Shown: positions 1-64,000, counted from the stretch's first letter. The stretch is 64,000 nt of DNA from an uncultured virus (IMG/VR IMGVR_UViG_3300042867_001762) (IMGVR_UViG_3300042867_001762), one strand, 5' to 3'. Notes: generated by a model from the letters alone, not told the origin. Numbers and translations: made by a program.

Positions 1-460
1 TGAACTTCTGCTTCATCAGAGCATAATACTCTTCCGCAGAAAGACCGGCAGGGAAGTTGAAGCGCGGATCGGTATGGGAGATACAACCCTCGGGCAGATC
101 CCAGTTGCCATGCTGGGGATCTGTGATGAGCTGATTGATTGCCATGTCCTTGGCAATGTTCTCCGTCCTGCGGCGATCAGGCTCCATGGTAAGACGAGTA
201 GTGCAGTGGCTCAGTGCCACGTGCAGATACTCGTGCACGATAACGCCAATCTTTTCACGGACCGAGAATGAGTTCATCATCTTCGGGTTCATGAGCAGCG
301 TTGGCTTGCCGTGCTTGACAAAGACGCCGGCAGCAAACTTCATTTCTTCGTCTTCGATAATTGAAGACTGGTGAAAGAAGTAAGCGATGAACGGCTCTTG
401 GTCAGTCATCTCTACAATTTCGCCGGTAGAGAGTGACTTGAGATTAAGTAGCGAGGTCAT
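1..460 (-). CDS. HExxH metallopeptidase-like protein (DUF2201/VWA-associated type), runs off the window edge
   Basis: Manual translation from ATG 460: MTSLLNLKS...GVIVHEYLHVALSH...ENIAKDMAINQ; directly downstream of a MoxR-like ATPase. Confidence 0.75.
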   Translation of the reverse strand, partial: MTSLLNLKSLSTGEIVEMTDQEPFIAYFFHQSSIIEDEEMKFAAGVFVKHGKPTLLMNPKMMNSFSVREKIGVIVHEYLHVALSHCTTRLTMEPDRRRTENIAKDMAINQLITDPQHGNWDLPEGCISHTDPRFNFPAGLSAEEYYALMKQKF

Positions 461-541
461 AATCTTCCTTGGTTAAGGGTTTAGTAAATCTGAATACCGG
501 CGACCTGACCGGTATTCAGTATATGCCTGGTACCAATTAGA

Positions 542-1705
542 TCAGACGCTCTTCTTCTTGCGACCCTTCTTGGCCGCATCGCTAGCGTCAGCCGTAGTCG
601 CGTCGGCCGTAGCAGCGGTCGCATCAGCGGCAGCAGCCTCTGGCTTGGCGTAGATCTTAGCCTTCGCATCAAGCAGGGCACGGACGGCAGCCTTCAGGTC
701 GGCGCTCTTGTTGATGATATCACCGTGGCGATCATCAAGCGCCTCGAAGAAGGCCGAGAATGGCTCGTGACCCATGCGGCTGTAGAACAGGGCAGCATTG
801 ATACGCTGCTCGTCCTTGATGTCATCGCGGTTCATCACCTCCATGACATCGCGCAGAGCCTGGATAACCTGCGTCAGCTGGAAGCCCTTGGGGCTCTTCA
901 GCTTGCCGTTGAAGATATCCATGATATCCAGCGGCTTGAAGTTATCACGAACCCAGCTAGAGAACGTGTTGGCTGCAACCTCGCCGATGAATGGCGCGGA
1001 GTAAACCATCAGACGGTTATCACGACCAGCAACCTCTGGCAGCGACTCGCGGGTATCCTCGCGATTCATGAGGGTACGACCGAGGAACGTCCAGCTACGA
1101 CGGCTCGTAACAGGCTCGTTCGGCACGCCGCGCTTACCCTCTGGAATATCCAGAAGATTCTTGTGTTGCGTGATGAACTGAACAACGGCAGAGTGAACGC
1201 CGTTGGCAGGATCGCTGGCCCAGCTGACCCACTCCGAAGCGGTCGGAGTAAAGTCGACAATCGCAAAACGATTGCAGAGCGCCTGGTCAAGCGTGGCAGT
1301 CTGGTACTTCAGACCGTTACCGGCAGCGAACACGATGGTGCTGTCGGGAAGGTTGCGACCACCGGCACGACGGTCGAGAGTCAGCTGCATGGCGAGAGGC
1401 TGCATGTCCTCGCGAGCACGGTCGATCTCGTCGAGGAAGAGAACAGCGTTCTCGAGATCGTACCACCACGTCGGGGCAGCGTAGCGGGTAACAGCAGTGC
1501 CGTCCGCCAGCTTATCGACGAAAGGCATACCGACAAGATCGGCGGGCTCAAGCTCCGAGAGACGGAGGTCGACAACCCGCATGCCGCGCTTCTGAGCGAT
1601 CATTCGCACAATACTCGACTTGCCGAGACCAGCGTCGCCAGTAAGCAGGCGGGCCTGGGTGTTCGGGAGAAGTGCGTCGAAATCAACAAGCTGCGAGATA
1701 TCCAT
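542..1705 (-). CDS. MoxR-like AAA+ ATPase
   Basis: Walker A GDAGLGKS, DLRLS..EPADLVGMP, Walker B LFLDEIDRA, AGN sensor, ALCNRF arginine finger. Confidence 0.9.
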   Translation of the reverse strand: MDISQLVDFDALLPNTQARLLTGDAGLGKSSIVRMIAQKRGMRVVDLRLSELEPADLVGMPFVDKLADGTAVTRYAAPTWWYDLENAVLFLDEIDRAREDMQPLAMQLTLDRRAGGRNLPDSTIVFAAGNGLKYQTATLDQALCNRFAIVDFTPTASEWVSWASDPANGVHSAVVQFITQHKNLLDIPEGKRGVPNEPVTSRRSWTFLGRTLMNREDTRESLPEVAGRDNRLMVYSAPFIGEVAANTFSSWVRDNFKPLDIMDIFNGKLKSPKGFQLTQVIQALRDVMEVMNRDDIKDEQRINAALFYSRMGHEPFSAFFEALDDRHGDIINKSADLKAAVRALLDAKAKIYAKPEAAAADATAATADATTADASDAAKKGRKKKSV

Positions 1706-1931
1706 CTGACTATCCTTGGTTAGTGTTACTCTGCGTCATAGACGGTCGGGTTAAGAGACTTGCACTTCCGACCCGGTGCAAGCCGTAGAGGAGAACGCTG
1801 GGTACGACCCAGTATAGCAGCCTCGCTGCGTTCTCCGTGGTGGCCGCCGGTCGCCGCTCAGGATCGGCCCGGCCCGGCTTTAGGCCCGGCGCCGCCTAGC
1901 AGCTGGCCGGTGCCTGATGAATTCAGACTAT

Positions 1932-2168
1932 TCAGGCATCATTGCGACCAATGCTTGCTCGCAGCGTATCGATCTCTGCAACGAGAGGCGCGACATGATG
2001 ATCATATAGCTGCGACATATTATCCCAAATGGCACGGCGCTCAGCCGGCGACAGGGTGCCGAACTGACCTGGATCATCGGCCACTAGGCCAAAAGAATGA
2101 TCTGTGGTCATGCACATACTAAAAATGATTTCTTCCCGACTCTTCAATTGCAACCTCCCGCTGTGCAC
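1932..2168 (-). CDS. hypothetical protein
   Basis: ORF in the co-directional array; start uncertain. Confidence 0.5.
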   Translation of the reverse strand: MHSGRLQLKSREEIIFSMCMTTDHSFGLVADDPGQFGTLSPAERRAIWDNMSQLYDHHVAPLVAEIDTLRASIGRNDA

Positions 2169-2437
2169 AGCTTTTTACGCGGCACTCTGATGTACATCGA
2201 GGCGCTTCTCTCTGGGGCATGATACGCATCTTCAAGAAAACCAATGCCGCGATACCACTTGTACGACATGTTGTTCTGAAATAGTACAACATGCGGATCA
2301 TTTGCAAAAGACTCATTAACATATATGCGCGGGTCGATTTGCTCTTCTGTGCGGAAATGCCGGCACATGATGCCGTATGCGCGATGCCAGTCTTCTGCGC
2401 CGATTGCAATAATCATTTCTGCGTTAATCAGCTTCAC
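2144..2437 (-). CDS. MKL-family paralog
   Basis: MKLINAEMIIAIGAEDWHRAYGIMCRHF...YKWYRGIGF. Confidence 0.8.
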   Translation of the reverse strand: MKLINAEMIIAIGAEDWHRAYGIMCRHFRTEEQIDPRIYVNESFANDPHVVLFQNNMSYKWYRGIGFLEDAYHAPERSASMYIRVPRKKLCTAGGCN

Positions 2438-2705
2438 GCCTATATATCCTTATCGAGGGGCCCTGTACGTTTTTCTGAAAAGATATAAGTCCAAAGCCTT
2501 CGGAAGAATCCCAGTAGGCATAGGTTCCACCAATGATTATGGATATGCTCTCGTCTGGCCCTCGGGCATCATCTACGAACGGCTTCTTAATTATACCTAA
2601 GACCGCCTCCTCAGAAAGCCCAACAGCTCGGCATAACATGCGCGTCGCAGAATCCCAATTGCTCTGCCGGAAAGCCTCGCGCATCAAGTAGGATTCAAGC
2701 TTCAA
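2424..2705 (-). CDS. MKL-family paralog
   Basis: MKLESYLMREAFRQSNWDSA...YWDSSEGF. Confidence 0.8.
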   Translation of the reverse strand: MKLESYLMREAFRQSNWDSATRMLCRAVGLSEEAVLGIIKKPFVDDARGPDESISIIIGGTYAYWDSSEGFGLISFQKNVQGPSIRIYRREAD

Positions 2706-2708
2706 GCG

Positions 2709-3041
2709 CTAGCCCTCTGCCTCAGCAATTACTCGCCGAAGATAATTTATTTCTGCCTGCATGGTTTGTCGCGTGCCGGGAGAATCCACATCCAAAATGC
2801 GATCCTCTAGATCGCTCAGGGTAGACTTGCATGCTCGCAGCAGAGCAGGGGCGGCAGCAATAAGGCGAGCGTCTTCTTCCTCGCCGACATAACCGCCCCA
2901 GGCTTCACCGTCGCTACAGCCCATTGTACAGATGGTTATATGAAAACCATCGGGATGGCGCTGATAGACTTGGATATAAGGCGTGCCGTCTTCTGCCTTG
3001 TCGGTGTGCACTTGCCATGGGCCCGGAGTAAATTTTCCCAT
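2709..3041 (-). CDS. phage TPGPW...ARLIAAAP family hypothetical protein
   Basis: MGKFTPGPW...DARLIAAAPALL; GGAG RBS upstream. Confidence 0.75.
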   Translation of the reverse strand: MGKFTPGPWQVHTDKAEDGTPYIQVYQRHPDGFHITICTMGCSDGEAWGGYVGEEEDARLIAAAPALLRACKSTLSDLEDRILDVDSPGTRQTMQAEINYLRRVIAEAEG

Positions 3042-3042
3042 G

Positions 3043-3345
3043 CTACTCCTTATCAGCCGGGGCATCGAACGCAGCTAGCGCCTCTGCAAGTTCGGCATGA
3101 GCTTTGCGATGACCTTTGGCAAGCACCTTTAATCCAAGATTAGGCCAGTCGGTATCTGGCGCATCAAGGTAGCTTGGCAAGATGGCAAGCTCAGATAGAG
3201 CGCTGAGCGCGGCCTTTCGCAGCGCTCGCAGTTTGACCGCTTGCTCTTCCCAAGCCCTGCGAGAAGCGCAACCAGGACATTCGGGCGCAGCCCAATCATA
3301 GTCCTGATCGCACGCCTCGCAGAACTTCGTATCCATATATCTCAT
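3043..3345 (-). CDS. hypothetical Zn-ribbon protein
   Basis: CEAC...CPGC. Confidence 0.6.
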   Translation of the reverse strand: MRYMDTKFCEACDQDYDWAAPECPGCASRRAWEEQAVKLRALRKAALSALSELAILPSYLDAPDTDWPNLGLKVLAKGHRKAHAELAEALAAFDAPADKE

Positions 3346-3773
3346 GCAGGATCAACCTGCTGCACGGCCAGCTTGACCGTGACATGGCCACGCTCACGGA
3401 TAGGAGGAAGGCTGGCCATCATAGTGCGCAGGCTCTCCTCGCAAGTAGCAATCTCTGGAAAATTTTCCAGCAGCGTATCGCGAGCATTCTTGTCCATGGC
3501 GATTGCATCATGCATACAACTAAGCAGCACGGACGTCGCTGCCTCACGCTGGAAGCCCATACGCTGGATAAAGAGTGCCATGACCGCAAGATGAGGAAGG
3601 CGGGCGGTAGGTGCCTTCTCGGTATCTTCGCCGATCTTCACGGCACCCTGAACTCGGACAGTGAAGTCGACAACATGATTGCCTGGCGACACGGCATCCC
3701 GTGCGTCGTCAGCCTTGAGACGCGAGAGGGCAACGAGTTCAATAGGAGAAAGACCACCAATGCTCTGAACCAT
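3342..3773 (-). CDS. hypothetical protein
   Basis: First gene after the motif at 3821; GGAG RBS. Confidence 0.7.
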   Translation of the reverse strand: MVQSIGGLSPIELVALSRLKADDARDAVSPGNHVVDFTVRVQGAVKIGEDTEKAPTARLPHLAVMALFIQRMGFQREAATSVLLSCMHDAIAMDKNARDTLLENFPEIATCEESLRTMMASLPPIRERGHVTVKLAVQQVDPA

Positions 3774-3878
3774 TACTATGCTCCTGGTTAGGTATTCTGC
3801 GTGGCGGGGTCGCCGCCGTTCGGGATCGGGCGGTGCGGGGTTTAGGGCCGACGCGCCGTGTCCGCTTAGACTGATGAA

Positions 3879-4067
3879 TCACTTGCTAGGACGATTGCGC
3901 TTCTGAAGAAATTCCTCTTCCTTCTTCGTGATATAGGTATGCTTTGTTCGCATATCCAGCTCCCATGCGATCTGAAGAATTACTTCCTTCAGTCTATCCA
4001 CTTGGCTTTCCAACAGCTCAATCTTTTTATTTGCTGCTTCCAGTTGCTTGTCGGCAGTGCCTTCCAT
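3879..4067 (-). CDS. hypothetical coiled-coil protein
   Basis: ORF with GGAG RBS. Confidence 0.55.
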   Translation of the reverse strand: MEGTADKQLEAANKKIELLESQVDRLKEVILQIAWELDMRTKHTYITKKEEEFLQKRNRPSK

Positions 4068-4078
4068 TGCGTTCTCCG

Positions 4079-4342
4079 TTATTCTACTGGCTTGTAGCCA
4101 GCACCTATAATAGCTTCTTCCGCTGAGAGTCCGCCTCGGTACGAGCCCTTCAGCTCTTCCCAGCTTACAATCTCTCCAGTAGGCGTAGCAGGGAATACGT
4201 ATGTCTCTGGACCAGTGAACGGCACAACTACTGCCGATGTGATGACATAAGCGCTGCCATCAAGGGGCGGGCACAGCTCCCAAAGGATTTTTGTACCGAG
4301 TCCAGAAATATCTCGAATACGACTTGCTGTATATTTTGCCAT
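4079..4342 (-). CDS. hypothetical protein
   Basis: MAKYTASRI...ETYVFPATPTGEIVSWEEL. Confidence 0.65.
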   Translation of the reverse strand: MAKYTASRIRDISGLGTKILWELCPPLDGSAYVITSAVVVPFTGPETYVFPATPTGEIVSWEELKGSYRGGLSAEEAIIGAGYKPVE

Positions 4343-4717
4343 GCTATTTCCTTTATTCCCAGTAAGCATCACAGCTGTACTGATTATCGCCAATCTGATA
4401 GCAAACGATATGCGGTTCCCTTACACGCAGAGCATTCGCAAGGACGGGGCTAAATGCGTGCAGAAGAATGGCAAGCATTGCTGTGAGCATGGCAATCCTT
4501 TTAGTTAATAGTTGCCGTTACATTGAAGTCTGTTACTGGCGAATCATAAGCAGTGAGCGATGCCTGATCAGTGTAGAAATCAACCATAGCATCCTTGATG
4601 GCCTGTGACTCGTGCTCGTCATCTACATCAAGCTCGAAATCAATAACTAGAGTAATACTGCGCTTCATTGCGTCTCCGGGTCGGGGGTTCGGCCTTCAGG
4701 ATCGGCGGTCCCCGGCT

Positions 4718-4999
4718 TTAGGGCCGGGGCGTCTGCCTCATCTTATTATAATCAGCTAGAACGCGGCGGTATGAATCTAGGTGATCATCAATACAATTCA
4801 TTGCTACGACAAGAGGGATACTGCTATAGTCAGGCGGGTCATCCCCGTACCGCAAAATAATAGATCCACCTAGAACAGCGCCTGCGCAAAACCAGCCATC
4901 TACTTCCCTGCCTTCTGCAGTGTAATGGCCCGTGAAGCAACACCGGTCGCAGTCGTGAGAGAAGCGCGGGCGCGTCTCAGCGCTAGACATTGTCGCCAT
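4718..4999 (-). CDS. hypothetical Cys/His-rich protein
   Basis: PRFSHDCDRCCF; stop codon lies inside a motif copy. Confidence 0.6.
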   Translation of the reverse strand: MATMSSAETRPRFSHDCDRCCFTGHYTAEGREVDGWFCAGAVLGGSIILRYGDDPPDYSSIPLVVAMNCIDDHLDSYRRVLADYNKMRQTPRP

Positions 5000-5282
5000 A
5001 GCTCTCCTCTAGCCTTATATGGCCTTTGAACATGTAGGTGTATTTGGTTTCATCCCGCACAAAGCCATCATCGGCGGACCACAGCGCAAAGCCGCCTTCT
5101 AAAAAATAGATCGCCAGCACTGGCTCGCTAGGCATCATGCTTATTCCGACACCTTCCTTGCTCGAGATGACATAGCGACGCAAGTCGGCATCTATAGAGA
5201 AGTGTCGCAGGATAACGCCTGCGGCAGCGCGAATATCTCTCGCATCCAGTGCAAGTCGGATCTCGGCCTCATCTAGCTTCAT
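4983..5282 (-). CDS. MKL-family paralog
   Basis: MKLDEAEIRLALDARDIRAAAGVILRHF...WSADDGF; ATGA overlap. Confidence 0.8.
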   Translation of the reverse strand: MKLDEAEIRLALDARDIRAAAGVILRHFSIDADLRRYVISSKEGVGISMMPSEPVLAIYFLEGGFALWSADDGFVRDETKYTYMFKGHIRLEESYGDNV

Positions 5283-5566
5283 GCGTTTGTATCCCACCAC
5301 TTCTTGCCGATGCGGATTTGAAACGCAGTATAAGTCCACGCATAGCCTGTGCTAATAAAGCCGTGATCACTACTCCAGCGCACAACCCTCTGCCAATCAG
5401 ACGCGCAGACGATTGCACGATTATCATTGTCATCCCATATAATATCTGGAAATGTTTTAGTGTGAGACAAATGCTTCATGCCAGAGTACTTGAGCATCAA
5501 TCGCTTAACCGCCTCCCAGTCAGAAGCAGCAATTGCAATGCTCATTTCCGCGTGATCGAGCTTCAT
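5279..5566 (-). CDS. MKL-family paralog
   Basis: MKLDHAEMSIAIAASDWEAV...WSSDHGF. Confidence 0.8.
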   Translation of the reverse strand: MKLDHAEMSIAIAASDWEAVKRLMLKYSGMKHLSHTKTFPDIIWDDNDNRAIVCASDWQRVVRWSSDHGFISTGYAWTYTAFQIRIGKKWWDTNA

Positions 5567-5572
5567 ATATCC

Positions 5573-5788
5573 CTAGCAAATAGAAAGGCAGATTATCCAG
5601 CCGACGTTCTGCGCATACATATACTGGCCAGGCAGCAGATTGCCGGCGTCTCGCAGGAGCTGCTCGGGATCGTGCTTGCTAGCCAGCATACGAATGCAGC
5701 TGCAAAGTTCGTCAAAGGGAATTGTGCTTAGGCCTTTCTTGCCACCAGGAGATGAAATGCCAGTTATATAATATCGATATAACTTCAT
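5573..5788 (-). CDS. hypothetical protein
   Basis: MKLYRYY start, coupled to upstream gene. Confidence 0.55.
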   Translation of the reverse strand: MKLYRYYITGISSPGGKKGLSTIPFDELCSCIRMLASKHDPEQLLRDAGNLLPGQYMYAQNVGWIICLSIC

Positions 5789-5973
5789 TTGCTTCCGGAC
5801 TCAACCTGCTTGCAGCGCATATCACACAGGCACTTGCCTTGATAGTCGCTAGACAAAACGAGATAGGGAGCGCAAGCGGCAGAGCAGGCAGCTGCCTGCT
5901 GCTCATCAACGCAGCCGCTAAGCAACAACGCAGCACCTACCAGTATTCGCATAATCACTCCCACCATGCCCAA
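5785..5973 (-). CDS. small putative lipoprotein, Cys-rich
   Basis: MRILVGAALLLSGC lipobox-like; start probably the internal Met. Confidence 0.5.
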   Translation of the reverse strand: MGMVGVIMRILVGAALLLSGCVDEQQAAACSAACAPYLVLSSDYQGKCLCDMRCKQVESGSK

Positions 5974-6176
5974 TGAATGGTAATAAAATCTTCCAGAGCT
6001 TGCTCATCACTCTCATACTGAAAGCCAGGACGAGCCACCTTGGAGGCAGCCAAGGCCGCACGCTGTCGCTCAATTGCTTCTGCAACAGTTACCGTAACGG
6101 TAATGCCGCTGCCGTCTTCACCGGGCTCACAGTAGCTCAGGCGATCAGAGAGAGGTCTCATCCATCTTCCTCGCAC
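5955..6176 (-). CDS. hypothetical protein
   Basis: ...SDEQALEDFITIHWAW. Confidence 0.55.
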   Translation of the reverse strand: MRGRWMRPLSDRLSYCEPGEDGSGITVTVTVAEAIERQRAALAASKVARPGFQYESDEQALEDFITIHWAWWE

Positions 6177-6481
6177 TCTTCACAAGAGATGCCCGTAGTG
6201 TACTCGGCATCAGTCAGGCGGTTTGGCGTACCACAGCAGGTACACGGCATATTGCGCTTGGGCGCCTTCACCCGGAAGCGGGGGCGATCCTGGGGAAAGA
6301 AACCGTCGTCATCAAGCTCGAGAAAATTAACCTTGGCCAAGAAGAAGTATCCTTTGCTAGCTTTTGCGTTTACTTGTTTACGGACAGCGCCGCGATGCTG
6401 CGGGGCTCGGTCAGCAGGATCGGCGGGGGCGGGCTTTAGGGGCGGCTTCACCTGCCATAGCGGGCAGGCATCGCATTCCAT
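6158..6481 (-). CDS. hypothetical Zn-finger protein (true start probably downstream of the motif at 6415)
   Basis: PCTCCGTPNRLT...CEEC resembles 41250-41462 (PCPTCKEPNRLT...CDSC). Confidence 0.5.
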   Translation of the reverse strand: MECDACPLWQVKPPLKPAPADPADRAPQHRGAVRKQVNAKASKGYFFLAKVNFLELDDDGFFPQDRPRFRVKAPKRNMPCTCCGTPNRLTDAEYTTGISCEECEEDG

Positions 6482-6759
6482 TTCTCAATAGCAATCCGCC
6501 GGATTTCTGCGTCAGTATCCTGCGGTTCATAGTCTTCTACAGGAAACGTACCCATCCAAGTATTAACCCTGTACTTGCTGGTTACGCGTGGTCTTGGAAC
6601 GTCTCGCAGCGAAGCAGACCCGCCCCGTAGACCACACTGTGTACAGGTAATATGGAACTCTGAAAAGCCACCGGGCCCGAAGCTAAATTCATAGTCCGGC
6701 TGAACTTCAATGTATTGTACATCGCGGTTGCCACAATAATGACACGGCAAGGGCTTCAT
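6448..6759 (-). CDS. Lar-like Zn-ribbon protein
   Basis: PLPCHYCG...ITCTQCG...AIEKWN layout typical of Lar-family phage proteins. Confidence 0.5.
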   Translation of the reverse strand: MKPLPCHYCGNRDVQYIEVQPDYEFSFGPGGFSEFHITCTQCGLRGGSASLRDVPRPRVTSKYRVNTWMGTFPVEDYEPQDTDAEIRRIAIEKWNAMPARYGR

Positions 6760-6841
6760 TGCTGCCTCGGAAACAACATGGCTATAACTATCTCAATCCC
6801 AACTAGTGCAACTGCAATCCACCACATCCGCACTCCTGTTT

Positions 6842-7246
6842 TTATTTTATCTTAGGGTTTACCATTACGCAACCAATATCTACTCGCTTTATTCCGGCTG
6901 ACTCTAGCACATCAAGAAATGCAGCCGACTCTGGAATGTCACCTACATTGTAGACTGGCACAAGCCGTAGTCGAGGGATATCCTCTATGCTGCAATCATG
7001 AAAGCCATAACGGCCTTTACCATTGCGACTATCCGTAATGCAAACGCCATGATGATATATCCACTCATGCGAAAGGCTTCGCCATCCCATGAAAATAGAC
7101 GCGCCCGATTTGGATACAGATGTTCTAGGAAAGCTTTCTAGAGCCGCCATTACCCGGTCTAGATTCGGCCAGCGGTCCTCGGTATGTGAGATTGCGGCAT
7201 TTACCTTGAAGATATCTTCGCGTGCAAACCAGTCTTTAATTTTCAT
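6842..7246 (-). CDS. hypothetical protein
   Basis: MKIKDWF start, overlapped with upstream gene. Confidence 0.65.
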   Translation of the reverse strand: MKIKDWFAREDIFKVNAAISHTEDRWPNLDRVMAALESFPRTSVSKSGASIFMGWRSLSHEWIYHHGVCITDSRNGKGRYGFHDCSIEDIPRLRLVPVYNVGDIPESAAFLDVLESAGIKRVDIGCVMVNPKIK

Positions 7247-7454
7247 CTTTTATGCCGTCGGCATTCAGCCTTTCCTCTGAAAGCCAAAGAGATGAGGTAA
7301 TGAACCCGGCAGCATGGTTAACAAATCGGCGCCACTCTTCTTCTGTGAAGGTTGCGCGAAAGACCATGAGGTCCTCGTCGCATTCAGCTAGATTATCAAA
7401 GGCATCACGAAAGCGGGCAATTAAGTTGCGGCTGGAGATATTTAATGTTTTCAA
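7236..7454 (-). CDS. hypothetical protein
   Basis: ORF in coupled array. Confidence 0.5.
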   Translation of the reverse strand: MKTLNISSRNLIARFRDAFDNLAECDEDLMVFRATFTEEEWRRFVNHAAGFITSSLWLSEERLNADGIKDEN

Positions 7455-7711
7455 GCTGCATCCTTTTCGGCAACAGGCTTTGCCCAGTCATTCGCATCAT
7501 GATCCCAATGACGATGATCATAGATGCCGAAGCCAAAATAAAAGCCAAGTATCTCTAGGCGAAACTCTGGCCCAGCGTGATGTGTGCGCACAGTCCACTT
7601 CAGGCGTGCCTCAAACAGACTACTGGAAAGAGAAAAGTATGACAGCTGCAATTCAAACGACTTGTTGCGCGTCAGTTGACGATCAAAGATTACGAAATGT
7701 TTGCTCGCCAT
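7451..7711 (-). CDS. hypothetical protein
   Basis: ...HHAG...IYDHRHWD; GAGG RBS. Confidence 0.65.
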   Translation of the reverse strand: MASKHFVIFDRQLTRNKSFELQLSYFSLSSSLFEARLKWTVRTHHAGPEFRLEILGFYFGFGIYDHRHWDHDANDWAKPVAEKDAA

Positions 7712-7728
7712 TTAAATCCTCACAGAAG

Positions 7729-7806
7729 TGGTAGGCCCCCCCAGGATACTGCCTCCTGCTTAGGCGATTTATAAGATCGTTCGTGACAACTAGCCACCCG
7801 AGGCCC
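7729..7806 (-). tRNA. tRNA-Ile(TAT), atypical
   Basis: Acceptor GGGCCTC/GGGGCCT + A-CCA; anticodon arm CGAT-CTTATAA-ATCG; T-arm CAGGA-GGCAGTA-TCCTG with non-canonical loop; two surplus G in a G7 run. Confidence 0.65.
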
Positions 7807-7822
7807 ACAAATATATTATGTT

Positions 7823-8149
7823 CTATGAGAACAACTTCGAATCTTCAGGATGCAAGTAAATGGTACAGCCAGCATCTTTGCCCATGAATACAGAATGCTC
7901 GATCAGAATTGCTCCAGACACCGGAGCAAAGTCAGGCGCGCCCTCACGACCAAACGGTCCCCAGGTAGGAGGGGAGATTGTTCGACCGTCCTGCACAACA
8001 ACAAAAGTGTCTCGGCTCCCGCCATCCCAGTAAGAGGCGAGACGGCGCGGGCGATCAGAAACGACTACACGAAACTTACGCCCTTTATAGCCGGGGAAAG
8101 CACGGCGAGCGACAGCAGCAAGAGGGTGCTTGGCATCAATGCGGTCCAT
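7823..8149 (-). CDS. hypothetical protein
   Basis: AFPGYKGRKF...SYWDGGSR; first gene after the motif at 8179. Confidence 0.75.
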   Translation of the reverse strand: MDRIDAKHPLAAVARRAFPGYKGRKFRVVVSDRPRRLASYWDGGSRDTFVVVQDGRTISPPTWGPFGREGAPDFAPVSGAILIEHSVFMGKDAGCTIYLHPEDSKLFS

Positions 8150-8227
8150 GTTTTACTCCGGGGTTGCGGTTCGGGCTTCAGGATCGGGGGCACCGGGCTT
8201 TAGGCCCGGCGCGACCTGACAGAATTA

Positions 8228-8464
8228 TCAGGCCCCTGTCTTTGCAGCCTCATAAAGCGCAGTCATATCTGCAAGGATCTTTGCCTTGTTTCCCTTCAAT
8301 CCGAACTCGCGGCGGGCGATAGTGAAGCAAGAAGGAGCCTTGGCAGTGAGGCGCATGCCCACCATTTCCAGCTTCATGCCCCTGACAATCGTGGCCATGC
8401 GGAAAAGGCGAACGCCATCTTCACCAGAGAAAACGATTGCCGACTTGCTAGCTTCAACTGGCAT
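8228..8464 (-). CDS. hypothetical protein
   Basis: GMKLE..GMRLT...EFGLKG; GGAG RBS. Confidence 0.65.
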   Translation of the reverse strand: MPVEASKSAIVFSGEDGVRLFRMATIVRGMKLEMVGMRLTAKAPSCFTIARREFGLKGNKAKILADMTALYEAAKTGA

Positions 8465-8594
8465 ACTAACTCCGTGTAAAAAAGAAAGCTGCTTTTACCG
8501 GGAGCAGCGAACCCGTGTGACCGACTTGCATCCGCTATCAGGATTATGCCGGACTCTCGAGCCTGCATCCCTGTGGACCGTCCAGACGCCATCA

Positions 8595-8668
8595 TGGTTG
8601 GGGAACTAGGACTCGAACCTAGATAAACGGAATCAGAATCCGTTGTCCTGCCATTGGACGATTCCCCA
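8595..8668 (-). tRNA. tRNA-Gln(CTG)
   Basis: TGGGGAA...ACGGA-TTCTGAT-TCCGT...CTAGG-TTCGAGT-CCTAG-TTCCCCA-A-CCA. Confidence 0.95.
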
Positions 8669-8776
8669 GCAACCTCCCCATGTTGTTGCGAGGGGAGCCC
8701 GCATCTCTACTGCCTAGAGCCGCGCTGGCTTTTTTATGTAGGCGATCAATCTACATAATAGCATTCAGCCTGCTGT

Positions 8777-8862
8777 TGGTGCCCCGAGTCGGACTCGAAC
8801 CGACAAACTCTTGCGAGCGACAGATTTTAAATCTGCTGTGTAAACCATTCCACCATCAGGGC
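8777..8862 (-). tRNA. tRNA-Leu(TAA)
   Basis: GCAGA-TTTAAAA-TCTGT, long variable arm, GGTTCGAGTCC, ACCA end. Confidence 0.95.
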
Positions 8863-8932
8863 TCATCGGTTTTATGCAGGTCCGAAAACTACCGCGCCTT
8901 TTTACAGGAGGCACGCAGACTGCGCAGGATGA

Positions 8933-9451
8933 TCACTTCCCGCTCCAAAACTCATCACGTTGATAAGCATCTAAAAAATCTGTTCCAAGATCCCATTGCA
9001 TCCATTCTTGATACATTAATCTGCGAGTGGTTGCATCGTATTCGGCTACTGCGTTTCGCGGGTGCTTGACCGTTGTCTTTGTACAACGGTGCCAGCCCGG
9101 CACCAGTAGAATAAATCTACGGCTTCTAGAGCAGTGTTCATCCCCGCCGCAAACCGTCCCAATAAACGCAGCAGGATCGCTATCGTATTCTTCATATTGC
9201 AGTAGCCCTACTCCATATTGTCCAAGAGCTCTTATCTTTCCTGCGTTGCATTCTATAATCCAAAATGCTCGTGGTCGCACAGAAATATATATGCAGCCAT
9301 GCTCTTTGGAAAGTCGCTCAAACGCCACAGCATGACTGTCGCCAAGAAACAATCTGTGCGGCAATTCTACTTGTCCGTGTACTTCGCGGATCGCCGCATC
9401 CCTCTTAGCAGGCGGCATGATTGCAAGTAACATAGCTAGCAGCATATGCAT
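8933..9451 (-). CDS. hypothetical protein with hydrophobic N-terminus
   Basis: MHMLLAMLLAIM, 172 aa. Confidence 0.6.
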   Translation of the reverse strand: MHMLLAMLLAIMPPAKRDAAIREVHGQVELPHRLFLGDSHAVAFERLSKEHGCIYISVRPRAFWIIECNAGKIRALGQYGVGLLQYEEYDSDPAAFIGTVCGGDEHCSRSRRFILLVPGWHRCTKTTVKHPRNAVAEYDATTRRLMYQEWMQWDLGTDFLDAYQRDEFWSGK

Positions 9452-9468
9452 GCTGCATATTACACCTG

Positions 9469-9964
9469 CTATCCCGCAAGGAAATCCTGCGCAACAAACC
9501 TGCCGTGGTGGTTGCCGGAATACCTATTCAGGAAGTGGCGCGTGATCTCGGTCGGATGCCCAATCAAAGCAACCATGTCACGAGGCTTGAGCGTGCTGAC
9601 AATCCCGTCGTCATTCACGTAAACAACACGCGACACACCCGTCTCCTTAAGCGCGTGCTGACACAGCATGCACGGACGACCATTCTTATTGCACCGGGAT
9701 TGCGGTCCGTCTGCATTGTTGAAACGATAAATATAAATCTTGGCGCCGGCAGTACGATCACCGAGCTTGCGAATCAGGTCCATCTCAGCGTGCATTGACT
9801 GGCGGAAGACCGAGCTGCCGCGAGAATAACGCCGCTGATTTACACCGAACCCCAAAACGGTGCCGCCTCGAATTGCAAAAGCAACAACCTGGTGTTGCAG
9901 AGAATCATCACGAAACTGAGTAGCAAGCGACTCAGCGAGGCCCTACAAAAGCGGTATAGCGCAT
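9469..9964 (-). CDS. Zn-dependent cytidine/CMP-dCMP-type deaminase with a one-base frameshift near the 5' end
   Basis: HAE and RPCMLC motifs. GGAG RBS and ATG at 9964 join the frame only if CCC at 9941-9943 is read as CC. Confidence 0.8.
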
Positions 9965-10167
9965 ACCTGACTCCTTTCCTTTATGCTTCCCCACGGGGAA
10001 CGTTTTCTTCAATCTCTTTTACAAGAGCATTCATGCTGGACTGTGCAAGACCTGCATCTCCCTCTGGCGTAAGCGGATCTTCATAAGTTGCGATTAGTTT
10101 AATCAGGCTGTGCATCTGCACCAGATTGATTACCGCCTCGCGATCAATTACCATGCCATCTGGATTC

Positions 10168-10425
10168 TTAAACGTTGGGTTCATTGCGACTCGTCGGGCG
10201 GCTAGAGATAAAGAAAAGAATTTCCTTCGCAGGAAGTGCAGTGCCATCAGCAACGAGCACATCGGGCAGTACGCCGTTTACAAGATCGCTAATGGCTGCG
10301 CAAAGAGCGGCCTCACGGCTTGGCGCAGCATCCAGGTAGTTGCCTGCGATCTGCCACGCATTTTTGTCAGACTGGCCAATCCTCTGCGACAGGCTAGAAA
10401 CAAACTTGATATCCATCGTACTCAC
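10168..10425 (-). CDS. hypothetical protein
   Basis: First gene after the motif at 10448. Confidence 0.55.
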   Translation of the reverse strand: MSTMDIKFVSSLSQRIGQSDKNAWQIAGNYLDAAPSREAALCAAISDLVNGVLPDVLVADGTALPAKEILFFISSRPTSRNEPNV

Positions 10426-10497
10426 TCCGGGTTCGGGGTTCGGCCTTCAGGATCGGCGGGGGCCGGCTTTAGGCCCGGCGGGGACTGCGTACGATTC

Positions 10498-10842
10498 TTA
10501 TCGCGAATCATTAGAATTGTCACGTACAAGTGCGGAGCGCAGCACGCTTTGTGCGTTAACCAAGGCTGCGTTCTGAGGCGGGTTAGATAGCAGGATAGCC
10601 GTGTCTATCGTGCTCCAGGACAGAATTTTCTCGCAGGCAGTACGTAGGCGCTCAGCCTCTCTGTGTGCAGATTCAAGCTGGAGCGTGAGGGAGTCGATAG
10701 TACGACTGAGGTCTGCCGTCATATCAGTGCTAGAGTTAACGGCGCATCCGGCTTCGTAGCCTCTCTGGTACGTCGCTCTGGCCGAGTAGTCTGCGGCGGT
10801 CCCTGCCGCGTCGAGGGCCGATTGGATTTTTTGATTGCTCAT
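10498..10842 (-). CDS. hypothetical coiled-coil protein
   Basis: ORF coupled by ATGA overlap. Confidence 0.6.
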   Translation of the reverse strand: MSNQKIQSALDAAGTAADYSARATYQRGYEAGCAVNSSTDMTADLSRTIDSLTLQLESAHREAERLRTACEKILSWSTIDTAILLSNPPQNAALVNAQSVLRSALVRDNSNDSR

Positions 10843-11045
10843 GGCTTCACTTCGTCATAGGCGGCGGCGACCAAGGGCGCGATGGTACGCACGGCATCGA
10901 CCACCTTGTCTGCTGCAATAAACTTACGCTCCAAGAAGTCAAGGCGGTCAAGGGCGGCAACAAGCGCCATACCGACGACGTCGCTGTCCGGCTCGTACTT
11001 GTCCAAGACGACGCGGCGTTGAAAATCTGTCAGCGGTTTGCTCAT
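10839..11045 (-). CDS. hypothetical protein, short relative of 47103-47672
   Basis: MSKPLTD N-terminus and RLDFLERK...YDEVKP C-terminus shared. Confidence 0.65.
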   Translation of the reverse strand: MSKPLTDFQRRVVLDKYEPDSDVVGMALVAALDRLDFLERKFIAADKVVDAVRTIAPLVAAAYDEVKP

Positions 11046-11207
11046 ACATTCTCCAGTGCGGCCACGACGTCGTCGGGCGATGGGAACAAGGTAGGGTTGG
11101 CAAGAACGGCAGTGAGGTAAGGTGGGTTTGGTTTAGACGACATCATGCAAGCCACTGCCACCGCCCGCTGTTGCCCGAGGATGGCTCGCACGAAAGCGGC
11201 GCGACCA

Positions 11208-11606
11208 TCAGTCGTACCAGCAATACAGCCCTTTGTTGCTGCACATACGCTCATCTGCCTGATAAAACAACGCATCAAAAGCAGAGCGCTCCTCGTCCGT
11301 AGGCTGCGCCTTCAGCTCTACGCCTTCAATTGACAACCGGTAGTCATAACGATCTGGACCGACTGCGTACCCATGCGCTGTGAAACGGGGGTGCGCCGTA
11401 AGAAATTTTGCAAATTCATCAATACTAGGACCATCATTATGGCGCTCGAATGGATCAGCATGACCGGCTGCCAGTAGGATGTTCAGCCTGCCAACGTCCA
11501 GTCCGGTAAAGCTCTCAATGCCGCCCAGCTCATAGGAAGAAGAGATACCAAGAATAGCGTCGCGTTCAGCCGCAGCAATAATACGCTGTGCACGATAAAG
11601 CTTCAT
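11208..11606 (-). CDS. hypothetical protein
   Basis: HGYAVGPDRYDYRLSIEG...CWYD. Confidence 0.7.
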   Translation of the reverse strand: MKLYRAQRIIAAAERDAILGISSSYELGGIESFTGLDVGRLNILLAAGHADPFERHNDGPSIDEFAKFLTAHPRFTAHGYAVGPDRYDYRLSIEGVELKAQPTDEERSAFDALFYQADERMCSNKGLYCWYD

Positions 11607-11890
11607 AGCGCAGGTTCCTTTACGTAAACATCATCTCGAACTAATATTTTGTGCGAGCCGTCAAAAGAAAAAACGCCGCGATCTACTATGAACTGGAAAT
11701 CATCCCAGCAAAAGCTGCCACTAGGAGTCTTGAGGCGGACCTCTACGATCTGCCAAGGAGCGCGCACCCAGCGCCAGTCCATATCGCGACGCGCATCAAT
11801 CTCCGGGAAACGCTGCGAAAAAATGTTTATGATTGCGGATGCATTCCGTTCTCGCACGGCTTCGAGCATCAGGTAGCTGTCTAGCTTCAT
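11603..11890 (-). CDS. MKL-family paralog
   Basis: MKLDSYLMLEAVRERNASAIINIFSQRF. Confidence 0.75.
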   Translation of the reverse strand: MKLDSYLMLEAVRERNASAIINIFSQRFPEIDARRDMDWRWVRAPWQIVEVRLKTPSGSFCWDDFQFIVDRGVFSFDGSHKILVRDDVYVKEPAL

Positions 11891-12225
11891 ACTATCATGC
11901 CTATCTTGATATAAAGATCTCGCGGTGCATAGAAGATGATTTTGGACTCCTTCGTAGTGCATCCCCAGCATTTAAATTCATCTTCATTGTTCCAGCCATA
12001 ATAATAAGATTTGGAGCCGACCGCTTTCTCTGCGCATCCCTTGACATAGGCTATCACTACATAGTCCGCGACGTCGCCATCGGCGGACAGACGAAAGCGC
12101 GAGTTCCTCGCAACAAGCGCAGCCACCAGCCCAGAGAGTCCGAAGTGCCGGTCTAGGACCATCGCTGCTTCGTCCCAACGAGCATCCATCATGGCGCTCT
12201 TTATCTCATAAGAATCTAGCTTCAT
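11887..12225 (-). CDS. MKL-family paralog
   Basis: MKLDSYEIKSAMMDARWDEAAMVLDRHFG. Confidence 0.8.
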   Translation of the reverse strand: MKLDSYEIKSAMMDARWDEAAMVLDRHFGLSGLVAALVARNSRFRLSADGDVADYVVIAYVKGCAEKAVGSKSYYYGWNNEDEFKCWGCTTKESKIIFYAPRDLYIKIGMIV

Positions 12226-12307
12226 TGCGAAGGCGTCCTATTTAAAATAGCGGCGGGGACCGTCGCCGCACAGGATCGGGCGCGTCCGGTTTTAGGCCCG
12301 GCCCGCG

Positions 12308-12613
12308 CTAAGAAAATAACCTCTTAACAACATAAGGGTTGGTTGTTCCTTCGTCATCATCTGAATCCTCAAGCATACGGTACGCCAGCTCTAATGAGCT
12401 TTGTGTAATCTTGGCAAGATTAGGAGAGAAGTAGTCAGTATTAATGACTGACCCGCCGATGCTTATCTTTTCACCGAACTGGTATATTCTAAATCCAGGC
12501 TTAACGACCCAGGCATATAGTATGCCGCCAGGGTCCAATCTATCAAAAGCATCATCGTATTCGCCAATAACTTCTTGCAAGTGCTCCCTGATTTCCCACT
12601 CTCTAATCTTCAT
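12308..12613 (-). CDS. hypothetical protein (MK..EW.IRE subgroup)
   Basis: MKIREWEIREHL, resembles 15983-16342. Confidence 0.65.
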   Translation of the reverse strand: MKIREWEIREHLQEVIGEYDDAFDRLDPGGILYAWVVKPGFRIYQFGEKISIGGSVINTDYFSPNLAKITQSSLELAYRMLEDSDDDEGTTNPYVVKRLFS

Positions 12614-12884
12614 CGCAGTACTCTAGAGCGACATGAGGACTGTACCTAGCCTCATCCACGTAGTATGTATAAAAACTAGAAAGCTCATCCCAGCGCCAAA
12701 CAGTACGCCTATAATAAAGTGTCATGCTCCGGGGCGCGTGCAATGAGCCATACCTCTGTACATTAAAAGTATCTAGCGGCGGGAGCCGGTCTATTATGTC
12801 AAAGTGACGCATCAAGCAATAAACCGCGGCCCGCCAGTCACGAGCGCGTATCGCTTCCAGCATTTCGTAGTTTTCAATCTTCAC
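12603..12884 (-). CDS. MKL-family paralog
   Basis: MKIENYEMLEAIRARDWRAAVYCLMRHFDI; close relative of the adjacent gene. Confidence 0.8.
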   Translation of the reverse strand: MKIENYEMLEAIRARDWRAAVYCLMRHFDIIDRLPPLDTFNVQRYGSLHAPRSMTLYYRRTVWRWDELSSFYTYYVDEARYSPHVALEYCDED

Positions 12885-13158
12885 AGGGATATTCTTCGCA
12901 ATAGGTTATAGTCGCTTTAGGTGCGCTAGGTTCTGCCAAGTCCTCTGCATAAAACCCAGCAAAATCATCCCAGTGCCAAGCAGTGGTGCCATAATAAATT
13001 GACAAGGACCAAGAGGTCCAATCAATTGCTTTAAACGAAAATGTATTTAGCGGCGGGAGAACATCCACTATATCAAAGTGACGGATTAAGCAATCGGCGG
13101 CGCGTCGCCAGTCACCAGCACGCAGCGCTGCCTCTATCTCGTATTCGTCGAGCTTCAA
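12874..13158 (-). CDS. MKL-family paralog
   Basis: MKLDEYEIEAALRAGDWRRAADCLIRHFDI...WDDFAGF. Confidence 0.8.
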   Translation of the reverse strand: MKLDEYEIEAALRAGDWRRAADCLIRHFDIVDVLPPLNTFSFKAIDWTSWSLSIYYGTTAWHWDDFAGFYAEDLAEPSAPKATITYCEEYPCED

Positions 13159-13172
13159 TGTTGCTCCAATTA

Positions 13173-13372
13173 AAAAGCGGCCGGCACTCCTGGTAGGCTA
13201 CGGCCATCGCCCGATAAAACCGCGGGTAGTGCTCCCGCTTCCGAAGGGTCTAGCCCTTTTCGCGATCAGTAACTTTTTCTAGAATTGTTACTGGCGCTAT
13301 CGGTTAAGCGCCCGCAAGCGCTTGTTCGAAAAGTGGTGTTTTGATTTCTTATAGGAAGAACACCGAACCTCG
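13173..13372 (-). ncRNA. candidate structured ncRNA with multibranch core and two possible loop-loop pairings
   Basis: ORF-free; perfect stems CCGATA/TATCGG, CAGTAAC/GTTACTG, AAGGG/CCCTT, GCGGG/CCCGC, AAGCGC/GCGCTT, GGCCG/CGGCC; loop complements TCTAG/CTAGA and GCACT/AGTGC. Confidence 0.55.
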
Positions 13373-13373
13373 T

Positions 13374-13448
13374 TGGCAGCCCGTGTAGGAGTCGAACCTA
13401 CCTGATGCAGCTTTAGAAGAGCCGCCACTGAATTCCGTCAGACGAGCC
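13374..13448 (-). tRNA. tRNA-Arg(TCT) with degenerate D-arm
   Basis: GGCTCGT/ACGGGCT + G-CCA; GCGGCT-CTTCTAA-AGCTGC; GTAGG-TTCGACT-CCTAC. Confidence 0.8.
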
Positions 13449-13528
13449 GTATAAACGTCTTACTCGTAATGTAAGTTACATCGGAGGGCAAATGAAGACA
13501 TGTGGAAAGTGCGGAGGAAAATTTCCTT

Positions 13529-13606
13529 TCACAAAAAGATTGCATAGCAAGCCGCGGCGTCTCTGGCCCGAAAGACTTGTAGCATCTTGTAATGATGGAG
13601 CTTCAT
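13529..13606 (-). pseudogene. truncated MKL-family paralog (25 aa)
   Basis: MKLHHYKMLQVFRARDAAACYAIFL then stop, abutting an opposite-strand CxxC gene stub. Confidence 0.6.
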
Positions 13607-13607
13607 C

Positions 13608-13866
13608 TCATATCCTTAGAGTAATGGCGCAAGATGTTCTGCGATCAAACTTGGAAAAAGACTTACAGAAGCCGGTTGTCGGCGACCAGGTATAATATCC
13701 TGGCCCATCCCAGATATGAATCTTGTACCCATGAAAACTGGTAGGATGAATCTCGATGAACAGATCTTGAATGCTTAGACAGAAATGGTCTTGTAAGATT
13801 TGCGCAGGCCTTTGCTGTGTCAGCCTGCTGGAAAGCTTCCAGCATTTGATAGTGGTCGAATTTCAT
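13608..13866 (-). pseudogene. MKL-family paralog with one-base frameshift
   Basis: Removing one T from 13799-13801 gives MKFDHYQMLEAFQQADTAKACAILQDHF...YYTWSPTTGF, restoring both family motifs. Confidence 0.7.
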
Positions 13867-13919
13867 CCTCTTATCCAGACTTTAAAAAGGTGGTCGTCCG
13901 TAGCTATGTAGCTTCGCGC

Positions 13920-14222
13920 CTAGTACTTGAACAAGAACCTAACAGATTTTATAGGGCACTTACTGAAGTCTGCCCAGTCGGGATGACCCCGCGGCGCATA
14001 ATTTGAATCACGGAAAAGCCCGCCCCTACAGGTAATGAAAGCTGAGTTTACAAAGTAAACCACTAGCTGCGGCTGCGGATGCCCGTCCGTATGAAACTGT
14101 TTTGCCTGGAGTGCTTCGCCTATGCGATGACCTAGGCCAAAGTGATCGAGTACGAGGCGCAGTGCGTAATGCCTATCGGCAGCACCCATGGCTTCGACAA
14201 AAGCGTATGACTCTAGTTTCAT
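13920..14222 (-). CDS. MKL-family paralog
   Basis: MKLESYAFVEAMGAADRHYALRLVLDHFG. Confidence 0.8.
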   Translation of the reverse strand: MKLESYAFVEAMGAADRHYALRLVLDHFGLGHRIGEALQAKQFHTDGHPQPQLVVYFVNSAFITCRGGLFRDSNYAPRGHPDWADFSKCPIKSVRFLFKY

Positions 14223-14223
14223 G

Positions 14224-14517
14224 CTATTCCGCTGGCACGGTAATGACCGCCGCAATAGGCGAACGAGTGCCTGGACTAGATGCAACCGTGCTAGCGAAAT
14301 AAGTTCTCACGCTTCCTGCCGATCCTATCCACCATCTATATGTTGCGCCATCTTTATGTATGGCAACCTCTGATACGCTGCGCGAAAAAAATACCTTAAT
14401 ATCTTCTGGGCGGATTTCTTCTGCGTCCAGCCCGAAGTGTCCGGCAAGCAGTCTTACTGCAAGCGGGTAATTGCGCTCGCTAAAAGCAATACGCATACCG
14501 AAGTTGTGTAGCTTCAT
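14224..14517 (-). CDS. MKL-family paralog
   Basis: MKLHNFGMRIAFSERNYPLAVRLLAGHFG. Confidence 0.8.
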   Translation of the reverse strand: MKLHNFGMRIAFSERNYPLAVRLLAGHFGLDAEEIRPEDIKVFFSRSVSEVAIHKDGATYRWWIGSAGSVRTYFASTVASSPGTRSPIAAVITVPAE

Positions 14518-14538
14518 GGTGCCTCCGGCGTTCGGGGT

Positions 14539-14850
14539 TCAGGATCGGGGCGACCCGGCTTTAGGCCCGGCGGCCTCTGCGGGCGGCGCATAAATATCTA
14601 CAACGATGCTGTTCTCGGGATAAAGCTTACGCCATTTGGGCCAGCTTTCAAAGCCTAGTGACTTGCGCCAGGAGTAGATGCGATTACCGTGATTGATCTC
14701 TATCTCCGGCTGGAAGCCATTGTGACGCAGCAGATACAACCGATAGTCCGCTGGCATAGGGATATTAAAGTGCGCAGTGAGGGCTGCAATGGCCGCTGGC
14801 CAATCCTCGCGCTCGAATGCTTCACTGATACAGTAATGGTCCAGCTTCAT
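14539..14850 (-). CDS. MKL-family paralog
   Basis: MKLDHYCISEAFEREDWPAAIAALTAHF...YSWRKSLGF; C-terminal tail encoded by a motif copy. Confidence 0.8.
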   Translation of the reverse strand: MKLDHYCISEAFEREDWPAAIAALTAHFNIPMPADYRLYLLRHNGFQPEIEINHGNRIYSWRKSLGFESWPKWRKLYPENSIVVDIYAPPAEAAGPKAGSPRS

Positions 14851-15098
14851 CTAGCGAATATCCTGACATAGCTGCCGGGTACTGATGGCCTGCTCCAAAA
14901 CCCATCGTATTCTTCCCAGACATAGCGATTGCCATCAAGAATAATATTAACTTCCAGAGGTGCGACGGTAGCTTTTGTCAGGCCAACATTAGCGATAGTG
15001 CCGAATGGTTTGCCAAAATATTCTGACATGACCTTGATTGCCCTCGCCCAGTCTTCGGTTTCAAAAGCGAGAAACATTTCCGCAGCGGCCAGCTTCAT
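14847..15098 (-). CDS. MKL-family paralog
   Basis: MKLAAAEMFLAFETEDWARAIKVMSEYFG...YVWEEYDGF. Confidence 0.8.
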   Translation of the reverse strand: MKLAAAEMFLAFETEDWARAIKVMSEYFGKPFGTIANVGLTKATVAPLEVNIILDGNRYVWEEYDGFWSRPSVPGSYVRIFAR

Positions 15099-15385
15099 GC
15101 TTTCACCCAGATGTCAAAGGCTTGGTAATACTGAGGGCGGGCTACTGTTTGTTTTGGTCCAATGAAGCCTATTGTGTTGTACCAATAGTATGATACATTT
15201 TGATACGTAACACACGCCATGTGTTCAAGCGTGTCGTTCGCACCTAGCCTGCCAATAGCAGGACTTAGTGTGGAGGTTATCCGCGCAATCTCTGGCACAC
15301 TAAAGTACTCCGCCATTATATCGCCAGCAGCAATATAGTCGCAGGCCTTCATAGCGCACAGCATCAGATAAGAGTCCAGCTTCAT
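15095..15385 (-). CDS. MKL-family paralog
   Basis: MKLDSYLMLCAMKACDYIAAGDIMAEYF...YYWYNTIGF. Confidence 0.8.
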   Translation of the reverse strand: MKLDSYLMLCAMKACDYIAAGDIMAEYFSVPEIARITSTLSPAIGRLGANDTLEHMACVTYQNVSYYWYNTIGFIGPKQTVARPQYYQAFDIWVKA

Positions 15386-15669
15386 GCTAAGATAACTACT
15401 CTGCCCAATAGGCCGTTGTTGATCGAGCGCATGTGTTCATATGAAGCTCCCTTGGCAAAGCCTGTCTTGGCATTCCATGATAGCTCCTTCCCATCATAAT
15501 AAGATATGCGCACAGAGTAATGCGGAAAAGTCGGCCCGCGCGACCAAGTGGCAATCTGAAAAGCCAAGTGATTATAGTTCTCGCCAAAATGCGCAAGAAG
15601 AATATCTACAGCTTGGCCGTAGTTGCCGGCGGCAAGAGCGGCTGTTATCTCGTAATAATCTAGCTTCAT
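15382..15669 (-). CDS. MKL-family paralog
   Basis: MKLDYYEITAALAAGNYGQAVDILLAHFG...SWNAKTGF. Confidence 0.8.
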   Translation of the reverse strand: MKLDYYEITAALAAGNYGQAVDILLAHFGENYNHLAFQIATWSRGPTFPHYSVRISYYDGKELSWNAKTGFAKGASYEHMRSINNGLLGRVVILA

Positions 15670-15986
15670 AGTTGCCGTGTGCTATTGTGTAGTTCGCTGA
15701 TCGCTTGGCGGTAATAGCGGTCATAGGTGCATGCAATCTTTTTATCTGTGTCCAGCAAAAACTGTAGGCTGAGCTTGCCCATATCTGGCCAGTAGTGTGG
15801 CGTAGCAATTGCATAGCCACCGATAAAGAATTGTACCCCTATGGGCTCATCAGCATGCATGGCGGCTATAAGCGCGGTCCCTGCCCAGTAATCTATTCCA
15901 GACATTTTGTACATGGAATTGCGAGTGCCCGCAGCACGAGCATAATCATTCAGCAACTCTTTGAGCTCCCATCTCACAAGCTTCAA
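15666..15986 (-). CDS. hypothetical protein (MKL..W subgroup)
   Basis: TTG start, MKLVRWELKELL. Confidence 0.6.
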   Translation of the reverse strand: MKLVRWELKELLNDYARAAGTRNSMYKMSGIDYWAGTALIAAMHADEPIGVQFFIGGYAIATPHYWPDMGKLSLQFLLDTDKKIACTYDRYYRQAISELHNSTRQL

Positions 15987-16342
15987 GCGGGCTCCCAGAT
16001 AAGAACAGAAGGTCCTTGCTCGCGCGCATCGCTTCTGTGGCAAAACAGTTCCACTGAATACCTGCCGCTTTCTACTGGACCTATTCTAAAGCCATCGGGC
16101 AACTCAAGGCCTATGATTGTTGGGTTGTCGCTGTTGCGGGCGAACAAGGTCTCTTCGTTTGCGATAAGAAATATTTCATTCGAAGACACGGGGCCAATAA
16201 CCGGGTACTTGCTCTTGCAGTCTATATCTACAATAATCAGAGAGTCTGTTGCTACCGATACCCATATAGAAGAGATGGCGATCTCGCCTTCGCTTACATT
16301 GACCCTGATGCGTTCACGAATGTCCCACTCATTTAACTTCAT
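15983..16342 (-). CDS. hypothetical protein (MK..EW.IRE subgroup)
   Basis: MKLNEWDIRERI. Confidence 0.65.
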   Translation of the reverse strand: MKLNEWDIRERIRVNVSEGEIAISSIWVSVATDSLIIVDIDCKSKYPVIGPVSSNEIFLIANEETLFARNSDNPTIIGLELPDGFRIGPVESGRYSVELFCHRSDAREQGPSVLIWEPA

Positions 16343-16619
16343 AATGATCAGTCCATATTCTTATGCGAGTGCCACCTGTATCGGTCCACGGACGAGCACG
16401 AGATTCACCCGCAATCCAAGTGTATGCCAGGCCCCCGTGAGCTATTCTAATTTGCTCAGGGACAGTAGAGTAAAACTTGCCAGTGATAACCATTGAGAGT
16501 ATAGCTGGATCATCCGGCGCATACTGCGGCAACCCTAGTACAAAAGCAGCCGTGTTCACAGCGGCAAGTATATCGCCGCTCCTTATAGCTTCCTGTATAA
16601 CCCAGTCGTGCAACTTCAT
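16329..16619 (-). CDS. MKL-family paralog
   Basis: MKLHDWVIQEAIRSGDILAAVN; close relative of the adjacent gene. Confidence 0.8.
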   Translation of the reverse strand: MKLHDWVIQEAIRSGDILAAVNTAAFVLGLPQYAPDDPAILSMVITGKFYSTVPEQIRIAHGGLAYTWIAGESRARPWTDTGGTRIRIWTDHYEVK

Positions 16620-16625
16620 GCTGGT

Positions 16626-16895
16626 TTACCCGCGCGCCCAAATAACTATCCATGGACCGACAATGGCGGTACTACGCATCTTGGTAATGCCTGGCTGCCA
16701 CATGTATAGCTCGCCATTTAATCCTATGCGAATCTGCTGAAGGCTGTCGCCAACTATATTCACCCTCATGCCTTTGATGGCATCAAGGTTAGCAGTAAAT
16801 CTAGGTAACTCGAACAGGTCGGCAACCTCGTTGACTGCCGCAAGCCAGTCGCCCGCTCGCAGCGCTTCGCATATGACCCAGTCATGTAGCTTCAT
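16626..16895 (-). CDS. MKL-family paralog
   Basis: MKLHDWVICEALRAGDWLAAVN. Confidence 0.8.
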   Translation of the reverse strand: MKLHDWVICEALRAGDWLAAVNEVADLFELPRFTANLDAIKGMRVNIVGDSLQQIRIGLNGELYMWQPGITKMRSTAIVGPWIVIWARG

Positions 16896-17394
16896 GAACG
16901 CTCAGCCAATCCTTTACGGCTCGCAGATGCTGGGCAGTCAAGCCAACCGTATGGTCGGGCGCAAGCTTGAGCAGATTGCTTGTACCCTCGTGCTTCCACT
17001 CGGGCGCGGCCTTCAGCCATTCCTCCCACAGCAATTCACAGTCATCATCAAGCCACACAACCGGCCGGCCAGTCTTTAGGGCCGCAGCTACAGCGCGTGG
17101 CTTCCATAGCTCATCGCGCTCGGGATAGTTAAGCGGTGCCGCAGCCACGGGAAAAGGGCCGACGCCTAGCAGTGGTGACAGCAGCGTATTTGCTTTGTCG
17201 TCCTCGTTCCAGGTAGTCAGCCAGTGTGTCTCTGCGATTGACGAGACAGCCGCTGCCATGATCCTGCTTGTCCAAAGAGTAAAGCCGTCTGCTGTAGACT
17301 TTTCCCAGTCCGGCCAATCGGGATTAGGGGAGTCGCACCTGTCAAGCAGAGCATTCAATACGCCGTCAAAGTCAAGCAGTAGTAGCGGCGTCAT
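16882..17394 (-). CDS. HAD-superfamily phosphatase (Swiss-army-knife RNA-repair-like HAD)
   Basis: LLLDFDGVLN motif I, WLTTW, K, VVWLDDD motif IV, GLT C-terminus. Confidence 0.8.
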   Translation of the reverse strand: MTPLLLLDFDGVLNALLDRCDSPNPDWPDWEKSTADGFTLWTSRIMAAAVSSIAETHWLTTWNEDDKANTLLSPLLGVGPFPVAAAPLNYPERDELWKPRAVAAALKTGRPVVWLDDDCELLWEEWLKAAPEWKHEGTSNLLKLAPDHTVGLTAQHLRAVKDWLSVHEAT

Positions 17395-17396
17395 GC

Positions 17397-17714
17397 TTAT
17401 TCCTTTTCTGGGCGCGCACTGCCATCCAGAATACGGGCGGCAAAATGCGCAGTATCAGGACACGCTACACAAAATTCTGAGATATTCAGCAGGGCACGGC
17501 GCAGACGATCATTATCTGATTGCAGCTCTTTCATGCGCTGTATCAAGCTGCTGTCTTGGATAATCGAAGCAGGGGCCGCTTCCTTGTCCACTGGCATAGC
17601 GTACTCCTGATTAGCCTCGGCAGCGGAGAGATTAATCAGGCGTCCGACGCGCCAGCACATGTATGCCGCGTGGTCTGTCCGCCCACAAGATGGGCAAGTC
17701 TCTTCGGCGCTCAC
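17397..17714 (-). CDS. hypothetical protein with Zn-knuckle-like N-terminus
   Basis: CPSCGRTDH...C. Confidence 0.55.
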   Translation of the reverse strand: MSAEETCPSCGRTDHAAYMCWRVGRLINLSAAEANQEYAMPVDKEAAPASIIQDSSLIQRMKELQSDNDRLRRALLNISEFCVACPDTAHFAARILDGSARPEKE

Positions 17715-17742
17715 AAGATTTCCTTTGAAGAAAGTTTACATA

Positions 17743-17772
17743 AAAAAACCGGAGTTGCCTCCGGTCTTTTTT
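17743..17772. terminator. bidirectional intrinsic terminator
   Basis: AAAAAAA-CCGGAG-TTGC-CTCCGG-TCTTTTTT. Confidence 0.75.
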
Positions 17773-17791
17773 CAATGAAAATGTCCACGCA

Positions 17792-19195
17792 TCATGGCAT
17801 TGCTTGCCTGCCTTGCATCATAGGAGTGTTTGGTATGAATGGTGCTGCTACGGACATCGGTGGTGCTGCATCGGGAGCGACATCACTTTCGACACTGCCA
17901 GCATTAGCAGCTGCATCTGATACGCGTTTGAGTAGATCGCGGGTTACGCGACCGCCGCTAGCGGGATCGAAGGCGCTTATTGCTCCACGAGTATACTTGC
18001 CAACCAGACCGTCTTCTACTAGCTTGGCGGGCAGAGGCGTCTTGCCTGCTTCGTTAAGCTTGTTTAGGTTGACTTGAAGCTGACGAATGGCAGGAGAAGG
18101 TGCTACTTTTCGAGGTGCCTTGGCAGCAGCCAGTTCTTCAGTCGTTATCTCCATTACTGCCGGCGCAGACGAGGCAGCGGCAGCTACATCTGCGTCCATT
18201 TTTGCCTTCAATCCTCTGAACTTCTCTACTCCGTCTTGACCTAGCACGGGCAATGCAGCCGGATGCTTTATGATGTTGTTTATCAGATTCTCTATATTGA
18301 GGTATTTTTTGACCTTGGTCTCCATAGGCGTAGCAGGGTGGTCGATGATCTTGGCAGTCTTGTCAAATATCTCAATCATGTCTTTGAGCTGGCCAGCTTC
18401 AGCTGAAGCATCTTCTTTGGCTGACAAAGCTTGCTGGATCGCGTCTCCCAGCCCAGCTTCATTTATAGCGGTACCTATTACCCAACCTGCGAGGAGGGCT
18501 TTGCCCACAGGCGTTCCAGCGACTGTTGCGCCTGCTACGCCGCCTACAATCCCGCCTACCAGCTTTCCTGTATCTCCGCCTATAGCCTCGCCTATAGTTG
18601 CGCCAGCGTGAGTGCCTACTGCGCCGCCAAGAAGACCAGATACCATTCCGGGCTTAGCACCCTTAAGACCTGTCTTCCAAGAGTTGCTTGGGTCAGCTCT
18701 GTAGGCTTTTGCCTTGCCTGCTGCTTCTCCTACGGACCGGGCGCCCTCTTGGAGATTCGCCATTGCGCCTCTTACGCGAGCTTTGGCGGCCTCGATAATT
18801 TCTTTGCGTTGAGCTGCATTGGCCTTTTCCCAGCCAGGAGATTTACGAAGCTCTTTATCAAACTCTGCCCTCAGCTTCTTGTCGAGCTTCATCCTCTCTT
18901 TATGGATCTCTCTCTCCGCCTTCTGCGCCGATTCAGACCAGTCGCTAGGAGTTCTGGGCCTGCCTTGCTCTGCCGGAAAGTCCTTGATCTCTGGACCAAT
19001 ATCTAAATTTTTTGGCAGAGGCGGCTTTATCTGGGACATATCTCTTTTAGCAAGATCAGCTAACTGCTGTTTTTTTTGCTCGTTTAAATCAAAAGCCAGC
19101 TTAACAGCCAGCGAATCTATGCTATCCGCCAGATCATACAGTCCGCTCTCGTCCAGCTCATGCGCAATCTTTAACAAGTCTTTTGCAATCTTCAT
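17792..19195 (-). CDS. putative virion-associated protein: LDxxG leader, glycine-zipper segment, C-terminal peptidoglycan-binding-like domain
   Basis: IAHELDESGLYDLADSID; GGAVG/GGIVGG segments; IRQLQVNLN...LVEDGLVGKYTRGAI. Confidence 0.7.
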   Translation of the reverse strand: MKIAKDLLKIAHELDESGLYDLADSIDSLAVKLAFDLNEQKKQQLADLAKRDMSQIKPPLPKNLDIGPEIKDFPAEQGRPRTPSDWSESAQKAEREIHKERMKLDKKLRAEFDKELRKSPGWEKANAAQRKEIIEAAKARVRGAMANLQEGARSVGEAAGKAKAYRADPSNSWKTGLKGAKPGMVSGLLGGAVGTHAGATIGEAIGGDTGKLVGGIVGGVAGATVAGTPVGKALLAGWVIGTAINEAGLGDAIQQALSAKEDASAEAGQLKDMIEIFDKTAKIIDHPATPMETKVKKYLNIENLINNIIKHPAALPVLGQDGVEKFRGLKAKMDADVAAAASSAPAVMEITTEELAAAKAPRKVAPSPAIRQLQVNLNKLNEAGKTPLPAKLVEDGLVGKYTRGAISAFDPASGGRVTRDLLKRVSDAAANAGSVESDVAPDAAPPMSVAAPFIPNTPMMQGRQAMP

Positions 19196-19268
19196 GGCAT
19201 CTCCTCCGCTAATCCAGGAGAATTGCTAGATGCCGTACCAGTAAAAAGCGCGTTGGATAGCAATACAA

Positions 19269-19356
19269 TGGCGGGAAAAGTGAGAGTCGAACTCACGGTA
19301 CCTTGCGGTACGCCGGGTTAGTAATCCGGTGCCTTAAGCCACTCGGCCATTTTCCC
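19269..19356 (-). tRNA. tRNA-Ser with ACT anticodon
   Basis: GGGAAAA/TTTTCCC + G-CCA, long variable arm, anticodon arm CCGGA-TTACTAA-CCCGG. Confidence 0.85.
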
Positions 19357-19422
19357 AAGGCGCCATCATCTGTGGAATCGTCCACCTATTAAATCAATCC
19401 AAAATAAAACAGGTGACCACGC

Positions 19423-19698
19423 ATGATTAAAAAACTTTCTTCACTGGCCAACGAGCTAGACGCAGCTGGCGAATACGCAGCAGCCGACCGGATTGATTCG
19501 ATTATCGAATCCCTGACTAAGTCAGCCGGCAACCCAGATCAGCGCCATCCCGACTGGGTGGCCGCAGTCAGCGAGGCTCTGAAGCATTTTGATACGGGCA
19601 TGCAAATAATAATATCCAAGCAGATAACTATCCCGGCTGAGCTGTATGCAATGATATCAGAGTTGCGACGCCTAGTCAACGTCAACAAACCCCGTTAA
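19423..19698 (+). CDS. LDxxG-leader protein
   Basis: LANELDAAGEYAAADRIDSI; one of the few plus-strand genes. Confidence 0.75.
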   Translation: MIKKLSSLANELDAAGEYAAADRIDSIIESLTKSAGNPDQRHPDWVAAVSEALKHFDTGMQIIISKQITIPAELYAMISELRRLVNVNKPR

Positions 19699-19979
19699 TC
19701 TTGCAGCATCTTTGCTTGTAGGCTGCCGCCTTCTCGCCAGTAAAAGATTGCTTTAATATTATTGGCCACATCTCTGATCCCGCGAGTAATCACTCCTGGA
19801 CTGCGAACAATGCCAGTCACCTGCCCGTTGCTACAGCGGAACACTACTGCTGCTTCTGGCTTACAGGTGAAATCCTCCAGCAATTTGATAGGCAGATCGG
19901 CCCCAAATTCTTTCTGGATGACGGCCTGTAACTGCTGAGGATTGCCGTGGGTAATGGTTGTTTTCAAGTCAAGCTTCAT
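19695..19979 (-). CDS. MKL-family paralog (divergent)
   Basis: MKLDLK...LQAVIQKEFG. Confidence 0.6.
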   Translation of the reverse strand: MKLDLKTTITHGNPQQLQAVIQKEFGADLPIKLLEDFTCKPEAAVVFRCSNGQVTGIVRSPGVITRGIRDVANNIKAIFYWREGGSLQAKMLQD

Positions 19980-20613
19980 ACGTGCTCACGCTAATGCCAG
20001 TAGCTTCAATGCCAATGCTCCGAGCGACTGCCGCGGCAGCCAGATTGCGAAACAGCTTGGGAAAGTGCTGCGCCCAGATGGTACAGCCGTAGCGGTAAGT
20101 GGGAGACCCGCCTCCGCCTGTGCCGGTGCAAATGCCAATAGCTTTCAAGAAGTCGGTGGCCCGGCAGCCCCAATGCTCCTCTGACTTAATATCGCCCTTG
20201 AAGTGGATATTGCAAGAGATACCGGGATAGCTGCGCGGCACTCCCTCTTCGCCCGCTTCTCCACGCCCCCACCAGTTTGTGCTGCGGCCACGGGGCGCAG
20301 AGTGCGAGTTGCTGCAATTGCCAGCATAGATATCGCTAAAGCTAAAGTCAGTCAGCGTTGAGTTGGCGCCAGGATCATTCAGGAGGGCAAAGTCCAGGAA
20401 GAAAGAGCTATTATTTAGCCAGGCCTCTAGCTCCGCGATGGTCTCGCAGTTAGCTGCAAACTCATCGCCCGCAGCAATGATACGGGAACGACGGCGCTCG
20501 TACTGCTGGGTCTCGCGGCGGGCAAGCAGATGCTCTTGAAACTCTGCGCGATCCAAGAAGACCCTTCCTGTTTTACGGCACACCCAAACTGTTTGCTGGC
20601 GTCTCATTATCAC
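19969..20613 (-). CDS. hypothetical protein
   Basis: CSNSHSAPRG..TNW...SYPG, GTGGG. Confidence 0.7.
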   Translation of the reverse strand: MIMRRQQTVWVCRKTGRVFLDRAEFQEHLLARRETQQYERRRSRIIAAGDEFAANCETIAELEAWLNNSSFFLDFALLNDPGANSTLTDFSFSDIYAGNCSNSHSAPRGRSTNWWGRGEAGEEGVPRSYPGISCNIHFKGDIKSEEHWGCRATDFLKAIGICTGTGGGGSPTYRYGCTIWAQHFPKLFRNLAAAAVARSIGIEATGISVSTYEA

Positions 20614-20957
20614 TCCTTAGCAGGGGCATCAATCTTATAGCCGCGCGTCATCCAAGCCTGCGGCTGCATATGCTTAAGCCAATCCTCAATAGTAGGAACA
20701 CGGCCGCCGCAATCTTCTTTGATGTGTTGTTCTGCAATATAACGCACGGGTACCTTGCGCCCTTCGCTATTCACGATAGACTTGCCAAATACTCGCTCGG
20801 CCTCAAACACTCCAAAAGAATGGTGGCGCAGGGCGCGATGCCGGAAGTCGCAATACGCGATCTTCGTCTCATCGAGCCAGTCATGAATGGCTTGATAATC
20901 CTCAGCAGCGCCGCCAAAGATGCGTGCAGAGTTTTCAGCATGATGAATGGTATGCAC
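20610..20957 (-). CDS. DUF6915-like His-rich protein
   Basis: HHAENSARIFGG..EDYQAIHDWLDETK...DFRHRALRHHS; family name from memory, start GTG inferred. Confidence 0.7.
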   Translation of the reverse strand: MHTIHHAENSARIFGGAAEDYQAIHDWLDETKIAYCDFRHRALRHHSFGVFEAERVFGKSIVNSEGRKVPVRYIAEQHIKEDCGGRVPTIEDWLKHMQPQAWMTRGYKIDAPAKE

Positions 20958-20958
20958 A

Positions 20959-21375
20959 TCAGACCTCGTGCTCACTGGTTTTTTGCTCGGTATAATACTC
21001 GTTATGCGTCCAGTTGATCTTGCCGTTTTCGGTATCAAAGATGAACTCGCCGCTGCCGCCGTCATTATTTTCCCAGCCACCATGCTCGCGCTCGATCAGG
21101 TCGTAGCAATGCTGCTCGATTGCTTTTGCAAGCGGCATCGACTCTTCTACAATAGATTCATTCCAGCTCTCTCGGGCGCGGTCCCAGGCAGTCTTACTGT
21201 GAATGAATTTAACTTCCGGGCCGTCCCCCTTCATGCCTTCTACTTCGATTTCTTCAATACCACCGCTGTCGCCACTACCGCAGTAATATACTCGAACGTG
21301 GGGAAATGAGTGCTCCTTGAGGGCCTGAAGAATAGATTCACGATTAGCGAAAACCGAAGCATCCTTGATCTTCAT
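20959..21375 (-). CDS. DUF6878-like protein
   Basis: GSGDSGGIE...WENNDGGSG; family name from memory; first gene after the motif at 21408. Confidence 0.65.
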   Translation of the reverse strand: MKIKDASVFANRESILQALKEHSFPHVRVYYCGSGDSGGIEEIEVEGMKGDGPEVKFIHSKTAWDRARESWNESIVEESMPLAKAIEQHCYDLIEREHGGWENNDGGSGEFIFDTENGKINWTHNEYYTEQKTSEHEV

Positions 21376-21406
21376 AACATCCTTTGCCGTGGTTCGGGGT
21401 CGTCCT

Positions 21407-21982
21407 TCAGGATCGGGGCGGCCCGGCTTTAGGGCCGGGGCGCTCTACTAGCGTACCGGCGCGGGTCAGCAAAGCCTGTAGCTGTTCTTGCTTTGACTTA
21501 TCAAGCAGCTGCTTCCTGATGCTCCTTATGGCGCCGCCATAATACTTTCCTTGATTTTTTGCATCTTGCTCCCGATTGGAAGTTAGCTTGATGCCATATA
21601 GCGAATGAGCAACCGTAGACTGATTCAGACCGATCTCATTGGCGATCTCCCTCTGGGTCAAGCCAGAACCAAAATGCAACCGGATGCACTCCGCCTGCCT
21701 AGCGGTACAGCAGGTGGCTGCGATATGCAGCAGGAAGATCCAGAGATCTTCCTGGGTCAGGACTGGTAGCGCATCAATGGCACTGCAATCTGGAGCCAGA
21801 TTTATCTTGCTGTCTACGGGATCTGGGCTTGTGCACATTGCGGCAAATCTATTGCGGCTTACGGCAGCGGCATGACGAATATGCGCAGAGCACTTCGGCG
21901 AACAACAGCCGCCGGATCTACTGCGATCAGGCCTTGATACAAAAGCCCCGCAAATGCGGCACGAAAAGCTCACCTGGGTCAT
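21407..21982 (-). CDS. Zn-finger plus sigma-70 region-4-like HTH protein
   Basis: CRIC...CCSPKC; TARQAECIRLHFGSGLTQREIANEIGLNQSTVAHSL. Confidence 0.75.
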   Translation of the reverse strand: MTQVSFSCRICGAFVSRPDRSRSGGCCSPKCSAHIRHAAAVSRNRFAAMCTSPDPVDSKINLAPDCSAIDALPVLTQEDLWIFLLHIAATCCTARQAECIRLHFGSGLTQREIANEIGLNQSTVAHSLYGIKLTSNREQDAKNQGKYYGGAIRSIRKQLLDKSKQEQLQALLTRAGTLVERPGPKAGPPRS

Positions 21983-22094
21983 GATGATTTCCTAGGACTG
22001 GGACGTGTCGGGGTTGGCGTGCCAGTGCAATATCGTGTACGGATGGACATAGAAGTGGCTCAGGCGCGCAGTAAGAACCTCGTAGTCACAGCTA

Positions 22095-22406
22095 CTACTC
22101 AGTTTCATGCTTATCGACCAGCTGCACAATTACAAATGAGTCAGGCGTACCGGGCAAGGCATCGAGATCGTAGATGCCCATGAAATCCGATCTGTACTCC
22201 CGCCCTCCACACCTTATATAAATAATCGCAGCGAGATTGCGAGGAGTGGGCAGGTACAGCGACGCCTGACTGCGCTTGTATATTGAAGGACGTGTAGTCA
22301 TATCCCCGATTGCTGGCACGCCAAAGTGCCGTGAAAACGCACCGAGCACACCGGCCCAATCCCCCTCTCCGACTGCAATCTCGATCTCTACTCTACTAAG
22401 TTTCAT
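22095..22406 (-). CDS. MKL-family paralog
   Basis: MKLSRVEIEIAVGEGDWAGVLGAFSRHFG. Confidence 0.8.
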   Translation of the reverse strand: MKLSRVEIEIAVGEGDWAGVLGAFSRHFGVPAIGDMTTRPSIYKRSQASLYLPTPRNLAAIIYIRCGGREYRSDFMGIYDLDALPGTPDSFVIVQLVDKHETE

Positions 22407-22607
22407 TGCCGCCTTCCTGTACAGCAGGCGTCCACGGCACATCCGCTTCGCTGATAGCGCGATGCAGCTCGTCTATTAGCTCTGGCGGAGTAGGATAGTC
22501 AACCCAGTCTTTCAGCCTAGTCAGCAGATGAACCAGTCGCAGATACTCAGCATATGACACAGTGCAGTTACAAGCCTCAATCGGCCCGCAAGAAGAGCAT
22601 GAGAGTT

Positions 22608-22931
22608 TCATTGGGCGCACACCTCTTTCTTGAAGGCAATAAGAATTGAAACTATTTCTTCATGCCGGCAAGCCGCAATATCCGCATCTAATTGCCGCAG
22701 ATTGTCAACGCTTAGCGCGTACGGATCGGGCCAAAATGCAGGCAAACCTATTCCGGTATTACGAGCAGCAAAGCTAACGCCAACTCGCTCATGATTCTGC
22801 ATGACTATGTAAATAGCCCTGCCGTACCAATAGGTCATGTGATCAGAGCGAAGGGCATACACACGCCCTTCTGACCCAGAAACCCAGTCTTCAAGGACTA
22901 GCCGGATGGCCCCGTCACGCAGTTTCATCAC
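22608..22931 (-). CDS. hypothetical protein
   Basis: MKLRDGAIRLVL. Confidence 0.6.
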   Translation of the reverse strand: MMKLRDGAIRLVLEDWVSGSEGRVYALRSDHMTYWYGRAIYIVMQNHERVGVSFAARNTGIGLPAFWPDPYALSVDNLRQLDADIAACRHEEIVSILIAFKKEVCAQ

Positions 22932-23127
22932 AGTCCTCTCGCCGACTAATCTCTACTAACTCGCCTAGAGCATCTTCAGCCAGGAGACGGAGAGGCAGCA
23001 CATGCGAGTAGCCTGCTGTAAAAGCGTCCATATATTCCTGCATTGTCTGAAGCGTGGAATCTTCAAATCTATATAGTACGCGCCCGTACCGATCCTGTAT
23101 CTGGTAGTTGCCGGTCCACAGTTTCAT
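22915..23127 (-). CDS. MKL/VLG-family small protein
   Basis: MKLWTGNYQIQD...PLRLLAEDALGELVEI. Confidence 0.65.
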   Translation of the reverse strand: MKLWTGNYQIQDRYGRVLYRFEDSTLQTMQEYMDAFTAGYSHVLPLRLLAEDALGELVEISRREDCDETA

Positions 23128-23172
23128 GTCTTTCTCGCTAATAATAATCACGAGTCTATCAAGGGAGCGACC

Positions 23173-24201
23173 ATGTCAATTAAGAAAATAATGGAAGATA
23201 TTCGCATCGTAGCGGCAGACTTAGATGCCGCAGGTCTAGAAAAAGCGGCAGACGCTTGCGACGCAATCCTAGAAGAAGTGCTCGTCTCAGTAGCAAAAGA
23301 GACCAAGATAAAGACAAGGACATGGAGCGCTGGGTCAAAGGGAGCCAGTGGAGCCAAGACCCGTACTAAAATTATAAATCCTAGCAAAGCACGCACGCGC
23401 ATACCAACTGCCGCAGGCATAGTTGGTGGCATAGCAGGCGCAGTAGCAGGAGGGATAGTCGGCGATCAATCTGGCTCGTCGCACTCAGAGAAAGAATGGA
23501 ATGCCAACCTAGCAGGAAATGCGGGAGCAGTTGGCGGGGAAATGCTTGCTGGAGAAGCAGCCAAGCGGCTGATGTCAGGTCCGGGAGCAGCTACGGCAAG
23601 AGGGCTTGTTGGCCGATTACCGGGCGCCGCCGGAGGGCTGGCGGGCAGTATGGTTGGCGAGCAGATCGGCTATGAATTGGGAGGAGAGACTGGCGGCGTA
23701 GCAGGGGCTATAGGCGGCTGGGCAGCAGGCGCCAAGGCCACCGAGATGGCAGGTGCTGGACTTGCCGCAGCCAAAGGCACTCTGGCCGGTGCTGGCGCAG
23801 CAGGAGCCGCTGGCGTTGCTCTAGCAGGGGCGCTAGGGGTTGCAGTCGGAACCTTACTAGTCAAAGCCTTTCCCTCTCTCGGGTCTTTCGGCGCCGGCTG
23901 GGTCCAGAAGGCAATTGGTACGCATGACGAGACACTTACCGATCAGATTTGGGGATGGCTTGAGGCGGCCATGAATTCACAAAACGCTGATGATGTAATC
24001 AGGAACCTCAGCAAAGCTCAGCTGGGCCTCGATATGTATGAAAAAGAATACGCAGGGGAGCTGAACCGAAAAGAGCTAGATGGCGTTGCCAATATGATGA
24101 ATGCAATTGGCGCGGTGCGAGGAGCCCTGCCCCAAGAAATGCAAGACCTGTTCGATCAGAGATCGGCAAAGATGGGACGAACACTAAGACGGAAGAAATA
24201 A
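23173..24201 (+). CDS. LDxxG-leader Gly/Ala-rich glycine-zipper protein, putative virion protein
   Basis: VAADLDAAGLEKAADACD; long GxxxG hydrophobic stretch; GGGAG RBS. Confidence 0.75.
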   Translation: MSIKKIMEDIRIVAADLDAAGLEKAADACDAILEEVLVSVAKETKIKTRTWSAGSKGASGAKTRTKIINPSKARTRIPTAAGIVGGIAGAVAGGIVGDQSGSSHSEKEWNANLAGNAGAVGGEMLAGEAAKRLMSGPGAATARGLVGRLPGAAGGLAGSMVGEQIGYELGGETGGVAGAIGGWAAGAKATEMAGAGLAAAKGTLAGAGAAGAAGVALAGALGVAVGTLLVKAFPSLGSFGAGWVQKAIGTHDETLTDQIWGWLEAAMNSQNADDVIRNLSKAQLGLDMYEKEYAGELNRKELDGVANMMNAIGAVRGALPQEMQDLFDQRSAKMGRTLRRKK

Positions 24202-24227
24202 AAGAGGCGCAACGCGCCTCTCTTTTT
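24200..24227. terminator. bidirectional intrinsic terminator between convergent genes
   Basis: AAAAGAGGCGC-AAC-GCGCCTCTCTTTTT. Confidence 0.75.
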
Positions 24228-24246
24228 ATCATTATGGCCACTGCAA

Positions 24247-24978
24247 TCAGTCCATGGCGATATCGTCTTTGATCTCCACAAGTGCTTTTTCTAGTGATCT
24301 TAGCGCCTGCATTTGCTCTGGCGCAGCTTCGTAACCAGGCTCTTTGCCTATCTTGCCGCGAATATCTTTTACTTTCAAAAGCCCGTAATCCGCGATGCGA
24401 TTAACAGCGGCATCATCCTTGTCGGCCGCTCTTTCTACCATTGCCTTGAGTGCCTGCATCTCTGTGTCAAGACGCTCGCTATCATTGGAGCTCTGCATAA
24501 AGTAACCAGCTATGGCCGCAGCCGCTACGCCTACTGCTGCAATAATCGCAGCCGCTTTTCCCTTTGGCATATGGCCGATGCCGGCTGGAGATGGCTTCAC
24601 CTTAGAGACAGCGCCTGCTATAGATGGCGAAGGGCTCATCTTTGCTCGAAGTCTTTTCTCTTGCAGCATTTCTGACATCTTTATTTCTTCGGGAATAGAA
24701 ATACCCATTCTGCCCGGCCGAGTATCTCCAAGGCCCGAATTTTTCATGCCTATGTCTTCCAGATACTTAGAAAACTGCTTGTCACTGCCATTAGGAAATA
24801 ACTTCAGAAAACTATCAACTAGATGTTGACGCAGCTCATCACTAACTGCCCTTGGGGCTGCCGAGGAAATTATTTTATTTGCAATGCCGTCAACCCGGTC
24901 TGCAAGTCCACGCTTTCCAAGCGCATCCAACTGGCTGGCAACCGCGTATAGATCCTGCGCAAACTTCTTATAGCTCAT
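24247..24978 (-). CDS. LDxxG-leader protein with one hydrophobic segment
   Basis: VASQLDALGKRGLADRVD; AAAIIAAVGVAAAAIAGYF. Confidence 0.75.
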   Translation of the reverse strand: MSYKKFAQDLYAVASQLDALGKRGLADRVDGIANKIISSAAPRAVSDELRQHLVDSFLKLFPNGSDKQFSKYLEDIGMKNSGLGDTRPGRMGISIPEEIKMSEMLQEKRLRAKMSPSPSIAGAVSKVKPSPAGIGHMPKGKAAAIIAAVGVAAAAIAGYFMQSSNDSERLDTEMQALKAMVERAADKDDAAVNRIADYGLLKVKDIRGKIGKEPGYEAAPEQMQALRSLEKALVEIKDDIAMD

Positions 24979-25341
24979 TGTAATGCTCCTAAATATCTAA
25001 ACAAGTGCCCCAAAAGACCGGACACTTTGATAGACAACGGAACATTTATTACAGCCGGCTAAGACCTTGCGCCGAGCAGCTCATGCTCTACAATAGAAAT
25101 ATAGCCGCCGTTATTTTTCCAGAAGCCCTCTTTCACTTTGCTGAATTCAAGGCAGGGGTCGTTCCACCACGAATCCTCCGCCCGGTAAGCCGCTAGCTGG
25201 TCCGCCTCCTCTTTCAACAGGGAGGTCACGGCAACGAGCGCCGACTCTCGGCTAGCGTGAACGGAATGTAAATCGCCGCCCTCGTAGAGGCAGCCGTGCA
25301 TTACTGCGTAGACTTTCATACGGGTGGGTCCTTGTGTCTTG

Positions 25342-25974
25342 TTACGCGGGCAGCACACTGCCGCTCTCGGCCTCTTTGGCATATTGCGCCGCCACGAGCT
25401 TGCCAACTACCTTGTGCAATCCTGGGTTTACCGCAAGTGCCTCTGGAATAATGTTATTACGAATTCTATTCCTGGCGTACTTAGTATCTTCATTACTCTT
25501 GTCGTGGACATATGGCACGCTATGGCGGCAGCACCAATCCATTAATTCAGATTTCTTGGTCATCATAAATGGCCGGATGACGTTCCTGTTTCGGATCGGC
25601 ATTACGGAGGGCTTGCCATGCAGTGCGCTGAGCAGCCATGATTCCATATTATCATCGAGATGATGCGCCATGACAACTGTTCCGGGGATACCGTGAAGAA
25701 AGGCATAGCGTTGAATTCTCCAGAATTCTTCTGGTGACTCGTCGCGCTGCCTGTCCCTAAGCAAGTTGCCAACAGACAGCTCTAGATTGTTGTCGGCGCA
25801 ATACTGCTTGACAAACTGGTAAGCTTCCTCTCCGTGCTCCGTGCCGTGGTGCATGTAGGCAACCCTAGGTCTGGTTTTTCTTTGTGAAAGAAAATGAAGT
25901 ACCGCCATGCTGTCAACGCCTCCGCTGCAAGCGACGGTAACATCTAAAGGAATTTTAAGCTTGAATTTAATCAT
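25342..25974 (-). CDS. tilS: tRNA(Ile)-lysidine synthetase, N-terminal PP-loop domain only
   Basis: VACSGGVDS, R..RY, AHHLDD..E, IRP, D.SN....YARNRIR; directly downstream of a CAT-anticodon tRNA. Confidence 0.85.
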   Translation of the reverse strand: MIKFKLKIPLDVTVACSGGVDSMAVLHFLSQRKTRPRVAYMHHGTEHGEEAYQFVKQYCADNNLELSVGNLLRDRQRDESPEEFWRIQRYAFLHGIPGTVVMAHHLDDNMESWLLSALHGKPSVMPIRNRNVIRPFMMTKKSELMDWCCRHSVPYVHDKSNEDTKYARNRIRNNIIPEALAVNPGLHKVVGKLVAAQYAKEAESGSVLPA

Positions 25975-25982
25975 TGTAAATA

Positions 25983-26011
25983 GCCCTCCCCGGTTATTGG
26001 CCGGGGAGGGC
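25983..26011. other. GC-rich hairpin between the tRNA and tilS
   Basis: GCCCTCCCCGG-TTATTGG-CCGGGGAGGGC. Confidence 0.6.
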
Positions 26012-26015
26012 GCAA

Positions 26016-26093
26016 TGGTCCGCTGTGTAGGACTCGAACCTACATATCTTCCCGTTATGAGCGGGCTGCCGTCACCAATTTAGCTAACAGCGG
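26016..26093 (-). tRNA. tRNA with CAT anticodon, probably Ile2 (lysidine substrate)
   Basis: CCGCTGT/ACAGCGG + A-CCA; CCCG-CTCATAA-CGGG; lacks the initiator GGG/CCC and C1:A72 features; next to tilS. Confidence 0.85.
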
Positions 26094-26251
26094 AAAACTT
26101 CTGATAAATCCTTACACCATTCTACAAACTTTTCAAACTCTTCTCCGACGAATTTTGGATTGTGCTTGCCCATATCCTTGACGACATAAGACCTGTATCC
26201 GTGCTCGCATATGTTTATTACAGTGCCGGACTACTGCTTGCTATGAAATCC

Positions 26252-26551
26252 CTACTTATATACTCTGTACAGGCCTAGCTTCGGATCGCAGAAGTATGCA
26301 GCTCGGCTTACTGATCGAAAGCCGTACAGGGTGGACCACTCGAACACTAAGAACGTCCCCCATATCTGGGCGGCCAACACTCCTTCTTTGTCATCGTCTT
26401 GCAAGGCGTAGTCGCTACGATGGCTATCCATAACGCTTATTACTGGATCAGCGGGGATGGCTAAGTCGAAGTGCTCGGCAATCCTCCCGATGATTACCTC
26501 GTATCGGCCTTCGCCAAACAGCAGTATCATTTCCCCTGTTTCGAGTTTCAC
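26252..26551 (-). CDS. MKL-family paralog
   Basis: MKLETGEMILLFGEGRYEVIIGRIAEHF...EWSTLYGF. Confidence 0.75.
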   Translation of the reverse strand: MKLETGEMILLFGEGRYEVIIGRIAEHFDLAIPADPVISVMDSHRSDYALQDDDKEGVLAAQIWGTFLVFEWSTLYGFRSVSRAAYFCDPKLGLYRVYK

Positions 26552-26615
26552 GTCGTCCTTCGCCGCTTCAGGATCGGGCCGGGCCGCCTTTAGGGCCGGG
26601 CGGTCCTGCTACCGA

Positions 26616-26807
26616 TTACTCCCAGCCGTGTTGCGTGCAGACATACTCCCCGCAAATTTTTCCTTTGGGTTCGCAAGCCCCACAGGCTCTCTCCAGTGTA
26701 TCGGCCTTAGTTGCTTCTATGGCGCCCACGATAATTGCGAGAGCAGCTAGTGTAGTGAGAAGGCTCCCGATCAAAAACGGCACAATGTCATCGCTATCCA
26801 TGTTCAC
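26616..26807 (-). CDS. small membrane protein, Cys-rich C-terminus
   Basis: One hydrophobic segment then C..C...C....C. Confidence 0.5.
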   Translation of the reverse strand: MNMDSDDIVPFLIGSLLTTLAALAIIVGAIEATKADTLERACGACEPKGKICGEYVCTQHGWE

Positions 26808-26808
26808 C

Positions 26809-27294
26809 TCACGAGTTATTTGACTGTGATGCGGCTCGCGCCTGTTGTAGCCGCAACCGGAATCTGCGGCTGATGCGTAGCGCGTCCCTGCGAATACCTG
26901 CCAAAAACTTTACCTCAGCATCGCTCGCAAGCGCCTCTTGAATTCTTACGCGAATTGCCTTGGGCGGCCGGGTACGCAAGATCTCCTGGTAAGCGCGCAC
27001 CTCACGAGCAGAAAGAACGCGGGTGTTTGCCAGCCCTAACTCGTAGCGAAATTGCCCGCCGTTATTGCTGATCAGGAAAGCTTGGCCGCTGTACTCGTAC
27101 CATTCGCGCTTGGCAATACGATCCCAGAACCAGCCGTCGCGGTGCATGATAGGTTGGTACGGAGGATAGCGATTCTCCTCCCTACCGTCCTCTTCGTCCA
27201 CGTAATACATCATCCATGGCTGGAGAGGCATGACAGCAATGCTGCGGTACATATGTATTCCTCCGTATACTGCAAAGCTCACGCCCGTATGCAA
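26809..27294 (-). CDS. hypothetical protein
   Basis: Probable start at MYRSI after a GGAGG RBS. Confidence 0.6.
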   Translation of the reverse strand: MHTGVSFAVYGGIHMYRSIAVMPLQPWMMYYVDEEDGREENRYPPYQPIMHRDGWFWDRIAKREWYEYSGQAFLISNNGGQFRYELGLANTRVLSAREVRAYQEILRTRPPKAIRVRIQEALASDAEVKFLAGIRRDALRISRRFRLRLQQARAASQSNNS

Positions 27295-27358
27295 GTGCCA
27301 TCAGCGGTCGTATGCCATGCTTTTGGTCTTTTAACTCCGCAAGAAGAACAGGGATATT

Positions 27359-27637
27359 TTACGCTATCTCCTTGATAAGCAAGACGCATCGCGCCATGTC
27401 GGTGTCGTCTTCTGGATTTGGTTCTAGCTCCAGATGACTAAACCCGTCGTAGTTCCATGAGTACAATTGGCCATCTTTAAAGAGCCCAACTTCACTCCTC
27501 TTGAGTAAACGACTACGGTTGATGGATGTCTGAGTCTCGGTGTGGCTCAGTCCGAAATGTTCGTGAATGATATCACACACTGCATCTGCATCTTGGCTCT
27601 CAAATGCAGCTATCATTTTAACGTGATGCGAATTCAT
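27359..27637 (-). CDS. MKL-family paralog (divergent start)
   Basis: MIAAFESQDADAVCDIIHEHFG...YSWNYDGF. Confidence 0.7.
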   Translation of the reverse strand: MNSHHVKMIAAFESQDADAVCDIIHEHFGLSHTETQTSINRSRLLKRSEVGLFKDGQLYSWNYDGFSHLELEPNPEDDTDMARCVLLIKEIA

Positions 27638-27664
27638 CGCTCAGTTCCTTGGTTGAGGCACTGT

Positions 27665-27762
27665 CTGCCCGCCCCGGAATCGAACCGGGACCGAGGAGAA
27701 TCCCTTGCCGGACTCTTTCAAGGCGGCTCTCCCAGCTACGGCAAGTAGCGCGAGAACGGGCA
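27665..27762 (-). ncRNA. tRNA-like element with non-standard body
   Basis: Acceptor TGCCCGT/GCGGGCA, T-arm CCCGG-TTCGATT-CCGGG; extended D-region hairpin; no clean anticodon arm; no CCA. Confidence 0.55.
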
Positions 27763-27794
27763 TGGGTGGGTGTAAGTTTTGTAAAAGGTTTTTT

Positions 27795-28358
27795 ATGCCA
27801 CGTTACAAAGCACCGCTGCTAGATAGAGAGTGCGTTTATTGCAAGGCGCACTTCAAGGCAAAAGCCAAGGACGTTGCACGCGGCGGTGGCAAGTATTGTT
27901 CCCGCGACTGTCTAGCGTTAGATCGAAAACCAAAGTCCACAGGCGAGCAACCTCCTAATGCTACATGCGCATATTGCGGAGTGGAATTCTTCAGAAAGAA
28001 ATTCTCTGAGGCAAAGAGCGGCTTGAGATTCTGCTGCAAGGATCACAGAGACAAAGGGCAACAGCTAGAGCACGGCATCAAAGCCATATGGCCGGATCAC
28101 TATGGCAAGCACAAAGTTGATGGAACTTATGTAGAGCGGGTCGACCCTGATACCAGAACCAGTTATCGCAAAACCGCAAAGGAATCTCTAGAACCTAAAT
28201 GCAGCAAATGCGGATATGACAAATACCCTGCCATACTACAGGTTCATCATAAAGACAGCAATAGGGACAATAACCATATCTCTAACCTAGAGATGCTATG
28301 TCCGCGCTGCCACTCCATTCACCATCTTGTTGCCGAAAGACAAAATGAACAACTCTAA
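27795..28358 (+). CDS. HNH endonuclease with Zn-finger repeats
   Basis: CxxC/YCSxxC repeats; LQVHHKDSNRDNNHISNLEMLCPRCHSIHH. Confidence 0.9.
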   Translation: MPRYKAPLLDRECVYCKAHFKAKAKDVARGGGKYCSRDCLALDRKPKSTGEQPPNATCAYCGVEFFRKKFSEAKSGLRFCCKDHRDKGQQLEHGIKAIWPDHYGKHKVDGTYVERVDPDTRTSYRKTAKESLEPKCSKCGYDKYPAILQVHHKDSNRDNNHISNLEMLCPRCHSIHHLVAERQNEQL

Positions 28359-28863
28359 TGTAGACCAGGTATGTTTGAACTGCGGCGGCGTATTCTCTGC
28401 CAGAAAAGCAGACGTCAAGCGTGGCCGGGCAAAGTTCTGCTGCCAATCCTGTGGCACAGTATATAGCAACAAGAACAAACCAAAGAAGCTGCTATCTTGC
28501 GCCTGTGCCTGGTGCCAAACTCCGCTACTGCGTAAAGCCCATAAGACGAGCAAGTCCGGCCTCTATTTTTGCTCAATAGAACATCAAGGGCTTTTCAAGC
28601 GCCAGGAGAACGGGCACAGCGAGATATGGCCGGAGCACTATACCGGACAGACCTCTTCGTACAGAGAGGTGGCATTCAGAGTGCAGGACAATAAATGCGC
28701 GGTCTGCGGATACTGCGAGCACAAAGAAGTCTTGCATGTTCATCACATTGATCACGACAGATCAAACAACGCTGTGAGTAACTTGCAAATACTTTGTCCT
28801 AATTGCCACGAGGAACATCACTACTTGACGGGTACCGGAAGATACGGCGGCAAACGCAAGTAA
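28345..28863 (+). CDS. HNH endonuclease with Zn-finger repeats
   Basis: LHVHHIDHDRSNNAVSNLQILCPNCHEEHH; paralog of the upstream gene. Confidence 0.9.
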   Translation: MNNSNVDQVCLNCGGVFSARKADVKRGRAKFCCQSCGTVYSNKNKPKKLLSCACAWCQTPLLRKAHKTSKSGLYFCSIEHQGLFKRQENGHSEIWPEHYTGQTSSYREVAFRVQDNKCAVCGYCEHKEVLHVHHIDHDRSNNAVSNLQILCPNCHEEHHYLTGTGRYGGKRK

Positions 28864-28867
28864 AAAT

Positions 28868-28893
28868 AAAAGCCAGATTTCTCTGGCTTTTTT
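28868..28893. terminator. bidirectional intrinsic terminator
   Basis: AAAAGCCAGA-TTTC-TCTGGCTTTTTT. Confidence 0.75.
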
Positions 28894-28908
28894 ACTAATC
28901 AATATTTG

Positions 28909-28985
28909 TGGACAATCTCGGATTTGCACCGAGCTGAATATCCTGAGTGCAAATCAGGCGACCACCCTCAGCAGTCCCATTGCCC
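28909..28985 (-). tRNA. tRNA-Ala(TGC), atypical T-loop
   Basis: GGGCAAT/ATTGTCC with G3:U70; CCTGA-TTTGCAC-TCAGG; T-loop TGCAAAT; no encoded CCA. Confidence 0.8.
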
Positions 28986-29148
28986 ATATCTATTTCTACA
29001 ACTTCTCGTTACCGATCTACAACCTTCTTTACAACAGATAGAAAAGCTGCCCGTTTTTTACAGACGGGCAAACTGCCTACTCTTTCGTGCCGGTATAAAC
29101 CGTGGTGTTTTTCGTAGGCGCGGATTCCACACTCAACCGCTGATGGTT

Positions 29149-29856
29149 TCACTTTAGGGCAACCTTGCCATACTTGAATCCCTGATCGAGTGCTTCCTGT
29201 ACAGTAAGCTGAAACGAGCCGGTGCTAGTGTCAAACTTCTCGGGATTCTTTGCCTGGATGGGCGACAGCTCGTGAGTGCCTACAATAACGCCCTCAAAAG
29301 GCGTGCCGGGAAAAATCGTCCAGAGAGCAAGAGGATCTTCTTTATTCTGACCAGGCCCAATTATCGCGGTGGTCTGTGACGCCTGCGGCAACTTAGAGGG
29401 GTCCAGAGGAACCTCCACTGAGTAGCCGCCACCTTTAGTGCCATGGGTTCCCTTTGGATCTGAGGCAGTAATAATCATGTCAGGCGGGAGCGTGTTGAGA
29501 CCTATCATTCCTACTGTGCCAGGAATATCTGCGACGTAGCCCTTTGCAGGAGGGATGATGTCTTTGTGCGAGTAGGGCTTCCAGTTGGCAGACTTTAGGC
29601 TACTGGCGCTTTGATCTTCTACAAAGAAAGATCCGAGTCGGTTTGGTGAAGATGGATTGCGCTGATCAAGAATATTCGCAAGATAACCGGATTTTTCTGC
29701 GCCTTCGATAGCTGAGGCAACAAGCTGTTTAGCGTCTGGCTCTGCCGCCGTTTGCTCTAGAACGGCATCAACCTTATCGGCCGCTGCGGTGTTGCCGGCG
29801 GCATCAAGTTCATTTGCAATGGCAACAAGCTCACGAGCAATTTGCGTCTTCTTCAT
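29149..29856 (-). CDS. LDxxG-leader protein
   Basis: IANELDAAGNTAAADKVDAVL; C-terminal globular domain. Confidence 0.75.
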   Translation of the reverse strand: MKKTQIARELVAIANELDAAGNTAAADKVDAVLEQTAAEPDAKQLVASAIEGAEKSGYLANILDQRNPSSPNRLGSFFVEDQSASSLKSANWKPYSHKDIIPPAKGYVADIPGTVGMIGLNTLPPDMIITASDPKGTHGTKGGGYSVEVPLDPSKLPQASQTTAIIGPGQNKEDPLALWTIFPGTPFEGVIVGTHELSPIQAKNPEKFDTSTGSFQLTVQEALDQGFKYGKVALK

Positions 29857-29908
29857 AGGTTCCTTTCAAAAGTGGCTCTTAGAGGCGCCCGATTAAAAGC
29901 GGCAGACC

Positions 29909-30331
29909 TCAAAGCTTCCAGAGAAAATAGGTGCAGCGCCCGGTGGTATTGTAGACTCGCACTTTGAAAGAGCTGGCTTGCGAGACAGTAGCGCGCACAA
30001 GAGGGCTAAGGCGCAGGGAGTCAAGTGCGACAAGATTGGTCCACTTGCTAGTCTCGATCCACATGCCATCATCCTGGGTGCTCCACCTGAGAAAAATAGC
30101 TTGATTCTCTGCGGAGGTGCGCTCAATGAAGTTTACCCAGCCTTGCTGACGGCGTTGCTCGTTCATGCTAGCAATCCGCTTGTTCTCCCATTCCAGCCAA
30201 TGCACAAGGTTCTTGAGGCGGCGCTTGCCAAGGGCGAGCGGCTTCAGATCATTAGCGGCAAAGAAGTTGGTGAGAGCAGCGTCAATAGCGTCAGCGCGCA
30301 CATGCGGAATATTGGAAAGTTTCACAAGCAC
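29909..30331 (-). CDS. hypothetical protein
   Basis: First gene after the motif at 30365, GGAG RBS. Confidence 0.65.
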   Translation of the reverse strand: MLVKLSNIPHVRADAIDAALTNFFAANDLKPLALGKRRLKNLVHWLEWENKRIASMNEQRRQQGWVNFIERTSAENQAIFLRWSTQDDGMWIETSKWTNLVALDSLRLSPLVRATVSQASSFKVRVYNTTGRCTYFLWKL

Positions 30332-30404
30332 TCCGGGGTTAGCGGTGCGGGGCGGTTCGACGGTCAGGATCGGGAGCCGCCGGCTTTAGGGCCGGGGCGC
30401 TCTG

Positions 30405-30674
30405 CTAGCGAATCCAGATGTCTGCTGATGTCCGTTCTACGGGAGAGTGCTGGCGCTCCCAGCAGTGGAGTCCTTTTTCCTCGCACCAAGCATATATCCA
30501 ATGGGGCGAAAAGATCTTTACTTGGAAAGTCTTCACGTAGGACCCGCCGCGCATTACGTCCATCCTATACTCAGGCGGCATGTCTACCCCGTAATGGCGT
30601 GCGAGGGCGGCAACAGCAGCGGACCAATCTTTACGGGATAGCGCTTCTCGAATCTCGTAGTCAGCCAGCTTCAC
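30405..30674 (-). CDS. MKL-family paralog
   Basis: (M)KLADYEIREALSRKDWSAAVAALARHYG...YAWCEEKGL. Confidence 0.8.
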   Translation of the reverse strand: MKLADYEIREALSRKDWSAAVAALARHYGVDMPPEYRMDVMRGGSYVKTFQVKIFSPHWIYAWCEEKGLHCWERQHSPVERTSADIWIR

Positions 30675-30710
30675 GGGCACTCCGGCGGGGTCGTGGGTTT
30701 TGCTGGATGT

Positions 30711-31094
30711 TCAGACAGCAATCAGCTTATACTTACGACCGTCAATCTCTACAACCTTGCCCGCACAAGTGTCTTCCTTGAGCTTTTCAATACCGCTATG
30801 TTGCAGCGCGAAGGCGAAGGCGGCGAGGAAGTAGGGGCGACCTAGGGCAAAGGAGAGGGCGAGATTATCCTTTCCACCAAAATCAAAAACAAAATTATGG
30901 TGTACGTAAAGTCCATTGCCCTCGCGAGAGAAGATATAATCCTGCTTATTGTTCAAAAGAGAATAACCGTATTCCTTGCGAACACGATTTGCCTCACTAA
31001 ACCAAAAGTCATTAAAGATATATTCGACGTACTCTTCCATGTTGTAGAAGGCTTCACGAATAGCAGCATCAGCCTGTTCAATAGTGAGCGACAC
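30711..31094 (-). CDS. hypothetical protein
   Basis: C-terminal CAGKVVEIDGRKYKL tail. Confidence 0.7.
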   Translation of the reverse strand: MSLTIEQADAAIREAFYNMEEYVEYIFNDFWFSEANRVRKEYGYSLLNNKQDYIFSREGNGLYVHHNFVFDFGGKDNLALSFALGRPYFLAAFAFALQHSGIEKLKEDTCAGKVVEIDGRKYKLIAV

Positions 31095-31103
31095 AAATGC
31101 CTT

Positions 31104-31472
31104 TCAATCCGCGTGCCAAAAGATGCGGAGAATTTTGCTATCGGTAGGATCTGTGATCACTAGTGGATCTAGCCCGTCGTTCAGTACATCATTAATGAAA
31201 TGCCGGCAATAGCAATCCTCGGTAAGTAGTTGCGGATCTAATATGTCATCCCACTCGCTGGCCCACGTCAGGTCGTCCGCAGCGAGGCCGGCAAGCGACA
31301 GCCCGTTGTCAGCCATCATTTTCTTTAGGCGGGATTTAGAGGTGCGCTTCCAGAGCCGGGGATTAGATGCCGCAGCAAACGCAGCGGTGTCAGCCGGGTC
31401 AAAGCGGGAGTGAACGTATACGGCAGCGTAGCGAATAATCGTAGGAATAATAGCGGCGGTGCTTAGCTTCAT
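31104..31472 (-). CDS. hypothetical protein
   Basis: NPRLWKRTSK; GAGG RBS. Confidence 0.65.
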   Translation of the reverse strand: MKLSTAAIIPTIIRYAAVYVHSRFDPADTAAFAAASNPRLWKRTSKSRLKKMMADNGLSLAGLAADDLTWASEWDDILDPQLLTEDCYCRHFINDVLNDGLDPLVITDPTDSKILRIFWHAD

Positions 31473-31479
31473 TGCTACC

Positions 31480-31683
31480 TCAATCTACCACTTCGTGCTC
31501 GGTTACGCTAAGTCGTCGCAACCAATTTCTCCAATGATCTGCGTCTACCTGGATCTTGCCGTGCGGATCCAAAGCGGCAAACATCTCGCCAGCGATACGA
31601 CGGGCGGACTCCCTTGAAGAGCAGATCGCACGGACACTGGCTCCTTCATAGTCCGCGCCTTCCTCGACAACCCAAACTTTCAT
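31480..31683 (-). CDS. hypothetical protein
   Basis: MKVWVVEEGADYEG..., similar to MKVYAVMHGCLYEG inside ORF 25059-25406. Confidence 0.6.
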   Translation of the reverse strand: MKVWVVEEGADYEGASVRAICSSRESARRIAGEMFAALDPHGKIQVDADHWRNWLRRLSVTEHEVVD

Positions 31684-31692
31684 GCTCGCTCC

Positions 31693-31908
31693 TTATGCCG
31701 CTTTGATGTCTTGACGAACAGAGTCGAGAGTGCAGTAAATGTGCTGGTAGTGTTGGAGAGCAGCTTCATAGGTCTGCCAGTTATGCCTGTCAGCAATACG
31801 GCAGAAGTCATCGAACCCGCAGCACTCTACAAAGTAATCCCAGCCTCCATTGCTATAGTTGGCAACGGCATGGCTATGTAGGCGCTCATAGATTGTGCGG
31901 TTGTTCAT
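31693..31908 (-). CDS. hypothetical protein
   Basis: HAVANYSNGGWDYFVEC. Confidence 0.65.
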   Translation of the reverse strand: MNNRTIYERLHSHAVANYSNGGWDYFVECCGFDDFCRIADRHNWQTYEAALQHYQHIYCTLDSVRQDIKAA

Positions 31909-31929
31909 TTGCTATTCCTGTGAAATAGA

Positions 31930-31999
31930 AACCGGCAGCAGGGCTCGCACCTGCATCTCCCGCAGACAATGCGGGGCTTTGCTACTAAGCTATGCCGAT
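31930..31999 (-). tRNA. degenerate tRNA-like gene, anticodon ambiguous (TGT or truncated GTC)
   Basis: ATCGGCA/TGCCGGT acceptor, GCTT/AAGC D-stem, CCCGC-ATTGTCT-GCGGG, GCAGG-TGCGAGC-CCTGC; no CCA. Confidence 0.6.
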
Positions 32000-32040
32000 A
32001 AAAAGCGCCCCTTTTTATAGGGAAGGGGCAAACCCCCTGA

Positions 32041-32457
32041 TCACTTCAGCCGAGCAACAACATCGGCCAAGCGATCAGCGAGGCGGTTGACTTCCCCACG
32101 GGCAGCATCAGTACCGGCCTGGGAATCACCGCCCACCTTTACCGAGAGGCGGTCGGCATTTTCCCGGAGGAAAGCCACGCCCTTATCGGTAGCGATGAGA
32201 TCGAGAACAATCCCCACGAAGTGCGGGGCGTAAAGAGTAACCGGGAACTTGGTATTCACTCCAAAGATGGAGATCGCACCCTTCTCCGAAACCTTTGCCG
32301 AGTAGCCACGAGACGCTGCCTTGGCAGCCTCAGCGGCATCAGCACGGGCCTTTTCAGCGGCTACCGCAGCCTCAGCAGCCTGCAAACGTCGCAGGAGATC
32401 CGCAACATCGGCATTGGCGTTATTGGCAACAGCGACCGTATTCGTCTTGACGAGCAT
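32041..32457 (-). CDS. SEKGA-family protein, copy 1
   Basis: Ala-rich coil + KVSEKGAISIFGVNTKFPVTLYAPH. Confidence 0.8.
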   Translation of the reverse strand: MLVKTNTVAVANNANADVADLLRRLQAAEAAVAAEKARADAAEAAKAASRGYSAKVSEKGAISIFGVNTKFPVTLYAPHFVGIVLDLIATDKGVAFLRENADRLSVKVGGDSQAGTDAARGEVNRLADRLADVVARLK

Positions 32458-32621
32458 GTGCTCTTCCTTTTCTGATGGACATTCGCCTAGCCCCTAACCA
32501 TTAGGGGTTTTGGTTCCTGTCTCTCCGCCACTTGCATTTACCGGAGGCGGCGACCGGCTCGACCTACAGGATCGGGCGGCACCGGCTTTAGGGCCGGCCC
32601 GACCTGTCAGTAAGTTGTATA

Positions 32622-32915
32622 TCATGAGTTCTTGAGCTTGTACTTGCTCCAAACCGTAGCGCTTACGATCTTTACTCTGCTGTAATCCCGGTCAGTGTTC
32701 CAGTCAGGCGCAGGAAAATAAAAATTACCTTCATACCATTCATAGGGATCTGAGCCAACCCAAGCCCTAATGCCGTAGCCTATATCATGTTCGGTCTGTA
32801 TGATGAGCTGCACACCTGGTAAGTTTATGCCGAAATGTTGCAGCAGCAGGCGCACCGCTTCTTCGTACTGGCCTTCGTAGATGGCGCTTTGCAGTACATA
32901 GGATTCCAGCTTCAT
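32622..32915 (-). CDS. MKL-family paralog
   Basis: MKLESYVLQSAIYEGQYEEAVRLLLQHFG; close relative of 33830-34117. Confidence 0.8.
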   Translation of the reverse strand: MKLESYVLQSAIYEGQYEEAVRLLLQHFGINLPGVQLIIQTEHDIGYGIRAWVGSDPYEWYEGNFYFPAPDWNTDRDYSRVKIVSATVWSKYKLKNS

Positions 32916-32996
32916 ATATTCCTAATCCTCGGGCTGCTATGCGGACTGCTTGCTCGTACTACTTAGAGAGGATCAGCTCATCAAGAAAGTAGGGCA

Positions 32997-33401
32997 TTAT
33001 CCTTTGCTGCCCGGCCCGGTACGGCGCTTCTTGCCATTACGGTACCAAAGCTGAGTGCCATCCGGATAAACGGCAGCAGGCCCGCCATCCCGATGAATCT
33101 CGCCATTCCGGTACCAAAGCTGACTACCATCTGGATACAATACAGCGGGACCTTTATCCCGGTGAAGCTCACCATTCTGGTACCAATATTGACTACCATC
33201 AGGGCATATAATAGCAGGTCCATCATCACGATGAAGCTTGTTATTTCGGCACCACTCCTGAGTACCATCCGGCTCTATAACAGCAGGCCCATCTTCCCGG
33301 TGAAGCTCACCATTATCATTTAGAAAGACATACTTTCCTTGATAAAACTTTCCACCAGCTTCAAGGATAGAATCTATTGCACCCCAGATATCAAGTTTCA
33401 T
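32997..33401 (-). CDS. HRDDGPA-repeat protein
   Basis: MKLDIWGAIDSILEAGG + four 22-aa repeats. Confidence 0.85.
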   Translation of the reverse strand: MKLDIWGAIDSILEAGGKFYQGKYVFLNDNGELHREDGPAVIEPDGTQEWCRNNKLHRDDGPAIICPDGSQYWYQNGELHRDKGPAVLYPDGSQLWYRNGEIHRDGGPAAVYPDGTQLWYRNGKKRRTGPGSKG

Positions 33402-33652
33402 TTGTCTGCCCGCTGGAGTCGACCATCCAGGTACCAATGTTTTTTACCATCTGAATAGACGACAGCCGGGCCGTCTTCCCGGTGAAGCTTATCGTTGCGC
33501 AACCAAAACTGATCGCCATTAGGATATATGACAGCTGGGCCGTCTTCCCGATGATAGTGACCTTTGTCATTTACAAGGCAATACTTATCGATAAAAAACT
33601 TACCACCGGCATCGAGGAGAGAAGATACGGCTTCCCAGGTATCTAGTTTCAC
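33398..33652 (-). CDS. HRDDGPA-repeat protein
   Basis: (M)KLDTWEAVSSLLDAGG + two repeats. Confidence 0.85.
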   Translation of the reverse strand: MKLDTWEAVSSLLDAGGKFFIDKYCLVNDKGHYHREDGPAVIYPNGDQFWLRNDKLHREDGPAVVYSDGKKHWYLDGRLQRADK

Positions 33653-33843
33653 TTGCTGTCCATTTTTGCAAACAACCAAGGGCGGATCATCTGACATATG
33701 CGGCAACTAAGTGGATGCTCGTGTTGCGGATCAGCCCAGTCGGGAATCCTGCCTACGCCATAATGCTCAATCAGAATGGGTAGTATGCGGGAGAAGTCTC
33801 CGCTGTCTACTGCATCCTGTACTGCCCACTCAGAGATTTTCAT
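33649..33843 (-). CDS. MKL-family paralog, short
   Basis: MKISEWAVQDAVDSGDFSRILPILIEHYG. Confidence 0.65.
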   Translation of the reverse strand: MKISEWAVQDAVDSGDFSRILPILIEHYGVGRIPDWADPQHEHPLSCRICQMIRPWLFAKMDSK

Positions 33844-34117
33844 TTTTGCTTCGTATCCATACCGTTGCGATTACTACTTCTGCGCGCAATGGCGTTCCTC
33901 TCACATAAGAGCTTGCAGAGAAAAAGCTACCCTCGTACCATTCAAAGTACTTAGTGCTTACCCATACGTAAATGCCATAACATGAATCGGTTGCTGCCTG
34001 TATGTTCAGCTGTGCATCCGGTAAGTTTATGCCAAAATGTTGCAGCAGACCTCGGACTGCTTCTTCGTGCCGCCCTTCATAGATAGCGTTTTGTAGTACA
34101 TAGGATTCCAGCTTCAT
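33830..34117 (-). CDS. MKL-family paralog
   Basis: MKLESYVLQNAIYEGRHEEAVRGLLQHFG. Confidence 0.8.
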   Translation of the reverse strand: MKLESYVLQNAIYEGRHEEAVRGLLQHFGINLPDAQLNIQAATDSCYGIYVWVSTKYFEWYEGSFFSASSYVRGTPLRAEVVIATVWIRSKNENL

Positions 34118-34371
34118 AGCGGAAACCATATCTGTACTAGCGGGGGATCTTGCACTTGTGGCAGTCGGCTTTTGCGAAAGCCGTGTGCGGCTGTCCAGCC
34201 ATACCACTCCGCATTATAGTAAATCATCTCCATAGTAGGAGATACGCGCCTTATTATTTGCAAATCCCCCGGTACTTCTCCAAGCCGGAAGTAGTGAAAC
34301 AAGACTTGCACGGCCCCTGTATTGTTGCCGGACTCTAGGGCGTGAATGATTGCAGACCGGTCTAGCTTCAT
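34114..34371 (-). CDS. MKL-family paralog
   Basis: MKLDRSAIIHALESGNNTGAVQVLFHYF...YGWTAAHGF. Confidence 0.8.
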   Translation of the reverse strand: MKLDRSAIIHALESGNNTGAVQVLFHYFRLGEVPGDLQIIRRVSPTMEMIYYNAEWYGWTAAHGFRKSRLPQVQDPPLVQIWFPL

Positions 34372-34471
34372 GGTGGCAATACCTTTATCGCTGTGCCTTG
34401 GAACCGCTTGCGGGCAGCCTCTCGAAAGCCCGCAGCAACAATAACAACACCAAGTAATCCAGCAAGCAGCA

Positions 34472-34753
34472 TCATGTCGGCTTCCTCTTCCGCAACCAGA
34501 TTACAGCACGGGTAGCTGGTAGGCTGAAACTAGAAGACAGTCCAGTCCTGAATCCCATGCGCTCGCCCCACTCGTACCAGTGCCCAGCAGTGTAAATAAT
34601 TATATGATCCCCATGAACTTCGCTGGGATTTACTCTTACTTCTGCACCTGTGGGCAGATCACTGAGGTTGAAGTTCGCTAGCAGGGCATTGCATGCGCCT
34701 CGCATATCGTTGGAAGCAAGCCGTTCAGCTACTAAGATAGACTGTAGCTTCAT
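34472..34753 (-). CDS. MKL-family paralog
   Basis: MKLQSILVAERLASNDMRGACNALLANF...YEWGERMGF. Confidence 0.8.
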   Translation of the reverse strand: MKLQSILVAERLASNDMRGACNALLANFNLSDLPTGAEVRVNPSEVHGDHIIIYTAGHWYEWGERMGFRTGLSSSFSLPATRAVIWLRKRKPT

Positions 34754-34820
34754 GAGCCATCCATCCCTGAGATCACTAGAGAAGTAATAAATAAAAAGCG
34801 TTTGCCAATCGGCTGTTTGA

Positions 34821-35381
34821 CTAGTTTAGCTTGGACAAGACCTGCTGTATCTTTGACTGTAGATCTGCAATCGCAACAAGCATTTCGAACTTAGGGCCAC
34901 TAGTGCGGGCATCTACCCGGTCTTTTAGTCCTTGGATTGCTCGGGTGGCTGATCCAAGTAAAGCACGGGCATGATCCCTGTCTTTTGATTCGACTGCCCG
35001 CATAACAGAGTCGCCGATTGCTTCAAGCGCAAGCTGCTCTCCGCTATCGAATGATATATCCATGATCGTTGAAATAGCACTGTCAACGCCTGCATCACCC
35101 AGCATCCTGCCTACGGCAAGGCCGGTGGACAAGGAACGAGCAACAGGATTTGGAATCAGGCTTATCGCATCCTGAATGGCTCCTCCCACATCCTCATCTT
35201 GAATATTCATGGTGAGGCTTGTGCCTTTTTTGAATTTAGATATAACCCGCAGTAAATCCTTTAGCTTTTTTACTTTATTGACCGGAGCAAAATGTGGAAG
35301 GGCTTTGCTGACTACAGAGGTAGCCAGGCCGGTAGCCGTCTCACTATCGGCTTTTTTAAATAACTTAAAGCTGTTACTCAT
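34821..35381 (-). CDS. hypothetical helical protein, possibly related to the LDxxG group
   Basis: GLAVGRMLGDAGVDSAI resembles GWVIGTAINEAGLGDAI in 17792-19195. Confidence 0.6.
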   Translation of the reverse strand: MSNSFKLFKKADSETATGLATSVVSKALPHFAPVNKVKKLKDLLRVISKFKKGTSLTMNIQDEDVGGAIQDAISLIPNPVARSLSTGLAVGRMLGDAGVDSAISTIMDISFDSGEQLALEAIGDSVMRAVESKDRDHARALLGSATRAIQGLKDRVDARTSGPKFEMLVAIADLQSKIQQVLSKLN

Positions 35382-35441
35382 GACAAGTCACTCGAGTATT
35401 CATAGCAAAAGGGGCGGGCGGCGTCTGGTAGCCAGCATATG

Positions 35442-35732
35442 CTATTTCCAAAGAATGATGCTTTCTATGCGGCTCGGTGCTACGTCGCTGCCTAGGGAAT
35501 AAGGATGCACGCCCCGGTCAAAGCCGGACTCAGAACTCCACTCATAGAAGTCGTCGCCGCACCAGAATAGCAGGCGTCTTTCTCTTTCAAAAGGCGGCAT
35601 GTTTTTGCCGATTACGGTAATCGGTATTTCTACCGGATCAGGAAAGCCATAGTAGGTCGCAAGCACGCGCACAGCGGTGGCCGTATCTCCGGCCTCCAGC
35701 GCCTCGCGCATAGCATACGACTCTAGCTTCAT
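35442..35732 (-). CDS. MKL-family paralog
   Basis: MKLESYAMREALEAGDTATAVRVLATYYG...YEWSSESGF. Confidence 0.8.
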   Translation of the reverse strand: MKLESYAMREALEAGDTATAVRVLATYYGFPDPVEIPITVIGKNMPPFERERRLLFWCGDDFYEWSSESGFDRGVHPYSLGSDVAPSRIESIILWK

Positions 35733-35995
35733 CTTGGCAACTCTGATATGATTCCGCAATCAAAGATGGAAACAGTAGGACTTGTTCTACTGCCACCACC
35801 ACGGCAATAGATATAGCGGGAGCCATCTTGATAAATAACCACTCGGCCCCAGCGCCAGTTGCCGGGACTAGATGTATCTATAGCCGCCCTCTCTCTTGGG
35901 AGCCGTATGCTTAGGTGCTGCGCAACTAGCGTCACCATGCCGTCATAATCACGGACAGCAAATGCTTCGTCCAGTTGGAGGTCAAGTAGCTTCAT
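35729..35995 (-). CDS. MKL-family paralog
   Basis: MKLLDLQLDEAFAVRDYDGMVTLVAQHL. Confidence 0.75.
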   Translation of the reverse strand: MKLLDLQLDEAFAVRDYDGMVTLVAQHLSIRLPRERAAIDTSSPGNWRWGRVVIYQDGSRYIYCRGGGSRTSPTVSIFDCGIISELPR

Positions 35996-35997
35996 GG

Positions 35998-36246
35998 CTA
36001 GAAGATGGTACCTATATTATCTAGCGGTGCTTTGAAATCAATAACTGAAGACGATCCATTAGCGTAAAAATAATAGCAATTGTTGCCATAGCTAATCACA
36101 AGCAGGCTCCACGCATCTCCCTTGTCGCGCATGTCGCGGACATTGTTTGGTAGAGGGATACCAAAGTAGTGGGCTATGGCGGCAATCATGCCTGTCTTAT
36201 CGCCGGCGTCATCTAGTTGTGCCAGTAACAATAGAACAAGTTTCAC
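35998..36246 (-). CDS. MKL-family paralog
   Basis: (M)KLVLLLLAQLDDAGDKTGMIAAIAHYFG. Confidence 0.75.
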   Translation of the reverse strand: MKLVLLLLAQLDDAGDKTGMIAAIAHYFGIPLPNNVRDMRDKGDAWSLLVISYGNNCYYFYANGSSSVIDFKAPLDNIGTIF

Positions 36247-36517
36247 TACAGAAATCCGGGGCAAACATAATGAGGTTTATCCCATTACGAGAGTAAAGCT
36301 TACTGTCATTGAAGTAATCAAGGCCGTTCCAGCAGGAAGATCCGCTAGATGTTCTTAGTCGCAGCATTCCTAGCGGTTCCCACGGACAAATCTTTATTTG
36401 CCATTGCTCATCCTTCCGGCGGGCTATGTCTTCAAAATGCACTGCGAACAAATCAAGGATTGTTTTTATGTCCTTGTTTGCAACAGCGTTTCGCAAAGCG
36501 AAAGCGTCCAGTTTCAT
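36209..36517 (-). CDS. MKL-family paralog
   Basis: MKLDAFALRNAVANKDIKTILDLFAVHF. Confidence 0.75.
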   Translation of the reverse strand: MKLDAFALRNAVANKDIKTILDLFAVHFEDIARRKDEQWQIKICPWEPLGMLRLRTSSGSSCWNGLDYFNDSKLYSRNGINLIMFAPDFCSETCSIVTGTTR

Positions 36518-36722
36518 TTGCTCACCTGAATGAAAGCAGTTTCTTTGATCTCTGCAACGCGGATCTCGTAGTATTGTCCGGGCGCTCGTTCGTTGGCGCT
36601 CCGCCAGACAATCAGCAGAGTATCTCCGGGACCGCTGCCTTCTAGAACAATAAACTTCTTATCTGGATTAGACTCCAGAGCTTTTATCATGAAGTCTATG
36701 TTGCTGGCGTGTGGGGATTCCA

Positions 36723-36932
36723 TCAGTCTAAACTTACCTCGCGCTGGTCGCCTAGTACGTTAACCTCAATAAAGCGCAGAGGCAACATGCGTCTGCGAAC
36801 AAAGTAGGCTAGACCGGATAAGAAGTATGCGGTTATTTGCGCGCGGGTTTGCGTGGTAAACCTTTCCGGTGGAATGCTTCCTCGCAGGAGATTGCGGTTA
36901 TCGTATACTAGATAGTGACTGATTAGCTTCAT
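36723..36932 (-). CDS. MKL/VLG-family small protein
   Basis: MKLISHYLVYD...PLRFIEVNVLGDQREV. Confidence 0.7.
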   Translation of the reverse strand: MKLISHYLVYDNRNLLRGSIPPERFTTQTRAQITAYFLSGLAYFVRRRMLPLRFIEVNVLGDQREVSLD

Positions 36933-37178
36933 ACTATGTCCGCTTTTTATAGCGACGGCGGCTGCCTGCCGGTGCCACATGCGATAGCAGGTAGCGTAAA
37001 TCTTCCTGGATTTCTTCCACTTCGTCGCGCAGCTCCTGTAGTTGTTTTAGGATATCTGCTTCGGCAGGACTGGTAGACTGCGGCAGCGCACCAGTAGAAA
37101 GGGTGCCATCGGCATGGGGCGTAGCGGCAATGCTATAGCAGTCGTGACAGAACGTGCCCGGAAGGTGATTGCAAACAC

Positions 37179-37376
37179 TCATGATCTAAAGCCCTCTGGA
37201 GTTATGTCGCGCTCATCGCCTAGCACGCTTATTTCATACAGTCGCAGCGGACGATCCTGAAACCATTGCAGTCTATGGTATTCTAAAATTGCCTCTTCGC
37301 GGGTATGTGAGCCGTGTACTTGCGAGTAGCGCAAGCCGCTGTCGGTGCGTATCTGATAAAAGCTAATCAGCTTCAT
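37179..37376 (-). CDS. MKL/VLG-family small protein
   Basis: MKLISFYQI...PLRLYEISVLGDERDI. Confidence 0.7.
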   Translation of the reverse strand: MKLISFYQIRTDSGLRYSQVHGSHTREEAILEYHRLQWFQDRPLRLYEISVLGDERDITPEGFRS

Positions 37377-37569
37377 GCCGGTCCAGATCTAGAACATGCA
37401 GCTCACCTAATACATCTACCGCAGCTATGTGCAGCGGGGCAAGATGCCTATAGATAACGCTATAAACATCCCGCATATGTAGCATGTGATGAGAGGACGT
37501 GTCGCTGCCAAATCTCAGCACAAACTTGCGATCCCTATCTACCAGTAGGTATTCAGCAAATAGTTTCAT
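37363..37569 (-). CDS. MKL/VLG-family small protein
   Basis: MKLFAEYLLVD...PLHIAAVDVLGELHVL. Confidence 0.7.
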   Translation of the reverse strand: MKLFAEYLLVDRDRKFVLRFGSDTSSHHMLHMRDVYSVIYRHLAPLHIAAVDVLGELHVLDLDRHEAD

Positions 37570-37572
37570 TTT

Positions 37573-38004
37573 TTAGGCAGAGGTATTCCATTCAATATCA
37601 TTTAGAATATCCCTTGGCACTTCTGCAAGACCTGCAAGGCGGCGTGTCAGTGTTACGCTACCATCGGCAGCGATCTTACCCTCATAGAGTTTACCGGGGG
37701 CAAAGTCTAGCTTATTTGGTGCAGGGCTAGGTGGCAAATGAGCTGGTGCAGAGATTTTAACTGCAATAAACCGGTCGACTTCTTGCTCAGTGGCAAGCCT
37801 AATTGTTTGTCCTTTTACAGGACGGCCACTCTTGATTGCGTTGTTTATAGTTGCTGAGCTAAGGACAAAGGCCTTGGCTGCGGCCCCTACATTTATGAAG
37901 AATTGTCCATTGCTAGACATTAGTGGATGACTTGCCTTGCCGGGAGAGCCGACAACTCGAACCTTTACGACGCCGCCTTCAACAATCTTTTCCAACTTAT
38001 TCAT
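37573..38004 (-). CDS. putative NUMOD1-like HTH DNA-binding protein
   Basis: FINVGAAAKAFVLSSATINNAIKSGRPVKG. Confidence 0.5.
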   Translation of the reverse strand: MNKLEKIVEGGVVKVRVVGSPGKASHPLMSSNGQFFINVGAAAKAFVLSSATINNAIKSGRPVKGQTIRLATEQEVDRFIAVKISAPAHLPPSPAPNKLDFAPGKLYEGKIAADGSVTLTRRLAGLAEVPRDILNDIEWNTSA

Positions 38005-38549
38005 TTACTTCTACCTGTTCTTTCTGCCGATATCGGCTGTCTAACAAGTAGACCTTACAGCAAAGGTTATTACTGTTTATAAAGAAAAGAAACTTCTTCA
38101 CTGGTCGCCGATATTCACATGCTTGAAACCGGCATCCAGATCATAAGCGCGCAGCGGCTCATCAGCAGAATAGTTCCAGGTTTCTGCTGCCATCATAGCG
38201 CGGGCAGCGGCTTCATCTAGGGCGATGACAATGCAGCAGCCTCGCCAGCCGGCATCCTGAATCCAAAGCTGCATCTTTTCATTATGGCTCATAAGCGATT
38301 CCCCCTTATGCCTTCCCGCCAGAAGCCCAGCGTATAGCAGCGCCTGTGTCCGAGAAGGCTACGCCCAGCGGACGTAGATAATCATAGTCCCAATCAGATA
38401 GCGGCTTGTTCCAAAGGCGGCGTTCCTTATAGAAAGCTCGCCAATGGCTATCGCCTGCATCAAGTAGAACAAGCCTGGTACGAGATTCATGCACATACTG
38501 ATCGGGCAGGGCGTGCCCGCGCAGTACAAAAGACACAAACTTTTGACCT

Positions 38550-38912
38550 CTAGTAGTCATCACCATCATCCTGATCAAAGTCTACGCGGATGGAGTAATA
38601 GCCATTAGAGCTGCCGCTCCAGCGGATTGTGACATAGCCTTTGACCGTAGCAAAGCGGTAAAAGGTCCAGCCTTCGCTGCCGTATTCCGAGTCTCGCTCC
38701 TTGAACACCACCTCTGCAATAGAGAGTGGCGGTCCAATAAGATCCGAGATTTCGCCATCGACCTGCTCGATGCCAACGCTCTCGCAGCATGACTGATGGT
38801 GGCGCATCCGATAAACGGTACCATCATCGCAATGAAAGCGGACGTCATCATCCTTGATACCGGTAATATCGGTAAGCGTTTTTCCACGGATAGGCAGGAT
38901 ATCAGCGGTCAT
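38550..38912 (-). CDS. conserved phage hypothetical protein, copy 1
   Basis: HHQSCCESV...WTFYRFATVKGYVTIRWSGSSNGYYS. Confidence 0.75.
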   Translation of the reverse strand: MTADILPIRGKTLTDITGIKDDDVRFHCDDGTVYRMRHHQSCCESVGIEQVDGEISDLIGPPLSIAEVVFKERDSEYGSEGWTFYRFATVKGYVTIRWSGSSNGYYSIRVDFDQDDGDDY

Positions 38913-39444
38913 GGGGGACTCCTTGGTAGATTAGGAATAGGCGGGCAGCGTGCCGAGGCCAGCTTTGTCTATGAATTTCGGATGAATACTACAGAGTCGC
39001 ATTCTTTGTGAGCTGGACGAGTGTGGTCATACGTCTCCCTCGAGTGCGTGCCGTGCTCTTTCTTCTTCACGGATGCGCCTCTTTTCAGCCAGAACACTTC
39101 GCCACGTCTCTGTGATGGTCACACCAACCGTGCGATCCAACAGCCAGAGACAGGCGATGACGAAGATCCAGTAGCTCGAGATCATCGTTTCTCCGGCCAG
39201 GGCTGCCGTGACGCGGCCTACTACAGCGCCGGCAAGAAGGGCAGCAATAATGGTGAGCATCATGCTTCCTGCGGGAGGATATAGCGCTGCACGTCCTCGA
39301 TGAGTACGTCATAGGTGGCATCAAACGCGAACGGGTCAAAGTCGCCCCCGTTATTGAAGGCTGTGAAAAAGCGCTCATCCGTCTCGCGGAAGCCATGCAT
39401 CAGTACGACGTTCAGAAAAAGATCAGACATTCGCTTGGCGCTGT

Positions 39445-39831
39445 TCATATTGCTCCTTGTTGGTGGCGTTCGGGGCACCGCTCAGGATCGGGCGGGTCCG
39501 GCTTTAGGGCGGGCGGGGCTGGCACTCTCTGTCCAGCCCTGTACCATTCCTGAGTACCATCTGGATAGATAATAGCTGGTCCGTTATCCCGGTGACGCTT
39601 GCCATTCCGGCACCAGTATTGAGTACCATCTGGATAGATAATAGCTGGCCCATCACCCCGGTGAAGCCCGCCATCCTGGTACCAACACTGAGTACCATCT
39701 GGATATATGGCAGCGGGTCCGTCATCCCGGTGAAGCCGGCCCCTGCTGTTGCGAACGCAGTAATACCCGTTTTTGTAAACACCACCGGCTTCAATGATTG
39801 AAGAAATAGTTTCCCAGGTATCAAGTTTCAT
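39445..39831 (-). CDS. HRDDGPA-repeat protein
   Basis: MKLDTWETISSIIEAGG + three repeats; tail reads through a motif copy. Confidence 0.85.
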   Translation of the reverse strand: MKLDTWETISSIIEAGGVYKNGYYCVRNSRGRLHRDDGPAAIYPDGTQCWYQDGGLHRGDGPAIIYPDGTQYWCRNGKRHRDNGPAIIYPDGTQEWYRAGQRVPAPPALKPDPPDPERCPERHQQGAI

Positions 39832-39846
39832 GATTTTCTATCTTGA

Positions 39847-40320
39847 TTATTCCCAGGGGGCCTTGGCTGCCAGGCAGGCCTCGACAGTCAGATCTGTCTC
39901 CCAGCGGGCCAACATACTACGAATAGCATGCAACGGTACGCCATGAGAGTTGCGGCGGGCACACTCTTCAGGATCTCGCGCCCATGCGGTTGCAGGCTCA
40001 ATAAACTGTACGCGATATCCACATCGCTCCGCGTTACGAACATACTCGCGGGCTTCCCAAGCCTGCGTGTTAGTATTGTCAATAATAATATGGGAAGTTC
40101 CTGCATCCATAGCAGCAACCGCACGGGCCAGATTAGCCGCATGGTGTTTGCCGAGGAGCTTGCCGTCAAAGCGGTACTCCCCATCCACCATGAAGAAATC
40201 ATCGGTGGAGAAGACCGGAGCGGGAGAAACTCCGGGAATGTTTGCAAGGGCGTGTGCGAGGTGGCTCTTGCCGCTACCGGGCAGGCCACGCATGATCGTG
40301 AGGGTACGGCTGCTCAGCAT
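39847..40320 (-). CDS. P-loop kinase, N4BP2/polynucleotide-kinase-like, copy 1
   Basis: IMRGLPGSGKS, STDDFF, IIDNTN, RNSHGVP. Confidence 0.85.
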   Translation of the reverse strand: MLSSRTLTIMRGLPGSGKSHLAHALANIPGVSPAPVFSTDDFFMVDGEYRFDGKLLGKHHAANLARAVAAMDAGTSHIIIDNTNTQAWEAREYVRNAERCGYRVQFIEPATAWARDPEECARRNSHGVPLHAIRSMLARWETDLTVEACLAAKAPWE

Positions 40321-40333
40321 GATTGCTCCTGAT

Positions 40334-40597
40334 TTATTTTGTGGTAAAGATTTGTATATCTTCGCCTATCGGAATGCCTAGCGGTCCCTGGGTAAAGCCG
40401 GATCGGCCTGACCAACCGTATTCAGCGCCGCCGCGTGGCATGCAGATCCAGATCTCTGGGTACTGAGAAAAGCCTCTATTGATTCTTGTAGGTCTGCCAA
40501 CCAGGGAGATACCGAAGGTAGATTCCATAATAGAAATAACCTCCGGCCAGTCTTCCTTAGCAAATGCGACCCGCATCTCCCAGTCATCCAGCTTCAC
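40334..40597 (-). CDS. MKL-family paralog
   Basis: MKLDDWEMRVAFAKEDWPEVISIMESTFG...YGWSGRSGF. Confidence 0.8.
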   Translation of the reverse strand: MKLDDWEMRVAFAKEDWPEVISIMESTFGISLVGRPTRINRGFSQYPEIWICMPRGGAEYGWSGRSGFTQGPLGIPIGEDIQIFTTK

Positions 40598-41249
40598 GGC
40601 TGCGGATTTTCTGTGTCAAGAATCTTCCAGATTTCTTCCATGGAACACCAGAGAGTTTCCGGGTCTGCGGTTTCATTCCCGAACATTACTTCTAGGCGGC
40701 AACCTTCAAGAGATTCTTCGCCGCTGTAGCCGATCTGGGTGCCGTTGTGCTCGCCATCTTCGCCTAGTTCAAACCAGCAATAATCTGCGGTATCATAGCG
40801 AATCTCGAAAGAATCAAAACCAAATGCCGCTCCACGTCTAATCCAGGCCACTTCTTGCCCGTCGCTAGGGCGTCGCTCGCTGATGGAATGAAATGGTAGA
40901 GAAATCATTTTATTCTTTCGGGCTGTGGTTAGATACACCAGAGAAAGAGCGGCTAATGAAATCCATCGAAGCCTTTAGACTTCTTTGGTCAGCCTCAGTG
41001 ATGCCATCTTTTCGATAGTCTTCCGTATAGGCAACAGGCCGGATCTCAAAGAAGGGTGGCAGGGTTCCCGCCCAGTATTCAGTGGTAGCGCAGAATACTT
41101 TGCCATCAATCTCGAGTTGTGCAATGCCACGATACCCGGTCATCTCACCAATGGCAGAACCCCACTCGATACGATGAGCGCCGCTGCCAGAAATAACGTG
41201 TTTCATATGCCGTCCTTGTTAGTGCTGTACAAGAATAGATATTTCTTAC

Positions 41250-41462
41250 TCAGTAGTCCCCGCCGCGTTCATCCCTATCTGCGCATGAGTCGCACTGATA
41301 GCCGCGAGCTTTATCAGCAGGAGTCAAGCGGTTTGGTTCCTTGCAAGTCGGGCAAGGGATGTTGCGTGGATTGCGGCGTGTAGCTGCACGCAATGCGGAG
41401 TTACCACCTGGATCTGCAAAGCAATAGTTGTCGTGATCAAAGTTGTCGTCGTACATAACCAT
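41250..41462 (-). CDS. small Zn-finger protein
   Basis: PCPTC...YQCDSC; first gene after the motif at 41512. Confidence 0.7.
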   Translation of the reverse strand: MVMYDDNFDHDNYCFADPGGNSALRAATRRNPRNIPCPTCKEPNRLTPADKARGYQCDSCADRDERGGDY

Positions 41463-41637
41463 CCTATTGTTGCTGGTTAGTGATGCGGTCGATTGCGGCG
41501 GGTTCGACCTTCAGGATCGGGGGACTCCGGCTTTAGGGCCGGGTCGTCGTGTCAGCTCTCAGTCCTGTGAGTATTTTCTTTTTTGTGGACATGGTGTGCC
41601 AGCATGCCTCATGTGTGGATTACTGGAGTAGTTTGCC

Positions 41638-41985
41638 TTACAGGAAGTATTCCTCGGGATCTTCATTTTCATCTTCCCCAAAGCGCTTGCCATTCAGGTA
41701 CCAGAACTGAGCACCATCTGAATATGTAATTGCTGGACCATCATCCCTATGAATCAGGCCATTGCGATACCAGTATTGACTACTTGGATATATGACGGCA
41801 GGTCCATCATCCCGGTGAAGCTGGCCATTACGGTACCACTCCTGCTTGCCATTTGGATATATGACAGCAGGTCCATCATCCCGGTGAAGCCCGCCATGAT
41901 TATTCCTGATCTCGTACCTCATGTGTTGAAAGGCACCTCCGGCTTGGAGGAGAGATGAGATAGCCTCCCAGAGATCTAGTTTCAT
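41638..41985 (-). CDS. HRDDGPA-repeat protein
   Basis: MKLDLWEAISSLLQAGG + three repeats. Confidence 0.9.
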   Translation of the reverse strand: MKLDLWEAISSLLQAGGAFQHMRYEIRNNHGGLHRDDGPAVIYPNGKQEWYRNGQLHRDDGPAVIYPSSQYWYRNGLIHRDDGPAITYSDGAQFWYLNGKRFGEDENEDPEEYFL

Positions 41986-42513
41986 TTATTTTTTACTCTG
42001 AAGTTTGCCATTCAGATACCATTTCTGAGTACCGTCTGGATAGATGATAGCTGGTCCATCATCCCGGTGAGGCTTGCCATTCCGGTACCAAAATTGTTTG
42101 CCGTCTGAAAATATAACAGCAGGCCCATCTTCCCGGTGAGGCTCGTCGTTCTGGTACCAATGCTGTTCACCATCTGGATGAATGATAGCTGGTCCATCAT
42201 CCCGATGAATCTTGTCATTCCGGTACCAATGATGACTGCCATCCGGATCTACAATGGCAGGCCCGTCTTCCCGGTGTAGCTGGCCATTCCGGTACCAGCA
42301 TTGCCTACCGTCAGGGAATACCTCAGCAGGCCCGTCATCACGGTGGAGCACGCCATTCCGGTACCAGTATTGGAAGCCGTCAGGGAATACCTCAGCAGGC
42401 CCGTCTTCCCGGTGAAGATGGCCCTTACTGTTCCTGATCTGGTATCTTCCGTGCTCAAACTTACCGCCAGCATCGAGGAGGGAGGATATTGCTTTCCAGA
42501 CGTCTAGTTTCAT
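41986..42513 (-). CDS. HRDDGPA-repeat protein
   Basis: MKLDVWKAISSLLDAGG + six repeats. Confidence 0.9.
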   Translation of the reverse strand: MKLDVWKAISSLLDAGGKFEHGRYQIRNSKGHLHREDGPAEVFPDGFQYWYRNGVLHRDDGPAEVFPDGRQCWYRNGQLHREDGPAIVDPDGSHHWYRNDKIHRDDGPAIIHPDGEQHWYQNDEPHREDGPAVIFSDGKQFWYRNGKPHRDDGPAIIYPDGTQKWYLNGKLQSKK

Positions 42514-42909
42514 CTAGTCTCCTGCCTTATGTTTACGCTGGCCATCCTGGCACCAAATCTCAGTGCCATCTGGATGGATAATAGCAGGGCCATCATCACG
42601 GTGAATCTCATCATTCTGATACCAAACCTGAGTACCATCCTGATATATAAGAGCAGGCCCGCCATCCCGATGAATAGTACCGTTCCGGTACCACTCCTGA
42701 GTACCGTCTGGACATGCGATAGCAGGCCCGTCTTCCCGATGAAGCACGCCATCCCGGTACCAATAGTGCCTACCGTCTTGAGATATAATGGCAGGTCCGT
42801 CATCCCGGTGAATCATGCCATTACTATTCCTGATCTCATATATTCCGTTTCGAAAGACACCACCTGCTTCGATGATAGATGACAAGGCTTCCCAGAGATC
42901 TAGTTTCAT
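42514..42909 (-). CDS. HRDDGPA-repeat protein
   Basis: MKLDLWEALSSIIEAGG + four repeats. Confidence 0.9.
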   Translation of the reverse strand: MKLDLWEALSSIIEAGGVFRNGIYEIRNSNGMIHRDDGPAIISQDGRHYWYRDGVLHREDGPAIACPDGTQEWYRNGTIHRDGGPALIYQDGTQVWYQNDEIHRDDGPAIIHPDGTEIWCQDGQRKHKAGD

Positions 42910-43202
42910 TTTATCTTCCCGGTGGAACCGGATTGACGATAACCCTCCCCGATCCGCTCATCAACAAGCGCGCCGTTCCAGTACCAATACTGTCTGCCAT
43001 CGGGATATGTAAGAGCAGGACCGTAGGCCCGGTGACGCAGGCCATTCTGGTACCAATAGCGCCTACCGTCCAGATATATCAGAGCTGGGCCGCCATCCCG
43101 GTGAATCTTTCCATTATTATTTGTAAGCTCGTACCTTCCGTTTTGAAAGGTACCGCCTGCTTCAATGAGGGAGAATATGTCTTCCCAGACTTCTAGTTTC
43201 AT
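42906..43202 (-). CDS. HRDDGPA-repeat protein
   Basis: MKLEVWEDIFSLIEAGG + two repeats. Confidence 0.9.
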   Translation of the reverse strand: MKLEVWEDIFSLIEAGGTFQNGRYELTNNNGKIHRDGGPALIYLDGRRYWYQNGLRHRAYGPALTYPDGRQYWYWNGALVDERIGEGYRQSGSTGKIK

Positions 43203-43522
43203 TTATCTACCCAGTGACGATTGCCATCCCGGTACCATTCCTGATCACCATCTGGATAGATGATAGCAGGACCGTCGGCCCGGTGACGCAGGCCATTCCG
43301 GTACCAGCTTTGAGTGCCATTAGGTAGTATGACCGCAGGGCCGTCGCCCCGATGAAGCGCGCCATTCCGGTACCATTCCTGAGTGCCGTCTGCATATATG
43401 ATAGCAGGCCCGTCGCCCCGATGGAGATGGCCATTACTAGCCCGGACCTCATACCTATCGTCTTGAAACTTACCGCCGGCATCGAGGAGGGAAGATATTG
43501 CTTCCCAGACATCTAGTTTCAT
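43199..43522 (-). CDS. HRDDGPA-repeat protein
   Basis: MKLDVWEAISSLLDAGG + three repeats. Confidence 0.9.
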   Translation of the reverse strand: MKLDVWEAISSLLDAGGKFQDDRYEVRASNGHLHRGDGPAIIYADGTQEWYRNGALHRGDGPAVILPNGTQSWYRNGLRHRADGPAIIYPDGDQEWYRDGNRHWVDK

Positions 43523-43529
43523 TTATTTT

Positions 43530-43997
43530 TTACTCTGGATTTTGCCATTTCTGGAGTTTGCCATTCAAATACCAGGATTTAGTACCGTCTGAATAAATGA
43601 TAGCAGGCCCGTCTTCTCGGTGAGGCTTGCCATCCCGGTACCATTTCTGAGTGCCATTTGAATAGATGGTAGCAGGCCCGTCATCCCGGTGAGGCTCGTC
43701 GTTCCGGTACCAATGCTGAGTGCCATCTGGATATACAACAGCAGGCCCATTGTCCCGGTGGAGCTTGCCATTCCTGTACCATTCCTGACTACCATCCGGA
43801 TAGATAATAGCAGGACCATCATCCCTGTGTAGCTGGTCGCTACGATACCAATACTGAGTACCGTGTGGATATACAACAGCAGGTCCGTCTTCCCGGTGAA
43901 GCTCGCCATTACTATCTACAATCTGATACCTTCCGTATTGAAAGACACCGCCGGCTGCAATGAGGGATGAGATGGCTTCCCAGGCATCAAGTTTCAC
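43530..43997 (-). CDS. HRDDGPA-repeat protein
   Basis: MKLDAWEAISSLIAAGG + five repeats. Confidence 0.9.
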   Translation of the reverse strand: MKLDAWEAISSLIAAGGVFQYGRYQIVDSNGELHREDGPAVVYPHGTQYWYRSDQLHRDDGPAIIYPDGSQEWYRNGKLHRDNGPAVVYPDGTQHWYRNDEPHRDDGPATIYSNGTQKWYRDGKPHREDGPAIIYSDGTKSWYLNGKLQKWQNPE

Positions 43998-44451
43998 TTA
44001 TCCATCCTACCTTGTGTTGATAGGCGCCATTCAGGTGCCAAGACCCCTTACCATCAGGATAGATGATAGCTGGGCCGTCTTCCCGGTGACGCATGCCATG
44101 CCGATACCAAAGCCGAGTACCATCCGGATAGATAGCAGCAGGCCCGTCATCCCGGTGACGCTGGCCATCACGGTACCAATGACAACTACCATCAGGACAG
44201 ATGATAGCAGGGGCGTCATCCCGGTGACGCTCGCCATTCCGGTACCAGTATCGTATACCATTAGACTCTATGGCAGCAGGGCCATCATCCCGGTGAAGCA
44301 AGCCATTCCGGTACCAAAGCTGAGTGCCATCAGGAAAGATGGCAGCAGGGCCGTCATCCCGGTGAAGCAAGCCATTACTGTTCCTGATCTCGTACCTTCC
44401 GTATTGAAAGACGCCACCAGCATCGAGGAGAGACCAGACGTCTAGTTTCAT
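43987..44451 (-). CDS. HRDDGPA-repeat protein
   Basis: MKLDVWSLLDAGG + five repeats; GGAGG RBS; first clear gene after the motif at 44567. Confidence 0.9.
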   Translation of the reverse strand: MKLDVWSLLDAGGVFQYGRYEIRNSNGLLHRDDGPAAIFPDGTQLWYRNGLLHRDDGPAAIESNGIRYWYRNGERHRDDAPAIICPDGSCHWYRDGQRHRDDGPAAIYPDGTRLWYRHGMRHREDGPAIIYPDGKGSWHLNGAYQHKVGWISET

Positions 44452-44605
44452 TTTGTCCTCCGTGCAAAGGCAGTCTAATGGGACACAACGTCACTGTGGA
44501 TGATTGTCCTGGTAAGAAATAATAAATTCTTTTGACGGGACTGATGCAGTCAGCAGGCTCCACCTACAAGATCAGGGGACACCGGCTTTAGGGCGGCCCT
44601 TTCTG

Positions 44606-44926
44606 CTATGCTGACTGCGGACCAATACCAGCTGCAATCGCAGTATCGACAGCCCGCTGTGCAGCACGAGAGGAAGCGTACGAGTGAAAAGTTCCGTGAG
44701 TTTGTACAGAGCCGGTCTGTGGAATAAATACCCGAACAGAATACTTGCGGTTTCCGCTGCGGGGTGCCTCAGAGCTGACGAACCATACTCTGCCGCCGTC
44801 ATCCATCTTACCAAGCAGGGGCAAGCGGGTGCGGAAGAATCGCATAGAATCTGGCTCAAACCAATGGGAGCCGGCAGCGAGAGAAGCGGACTTTACATCA
44901 GCCATCGGTACAAAACGGGTGCCCAT
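44606..44926 (-). CDS. conserved phage hypothetical protein
   Basis: GSHWF...MRFFRTR...FVSSE...RKYSVR; follows the motif at 44969. Confidence 0.7.
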   Translation of the reverse strand: MGTRFVPMADVKSASLAAGSHWFEPDSMRFFRTRLPLLGKMDDGGRVWFVSSEAPRSGNRKYSVRVFIPQTGSVQTHGTFHSYASSRAAQRAVDTAIAAGIGPQSA

Positions 44927-45018
44927 TTTATCTCCAGCGTTAGAAGGTTTGCGGCGGGGTTCGGCCTTCAGGATCGGGGGACGCCGGCTTTAGGGCCGGC
45001 GGGGACTGTCAGGAAGTC

Positions 45019-45393
45019 TTATTCCTCTGTATCTTCTCCATACAGTTCCTTCAGCATTTGCCGTACAGCACTTTCTGATTGACGGAGAATATCTTCTGAT
45101 TCTTTGCCGGTAGCTGCTGCAAGCGCAGCGAGCGCATCATCAATGCGATCTAGCTGGCCGTCATGGGAATGCCAGCGGGCTAGTACGCGCTCGGCAAATG
45201 CAAGTAGTGCTGGAGCGGCTGCGATTAGCCGGGCATTGGCCATAACTTCATCCCAGTTATCGGATGCACGGCCGCTTGCCAAGGCCAAATAAGAATCGTC
45301 TGGACCATAGATCCATTTGCAGGGATAACCTTCTACAATGGTCTGCATATCAGCTCGGCCGGCAGCCCATGGTCCAGGTGTGTGCTTGCTCAT
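45019..45393 (-). CDS. phage TPGPW...ARLIAAAP family hypothetical protein
   Basis: MSKHTPGPW...ANARLIAAAPALL. Confidence 0.75.
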   Translation of the reverse strand: MSKHTPGPWAAGRADMQTIVEGYPCKWIYGPDDSYLALASGRASDNWDEVMANARLIAAAPALLAFAERVLARWHSHDGQLDRIDDALAALAAATGKESEDILRQSESAVRQMLKELYGEDTEE

Positions 45394-45454
45394 GCTTTGC
45401 TCCAAAATTCTTAGAGAAAGTTGCCTCTCTAGATAATGTCAGCCGTTGTACGGA

Positions 45455-45847
45455 TCAAGGCATTTCCTTGGGCGCATTACTGAGTACAGCAATCAAGCGT
45501 TGCACATCCTCGGGATCGAGAACGGCAAAGCGGGCATCCTCGTCAAAGATGCCGTCGCGTCCATCGGCATCAAAATGCAGGTCTACCTGCTCGCCAGCCT
45601 CCGCGCGTTCCAGGAGAGAAATAGCTTCATAGGTATCGCTGCATGACTCACCACGACCGGGTTCCCCTACATTGAGCACCGTGTCAATATCAATGCGGAA
45701 GAAATCGTCCGGATATCCGTTATTCCTATTGAGTGGCTTTGGCTCGCATGTCTTGATAGAAAGACCTCCAAAGACTTGCGGCTTATAGTCAAAGAATACC
45801 GTGCCAGCAGGACAGCGCAGGAAGTTTTCACGATTTAGAATCTTCAT
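45455..45847 (-). CDS. hypothetical protein
   Basis: MKILNRENFLRCPAGTVF...RDGIFDEDARFAV. Confidence 0.7.
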   Translation of the reverse strand: MKILNRENFLRCPAGTVFFDYKPQVFGGLSIKTCEPKPLNRNNGYPDDFFRIDIDTVLNVGEPGRGESCSDTYEAISLLERAEAGEQVDLHFDADGRDGIFDEDARFAVLDPEDVQRLIAVLSNAPKEMP

Positions 45848-46508
45848 GGCTTTTATCCTTTTAGAACTCTGTAGAGGCAGGCAGGAACAGTTTGCCATTT
45901 AGGCGGGGCGCTTCGGCCTTCAAGATCGGGGGACTCCGTCTTTAGGGCCGGGGCGTCCGCACAATACGCAGCTGAGTGCTGCCGTCACAACGGCCTACAG
46001 GGCTTGCCTACTACCTCTGCAAAGAACCGGTCATAACCACCCCGCAGGCTCTCGGGTGCCCGTGACAATACTTCCTCTCGGAGCCGTTGAACGGCGTCAA
46101 GCGGCACGGCCTGTTGTAGGCGTGCTTCGGCCTCCAAACAGCGAATAGTCATCAGAACAAGTGCTTCGTCTTTACTCATGGTTTCACCACCTTGTCTAAA
46201 TCAGCAAAAATCTTGTCGGTCGACGCTTTCAACTCCTCGCGCTCGCGCTTGTGAGTCGCATGGCTGCTGCTGGAGTTGTCGACGGGGACGGAGTGAGCCG
46301 CGAAGGCTTCTGCCAGCGCCAGCACGTTGGAGCGCACGGTGCCCGCGCCGTAGCGTTTTTCGCCCGTCTCAATCCAGTGGGCAATGGTGAGATCCCACTC
46401 GGGCTGGTCGTGGAAAAAGGCAGCGGCTGCCGCCCGGTCACGTTTCATTGTCATGGTTTCTCCGGTACCCGTCCAGCCCGTAGAGGCGCGAGGTCGCGCT
46501 GTTGGTGT

Positions 46509-46820
46509 TCATGACTGCTCCTTCGTCGCCTTTGCGATGGCGGCGCGGGCTGACTCTAGCGCCGGGTCGTCGTCGTCTAATGTTTGGCGCATTTTAGATA
46601 CCATACGCTCCAGATGAACCAGCGCCGCCAGCAGGTCAGGCGCTGCACCGATCAGGGCTCGGTTGGCATCCGTCGTATCCAGGTACGGTCCACGATCATA
46701 ATCATAGGACGCACAGAGCACAGATTCGCCGTACCTCCCGTCGGTCCTCGTTGATTTCGCCTGACGCAAATCGGATGTGTCTCGCCAGTCCCACGGTCCG
46801 GGTGTGTATTTTGTGGTCAT
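46509..46820 (-). CDS. phage TPGPW...AAPDLL family hypothetical protein
   Basis: YTPGPW...ANRALIGAAPDLL...ARAAIAKA. Confidence 0.75.
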   Translation of the reverse strand: MTTKYTPGPWDWRDTSDLRQAKSTRTDGRYGESVLCASYDYDRGPYLDTTDANRALIGAAPDLLAALVHLERMVSKMRQTLDDDDPALESARAAIAKATKEQS

Positions 46821-47102
46821 GCCGTCTCCTTGTCGTCGCCGGGGTCAGGCAGATTCATGATGCACCCCTTCGGTCCCGGTGTGTGATTCGTCATCATGGT
46901 TTCACCCCTTGCACCAGCATATGGTAAATACCAAGGGACACGAGGGCGAATGCACAAGTAATCGCGGGGTAAAATAACCGCGCCCACCAGATAACCGCCC
47001 ACCGCTTGGCCTCACCCCCAAGGGCGAAGCACAGTACAGCAAGTAAGGCGTCGGCAGCAATGACCGGCAGCGCCAGCGAGACAACAGCGGCAACAAGCGG
47101 GC

Positions 47103-47672
47103 TCATGACTTCACCTCTTCTTCATAGTGCTGCACCAGCAGGGGTAAACTAGACCGGATCACGTCCATGACCTCCTCCGCCCGTCTGACCTTGCGTTCCA
47201 AGAACTCAAGACGTGCGATAGCAGCGGCATGTTCGCTCGCCAGACACCACCGACCGGCGATGGGGGCGGAGGATTCAAGGATATCGTAGGCACCCTCGAC
47301 CCACTGAGTGTGTTGGCGGCTGGTTTCGATGACGATGTCTCGACCAGTCGTCAACGTCTCCCGCAACTGCGCCACCATCTGCTCGGCGTCGTCACGCTCG
47401 GCGCGGGCGATGGCACGCTGGGTATCCATGTGCGCGCACGCCTTCTCTGACGAGCGCCACAACATGCGGGCTGCTTCGGCGTCGTCGACGAGCATCTCGA
47501 CCATGCCAGTCGACTTGTCGAGTTCCTGTCCGTAGTTGTCGCGCTCAATCGTCCGCTCCTTCGCCAACGCCTCCGCTGCGTCACGCTGGACGGTGAGGCT
47601 TTCGATGAGTGCAAGAGCGCCAGCGAGGTCGGCGGGTAGGCGGATAGCGTTGTCGGTCAGTGGTTTGCTCAT
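47103..47672 (-). CDS. coiled-coil hypothetical protein
   Basis: MSKPLTD..., ERD heptads. Confidence 0.7.
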   Translation of the reverse strand: MSKPLTDNAIRLPADLAGALALIESLTVQRDAAEALAKERTIERDNYGQELDKSTGMVEMLVDDAEAARMLWRSSEKACAHMDTQRAIARAERDDAEQMVAQLRETLTTGRDIVIETSRQHTQWVEGAYDILESSAPIAGRWCLASEHAAAIARLEFLERKVRRAEEVMDVIRSSLPLLVQHYEEEVKS

Positions 47673-47961
47673 GGTTGCTCCTTGAGCCACAGCATTGCCA
47701 ATGGCGATGGTTTTGATTTATTTTTTTGGAGGACTGCATCTTCGTCGGCGTATCGGTCGAATACTTGTACGCTGTAGCCAGGCTCTCGCGTTGGCTTTCG
47801 ATTGTAGTATTCCGGGCAGTAGGTTCCGTCGAAACCACCACCGCCTTCGTACTCATCGAGTCTGTCAAAGATCATGTGTCTCCCGGACAAAAAACTCACC
47901 GGCTGTCGGTGGCTCGCCGCTCAGGATCGGCGGTCCCCGGCTTTAGGACCGGGGCGGGCTG

Positions 47962-48318
47962 TCACTCCTGTTCAAGAGCAGCCTTGCACCAAGCTGTCAC
48001 GTCAATGTATGTGCCATCGGCCTCACGGATATTGACAATCTTTTTTTGTTCTACTAGGGATTGAATCACTTCACGCAAGCGCTCGTTATCATCTCGTGCT
48101 TCGTTGCGCTCACGGTGCATTTCCAACAGCCCATAGCGGGCTTCGTCGCGCTCAAACCACGCCGTGGCCCGTTCTCTCAGAAGACGTTCGCTCTCGGCGC
48201 GCAGGCGTTCGATCTCTTGCACCAGCCATACAACGTCGTCTTTTCCCCATGGAACAGACATAGGCAGCGTGTATGGTATGTTCCACTTTTCTTTGATCTC
48301 GTCGAGTAAATCATTCAT
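47962..48318 (-). CDS. coiled-coil hypothetical protein
   Basis: DVVWLVQEIERLRAE, ERDEAR. Confidence 0.65.
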   Translation of the reverse strand: MNDLLDEIKEKWNIPYTLPMSVPWGKDDVVWLVQEIERLRAESERLLRERATAWFERDEARYGLLEMHRERNEARDDNERLREVIQSLVEQKKIVNIREADGTYIDVTAWCKAALEQE

Positions 48319-48342
48319 GATTTTCTTCTTTCGCTCGGATCA

Positions 48343-48723
48343 TTATGACTTGCCCTTTGCTTTGGCAATAGCGATGCCTGCTGCTTGAACAGCATCGACA
48401 TAATACCCAAAGCCATCTCCCTCGCCTGCGTCTGCACAGCTTTGTGCCTTTAGCAGTAGTTCACAGGCGGCTAGCAGATCGGGAGCGGCAGCAGCGAGTA
48501 GGGCATCACTCTCCCTGCACTTGAGATAATAGCCGGTCCAGCCATTGTAGTCAATGTCAATAGGACCAATCGCTTTAGGCAAGCGCCATAGCACATCTCC
48601 AGCCTGAATATCTTTCCCGTGTTCTTCCTTTGCGTAGATAACATCCGCTTCATTGGCGTGCAGCGTGTACCAGTCAATGTGCCAGCCATTCTCGTCGGCC
48701 TCTAGGAAATCATCAATCTTCAT
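48343..48723 (-). CDS. AAPDLL family hypothetical protein
   Basis: DALLAAAAPDLLAAC...AIAKAKG. Confidence 0.65.
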   Translation of the reverse strand: MKIDDFLEADENGWHIDWYTLHANEADVIYAKEEHGKDIQAGDVLWRLPKAIGPIDIDYNGWTGYYLKCRESDALLAAAAPDLLAACELLLKAQSCADAGEGDGFGYYVDAVQAAGIAIAKAKGKS

Positions 48724-49176
48724 GGCTCATCTCTGGTTCGGTCAAGAGTATTTAGGGCGTGAATAAAAGCGTCGACAAGTTGTGTGCTGCCGTTGTCCTC
48801 TAAAGGGGCAGCATCCATCAACCGCTTTAGTGCCGTTCGCAGGCGTTCATTATCTTCGCGCAGAAGTTTCGCCTCGAAATGGGCAGCATCCCGCTCCTCG
48901 ACAATGCTTGTCAGACGGTCATCAGCAGCGGTCATGGATTATCCTTATGAGACTGCCTATCTTCCGGCACCTGCTGCTTGCCACACTCCCGGCAAACCGA
49001 CATCTTGAATAGTGCCAGACAAAAGGAATACTCGGGAGGCTCGTGCAGATAGCGCAAGCAGGTTCCACAATAAGGGTAATCGTTGTATTCGCTCATAGCT
49101 CTCCCGGTAAAAAGCGCACGTTTTTTTGCGGAACGTGCAAACCACTTGCTGTCCGTCGGCAGCAACCGATTACTTG

Positions 49177-49782
49177 TCAGCGACGAACCGAACGTGGCTT
49201 CCAGTTGGCGTCAAAGACACGGGTAGTGGTATCACCCTTGGGGCTCATAACAGTCCGGCTAACCGTGTCAGCGCCAACGTCCGCCCAGTCATCGCTCTTG
49301 CGGCGGCGGAACACAGCCTTGGGAAAACGATTGGGAATCTTATTGCCAGTTTCAGGGTCACGGGCCTCGCAAGTATTCCAGCTCTGCAACACGCTGTTGT
49401 ACTTGCAGAAAACACGGTGGCCGTTGGCGTGCTGGATAACCCGGTGGAGCTGGCCACGGTCACCACGCATACCACTCATAGGATTGCCGGCATCACGGGC
49501 GTAGCCTTCCCAGAGGATAAACTTGCCGTCAAAGTCCGGCTCGCGGCTAATCGGCGTAACAAAGTTCAGGATTTCTGGACATTCAACAATGTCATCATAG
49601 CGGACGGCCAGAGCCGACACCTTGCCATCCAGGTGCTGTTGGAGGATAGCCTGCACACGGGCAGCCTCAGTAATCTCCTCGATGACAGCACGCAGATTCT
49701 GCATGGCAGCAAAGCTGGCGCTCAGATTGCCACCGGTACGATTGCGGATAGTCTCACCAATCTGCGGGATACGCTCGGTCAT
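49177..49782 (-). CDS. hypothetical protein
   Basis: First gene after the motif at 49818, GGAG RBS. Confidence 0.7.
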   Translation of the reverse strand: MTERIPQIGETIRNRTGGNLSASFAAMQNLRAVIEEITEAARVQAILQQHLDGKVSALAVRYDDIVECPEILNFVTPISREPDFDGKFILWEGYARDAGNPMSGMRGDRGQLHRVIQHANGHRVFCKYNSVLQSWNTCEARDPETGNKIPNRFPKAVFRRRKSDDWADVGADTVSRTVMSPKGDTTTRVFDANWKPRSVRR

Positions 49783-50127
49783 ACTGACTCCGTTGTTGGG
49801 GTGTGGCGGTCGACCTACAGGATCGGGCGGCACCGGCTTTAGGCCCGGCCCCCTCAGTCATGGGCTGGTATCAGTCGATCACGAAAGAGGGAGAAAAGAT
49901 TTGTGAAGTTGACATAGCGGCGCTGCGTGTTGACGCCGATGACATCTGCAAATATACCACAGCAAGGGCAACCATAAACCCGCAATAGTCCTTTACGAAT
50001 GCGGCGCTTACGACCTTGCCGGTAGGCAAGTGCCACCTTTAGCTATCCACTAATGGCGGCATCTGCCTGTGCCGGACTAAGTGCCAATGCTCGTCCGGCA
50101 TGAACAATAGGCTTGCTCATGTCATTC

Positions 50128-50589
50128 CTAGAAGCGATCAGACAGGTAAACAAAGTCGGGATTTTCTTCCCCGTCCTCGTTTATCTCCAGATCATTATCA
50201 GTCATGTCCCGGCATTCATCGCCAGTCATGCGTCCTTTGGCAAAAGTAGCACAGCCATTGAAACACATACCAGGCTCCTCATAGAGATGGCGGATCTCCA
50301 GGCTGGGAAAGCGATCTGCCAGCCGGCCGGTGACGCCAAGTGACGGAGCCCAAGCTGTGTCAAAGGTCAGAGTAATGTGATCATCAGAATCCCGGCTAAT
50401 AGAGAAGCCGGTGGCATCCCACTTGGTGCCCCAGTTGGTAGTATTCCAATCATACCAATCCTCGTCAGGCGGACGGGGAAAGATAGCAGCGAATGGCTCG
50501 TCGGTATTGCAGAGTAGGGCCATGACCCCATCCATGTCAGCGGTGCTGTTGGAAGAAATCTCGACAATGTTACCACACCAGTTAGGCAC
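50128..50589 (-). CDS. DUF1281/YubB ferredoxin-like domain protein
   Basis: (M)PNWCGN...WYDWNTTNWGTKWD...FDTAWAP...YEEPGMCF. Confidence 0.8.
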   Translation of the reverse strand: MPNWCGNIVEISSNSTADMDGVMALLCNTDEPFAAIFPRPPDEDWYDWNTTNWGTKWDATGFSISRDSDDHITLTFDTAWAPSLGVTGRLADRFPSLEIRHLYEEPGMCFNGCATFAKGRMTGDECRDMTDNDLEINEDGEENPDFVYLSDRF

Positions 50590-50639
50590 AGGATCTCCGG
50601 GGTTACAGGTTACAGGATCGGGATAAACCGTCTTTAGGA

Positions 50640-51134
50640 TCAGGCAGCCCGGCGGGCAGCCCGGATCTTTAGCCAACGCTCAAGGCCTTCGGCATCACGG
50701 AAAAAGTATTCCTCGACAAACCAAAAGTTGCGAATAAGACCAGCATCATCCTGCTTGACATAGGTAGGAACACCGAGCATAATAGCGCAGGCATTGTGCA
50801 AGTAAGCGTAGTTGACGCTATACTTTTTGCCGGGAATAATATCCCAGTGATCAGACGGCTGACCTTCGGGAATCAGGACAAGCTCTAGCCCGTCATTCTC
50901 AGTAATACGCCCATTGAAAAAGCTATACAGAGTGCGAACAATAACAGCCGGGTCATTCAGGTCCGGCATGGCATCCGGGCGGCTTTCCCGAACATGATTA
51001 GCAACGGCCTCAGAAATAGCATTGGCAACATGCAGGGTCCAAGAGAAATAGTCTACCATCATGTCATAGCGACCGGGAGCAAAGTCAGCCGGCTTGAAGT
51101 TAGCGCCAAGCATTTCCGAAAAAGACTTATGCAT
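50640..51134 (-). CDS. hypothetical protein
   Basis: MHKSFSE..., GGAG RBS. Confidence 0.65.
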   Translation of the reverse strand: MHKSFSEMLGANFKPADFAPGRYDMMVDYFSWTLHVANAISEAVANHVRESRPDAMPDLNDPAVIVRTLYSFFNGRITENDGLELVLIPEGQPSDHWDIIPGKKYSVNYAYLHNACAIMLGVPTYVKQDDAGLIRNFWFVEEYFFRDAEGLERWLKIRAARRAA

Positions 51135-51153
51135 GTTGTCTCCTGTCAGGGCT

Positions 51154-51462
51154 TCAGCGACGGCGGTTGATGGTAGCGGCAAACCCAGTCCACAGCGCGT
51201 CTTCAAAGTCCTTCAGAGCAAACAGGTGGATACCACGACCACGGATGCCCGCATCCTCCTTCAACTGACAGACAGGCTCAATGCAAAAAACTCGGCGAAC
51301 ATCGTCAGGCTCTTGGTCTGCCATGTAGGTAGCGAACGCACCACCCAGCAGTACATTCTGTGCCATCCAGGCATCACGGGTGCTAGGAGCACGCATCCAA
51401 GTACGAATCTCCGACAGGCTGCCGGTATGAGCGGGCTTCTCACCAACAATAGGCAGGGTCAT
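51154..51462 (-). CDS. hypothetical protein
   Basis: First gene after the motif at 51492. Confidence 0.6.
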   Translation of the reverse strand: MTLPIVGEKPAHTGSLSEIRTWMRAPSTRDAWMAQNVLLGGAFATYMADQEPDDVRRVFCIEPVCQLKEDAGIRGRGIHLFALKDFEDALWTGFAATINRRR

Positions 51463-51577
51463 GGCGTCTCCGGGGTTTGCGGTTCGTCCTACAGGATCGG
51501 GGGACACCGGCTTTAGGACCGGCGCTACTGTTAGATCCACCGCATCCTGTATGCTGCGGCGGTTCGTCGGTCGTCCC

Positions 51578-52072
51578 TCAGGATCGGCCGGACCCGACTT
51601 TAGGCCCGGCCCCGATTGTCACGATTGCCATATTCTTTAGCTTATCAGCGGCAGCCTTATAGCTAACCTTCATACTCTCTATTTTCTCTACCTTCAATCG
51701 GATTATTTCCTTTATGCTTTCCCTGTCTAATGCGGCATTAGAACCCAGATCAAATGGATACAAAAGAGTGAAGTTCTTTTTCAGAACTCTTTTTGGAGAC
51801 TTTACCCACACCATGATAGAGTAAATGATTCCTGTGCTGCTAGGAAAGGCAGAAGGATCTGGCCATATCCTATGCTCGTACCAAGCAAACAGGGGTATAG
51901 TAACCTTGAAGACTTTATGATTATGGTTATTGCAGGCAACAATATATTTTGTTATCTTACGCAAATCATCAGGATGCAGCAGCGGGACAAACTCTGGTCT
52001 GCTCTCTGTTAGTATAGATATAGCTTCTTCGCTGGATCTTGCATAAGACAGCGCGACTTTGTCAAGTTTCAT
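51578..52072 (-). CDS. hypothetical protein (MKLD start)
   Basis: MKLDKVALSY...; AT-rich; tail GPKVGSGRS encoded by a motif copy. Confidence 0.65.
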   Translation of the reverse strand: MKLDKVALSYARSSEEAISILTESRPEFVPLLHPDDLRKITKYIVACNNHNHKVFKVTIPLFAWYEHRIWPDPSAFPSSTGIIYSIMVWVKSPKRVLKKNFTLLYPFDLGSNAALDRESIKEIIRLKVEKIESMKVSYKAAADKLKNMAIVTIGAGPKVGSGRS

Positions 52073-52328
52073 GACAACTCCATACAGCGGCATACCCGGC
52101 TTTAGAGCCGGCGCGGGTCAACTAGCAGCTGTCTAATACTTAGTACAGCTGTAATACCGGCATCAAGAGAGGTTTTAGCTCCCGGTGGGTGGTGGCGGTT
52201 CCCTTGGTATCTTTTGCCCATTATTCTTCAGACGGGTAAACGCTGCAAAGCGGTTGTCTGCCGGCAATAGGCCAGCCGCTCTAGGCACAAGAAAAAGAGA
52301 GAAGAAGCAAACAGCGGGGCAACCGGGA

Positions 52329-52695
52329 CAGGATCAGGGCACACCGTCTTTAGGACTGGAGCGAGTCTAGAAAAAAGAAAATGCTAACAGGATCAGGCGA
52401 GTATGTTTTTAGGACCGCGTGAAGTTGACAAAAAGACAAAGGGCGACAGGATCAAAAGAATCTGTTTTTAGGACCGGCGCGTTTCACATAGAAACAAGTA
52501 TATAGACACACACAGGTCAAACCGATACAGGATCACAGATCCCCGTCTTTAGGACGGAGCAAGGGCAGAGGATTGCAGGCAATCGGCAAACCCCTACAGG
52601 ATCAGCAACACCCGTCTTTAGGACCGGAACGCTGCAATCCTCTGCCTGACAGAGGGGCAACTGTATCAGGATCAGAAATCGCTGTTTTTAGGACC
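52329..52695 (-). repeat. tandem array of six motif copies with unique intervening sequence
   Basis: Copies at 52329, 52388, 52447, 52528, 52597, 52667 (periods 59, 59, 81, 69, 70); no credible gene. Confidence 0.85.
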
Positions 52696-52725
52696 GGAGC
52701 ACACAACGCGCGCGCGAATAGATCG

Positions 52726-54228
52726 CCCGCCCCCGGTTGTCCCGTTGGCAGGTGTGTTGCAGGTTGTAGGTACCGGGGAGAGTCGCCCCTCCCCGGTAGT
52801 GGCTTCAATCAAGCCAAAACAAGCCTTTTTCTAACCAGCTACAGGCAGCATGCATGGCCCGTGCCCTGTCCGCTTCGAGCGGCGCAAAGCGGGCACATTG
52901 AAAGGCCATCGCAATACACTCCGTCCACGTAGGCTCGACGTCAGGACGGCTAGGAGGAAGTTCCAAAAAGCGCAGCATTATTGCCACCTGTGTAGGGGTA
53001 AGCTGTCATTCTAACAGGAAAGGGAGCCGGGTTATCCCGGCCCCCACCTGCCTGCCTCACTTCAGCTTGGCGACAGCTTCAGCGAGACGGTCAGCCAGCC
53101 GGAGAACCTCGGCACGGCTAGCCTCGGTACCAGCGGTCCCGGTACCATCCACCTTGACAGAGAGCTTATCAGCGTTCTCCCGGAGAAACGCCACTCCCTT
53201 GTCGGTCATGATGAGGTCCAGCGCAATCCCCACAAAGTGGGGAGCGTAGACCGTGACAGGAAAGCGAGCGGACACACCGTAGATGCTGATAGCACCCTTC
53301 TCGCTGGCCTTGGCGGTGTAACCACGCGCCTCGCCCTTAGTCTTGGTAGCAGCATCGGCACGGGCCTTCTCTGCTGCCAGCGCAGCCTCGGCAGCCTTGA
53401 GACGCTCCATGAGAGCTGCCACATCCGGGCTGACAGAGGTGACGGTGTTGTTGGCGACGGGGGTTCCGACCTTGATGAGCGACATGATGCTCTCCCTGTA
53501 TTTAGGCTCCACGAGATACCCGACCACCGGGTATAACGCTTCACCTTTGCGGCTATGTAGTGGGCCGCCGTTCTGCTCTACAGGATCGGCGGACCCCGAC
53601 TTTAGGACCGCCGCCCCCTGTCAAGAAAAACTGCTTTCTAGCAGGTACTATCTAGCAACCTACCAAGCATCCCTATCAACGCGCGCGAGACAATAGCTAT
53701 CCAGCAAGCCCGGGCGGCCTGCTAAAGATTATAAAGTTATCTCCCAGCTCTCTACCGTTAGGGAAAGCCAGAATCAGTAAAAGCACAACAGGATCACACA
53801 ACACCGTCTTTAGGACTGAAGCCGCAATCCTAATAACAGATAGAAAAGATCCTGCAAACATTGCATCAGCATTACAAAGCCACTAGGCACACCGCACCCG
53901 TCCCCGGTTGTCCCGTTGACGCAGGTTACAGGATCGGCGGACTCCGTCTTTAGGACCGCCGGCCCCTGTCAGCTATCATAAAACGCAAAAACAAAACGGA
54001 TCTTTTGTCCACATAACTAATCCACCGGATACACCTCTCCCCGCCCCCGACTATAGCGTTGACGCGTAACAGGATCGGGAGAAGCTGTTTTTAGGACCGG
54101 CACAATAAAAAGGGGCATAAACTTTGCAGGCAATCCCGGTCCTAAAAACGGGCTTTCCCGATCCTGTTATTGTTCCCCGGTTTTTTCTTGCAATCGACGC
54201 ACCTATCCCGCCCCCGGTTGTCCCGTTG
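52726..54228. repeat. 22-bp direct repeat CCCG(C/T)CCCCGGTTGTCCCGTTG, three copies
   Basis: 52726-52747, 53897-53918, 54207-54228; partial copies near 54314 and 55058. Confidence 0.75.
53057..53485 (-). CDS. SEKGA-family protein, copy 2
   Basis: MSLIKVG...KASEKGAISIYGVSARFPVTVYAPH. Confidence 0.85.
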   Translation of the reverse strand: MSLIKVGTPVANNTVTSVSPDVAALMERLKAAEAALAAEKARADAATKTKGEARGYTAKASEKGAISIYGVSARFPVTVYAPHFVGIALDLIMTDKGVAFLRENADKLSVKVDGTGTAGTEASRAEVLRLADRLAEAVAKLK

Positions 54229-54457
54229 ACCCGTCTGTCAGGATCGTCGGCGTATGTTTTTAGGACCGACGACCGGACTGCCCCGCGCCGGGCAATAAAA
54301 AAAGGAATAGTTCGCCCGCCCCGGTTTGTCACCAGAGTACGTCCTACAGGATCAGGCGAGTATGTTTTTAGGGCCGGTGGCGAACCCGGCGGGTCCGGCC
54401 GGGCGCCGGTCGCCGGAAAAGGGGCAGGCGGGTCGCCCCGCCCACCCCCGGCCCGCC

Positions 54458-54901
54458 TCACTTCAGGCGGGCAACCGCACCGGCCAGCCGGTCTGCGAGG
54501 CGCAGCACTTCCGCCCGGCTCGCCTCCGTCCCGGCCTGCCCGGTGCCGTCCACCTTGACAGACAACTTATCCGCGTTTTCACGCAGGAAGTTGACCCCCT
54601 TATCCGTCATGATAAGGTCAAGGCACACCCCGACAAAGTGCGGGGCATACAGCGTGACAGGGAAGCGGGCGCTAACCCCGTAGATGGAAACCGCGCCCTT
54701 TTCCGATGCCTTCGCAGAATAACCCCGCGACTCCGCCTTGACCTTTTCAGCGGCGTCGGCGCGGGCCTTTTCCGTCGCGACCGCAGCTTCCGCCGCTGCG
54801 AGGCGGGCCATGAGCGCGGCAATGTCAGGAGACAGAGACGGCGCCGTGACGGGCGTGGCAACGGTGGCGGCGACAGGGGCGGGGAGCTTGATAAGCGACA
54901 T
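54458..54901 (-). CDS. SEKGA-family protein, copy 3
   Basis: MSLIKLP...KASEKGAVSIYGVSARFPVTLYAPH. Confidence 0.85.
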   Translation of the reverse strand: MSLIKLPAPVAATVATPVTAPSLSPDIAALMARLAAAEAAVATEKARADAAEKVKAESRGYSAKASEKGAVSIYGVSARFPVTLYAPHFVGVCLDLIMTDKGVNFLRENADKLSVKVDGTGQAGTEASRAEVLRLADRLAGAVARLK

Positions 54902-55207
54902 GGCTTGTATCCTGCGTTCTAGCCTATCCGCAACCCCCGACCATCGGGCGCTGCGTCATCGGCGCTGCGTCGCGGCGTCGTCGCCGGGACACCCTACAAG
55001 ATCAGGGGAAGCTGTTTTTAGGACCGGTGGCGACCGCGCTTTTCGGACAATAGGACGCCCGCCCCCGGACTCGCCGTTGGCCCTTGCAGATAAGTTTTGC
55101 AATCTTTTAGCCCCGCATGGCACACCTCCCACGTATGCGGGACAAGATCAGAGGAGTATGTTTTTAGGCCCGGTCCGGAGTCAGGTGCCCCCCCGGCACC
55201 CCGTCCC

Positions 55208-55408
55208 CTAGCGGACGTCCGCCAGCGCCCGCAGCATCTCGGCGCGGCGGGTCAGGTACTCCCGCCCCGTCATTTCCAGATTGCAGCGTTCCGCCGCCCA
55301 TCCCCGCAGCGCCCACGGGGCGCGGGCGAGCGCCGCTTCCATCCCGCCCTCGCGGGCGTTCACCGTCGCGTTGCCGTTGCCGTCAATCGCAATCTCCGTC
55401 ACCTGCAT
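55208..55408 (-). CDS. cassette gene, hypothetical
   Basis: Motif + GGAGG + ATG. Confidence 0.7.
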   Translation of the reverse strand: MQVTEIAIDGNGNATVNAREGGMEAALARAPWALRGWAAERCNLEMTGREYLTRRAEMLRALADVR

Positions 55409-55503
55409 GCAGCCTCCGTTGTGGCACCTATCAGGATCAAAAGTTTATGTTTTTAGGACCGGCCGGACTCGGGACCGGAGCTAGGCCCCGGTCCGTTGTC
55501 CGC

Positions 55504-55797
55504 TCACTCGTATCGCGGGCGCTGCCGGCTCTGCCATTCGGCGAGTGCTTCCGGGTCCCGCGTGCGGCGGACTTCTACATCGGTCCCGCCGAGAACCGAG
55601 AAGCGGTCATGACGCGGCGCGTAATGCGCTTCCTCGCGTTCCAGCCGCCGGGCAAACCGGCGCGCCCGGCGCGGGTTGTCAAAAGACCACGCCTTTTCTA
55701 CATTCGACCAGTCGAACCACCAGCCGCCTTCCTCATGCCCGCCAAAGTGGCGGGAGGTTGAAACGACTGCCACGAAAACCTGCTCGCTGCTGCGCAT
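55504..55797 (-). CDS. cassette gene, hypothetical
   Basis: FGGHEEGGWWF...RPRYE; motif + GGAGG. Confidence 0.75.
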   Translation of the reverse strand: MRSSEQVFVAVVSTSRHFGGHEEGGWWFDWSNVEKAWSFDNPRRARRFARRLEREEAHYAPRHDRFSVLGGTDVEVRRTRDPEALAEWQSRQRPRYE

Positions 55798-55881
55798 CGT
55801 CGCCTCCGTGTCTAACAAGATCAAAAGAATCTGTTTTTAGGACCGGCTCAGCAAAGAACCCCGCGCGTGCGGGGCCGGACC

Positions 55882-56175
55882 TCAGTCCGCGAGAAGCTGC
55901 GCCTCAAACTGGTAGGCCAGTGAGCTGCTTTGATAAGCGTAGCTGCCGACATAGCGGCGACTGACTTCCGCCTGTACCTGCGCCGCCGTCAACGGCGGGA
56001 ACACCTTGACGCCTCCGGTGTTGGCGCCCATCTCCCCCGACTTTTCAGTCAAGGCACCTAGGATGCCCCGGTCCCGGTCAACGAACACAACTTCGCCGGA
56101 AGGGCACTGCATAGCCACGATGCGTTGACCATGGGGACCATAAAGACGACCGGTGTTGAAGTGAACCTTGGACAT
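55882..56175 (-). CDS. cassette gene, hypothetical
   Basis: FNTGRLYGPHGQRI...FVDRDRGI. Confidence 0.75.
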   Translation of the reverse strand: MSKVHFNTGRLYGPHGQRIVAMQCPSGEVVFVDRDRGILGALTEKSGEMGANTGGVKVFPPLTAAQVQAEVSRRYVGSYAYQSSSLAYQFEAQLLAD

Positions 56176-56366
56176 AGCTGCCTCCTGCTAGTTGGTTTCG
56201 TTCCGGCTTCTGCTATACAGGATCAGAGGAGTATGTTTTTAGGACCGGTCGCGAGCCAGGTGGGGCTGGCGCCCCAGCCGGTCACTCGTCGTCGCGGTCC
56301 CGGCGGACTCGCCCCCGGCACGCCCGGCGTTTCGATTCCGCCTTGCGGTCGCGCATGACCCCGCCT

Positions 56367-56558
56367 TTACGGGTTAGGATCATCTGCAACAAGATTGCGT
56401 TTCGCGGCTTCATAGGCTACCCTCGCACGGCGGCGCGTGTCCGCCAGAAAATAGTTTTTCTCGTATGAATGCACCGCATGACCGGACACCGGCGCATAGC
56501 CGGGCGGATAATGCGGCGGGGCGAACAACGCCCGGAGCGTTTGTCGGAGCCGTTCCAT
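56367..56558 (-). CDS. cassette gene, hypothetical
   Basis: Motif + GGAGG + ATG. Confidence 0.6.
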   Translation of the reverse strand: MERLRQTLRALFAPPHYPPGYAPVSGHAVHSYEKNYFLADTRRRARVAYEAAKRNLVADDPNP

Positions 56559-56637
56559 CGTGCCTCCCGGCTATCAAGATCGGCCCGGTATGCTTTTAGG
56601 ACCGGGAAGGAAAGGGGCAGGTGTCCGCCCCGATCCC

Positions 56638-56820
56638 CTAGTTGTGAGCGTAGCCGTGGTGAGGTGCGATACCCGCCCACACCAGTTCGGCTAGATAGCG
56701 GTTGTTGAATACGAGCACCCCGCCGGGGAGTCCGCGCACTGCCCAGTGCCCGATCTCGCCGGGCAGGAACTCCCCGGCATCAACGTGTTCCTGATCAATG
56801 CAAAAGAAAAGCTCTTTCAT
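56638..56820 (-). CDS. hypothetical protein
   Basis: GGAGG RBS. Confidence 0.6.
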   Translation of the reverse strand: MKELFFCIDQEHVDAGEFLPGEIGHWAVRGLPGGVLVFNNRYLAELVWAGIAPHHGYAHN

Positions 56821-56838
56821 GCGCAGTCCTCCTACCCG

Positions 56839-57033
56839 CTAATCGCGGTGGTCGCGGGTCTCGTCCGCTTCGAGCATCATCGCACGGTGCTCCCATGCAC
56901 GTTGCAGGGCGGCAACATAGACGGCAGTCGACGGTGCATGCTCGCTTTCCCGGCGCATCCGGGCATAGTCCGGGGGTGCACAGTCACACGCAGGGCGTTG
57001 CTTACAAGTAGGGCAAGAAAACTTGCTTTTCAT
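56839..57033 (-). CDS. cassette gene, small Cys-rich protein
   Basis: CPTC...CDC; motif + GGAGG. Confidence 0.65.
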   Translation of the reverse strand: MKSKFSCPTCKQRPACDCAPPDYARMRRESEHAPSTAVYVAALQRAWEHRAMMLEADETRDHRD

Positions 57034-57134
57034 ACCGGCCTCCGTTGTGCTTATCAGGATCAGGTAAGTATGTCTTTAGGACCGGGGCCGGAAGGAAAGG
57101 CCGGGGGATTTCTCCCCCGACCCGCCCCGGACGG

Positions 57135-57527
57135 TCACACCTTGCGGATAGCATGACCAGTCAGGACCAGCCCGATGCCGTCGGGCACCTGCACCCCGGA
57201 GAACAGGGCGGCAGCTTCCGTCCCCCGGATGGTAAGGCCGAACCGGGTGCCCCGGCGGTCGACAAGGCCACGGCACCGGAGACAGGACAGCGCCCGCTCC
57301 ACGTTGGAGACCGGGATGCCTTGCGTTTCCGCAATCTCAGCGGCAGTAGCAGCCCGACGCCCGCGCCGGGTTGCCTTGCGGCGGGCAATATCTGCGAGGA
57401 TGGCCGTTTGACGCGGCCCCGGCGTGGTGGTATTCCCATAGTTAAGGCTTGACAGCTTGCCGACAAGCACGTCAGCAGCGGCACGGGAAAGAGCAAGGGT
57501 GAGGGAACGAGCAGACTGCTTGCGCAT
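57135..57527 (-). CDS. cassette gene, winged-HTH-like DNA-binding protein
   Basis: ATAAEIAETQGIPVSNVERALSCLRCRGLV...LTIRG. Confidence 0.7.
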   Translation of the reverse strand: MRKQSARSLTLALSRAAADVLVGKLSSLNYGNTTTPGPRQTAILADIARRKATRRGRRAATAAEIAETQGIPVSNVERALSCLRCRGLVDRRGTRFGLTIRGTEAAALFSGVQVPDGIGLVLTGHAIRKV

Positions 57528-57648
57528 CGCGTCTCCATTCGCGGCGTTTGTTTCGTCGTCGCCGCTTGTCTAACAGGATCAAAAGAATCTGTTTTTAGGA
57601 CCGGCGGGGAAGGAAAGGGCCGGGCGAACCCGGCCCCCTTCCTACCGT

Positions 57649-58161
57649 TCACGCCTTGCGGGTGACCCGATCAAGCTCATCGGCAAGGCTGCGCACTGCC
57701 GATTCCGAAGCACCCGTGCCCGCCTGGCCCGTGCCGTCGACCTTGACCGAAAGCTTCGCCGCATTCTCCCGGAGGAACGCCGACGCCTTGCCGGTCATAA
57801 CCAGATCACGGATGATTCCCACGAGGTGGGGAGCGTAGAGCGTCACCGGGAACTTGGTAGAGACGCCGTAGATCGAGATAGCGCCCTTCTCCGACGCCTT
57901 CATGCTGTATCCACGGCTACCGCCACTCGCCGCACGGGCAGCCTCGGCCGCATCGGCCCGGGCCTTCTCTGTAGCGAGCCCCGCCTCGGCCGCCGCAAGC
58001 CTCGCCATAAGAGCCGCAATGTCCGGGCTCGTGCTCGTCGCAGCGACCGGCGCCGGGAGAGGCATCGGCGCCATAGGGGCGGGCGCCGTCACACGGGGAG
58101 CGGGGAGAGCAAGGGTGTTGCCAGAGTTGCCGGTGTTGGAACCAAACTTGATGAGCGACAT
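57649..58161 (-). CDS. SEKGA-family protein, copy 4
   Basis: MSLIKFG...Pro-rich linker...KASEKGAISIYGVSTKFPVTLYAPH. Confidence 0.85.
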   Translation of the reverse strand: MSLIKFGSNTGNSGNTLALPAPRVTAPAPMAPMPLPAPVAATSTSPDIAALMARLAAAEAGLATEKARADAAEAARAASGGSRGYSMKASEKGAISIYGVSTKFPVTLYAPHLVGIIRDLVMTGKASAFLRENAAKLSVKVDGTGQAGTGASESAVRSLADELDRVTRKA

Positions 58162-58343
58162 TGTGCTTTCCCTTTTGTTTCTAGGGCCTAGCGTACCGCC
58201 GACCACCGGCGCTACGTTTAACCCGTTATGTGCGGCGCATCGTATCGTTTCGTCGCCGCCGTTCTGTCTAACAGGATCAAAAGAATCTGTTTTTAGGACC
58301 GGTAGGCTCGGGTCCGGGGCTACGCGCCCCGGCCCGTCACCCG

Positions 58344-58610
58344 CTAGTCTTCGAGCGCCCGGAGAATCGCCACCGCGTTAGCGGGACGGTTGGCGCGGAC
58401 CACCGCCGCAACCCAGTGGTTGCGACCCGTCTCGCGGCCGGCGAGGTGGCACACCTGCTTGAACCAACCCACCCGGCCCCGGTTCTCCACCGGGTAAGCG
58501 ACCGAGCGGTCGCCCCGGGCGATGCCCGCCGCACTGGCGAGCACGTCCAACCCGTCGTGCTGCGCGGCGAGAACGCGAACGTTGCGAGCTTCCTTCTTTG
58601 TCAGCTTCAT
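58344..58610 (-). CDS. cassette gene, hypothetical
   Basis: Motif + GGAGG + ATG. Confidence 0.7.
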   Translation of the reverse strand: MKLTKKEARNVRVLAAQHDGLDVLASAAGIARGDRSVAYPVENRGRVGWFKQVCHLAGRETGRNHWVAAVVRANRPANAVAILRALED

Positions 58611-58705
58611 CGTGGCCTCCATGTCTAACAGGATCAAAAGAATCTGTTTTTAGGACCGGGGAGGAGAGGGGCGGAGCCGGGTGAACCCGGCCCCCGCCCG
58701 GACGG

Positions 58706-59014
58706 TCATGCCGTCTCGGTAAGGTCAAGCTCCGAGACGAGCGCTTCGGTATCCCCGTCGCCCATGACAATCCCGTACCGGGTGCCGGCGGGCAGGCGCG
58801 TCACCCGCAGGAAGTCGGTTGACGGGACCTCATAGTCCGCCACTTCCGGGTGGAGGTCGATGAGACGAGCCGCAAAGGCGTCGTCGTCGGCCGCCTCCAC
58901 GGCCGCGACCAGTACCGGGTCACGGCGCAGGCGGGCAAGAGCGCCGGCCTCCACCCCCTCGATTTCGAGGGTGCCGTAGTCGGTAGAGAGAATAATGCCG
59001 ATGACGTTGGTCAT
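58706..59014 (-). CDS. cassette gene, hypothetical
   Basis: RRDPVLVAAVE...LPAGTRYGI. Confidence 0.7.
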   Translation of the reverse strand: MTNVIGIILSTDYGTLEIEGVEAGALARLRRDPVLVAAVEAADDDAFAARLIDLHPEVADYEVPSTDFLRVTRLPAGTRYGIVMGDGDTEALVSELDLTETA

Positions 59015-59170
59015 GCTAACCTCGGGCAGGGCGGGCCGGCAGGAGCGCCGGGAACCGCTGGACACCTATCAGGATCAAAAAGTTATGTTTTTAGGACCGA
59101 TGACGCCCGCAAAAAAAGACAAAAAAACCCCGGCTGATTAGGCCGGGGCCGGGCGAGGCCCGCTGTGAGG

Positions 59171-59581
59171 CTAGCTCTCACTGTGACAAACACATCCCCA
59201 CCCTGCGCAGGAGTGAGTATCTTCGAGCACGTCGTCCGGCAGGAACGCCCCGCGCCCGTCAAGAGCTTCCTCGACTTCATGACGGAACAGCATGCAGGCG
59301 GCCACGTCCTCCAACGTGTAGACGTATCCGACTTGCGGGTTGCGGCCCGGCTGAAAGCGCACGGTCCCCGTGCGGAAGGGGCGCACGCCTTCAGACTCCA
59401 TCCCGCCGAAAGCGGCATGGATATTTGGGAGAGCGGCCCAGAGCCGCTCGAATCCCGCACGGTCCCCACGAAACAGGAGCTTGCCGTTAACGTAGAACTC
59501 CAACGCCCGGCCCACGTCCGACGGGAAATCGATGCCAGCGAGACGAATGTCAAGGGCGAGAGAGCGCTTTTGCGAAGCCAT
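59171..59581 (-). CDS. cassette gene, hypothetical
   Basis: Motif + GGAGG + ATG. Confidence 0.7.
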   Translation of the reverse strand: MASQKRSLALDIRLAGIDFPSDVGRALEFYVNGKLLFRGDRAGFERLWAALPNIHAAFGGMESEGVRPFRTGTVRFQPGRNPQVGYVYTLEDVAACMLFRHEVEEALDGRGAFLPDDVLEDTHSCAGWGCVCHSES

Positions 59582-59725
59582 GCTATCCTCCGTTGTGCGG
59601 CCCGTGCCGCCGTTCCGATGTCTAACAGGATCAGAAATATCTGTTTTTAGGACCGCTGCCAGGTTCGAGACCTGGCAAAAGAAAAGCCCCGGCGGGGCCG
59701 GGGCGGTGGAAGGGTGGGCGGCGAA

Positions 59726-59983
59726 CTAAAATAGTTCGTCGCCGATGATAGCGAAAGCTTCCGACGCGGAAAGACAACCGGCGTCCCACTGCTCGCGGGC
59801 CTCAGCGGGCAGGCGGGCGAAAAGGCCCGCCTCCGTCATGAGCTTGGCAAGGCCGGCATCGACGCCGCACCAAGCGGCGCGGTCAGTTCCGTAGCCCGCG
59901 CGGCGCGCGGCAGCCGCATCGCGGTCGGCGCGCCGGAGCGCGACGATGTTGGATCGGGCAGTGAGGCTGTCGTTGTTGTTCAT
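59726..59983 (-). CDS. cassette gene, probably leaderless
   Basis: ATG only 6 nt after GATCTTG, no RBS. Confidence 0.6.
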   Translation of the reverse strand: MNNNDSLTARSNIVALRRADRDAAAARRAGYGTDRAAWCGVDAGLAKLMTEAGLFARLPAEAREQWDAGCLSASEAFAIIGDELF

Positions 59984-60315
59984 GCTTATCAAGATCAAAA
60001 GATAATGTTTTTAGGACCGGGCAGGTTCGGGACCGGGGATGCGACTCCCCGGGCCGGGACGGCTAATCCTCCGTCTCGATCTCCCGGCGCTCGGAACGCC
60101 GGACGGCCCGCGCCGTCTTGCGCTTGACGGCCGCCTTGCCCCCGCCGCCACGGGGACAACACCCCGGGCACAGGCAAAGCGCGTGCCCGAAGTTTCCAGC
60201 GATGCGAATCCGAACCGATTGAGCCATGCTGACCTCCGCCTATTAGGATCAGAAAAGAATGTTTTTAGGACCGGTCCGGCTCGGCACCGGGGACAAGCCC
60301 CGGCCCGATTCCTTA

Positions 60316-60528
60316 TCAGTAGCCCGCTTGCCGGAGCGCCCGCAGCGCATCGGAGTGGCGCAGGAGCCTTTGAATACTTGTCATGTCCATCTCGGCTATC
60401 GCCGCCCGGGCGCGGTGGGCCTCCCATCCGACCGTGGCCAGCGTACCGGGGAGCCCCATCGGAGCCATGGCCGTCAGCTTGCTGCCGTCGGGAAAGGTCA
60501 CCGTCATCTTGCCAGCCTTGTCTTTCAT
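60316..60528 (-). CDS. cassette gene, hypothetical
   Basis: Motif + GGAGG + ATG. Confidence 0.65.
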   Translation of the reverse strand: MKDKAGKMTVTFPDGSKLTAMAPMGLPGTLATVGWEAHRARAAIAEMDMTSIQRLLRHSDALRALRQAGY

Positions 60529-60928
60529 CGCTGCCTCCGTGACTAACAGGATCAGGAAAGAATGTTTTTAGGACCGGCGAGAAAGGGGGCACCGGCCCCG
60601 GAGACTAACCCGCCATCCCGTAGAACAAGACGGGATAGACGAACACGAGAACAAACATACCGGCAAGGAAGAAAAACGCATCGGCAGCATCGCGGCGGGT
60701 CATACTCACCTCTTGCCTATCAAGATCAAAAAAGAATGTTTTTAGGACCGGCGGAAGGCGGGCGGGGGATTGCTCCCCCGGTCCGCTAGTCGCGGCGCTT
60801 TTCCCTTCGGCGGGCATCCCACGAGCGGGGACGACCCTTTGTCGGGCGGGGCGACTCACCCGCCGGGCGGCCCCGGCCCATGCGGGCGGGGCGGTTATCG
60901 GTTTCGTCGTCAGGGATGTTCCACGGCT

Positions 60929-61243
60929 TCACAGCCCCACCCCCGGCTTGCGGACCGTGACCGTGGCATCGGCCACCGGCAGCCCGGCAGCTTCGCAGTC
61001 CCGGCGGATAACCGCCGGAATCTCGCGGCGGTTGAAGCCACGGCGTACCATCGCCGTTTCCAACTCTCCGGCGAGGTTGGCCAGTGCCTCCACCACCGGC
61101 CCGGCGTCGCCGCCGATGGCGAGCAAGGCAAAGGCGAGATCCGTGACCTGATCTGCACGGGCAGCCAGGCCCGCGTCCCCGGCCCGGCGGGCCATGGCAT
61201 TTACGATTCCAATGCGAACAGAGAGGGTCGTTTCGGTACGCAT
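60929..61243 (-). CDS. cassette gene, hypothetical
   Basis: Motif + GGAGG + ATG. Confidence 0.7.
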   Translation of the reverse strand: MRTETTLSVRIGIVNAMARRAGDAGLAARADQVTDLAFALLAIGGDAGPVVEALANLAGELETAMVRRGFNRREIPAVIRRDCEAAGLPVADATVTVRKPGVGL

Positions 61244-61346
61244 GTTGCCTCCTGCGGCGTGTTGTTTGCCGCTCTGCCTATCAGGATCAAAACTTTCTGT
61301 TTTTAGGACCGGCCGGGGAAAGAGCCCGGCCGGCGCCGGGCATCTC

Positions 61347-61814
61347 TCACCCCTCCCACGGGGCGCGGGCGTTCAAGCACGCTTCCGGGGTGAGGTCCGG
61401 CTCCCACCGGGCCAGCATCCCCTCGATTGCGGCGAGGGGAACCCCGTGAGAGTTACGGGCGGCGCACTCCGCCGCGTCCCGCCCCCACGGCGTGCGCGGC
61501 TCGACGAACTGCACCCTGTATCCGTGGAAGGTCGCGGCGCGGACATATTCCCGCGCCTCCCATCCTTGAGTCATAGTGTTGTCCACGATGACGTGGGTAA
61601 CACCGGCTTCCATCGCCTCCGCCGTGCGGCGGAGGTTGGCCGCGTGGTGGGCCCCGAGCTTCGACCCGTCGAAGCGGTACTCGCCATCGACCATGAAAAA
61701 ATCATCTGTGGAAAACACGGGAGCCGTCTCGACGCCCGGGACGTTGGCGAGCACCTTGGCAAGGGTGCTCTTGCCGCTACCGGGGACGCCACGCATAATC
61801 GTCAGGGTCTTCAT
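61347..61814 (-). CDS. P-loop kinase, N4BP2/polynucleotide-kinase-like, copy 2
   Basis: IMRGVPGSGKS, STDDFFMVDGEYRFD, VDNT, RNSHGVP. Confidence 0.85.
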   Translation of the reverse strand: MKTLTIMRGVPGSGKSTLAKVLANVPGVETAPVFSTDDFFMVDGEYRFDGSKLGAHHAANLRRTAEAMEAGVTHVIVDNTMTQGWEAREYVRAATFHGYRVQFVEPRTPWGRDAAECAARNSHGVPLAAIEGMLARWEPDLTPEACLNARAPWEG

Positions 61815-61928
61815 CGTATCCTCCGTGCCGGTTTGTTTCGTTCCGGCTTCTGTCTAACAGGATCAAAAGATAATGTTTTTAGGACGGGTGACGAGCCGGG
61901 CAGCCCGGTCGATTGACCGGGGAGCCGC

Positions 61929-62261
61929 TCACGCGGGACGGCTCAAGCCCCGGCAGCCAACCGGCTGACCATCGGGGCCGCGCACAAGCGCCCCGGGGGA
62001 AAGGACGTCGGTACGGCCCCGCACCGCCGGGTGTCCGGCGACGAGGCCGGAGACAACCCACGTCACGCCGGGGGCCGGCGCGGGGAGGCCGACGACCTCC
62101 CCGAAAGAGGTTTCGAAAATCTCCACGCCGTCGACGACGGCGGCCACGGCCGTCTTTGTCGCCACGCGGGCGACGGTCCCGTCGGCGGGCAGGACGAGCG
62201 CGGGCGCGCCCGCTTGGTCGACGACGGTGATGGTGTGGGGGGTCAAGTTCACAAACGCCAT
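61929..62261 (-). CDS. cassette gene, NLTPH-type hypothetical protein
   Basis: FVNLTPH...VARV...GLP...VS..VA...RTD. Confidence 0.75.
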   Translation of the reverse strand: MAFVNLTPHTITVVDQAGAPALVLPADGTVARVATKTAVAAVVDGVEIFETSFGEVVGLPAPAPGVTWVVSGLVAGHPAVRGRTDVLSPGALVRGPDGQPVGCRGLSRPA

Positions 62262-62401
62262 GCGAGCCTCGGGTGTTGCGGGTTGTTCTGACGCCTAACA
62301 GGATCAAGAGAGAATGTCTTTAGGACCGGCCGGGGCCGGGAAAGAAACGCAGAAAACGGCAAGGCCCCGCCTTGCTGGCGGGGCGGGGCGATGGGCGGGA
62401 G

Positions 62402-62611
62402 TTAGTTCCCGCCGCAGTGATAGCAATCGTGCCCTTGCCGGGAGCTGCACTCCCCGCTAAGCGGGCCATTGTCGGTCCCGCAGTAGTAGCAGATGTCCCG
62501 GCCCGGGGTGGGCCGCAGGCGCCACTCGGGAGTGGTGGCGGTGGGGGTCTCGGCCTTGTCGGCGGCCGAAGCCGCGCTCAGGCGCTCAAACATGCAGTCA
62601 TAGCTAGACAT
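62402..62611 (-). CDS. cassette gene, small Zn-finger
   Basis: CYYC...CYHCGG. Confidence 0.65.
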   Translation of the reverse strand: MSSYDCMFERLSAASAADKAETPTATTPEWRLRPTPGRDICYYCGTDNGPLSGECSSRQGHDCYHCGGN

Positions 62612-62749
62612 ACTGCCTCCGGGTGTTGCGGGTTGTTCTGACATCTAACAGGATCAAAAAGAAATGTTTTTAGGACCGGCCGGGGCCGGGAAAGAAAAGC
62701 GGAAAAGCGGAAACCCCGCCGGGTTAGGGCGGGGTCGGGGGGGCGGGGG

Positions 62750-63112
62750 TCACCAGTAAACCGGGTGCCCCCAGACGGAGTAGGAAACTCCGTCTTCGTC
62801 TTGGAGGACCTCGTCCCCCAGGGGATAGTAAGCGGGGTCGTTGACCACCTCCTCCGCGCGGGCGGGGGTGATGCGCCCCCCCTCGACGAGGGGGGCGAGG
62901 ATTGCCCCCTTTCGGGCGGCGGCGTCGCCGCTGGCCGCCCATGCGGCGGCGGCGGCTCCGTAGGCGGCTGCTTCGCCGCCGTCACCGTAGGCGGCGGCGG
63001 TGGTGGCGGCGAGGTCGGCGTCTTCAGCCGCTTGCGCGGCGAAGGAGAGGAGGGCGTGGGCGCGCCCGATGGCGGCGTTGACGGCGGCGGTGGTGGCGCG
63101 GGTGGTCTTCAT
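62750..63112 (-). CDS. cassette gene, Ala-rich hypothetical
   Basis: Motif, GAGG RBS, MKTTRAT. Confidence 0.65.
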   Translation of the reverse strand: MKTTRATTAAVNAAIGRAHALLSFAAQAAEDADLAATTAAAYGDGGEAAAYGAAAAAWAASGDAAARKGAILAPLVEGGRITPARAEEVVNDPAYYPLGDEVLQDEDGVSYSVWGHPVYW

Positions 63113-63264
63113 GGTTGCCTCACAGACAGGGGGAAGGGGTTGACGGACTGGACCCTGTCTCGACATACAAGATCAAAAAGAAATGTTTTTAGGACGGGCC
63201 AGGCTCGAGACCGGGCAAAAGAAAACCCCGGCAGGGCCGGGGCGAGAGAAGCGGCGGGCCGGGT

Positions 63265-63525
63265 TCACCGGAGCGGGCGGGCCGCGCCACCCATACGGGC
63301 GCGCATCGCCCGGATGCGCTCCGCTACCAACTCCGCTTCCGTCGGCGGGGGCGGAGGGGCGTCAAGCACCCCCACCACCACCGTACCGTCGTCGAGCTGC
63401 CCCCGATGAATGCGGGCCGCCTCAGCGTCACCGGCCTCGCTGTAGGCGGCCCGCAGACGGGCGGCGATGACCGCCGTGCGGACGGCGGTGGCATCAACGA
63501 TGGTAGCAGTGCGGCGGATGGTCAC
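63265..63525 (-). CDS. cassette gene, hypothetical
   Basis: Motif + GGAGG + GTG. Confidence 0.6.
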   Translation of the reverse strand: MTIRRTATIVDATAVRTAVIAARLRAAYSEAGDAEAARIHRGQLDDGTVVVGVLDAPPPPPTEAELVAERIRAMRARMGGAARPLR

Positions 63526-63657
63526 GGCGGCCTCCAAACGGGACTGGATTGTCCCGCGCATCAGGATCAAAAGATAATGTCTTTAGGACCGGCCGGGGCC
63601 GGGAAAGAAACCCGGAAAAGCGAAAGCCCCGGCAGGGCCGGGGCGATTCACTACGGG

Positions 63658-64000
63658 TTAGTAGTTGTCGTCGTCGTCGTTATCATAGAACGATATCGAC
63701 GCGGACTCTTTCGTCTGATAGAAAGAGACCTCGACTGAATAATACCCGTTGCTATTGCCTTGCCAGCGCAGGGTGACGTAGCCCTTCCCCGTGGCGAAGC
63801 GGTAGAACGTCCAACCGCTTGTTCCGAGCGAGTGGCCGTCCTCGTCGATGTCGTCGACAATCTCGCCCGCGCACTCCGCCATGACGAGCGGGGAGTTAAC
63901 AAGGTCGCACAGGTCGCCGTCGACCTGCGTGAGGCCAACATACTCGCAGCAGCTGCGCGAGTGGTGCATCAACCACTCGCTGCCGTCCGCGAACGTGAAT
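63658..64000 (-). CDS. conserved phage hypothetical protein, copy 2 of 38550-38912 (5' end outside the window)
   Basis: HHSRSCCEYV...WTFYRFATGKGYVTLRWQGNSNGYYS. Confidence 0.75.
   Translation of the reverse strand, partial: FTFADGSEWLMHHSRSCCEYVGLTQVDGDLCDLVNSPLVMAECAGEIVDDIDEDGHSLGTSGWTFYRFATGKGYVTLRWQGNSNGYYSVEVSFYQTKESASISFYDNDDDDNY

Follow-up and report, generated by a model that had tools for sequence, protein, structure and literature searches.

The question raised by this locus is whether a long row of small genes, each set behind a copy of the same bipartite motif, is an integron-like platform for accessory genes, as the original prediction had it, with the promoter itself serving as the recombination homology. 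The row lies in a window of 64,000 nucleotides, the whole stretch of DNA that was analyzed, which belongs to the record of an uncultured freshwater/lake phage (G001; 371,675 bp, ~372 kb). The terminase of this phage is at most 25.7% identical to that of any cultured phage, and judged by this protein it is not a relative of the T4-type phages. We found 22 copies of the motif on the minus strand at 54376-63590, each heading a consecutive unit, where about 20 units had been predicted; the whole array has 25 units (G001 350,792-361,032) and extends 1.2 kb beyond the end of the window. The order within the units is regular, a promoter-like motif being followed by a leader, a small ORF and a GC hairpin.

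A two-box motif heads the units

The predicted motif, GGTCCTAAA-N13-GATCYTG, is real: the window contains it 29 times in exact form (28 on the minus strand), as compared to an expectation of 0.00 in 100 dinucleotide shuffles. When up to one mismatch to CCTAAA-N13-GATCCTG was allowed, 58 sites were found in the window (56 on the minus strand), with 22 in 54997-63590, 14 in 52329-54375 and 22 scattered across 1859-51607. The array promoters have an A+T-rich spacer of 13 bp. The scattered copies (first 1859-1887, last 51579-51607; minus strand) belong to a GC-spacer variant, class B, which shows that the motif is not specific to the array, since it occurs upstream of genes over ~145 kb of the genome. 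Class B copies lie between genes, 12-30 nt past one stop codon and ~20-50 nt ahead of the following start, and their positions are conserved in the relative L052. Outside the array the motif serves ~38 more genes or operons, and 75 of the 77 sites in G001 are oriented like nearly all genes.

These sites might represent a cis element other than a promoter, such as a site bound by a nucleoid protein or phage regulator, a site where RNA is processed, or a component of a terminator. Such an element would suit the result of a sigma-70 scan of 54000-64000, which gave 7 weak sites and none at a joint, the motif being unlike the sigma-70 consensus. It would also suit the search for an RNA polymerase in the genome, which found none and left a weak ECF-type sigma candidate as the sole lead, and the short palindrome around CCTAAA in class B copies (pairing 6.26 versus 5.70 ± 0.15 in shuffles, a value reached by 0 of 500 shuffles). 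Nonetheless, we give this reading little credence, as the motif is strictly oriented with the genes, has a fixed two-box geometry and lies past terminator hairpins and ahead of ribosome sites; moreover, one ORF (U13) is leaderless and a tandem row of six copies points towards the long gene region. The orientation of the sites, the placement of class B copies and its conservation in L052, and the start of one ORF 6 nt past the motif favor a phage-specific promoter, putatively the general one over ~145 kb, rather than a dedicated recombination site.

Composition of the units

All units are on the minus strand and are given here from the end of the window inwards. The ORF of U03 has its 3' part inside the window (63658..64000) and its start outside; the whole ORF (64092-63658; G001 351,937-352,371) encodes a product matching Pfam DUF7448 (E 5e-20) and phrog_2650 (E 1e-30). 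U04 (63197..63590; motif 63590-63562, ORF 63525-63265, 86 aa) has a hairpin with a T-rich tail, and its protein had no matches in Pfam, PHROG or NCBIfam. U05 (62678..63196; motif 63196-63168, ORF 63112-62750, 120 aa) has a 55-nt leader with an 8-bp hairpin. U06 (62328..62677; motif 62677-62649, ORF 62611-62402, 69 aa) encodes a Cys-rich protein, U07 (61887..62327; motif 62327-62299, ORF 62261-61929, 110 aa) a protein matching phrog_30542 (E 5e-20), and U08 (61311..61886; motif 61886-61858, ORF 61814-61347, 155 aa) an AAA_33 P-loop kinase-like protein (Pfam E 2.7e-16). The product of U09 (60750..61310; motif 61310-61282, ORF 61243-60929, 104 aa) shares 82% aa identity with the relative L057, and its ORF is overlapped by the Arg-rich ORF U09b (60932-60786, 48 aa). 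The next two units are U10 (60576..60749; motif 60749-60721, ORF 60703-60605, 32 aa), with a hydrophobic product, and U11 (60273..60575; motif 60575-60547, ORF 60528-60316, 70 aa). U12 (60019..60272; motif 60272-60244, with GATCCTA, ORF 60227-60063, 54 aa) encodes a Cys- and Arg-rich protein, and U13 (59655..60018; motif 60018-59990, ORF 59983-59726, 85 aa) is of the leaderless type. U14 (59099..59654; motif 59654-59626, ORF 59581-59171, 136 aa) has a predicted canonical terminator at 59150-59126, and the leader of U15 (58658..59098; motif 59098-59070, ORF 59014-58706, 102 aa) has its orthologue at L057 site 5375.

U16 (58301..58657; motif 58657-58629, ORF 58610-58344, 88 aa) is followed by U17 (57603..58300, 698 bp; motif 58300-58272, ORF 58161-57649, 170 aa), of the 'MSLIK' family, and by U18 (57084..57602; motif 57602-57574, ORF 57527-57135, 130 aa), with weak winged-helix matches. 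U18 has the same motif spacer as U16, U17 and U22. U19 (56604..57083; motif 57083-57055, ORF 57033-56839, 64 aa) has a second ORF, U19b (56820-56638, 60 aa). The remaining units are U20 (56247..56603; motif 56603-56575, ORF 56558-56367, 63 aa), U21 (55845..56246; motif 56246-56218, ORF 56175-55882, 97 aa), U22 (55461..55844; motif 55844-55816, ORF 55797-55504, 97 aa; phrog_30656) and U23 (55172..55460; motif 55460-55432, ORF 55408-55208, 66 aa), then a motif copy without an ORF of its own (55026..55171; motif 55171-55143, GGGCC...), and U25 (54376..55025; motif 55025-54997, ORF 54901-54458, 147 aa), an MSLIK member with a 95-nt leader and a hairpin followed by TTTT.

The leader had been predicted to carry GGAGG as a rule. 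This sequence is present upstream of 10 of the 24 promoter-proximal ORFs, and 12 others have GAGG, GGAG, AGGA or GGGAG; the leader of U17 has none of these five, and the ATG of U13 lies 6 nt past the motif without a ribosome site. A crude finder placed GC-rich hairpins (−8 kcal/mol or lower) 3' of 23 of the 26 ORFs, in agreement with the predicted GC hairpins, but only 7 have a T-rich tail. A terminator scan gave 15 matches versus 8.8 ± 3.6 in shuffles, those on the minus strand being at 7 distinct joints. The U-tract is therefore present in only about one third of the cases and not 'often'.

The joints (hairpin, promoter and leader) have 30-150 bp of similarity in common, and are therefore substrates on which homologous recombination could act. 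The near-identical junctions noted originally proved to be the joints upstream of the ORFs of U06 and U07, which are ~90% identical over ~88 columns.

An adjacent hub with a boxB-like hairpin

The array adjoins a hub (52329..54375, minus strand) with 14 motif copies, 2 of which are on the plus strand. Six copies at 52695-52329 are arranged in tandem, 59-81 bp apart and without ORFs, and face the long gene region. A 22-nt hairpin with a GACAA loop recurs in the hub, which also contains an MSLIK paralogue (ORF 53485-53057). In an alignment of 15 hairpin copies, 98.9% of the cells are paired and 2 of the 6 pairs show compensatory change, a covariation score that none of 500 shuffles reached. Three copies in G001 begin 8-10 nt downstream of a promoter copy. 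Like a boxB, this is a conserved hairpin with a GNRA-like pentaloop located just 3' of a putative early promoter. Phage P22 has an antitermination hairpin, boxB (nut), that is described with a GACAA pentaloop (PMC12550061), and the hub hairpin, with a GACAA pentaloop closed by a covarying pair, resembles it; unlike in the P22 element, the stem is made up of two 3-bp segments separated by a 2x2 internal loop. The array contains small Arg-rich ORFs at 60932-60786 and 60227-60063, and nothing ties them to the hub hairpin.

Content and order differ between relatives

L057 has its own array between flanks homologous to those of G001, and 15 of the 26 G001 ORFs are common to both, conserved in frame. 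In line with the gain, loss and reordering that had been anticipated for relatives, the block order A B C D E F G H I of G001 reads B A D C E G F I H in L057, a comparison with this one relative at 50-82% protein identity in which breakpoints are not placeable to the base. The U08 ORF has an orthologue in L057 with 81% aa identity, but its leader and terminator are unrelated between the two phages, and one terminator module adjoins different cargo in G001 and L057.

The relatives L055 and L057 are 92% identical and show four structural differences, and in two of these each end falls within a promoter copy. At these two places L057 has a unit of 109 bp and one of 934 bp, the latter comprising promoter and gene; each corresponds to one promoter copy in L055, in which the left flank of one copy is joined, in register, to the right flank of the next. 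Both of these indels are in the adjacent hub, outside the array proper, and the other two differences are not promoter-bounded. In addition, a contig of run X7 (depth 3.9, assembled contigs only) leads from the end of U17 through a promoter copy to the start of U17, 698 bp back; this junction spans a 38-bp exact repeat and may be an assembly artefact, as the contigs were presumably built from 31-letter words, shorter than that repeat.

The spacers separate by genome. Spacers starting with [AG]ACA are found at 24 of 25 array sites in G001 versus 0 of 17 in L057, and those starting with GCCGG at 15 of 17 sites in L057 versus 0 of 25 in G001; the U20 spacer is the only one still of the same type as in L057. 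Between the two genomes, ten pairs of orthologous promoters share 52-66% identity, and each has a within-genome twin at 76-100%. This pattern supports the view that promoter spacers evolve in concert inside each genome, although selection for one recognition factor could also produce such uniformity.

The latter idea can be extended to the locus as a whole, which would then be an ordinary early region where selection for a single polymerase or sigma factor keeps the promoters similar; its turnover would stem from illegitimate events that survive only between genes, and promoters would have no special part in recombination. That the motif serves so many genes outside the array fits this explanation, as do the two L055/L057 differences that are not promoter-bounded and the fact that viable breakpoints must be intergenic, where the DNA consists mostly of joint. 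We consider it rather unlikely, because the other two indels join the flanks of successive promoter copies in register, because identical 13-nt spacers recur in non-adjacent units (AACAGATTCTTTT four times, AACATTATCTTTT three times), and because terminator and leader modules are common to unrelated cargo genes.

No integron-type recombinase or sites

Integrons combine the integrase IntI, an attI site and promoterless attC cassettes with a common Pc promoter. The array resembles them in being a tandem row of mostly single, unrelated small genes with content that varies among relatives. As originally noted, the window has no integrase, and this holds for the whole record: Phage_integrase (PF00589) had no match at E ≤ 0.01 in the 371,675 bp of G001, in a search whose control matched in 14 of 14 genomes. 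No resolvase domain was found among 151 ORFs of at least 200 aa scanned at E ≤ 1e-5 or 1e-3 (of the other ORFs of this size, six were scanned against PHROGs only and two were unscanned), and no attC-type sites occur, the 3' hairpins being heterogeneous GC stems. Recombination genes in G001 are RecA, SMC_N/Metallophos and PD-(D/E)XK/Cas4.

A platform on which a site-specific recombinase moves cassettes via the repeated element has the outward look of a single-gene cassette array as its sole support. With the integrase and resolvase searches negative, a promoter in every unit and no attC-like 3' element, such a platform is scarcely credible, and membership among the integrons proper is refuted, as the array has neither an IntI-type recombinase nor promoterless attC cassettes with a common promoter. 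Unlike in integrons, exchange would proceed by homology. What stands of the predicted platform is its variability, with the promoter joints as the seams of rearrangement; the label 'integron-like' and the notion of a dedicated recombination site do not. Since there is no integrase and each unit has its own promoter, the array would work like the PeSL cassettes of T4-type phages.

Cargo genes and base composition

Most cargo proteins are orphans: 21 of the 24 tested had no Pfam match (E ≤ 0.01), and 0 of 27 array and hub proteins matched in NCBIfam. That cargo genes have second copies elsewhere in the window is true for three families. The AAA_33 gene of U08 and the gene at 40308-39850 are 74% identical in aa, the DUF7448 genes at 64092-63658 and 38912-38583 are 49% identical, and the MSLIK family is represented four times (58161-57649, 54901-54458, 53485-53057 and 32457-32044). 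The non-array paralogues, all on the minus strand, have a GC3 of 0.59 (MSLIK, 32044..32457) versus 0.76-0.77 in the array copies, 0.57 (AAA_33, 39850..40308) versus 0.83, and 0.59 (DUF7448, 38583..38912) versus 0.81-0.85. The GC content by codon position of the array ORFs (0.69/0.53/0.78) has the pattern of real genes, and their codon usage avoids codons read by the phage's own tRNAs. GC3 is 0.78 in array genes and 0.50 elsewhere, making the array a distinct codon-usage compartment.

With a GC content of 0.61-0.69 versus ~0.51 for the genome, the array might be taken for a foreign island gained recently from a phage or host of higher GC. We regard this as highly improbable, because the array uses the genome's own promoter boxes and the three cargo families have lower-GC paralogues in the same genome. 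Moreover, a GC-rich array with the same flanks is present in L057, where its proteins are only 50-82% identical, and the array would therefore be old.

Relation to PeSLs and a model for the array

Promoter-early stem-loops (PeSLs) are known from the T4-type phages RB49/phi1, T4/PST and KVP40/nt-1 (PMC2839356, PMC4122927). They are described as composite intergenic repeats in which a strong promoter is combined with a GC stem-loop, located in a hyperplastic region ahead of orphan genes (PMC2839356), and the analogy drawn in the original prediction was the right one with respect to these descriptions. The array likewise has repeats of a (putative) intergenic promoter and a GC stem-loop, a hyperplastic region with orphan genes, and indels of close relatives bounded by repeats (2 of 4), which in the PeSL reports are ascribed to homologous recombination; as in those reports, it is a possible source of small circles, and overlap of the stem-loop with the upstream promoter box occurs, here in class B copies. 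The array differs in its long phage-specific two-box promoter, used over ~145 kb and lacking the match to the host sigma-70 consensus that PeSL promoters have, and in its 25 units in one unbroken row with a codon usage of their own. Furthermore, experiments have demonstrated promoter activity, termination and the formation of circles for PeSLs (PMC2839356, PMC4122927), whereas the activities of the array are predicted from DNA.

Based on the present data, we consider it probable that the locus consists of 25 autonomous promoter-gene-hairpin units that form a PeSL-type hyperplastic region and recombine at their joints without a site-specific recombinase. Each unit would comprise a two-box promoter (GGTCCTAAA, an A+T-rich spacer of 13 bp and GATCYTG), a short leader that includes a ribosome site except in one case, a single small and mostly orphan gene, and a GC-rich hairpin predicted to halt or attenuate read-through. 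With a promoter and a hairpin in each unit, messages would be mostly monocistronic. Recombination at the joints would probably be carried out by the phage's own RecA-like, SbcCD-like and Cas4-like proteins, and unequal exchange between joints would delete, duplicate, reorder and homogenise units. The best explanation of the array is that it forms the start of a one-directional gene programme of the phage, with 22 of the 25 autonomous transcription units inside the window, and its messages are probably immediate-early, as judged from their position, the small size of the genes and the avoidance of phage-tRNA codons.

Genome setting and layout of the array

Relative to the whole virus record G001 (371,675 bp), the window is a reverse-complemented segment that wraps past the end of the record, such that the G001 position equals 416,029 - x, where x is the window position. 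G001 has a terminal overlap of 127 bp and was therefore taken to be a circular assembly. Nearly all of its ORFs run in one direction, corresponding to the window's minus strand, and its gene set includes DnaE, RecA, gyrase, Lon, GroEL, DnaJ, trigger factor, RIIA, a tubulin-like protein and a gpA-type terminase, together with many very large ORFs that have no match. The terminase shares no more than 25.7% identity with its counterpart in any cultured phage. DNA of this phage was found in 24 sequencing runs, all 24 of which are lake or river metagenomes. Only 5 tRNAs are present in G001, and Rfam detected nothing except tRNAs in the window. One of these, a tRNA-Ser at window 19269-19356 (52.5 bits), has the anticodon ACT with a wobble A, which is unusual in a bacterial-type tRNA. 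A small-gene family is present in many copies in the non-array early region (window ~41,600-44,000, 39,500-39,830 and 33,100-33,700; G001 ~480-2,800, 4,650-4,970 and 10,775-11,392), with further copies in three loci of relatives (L052, L056 and L057).

In the window, 22 motif copies head consecutive units between positions 54376 and 63590, and the whole array, which extends 1.2 kb beyond the window, contains 25 copies (G001 350,792-361,032). The order at the joints on the minus strand is stop codon, GC-rich hairpin, 1-47 nt, motif, leader, ribosome site and start codon. For the 24 promoter-proximal ORFs, the ribosome site is GGAGG in 10 cases and a shorter variant in 12; unit U17 shows none of the ribosome-site patterns, and in unit U13 the ATG is located 6 nt past the motif without a ribosome site. 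Hairpins of -8 kcal/mol or lower were placed by a crude finder after 23 of the 26 ORFs, only 7 of them having a T-rich tail, and a terminator scan returned canonical terminators at 7 joints. The motif copies and units of the original prediction are thus real, as are its near-identical pair of joints (about 90% identity over about 88 columns) and its second copies of cargo genes, since three cargo families are duplicated elsewhere in the window. What had to be corrected is that the motif also occurs outside the array.

A 55-nt leader, shared at about 90% identity, precedes the unrelated genes of units U01, U02, U03 and U05 and contains an 8-bp hairpin that extends to the ribosome site (window 63110-63167; 10821-10879, 11391-11449 and 11882-11939 in the G001 stretch L018). 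Every pair of this hairpin is invariant, which makes it uninformative for or against structure.

The motif as a predicted promoter

The motif GGTCCTAAA-N13-GATCYTG has 29 exact copies in the window, as compared to 0.00 expected. When one mismatch to CCTAAA-N13-GATCCTG was allowed, 58 window sites were found, 56 of them on the minus strand. With up to three mismatches, G001 contains 77 sites (75 on the gene strand), all of which are confined to the segment from 350.8 kb across the end of the record to 123 kb. Class A consists of the 25 array copies, which have an A+T-rich spacer of the (A/G)ACA-n5-TTTT-like type and are usually followed by (T/A)TAG. Class B consists of 38 copies at intervals of 0.1-7.8 kb, mostly 2-7 kb, with the consensus GG(C/G)CCTAAAGCCGG...CCGATCCTG-aaGGnCGAAcc; each is located 12-30 nt past a stop codon and roughly 20-50 nt ahead of the next start. 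Two class B sites are kept in the relatives' locus L052, where positions 9836 and 11521 correspond to G001 11,886 and 14,088 and precede orthologous genes. A further 12-14 motif copies, two of them reversed, are found in the hub, the 2 kb that separate the array from the long gene region (window 52329-54375). Its orientation and position, the geometry of its two boxes and the one leaderless unit, taken jointly, suggest a promoter as the best reading of the motif, and 'promoter' is used below in this predicted sense.

Six tandem motif copies in the hub (window 52329-52695, minus strand) are spaced 59-81 bp apart in an ORF-free stretch and face the long gene region; they look like a stacked bank of promoters. 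At 22 class B sites (window 1859-51607) the palindrome CCGGs-CCTAAA-GCCGG was observed, the pairing of which exceeds that of shuffled sequences (0 of 500 reach it). The corresponding stem-loop overlaps the upstream box of the predicted promoter.

With regard to candidate readers of the motif, the joints did not match the sigma-70 consensus. A T7-like RNA polymerase profile found nothing on the genome, its control being silent too, and scans of large ORFs (151 + 28) against Pfam and PHROG detected no RNA polymerase, two boundary ORFs of at least 200 aa lying outside the scan. Sequence searches of the PDB with a 2698-aa ORF, a 2056-aa ORF and a sigma-like ORF also returned nothing. The latter, a 262-aa ORF at G001 177,957-178,745 (17957-18745 in the G001 stretch L009), is weakly similar to the ECF sigma superfamily (TIGR02937; E 3e-6, 26.9 bits, below the cut-off of 42.9). 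It is located outside the motif-bearing region and adjoins a gene for a Cas4-like nuclease and the unmatched 2698-aa ORF.

A hairpin element in the hub

The hub also contains a 22-nt element, CAACGnGACAAn'CGGGGrCGGG, with 5 matches in the window versus 0.01 expected. It is located at window 52726-52747, 53897-53918 and 54207-54228, with a variant at 54040-61, and it is also present in the relatives' loci L057 and L055. A single hairpin with a GACAA pentaloop accommodates 15 copies from G001, L057 and L055; 98.9% of the cells are paired, and 2 of the 6 pairs show compensatory changes. The covariation score was reached by 0 of 500 shuffles, the L055 and L057 copies not being mutually independent. 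Three of the G001 copies begin 8-10 nt past a promoter copy. Because boxB of phage P22 has a GACAA pentaloop too (PMC12550061), the hub hairpin may be a candidate N-type antitermination site, which we regard as a lead and not as a finding.

Rearrangement of units between relatives

Megablast of window 54000-64000 against GenBank phages gave no match. Motif scans of IMG/VR returned no second array, but only 14 and 18 stretches with a single copy each, as many as chance would give; a 312-kb record behind one of these single-copy matches contained no further copy. No close relative emerged from IMG/VR in protein-led scans, and an alignment query found only relatives at 30-47% identity plus four short pieces at 58-80% over 20-31 residues. 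From a metagenome scan led by the MSLIK cargo family, 80 loci were kept, of which 6 show 66-80% identity. Scanning species genomes for the motif pointed to L132, a 2.9-kb contig with one class B motif in a metagenome-assembled genome labelled Geobacteraceae (MAG G003). This contig is a fragment of a related phage, with 65% protein identity to the 34.5-kb region of G001. The other contigs of that assembly contain no true motif copy, their 10 one-mismatch matches looking like chance, and L132 therefore gives no evidence for a host.

The array is covered by one relative, L057, which represents 15.4 kb of a 52-kb contig and has an array of its own with 16 motif copies in 7 kb. This array is flanked on both sides by DNA homologous to the flanks of the G001 array. 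Only 15 of the 26 G001 array ORFs are matched in L057 (E <= 1e-4); units U01-U07, U13, U14, U19 and U21 have no match, and L057 in turn has units that are absent from G001. G001 has the common blocks in the order A B C D E F G H I and L057 has them in the order B A D C E G F I H, which amounts to four neighbour swaps. The joints are mosaic between the two genomes. While the AAA_33 ORFs share 81% protein identity, their leaders and upstream hairpins are unrelated; at the joint after AAA_33 the leader is orthologous and the promoter spacer is of the own-genome type in each; and the terminator module upstream of U15 in G001 is 82-85% identical to modules that precede two other genes in L057.

Clean breakpoints were obtained in the hub by comparing L055 and L057, which are 92% identical in their common region and differ by four rearrangements. 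Two of these differences, a 109-bp unit and a 934-bp unit (promoter plus MSLIK gene), each correspond to a single motif copy in L055, whose left flank is that of one L057 copy and whose right flank is that of the following copy. The remaining two, a backbone-internal replacement and a 1.17-kb insertion, are not motif-bounded. In the comparison of relatives that the original prediction had proposed as a check, gene order is thus not kept, and for some of the rearrangements the breakpoints are located in the motif.

The promoter copies themselves evolve in concert within each genome. The spacer starts with (A/G)ACA in 24 of the 25 G001 array sites and in 0 of the 17 L057 sites, whereas it starts with GCCGG in 15 of the 17 L057 sites and in 0 of the 25 G001 sites. 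Likewise, ten orthologous promoter pairs are 52-66% identical, while the own-genome twin of each is 76-100% identical.

Assembled contigs at the joints

All 24 sequencing runs, with no RNA run among those listed, consist of assembled contigs, which break at the promoter repeats and leave adjacency and rare junctions unreadable. One contig of run X7 (605 nt, depth 3.9) passes from the end of U17 through a promoter copy to the start of U17, stepping back 698, the exact length of the U17 unit, with 38 letters in common. This junction offers weak support for a tandem duplication or an excised circle, since a word-graph assembler may also generate such a join across the 38-bp exact repeat. The remaining joints listed either have short sides or map outside the stretch, to joints that look alike. 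In all four runs examined, depth spikes, numerous loose ends and short 'joints' were seen at window 62800-63400, which is Ala-rich, GC-rich and of low complexity and attracts contigs of other organisms.

Codon usage and cargo genes

The array is a codon-usage compartment, both in G001 and in its relative, and also between paralogues. Its G+C content is 61-69% as compared to ~51% for the genome, with the same step in L057, and the GC values by codon position are 0.69/0.53/0.78 for array ORFs versus 0.58/0.43-0.45/0.50-0.51 elsewhere. For the three duplicated families, with paralogue protein identities of 49-79%, GC3 amounts to 0.76-0.85 in the array copies and 0.57-0.59 in the non-array paralogues, GC1 and GC2 being nearly equal. 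The codons ACA, AGT and TTA, which are read by phage tRNAs, account for 5%, 5% and 0% of the respective codon families in the array, as opposed to 24-25%, 11-13% and 5-6% elsewhere in the genome. This split may reflect either an early-gene dialect for the tRNAs of a GC-rich host or biased repair in a recombination hot spot.

Pfam (E <= 0.01) gave no match for 21 of 24 array and hub proteins, and NCBIfam matched 0 of 27. The exceptions among the cargo are a DUF7448 protein, an AAA_33 P-loop kinase-like protein, a weak winged-helix protein and three proteins with unnamed PHROGs. Four members of the MSLIK family are encoded in the genome (window 58161-57649, 54901-54458, 53485-53057 and 32457-32044). 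Among the 120 homologue matches listed, 82 are strong metagenomic ones and none has a functional name; metagenome contigs with close homologues reach 163 kb in length. The structure model of the family is of middling confidence (mean pLDDT 67, pTM 0.42), and Foldseek of this model against the PDB found no solved fold at E <= 0.001.

Relation to PeSLs and biological meaning

The promoter-early stem-loops (PeSLs) of T4-type phages are composite repeats of a sigma-70 promoter and a stem-loop, concentrated in hyperplastic regions before orphan genes; insertions and deletions between close relatives end at them, and the formation of mini-circles was shown (PMC2839356; PMC4122927). By analogy, the present array appears to work like PeSLs. 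It departs from them in the kind of promoter, in the use of the motif across the genome, in the unbroken row of 25 units and in the codon compartment. The description as integron-like, which was part of the original prediction, does not hold: an integrase was not found in the whole record, there is no attC, and every unit has a promoter. Among the matches listed, the literature on jumbo and huge phages contains no description of such arrays, and the listed 10 of 191 matches to the motif strings are unrelated and of primer type.

A more far-reaching view, which we consider rather unlikely, is that the promoter copies double as portable homology arms, so that the phage's own recombination would continually excise, duplicate and reinsert single-gene units through PeSL-type circles or unequal exchange. 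The array would then be an integrase-free platform for gene capture, and its codon dialect (GC3 of 0.78 versus 0.50) would be the footprint of GC-biased conversion or an early dialect for host tRNAs before phage tRNAs are available.

The PeSL-like reading would carry the principle of regulatory repeats as seams for orphan-gene shuffling from T4-type coliphages to an unrelated, uncultured lineage of huge phages, which uses a different promoter and supplies in-register breakpoints together with clear concerted evolution of promoters. The 29-bp candidate promoter, with two variants and about 75 copies, provides a handle on the sigma factor or polymerase of early transcription, and the codon split between array and genome provides an example on which temporal codon partitioning, or a composition driven by recombination, can be tested. 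Finally, the array represents a list of about 26 candidate genes for host takeover.
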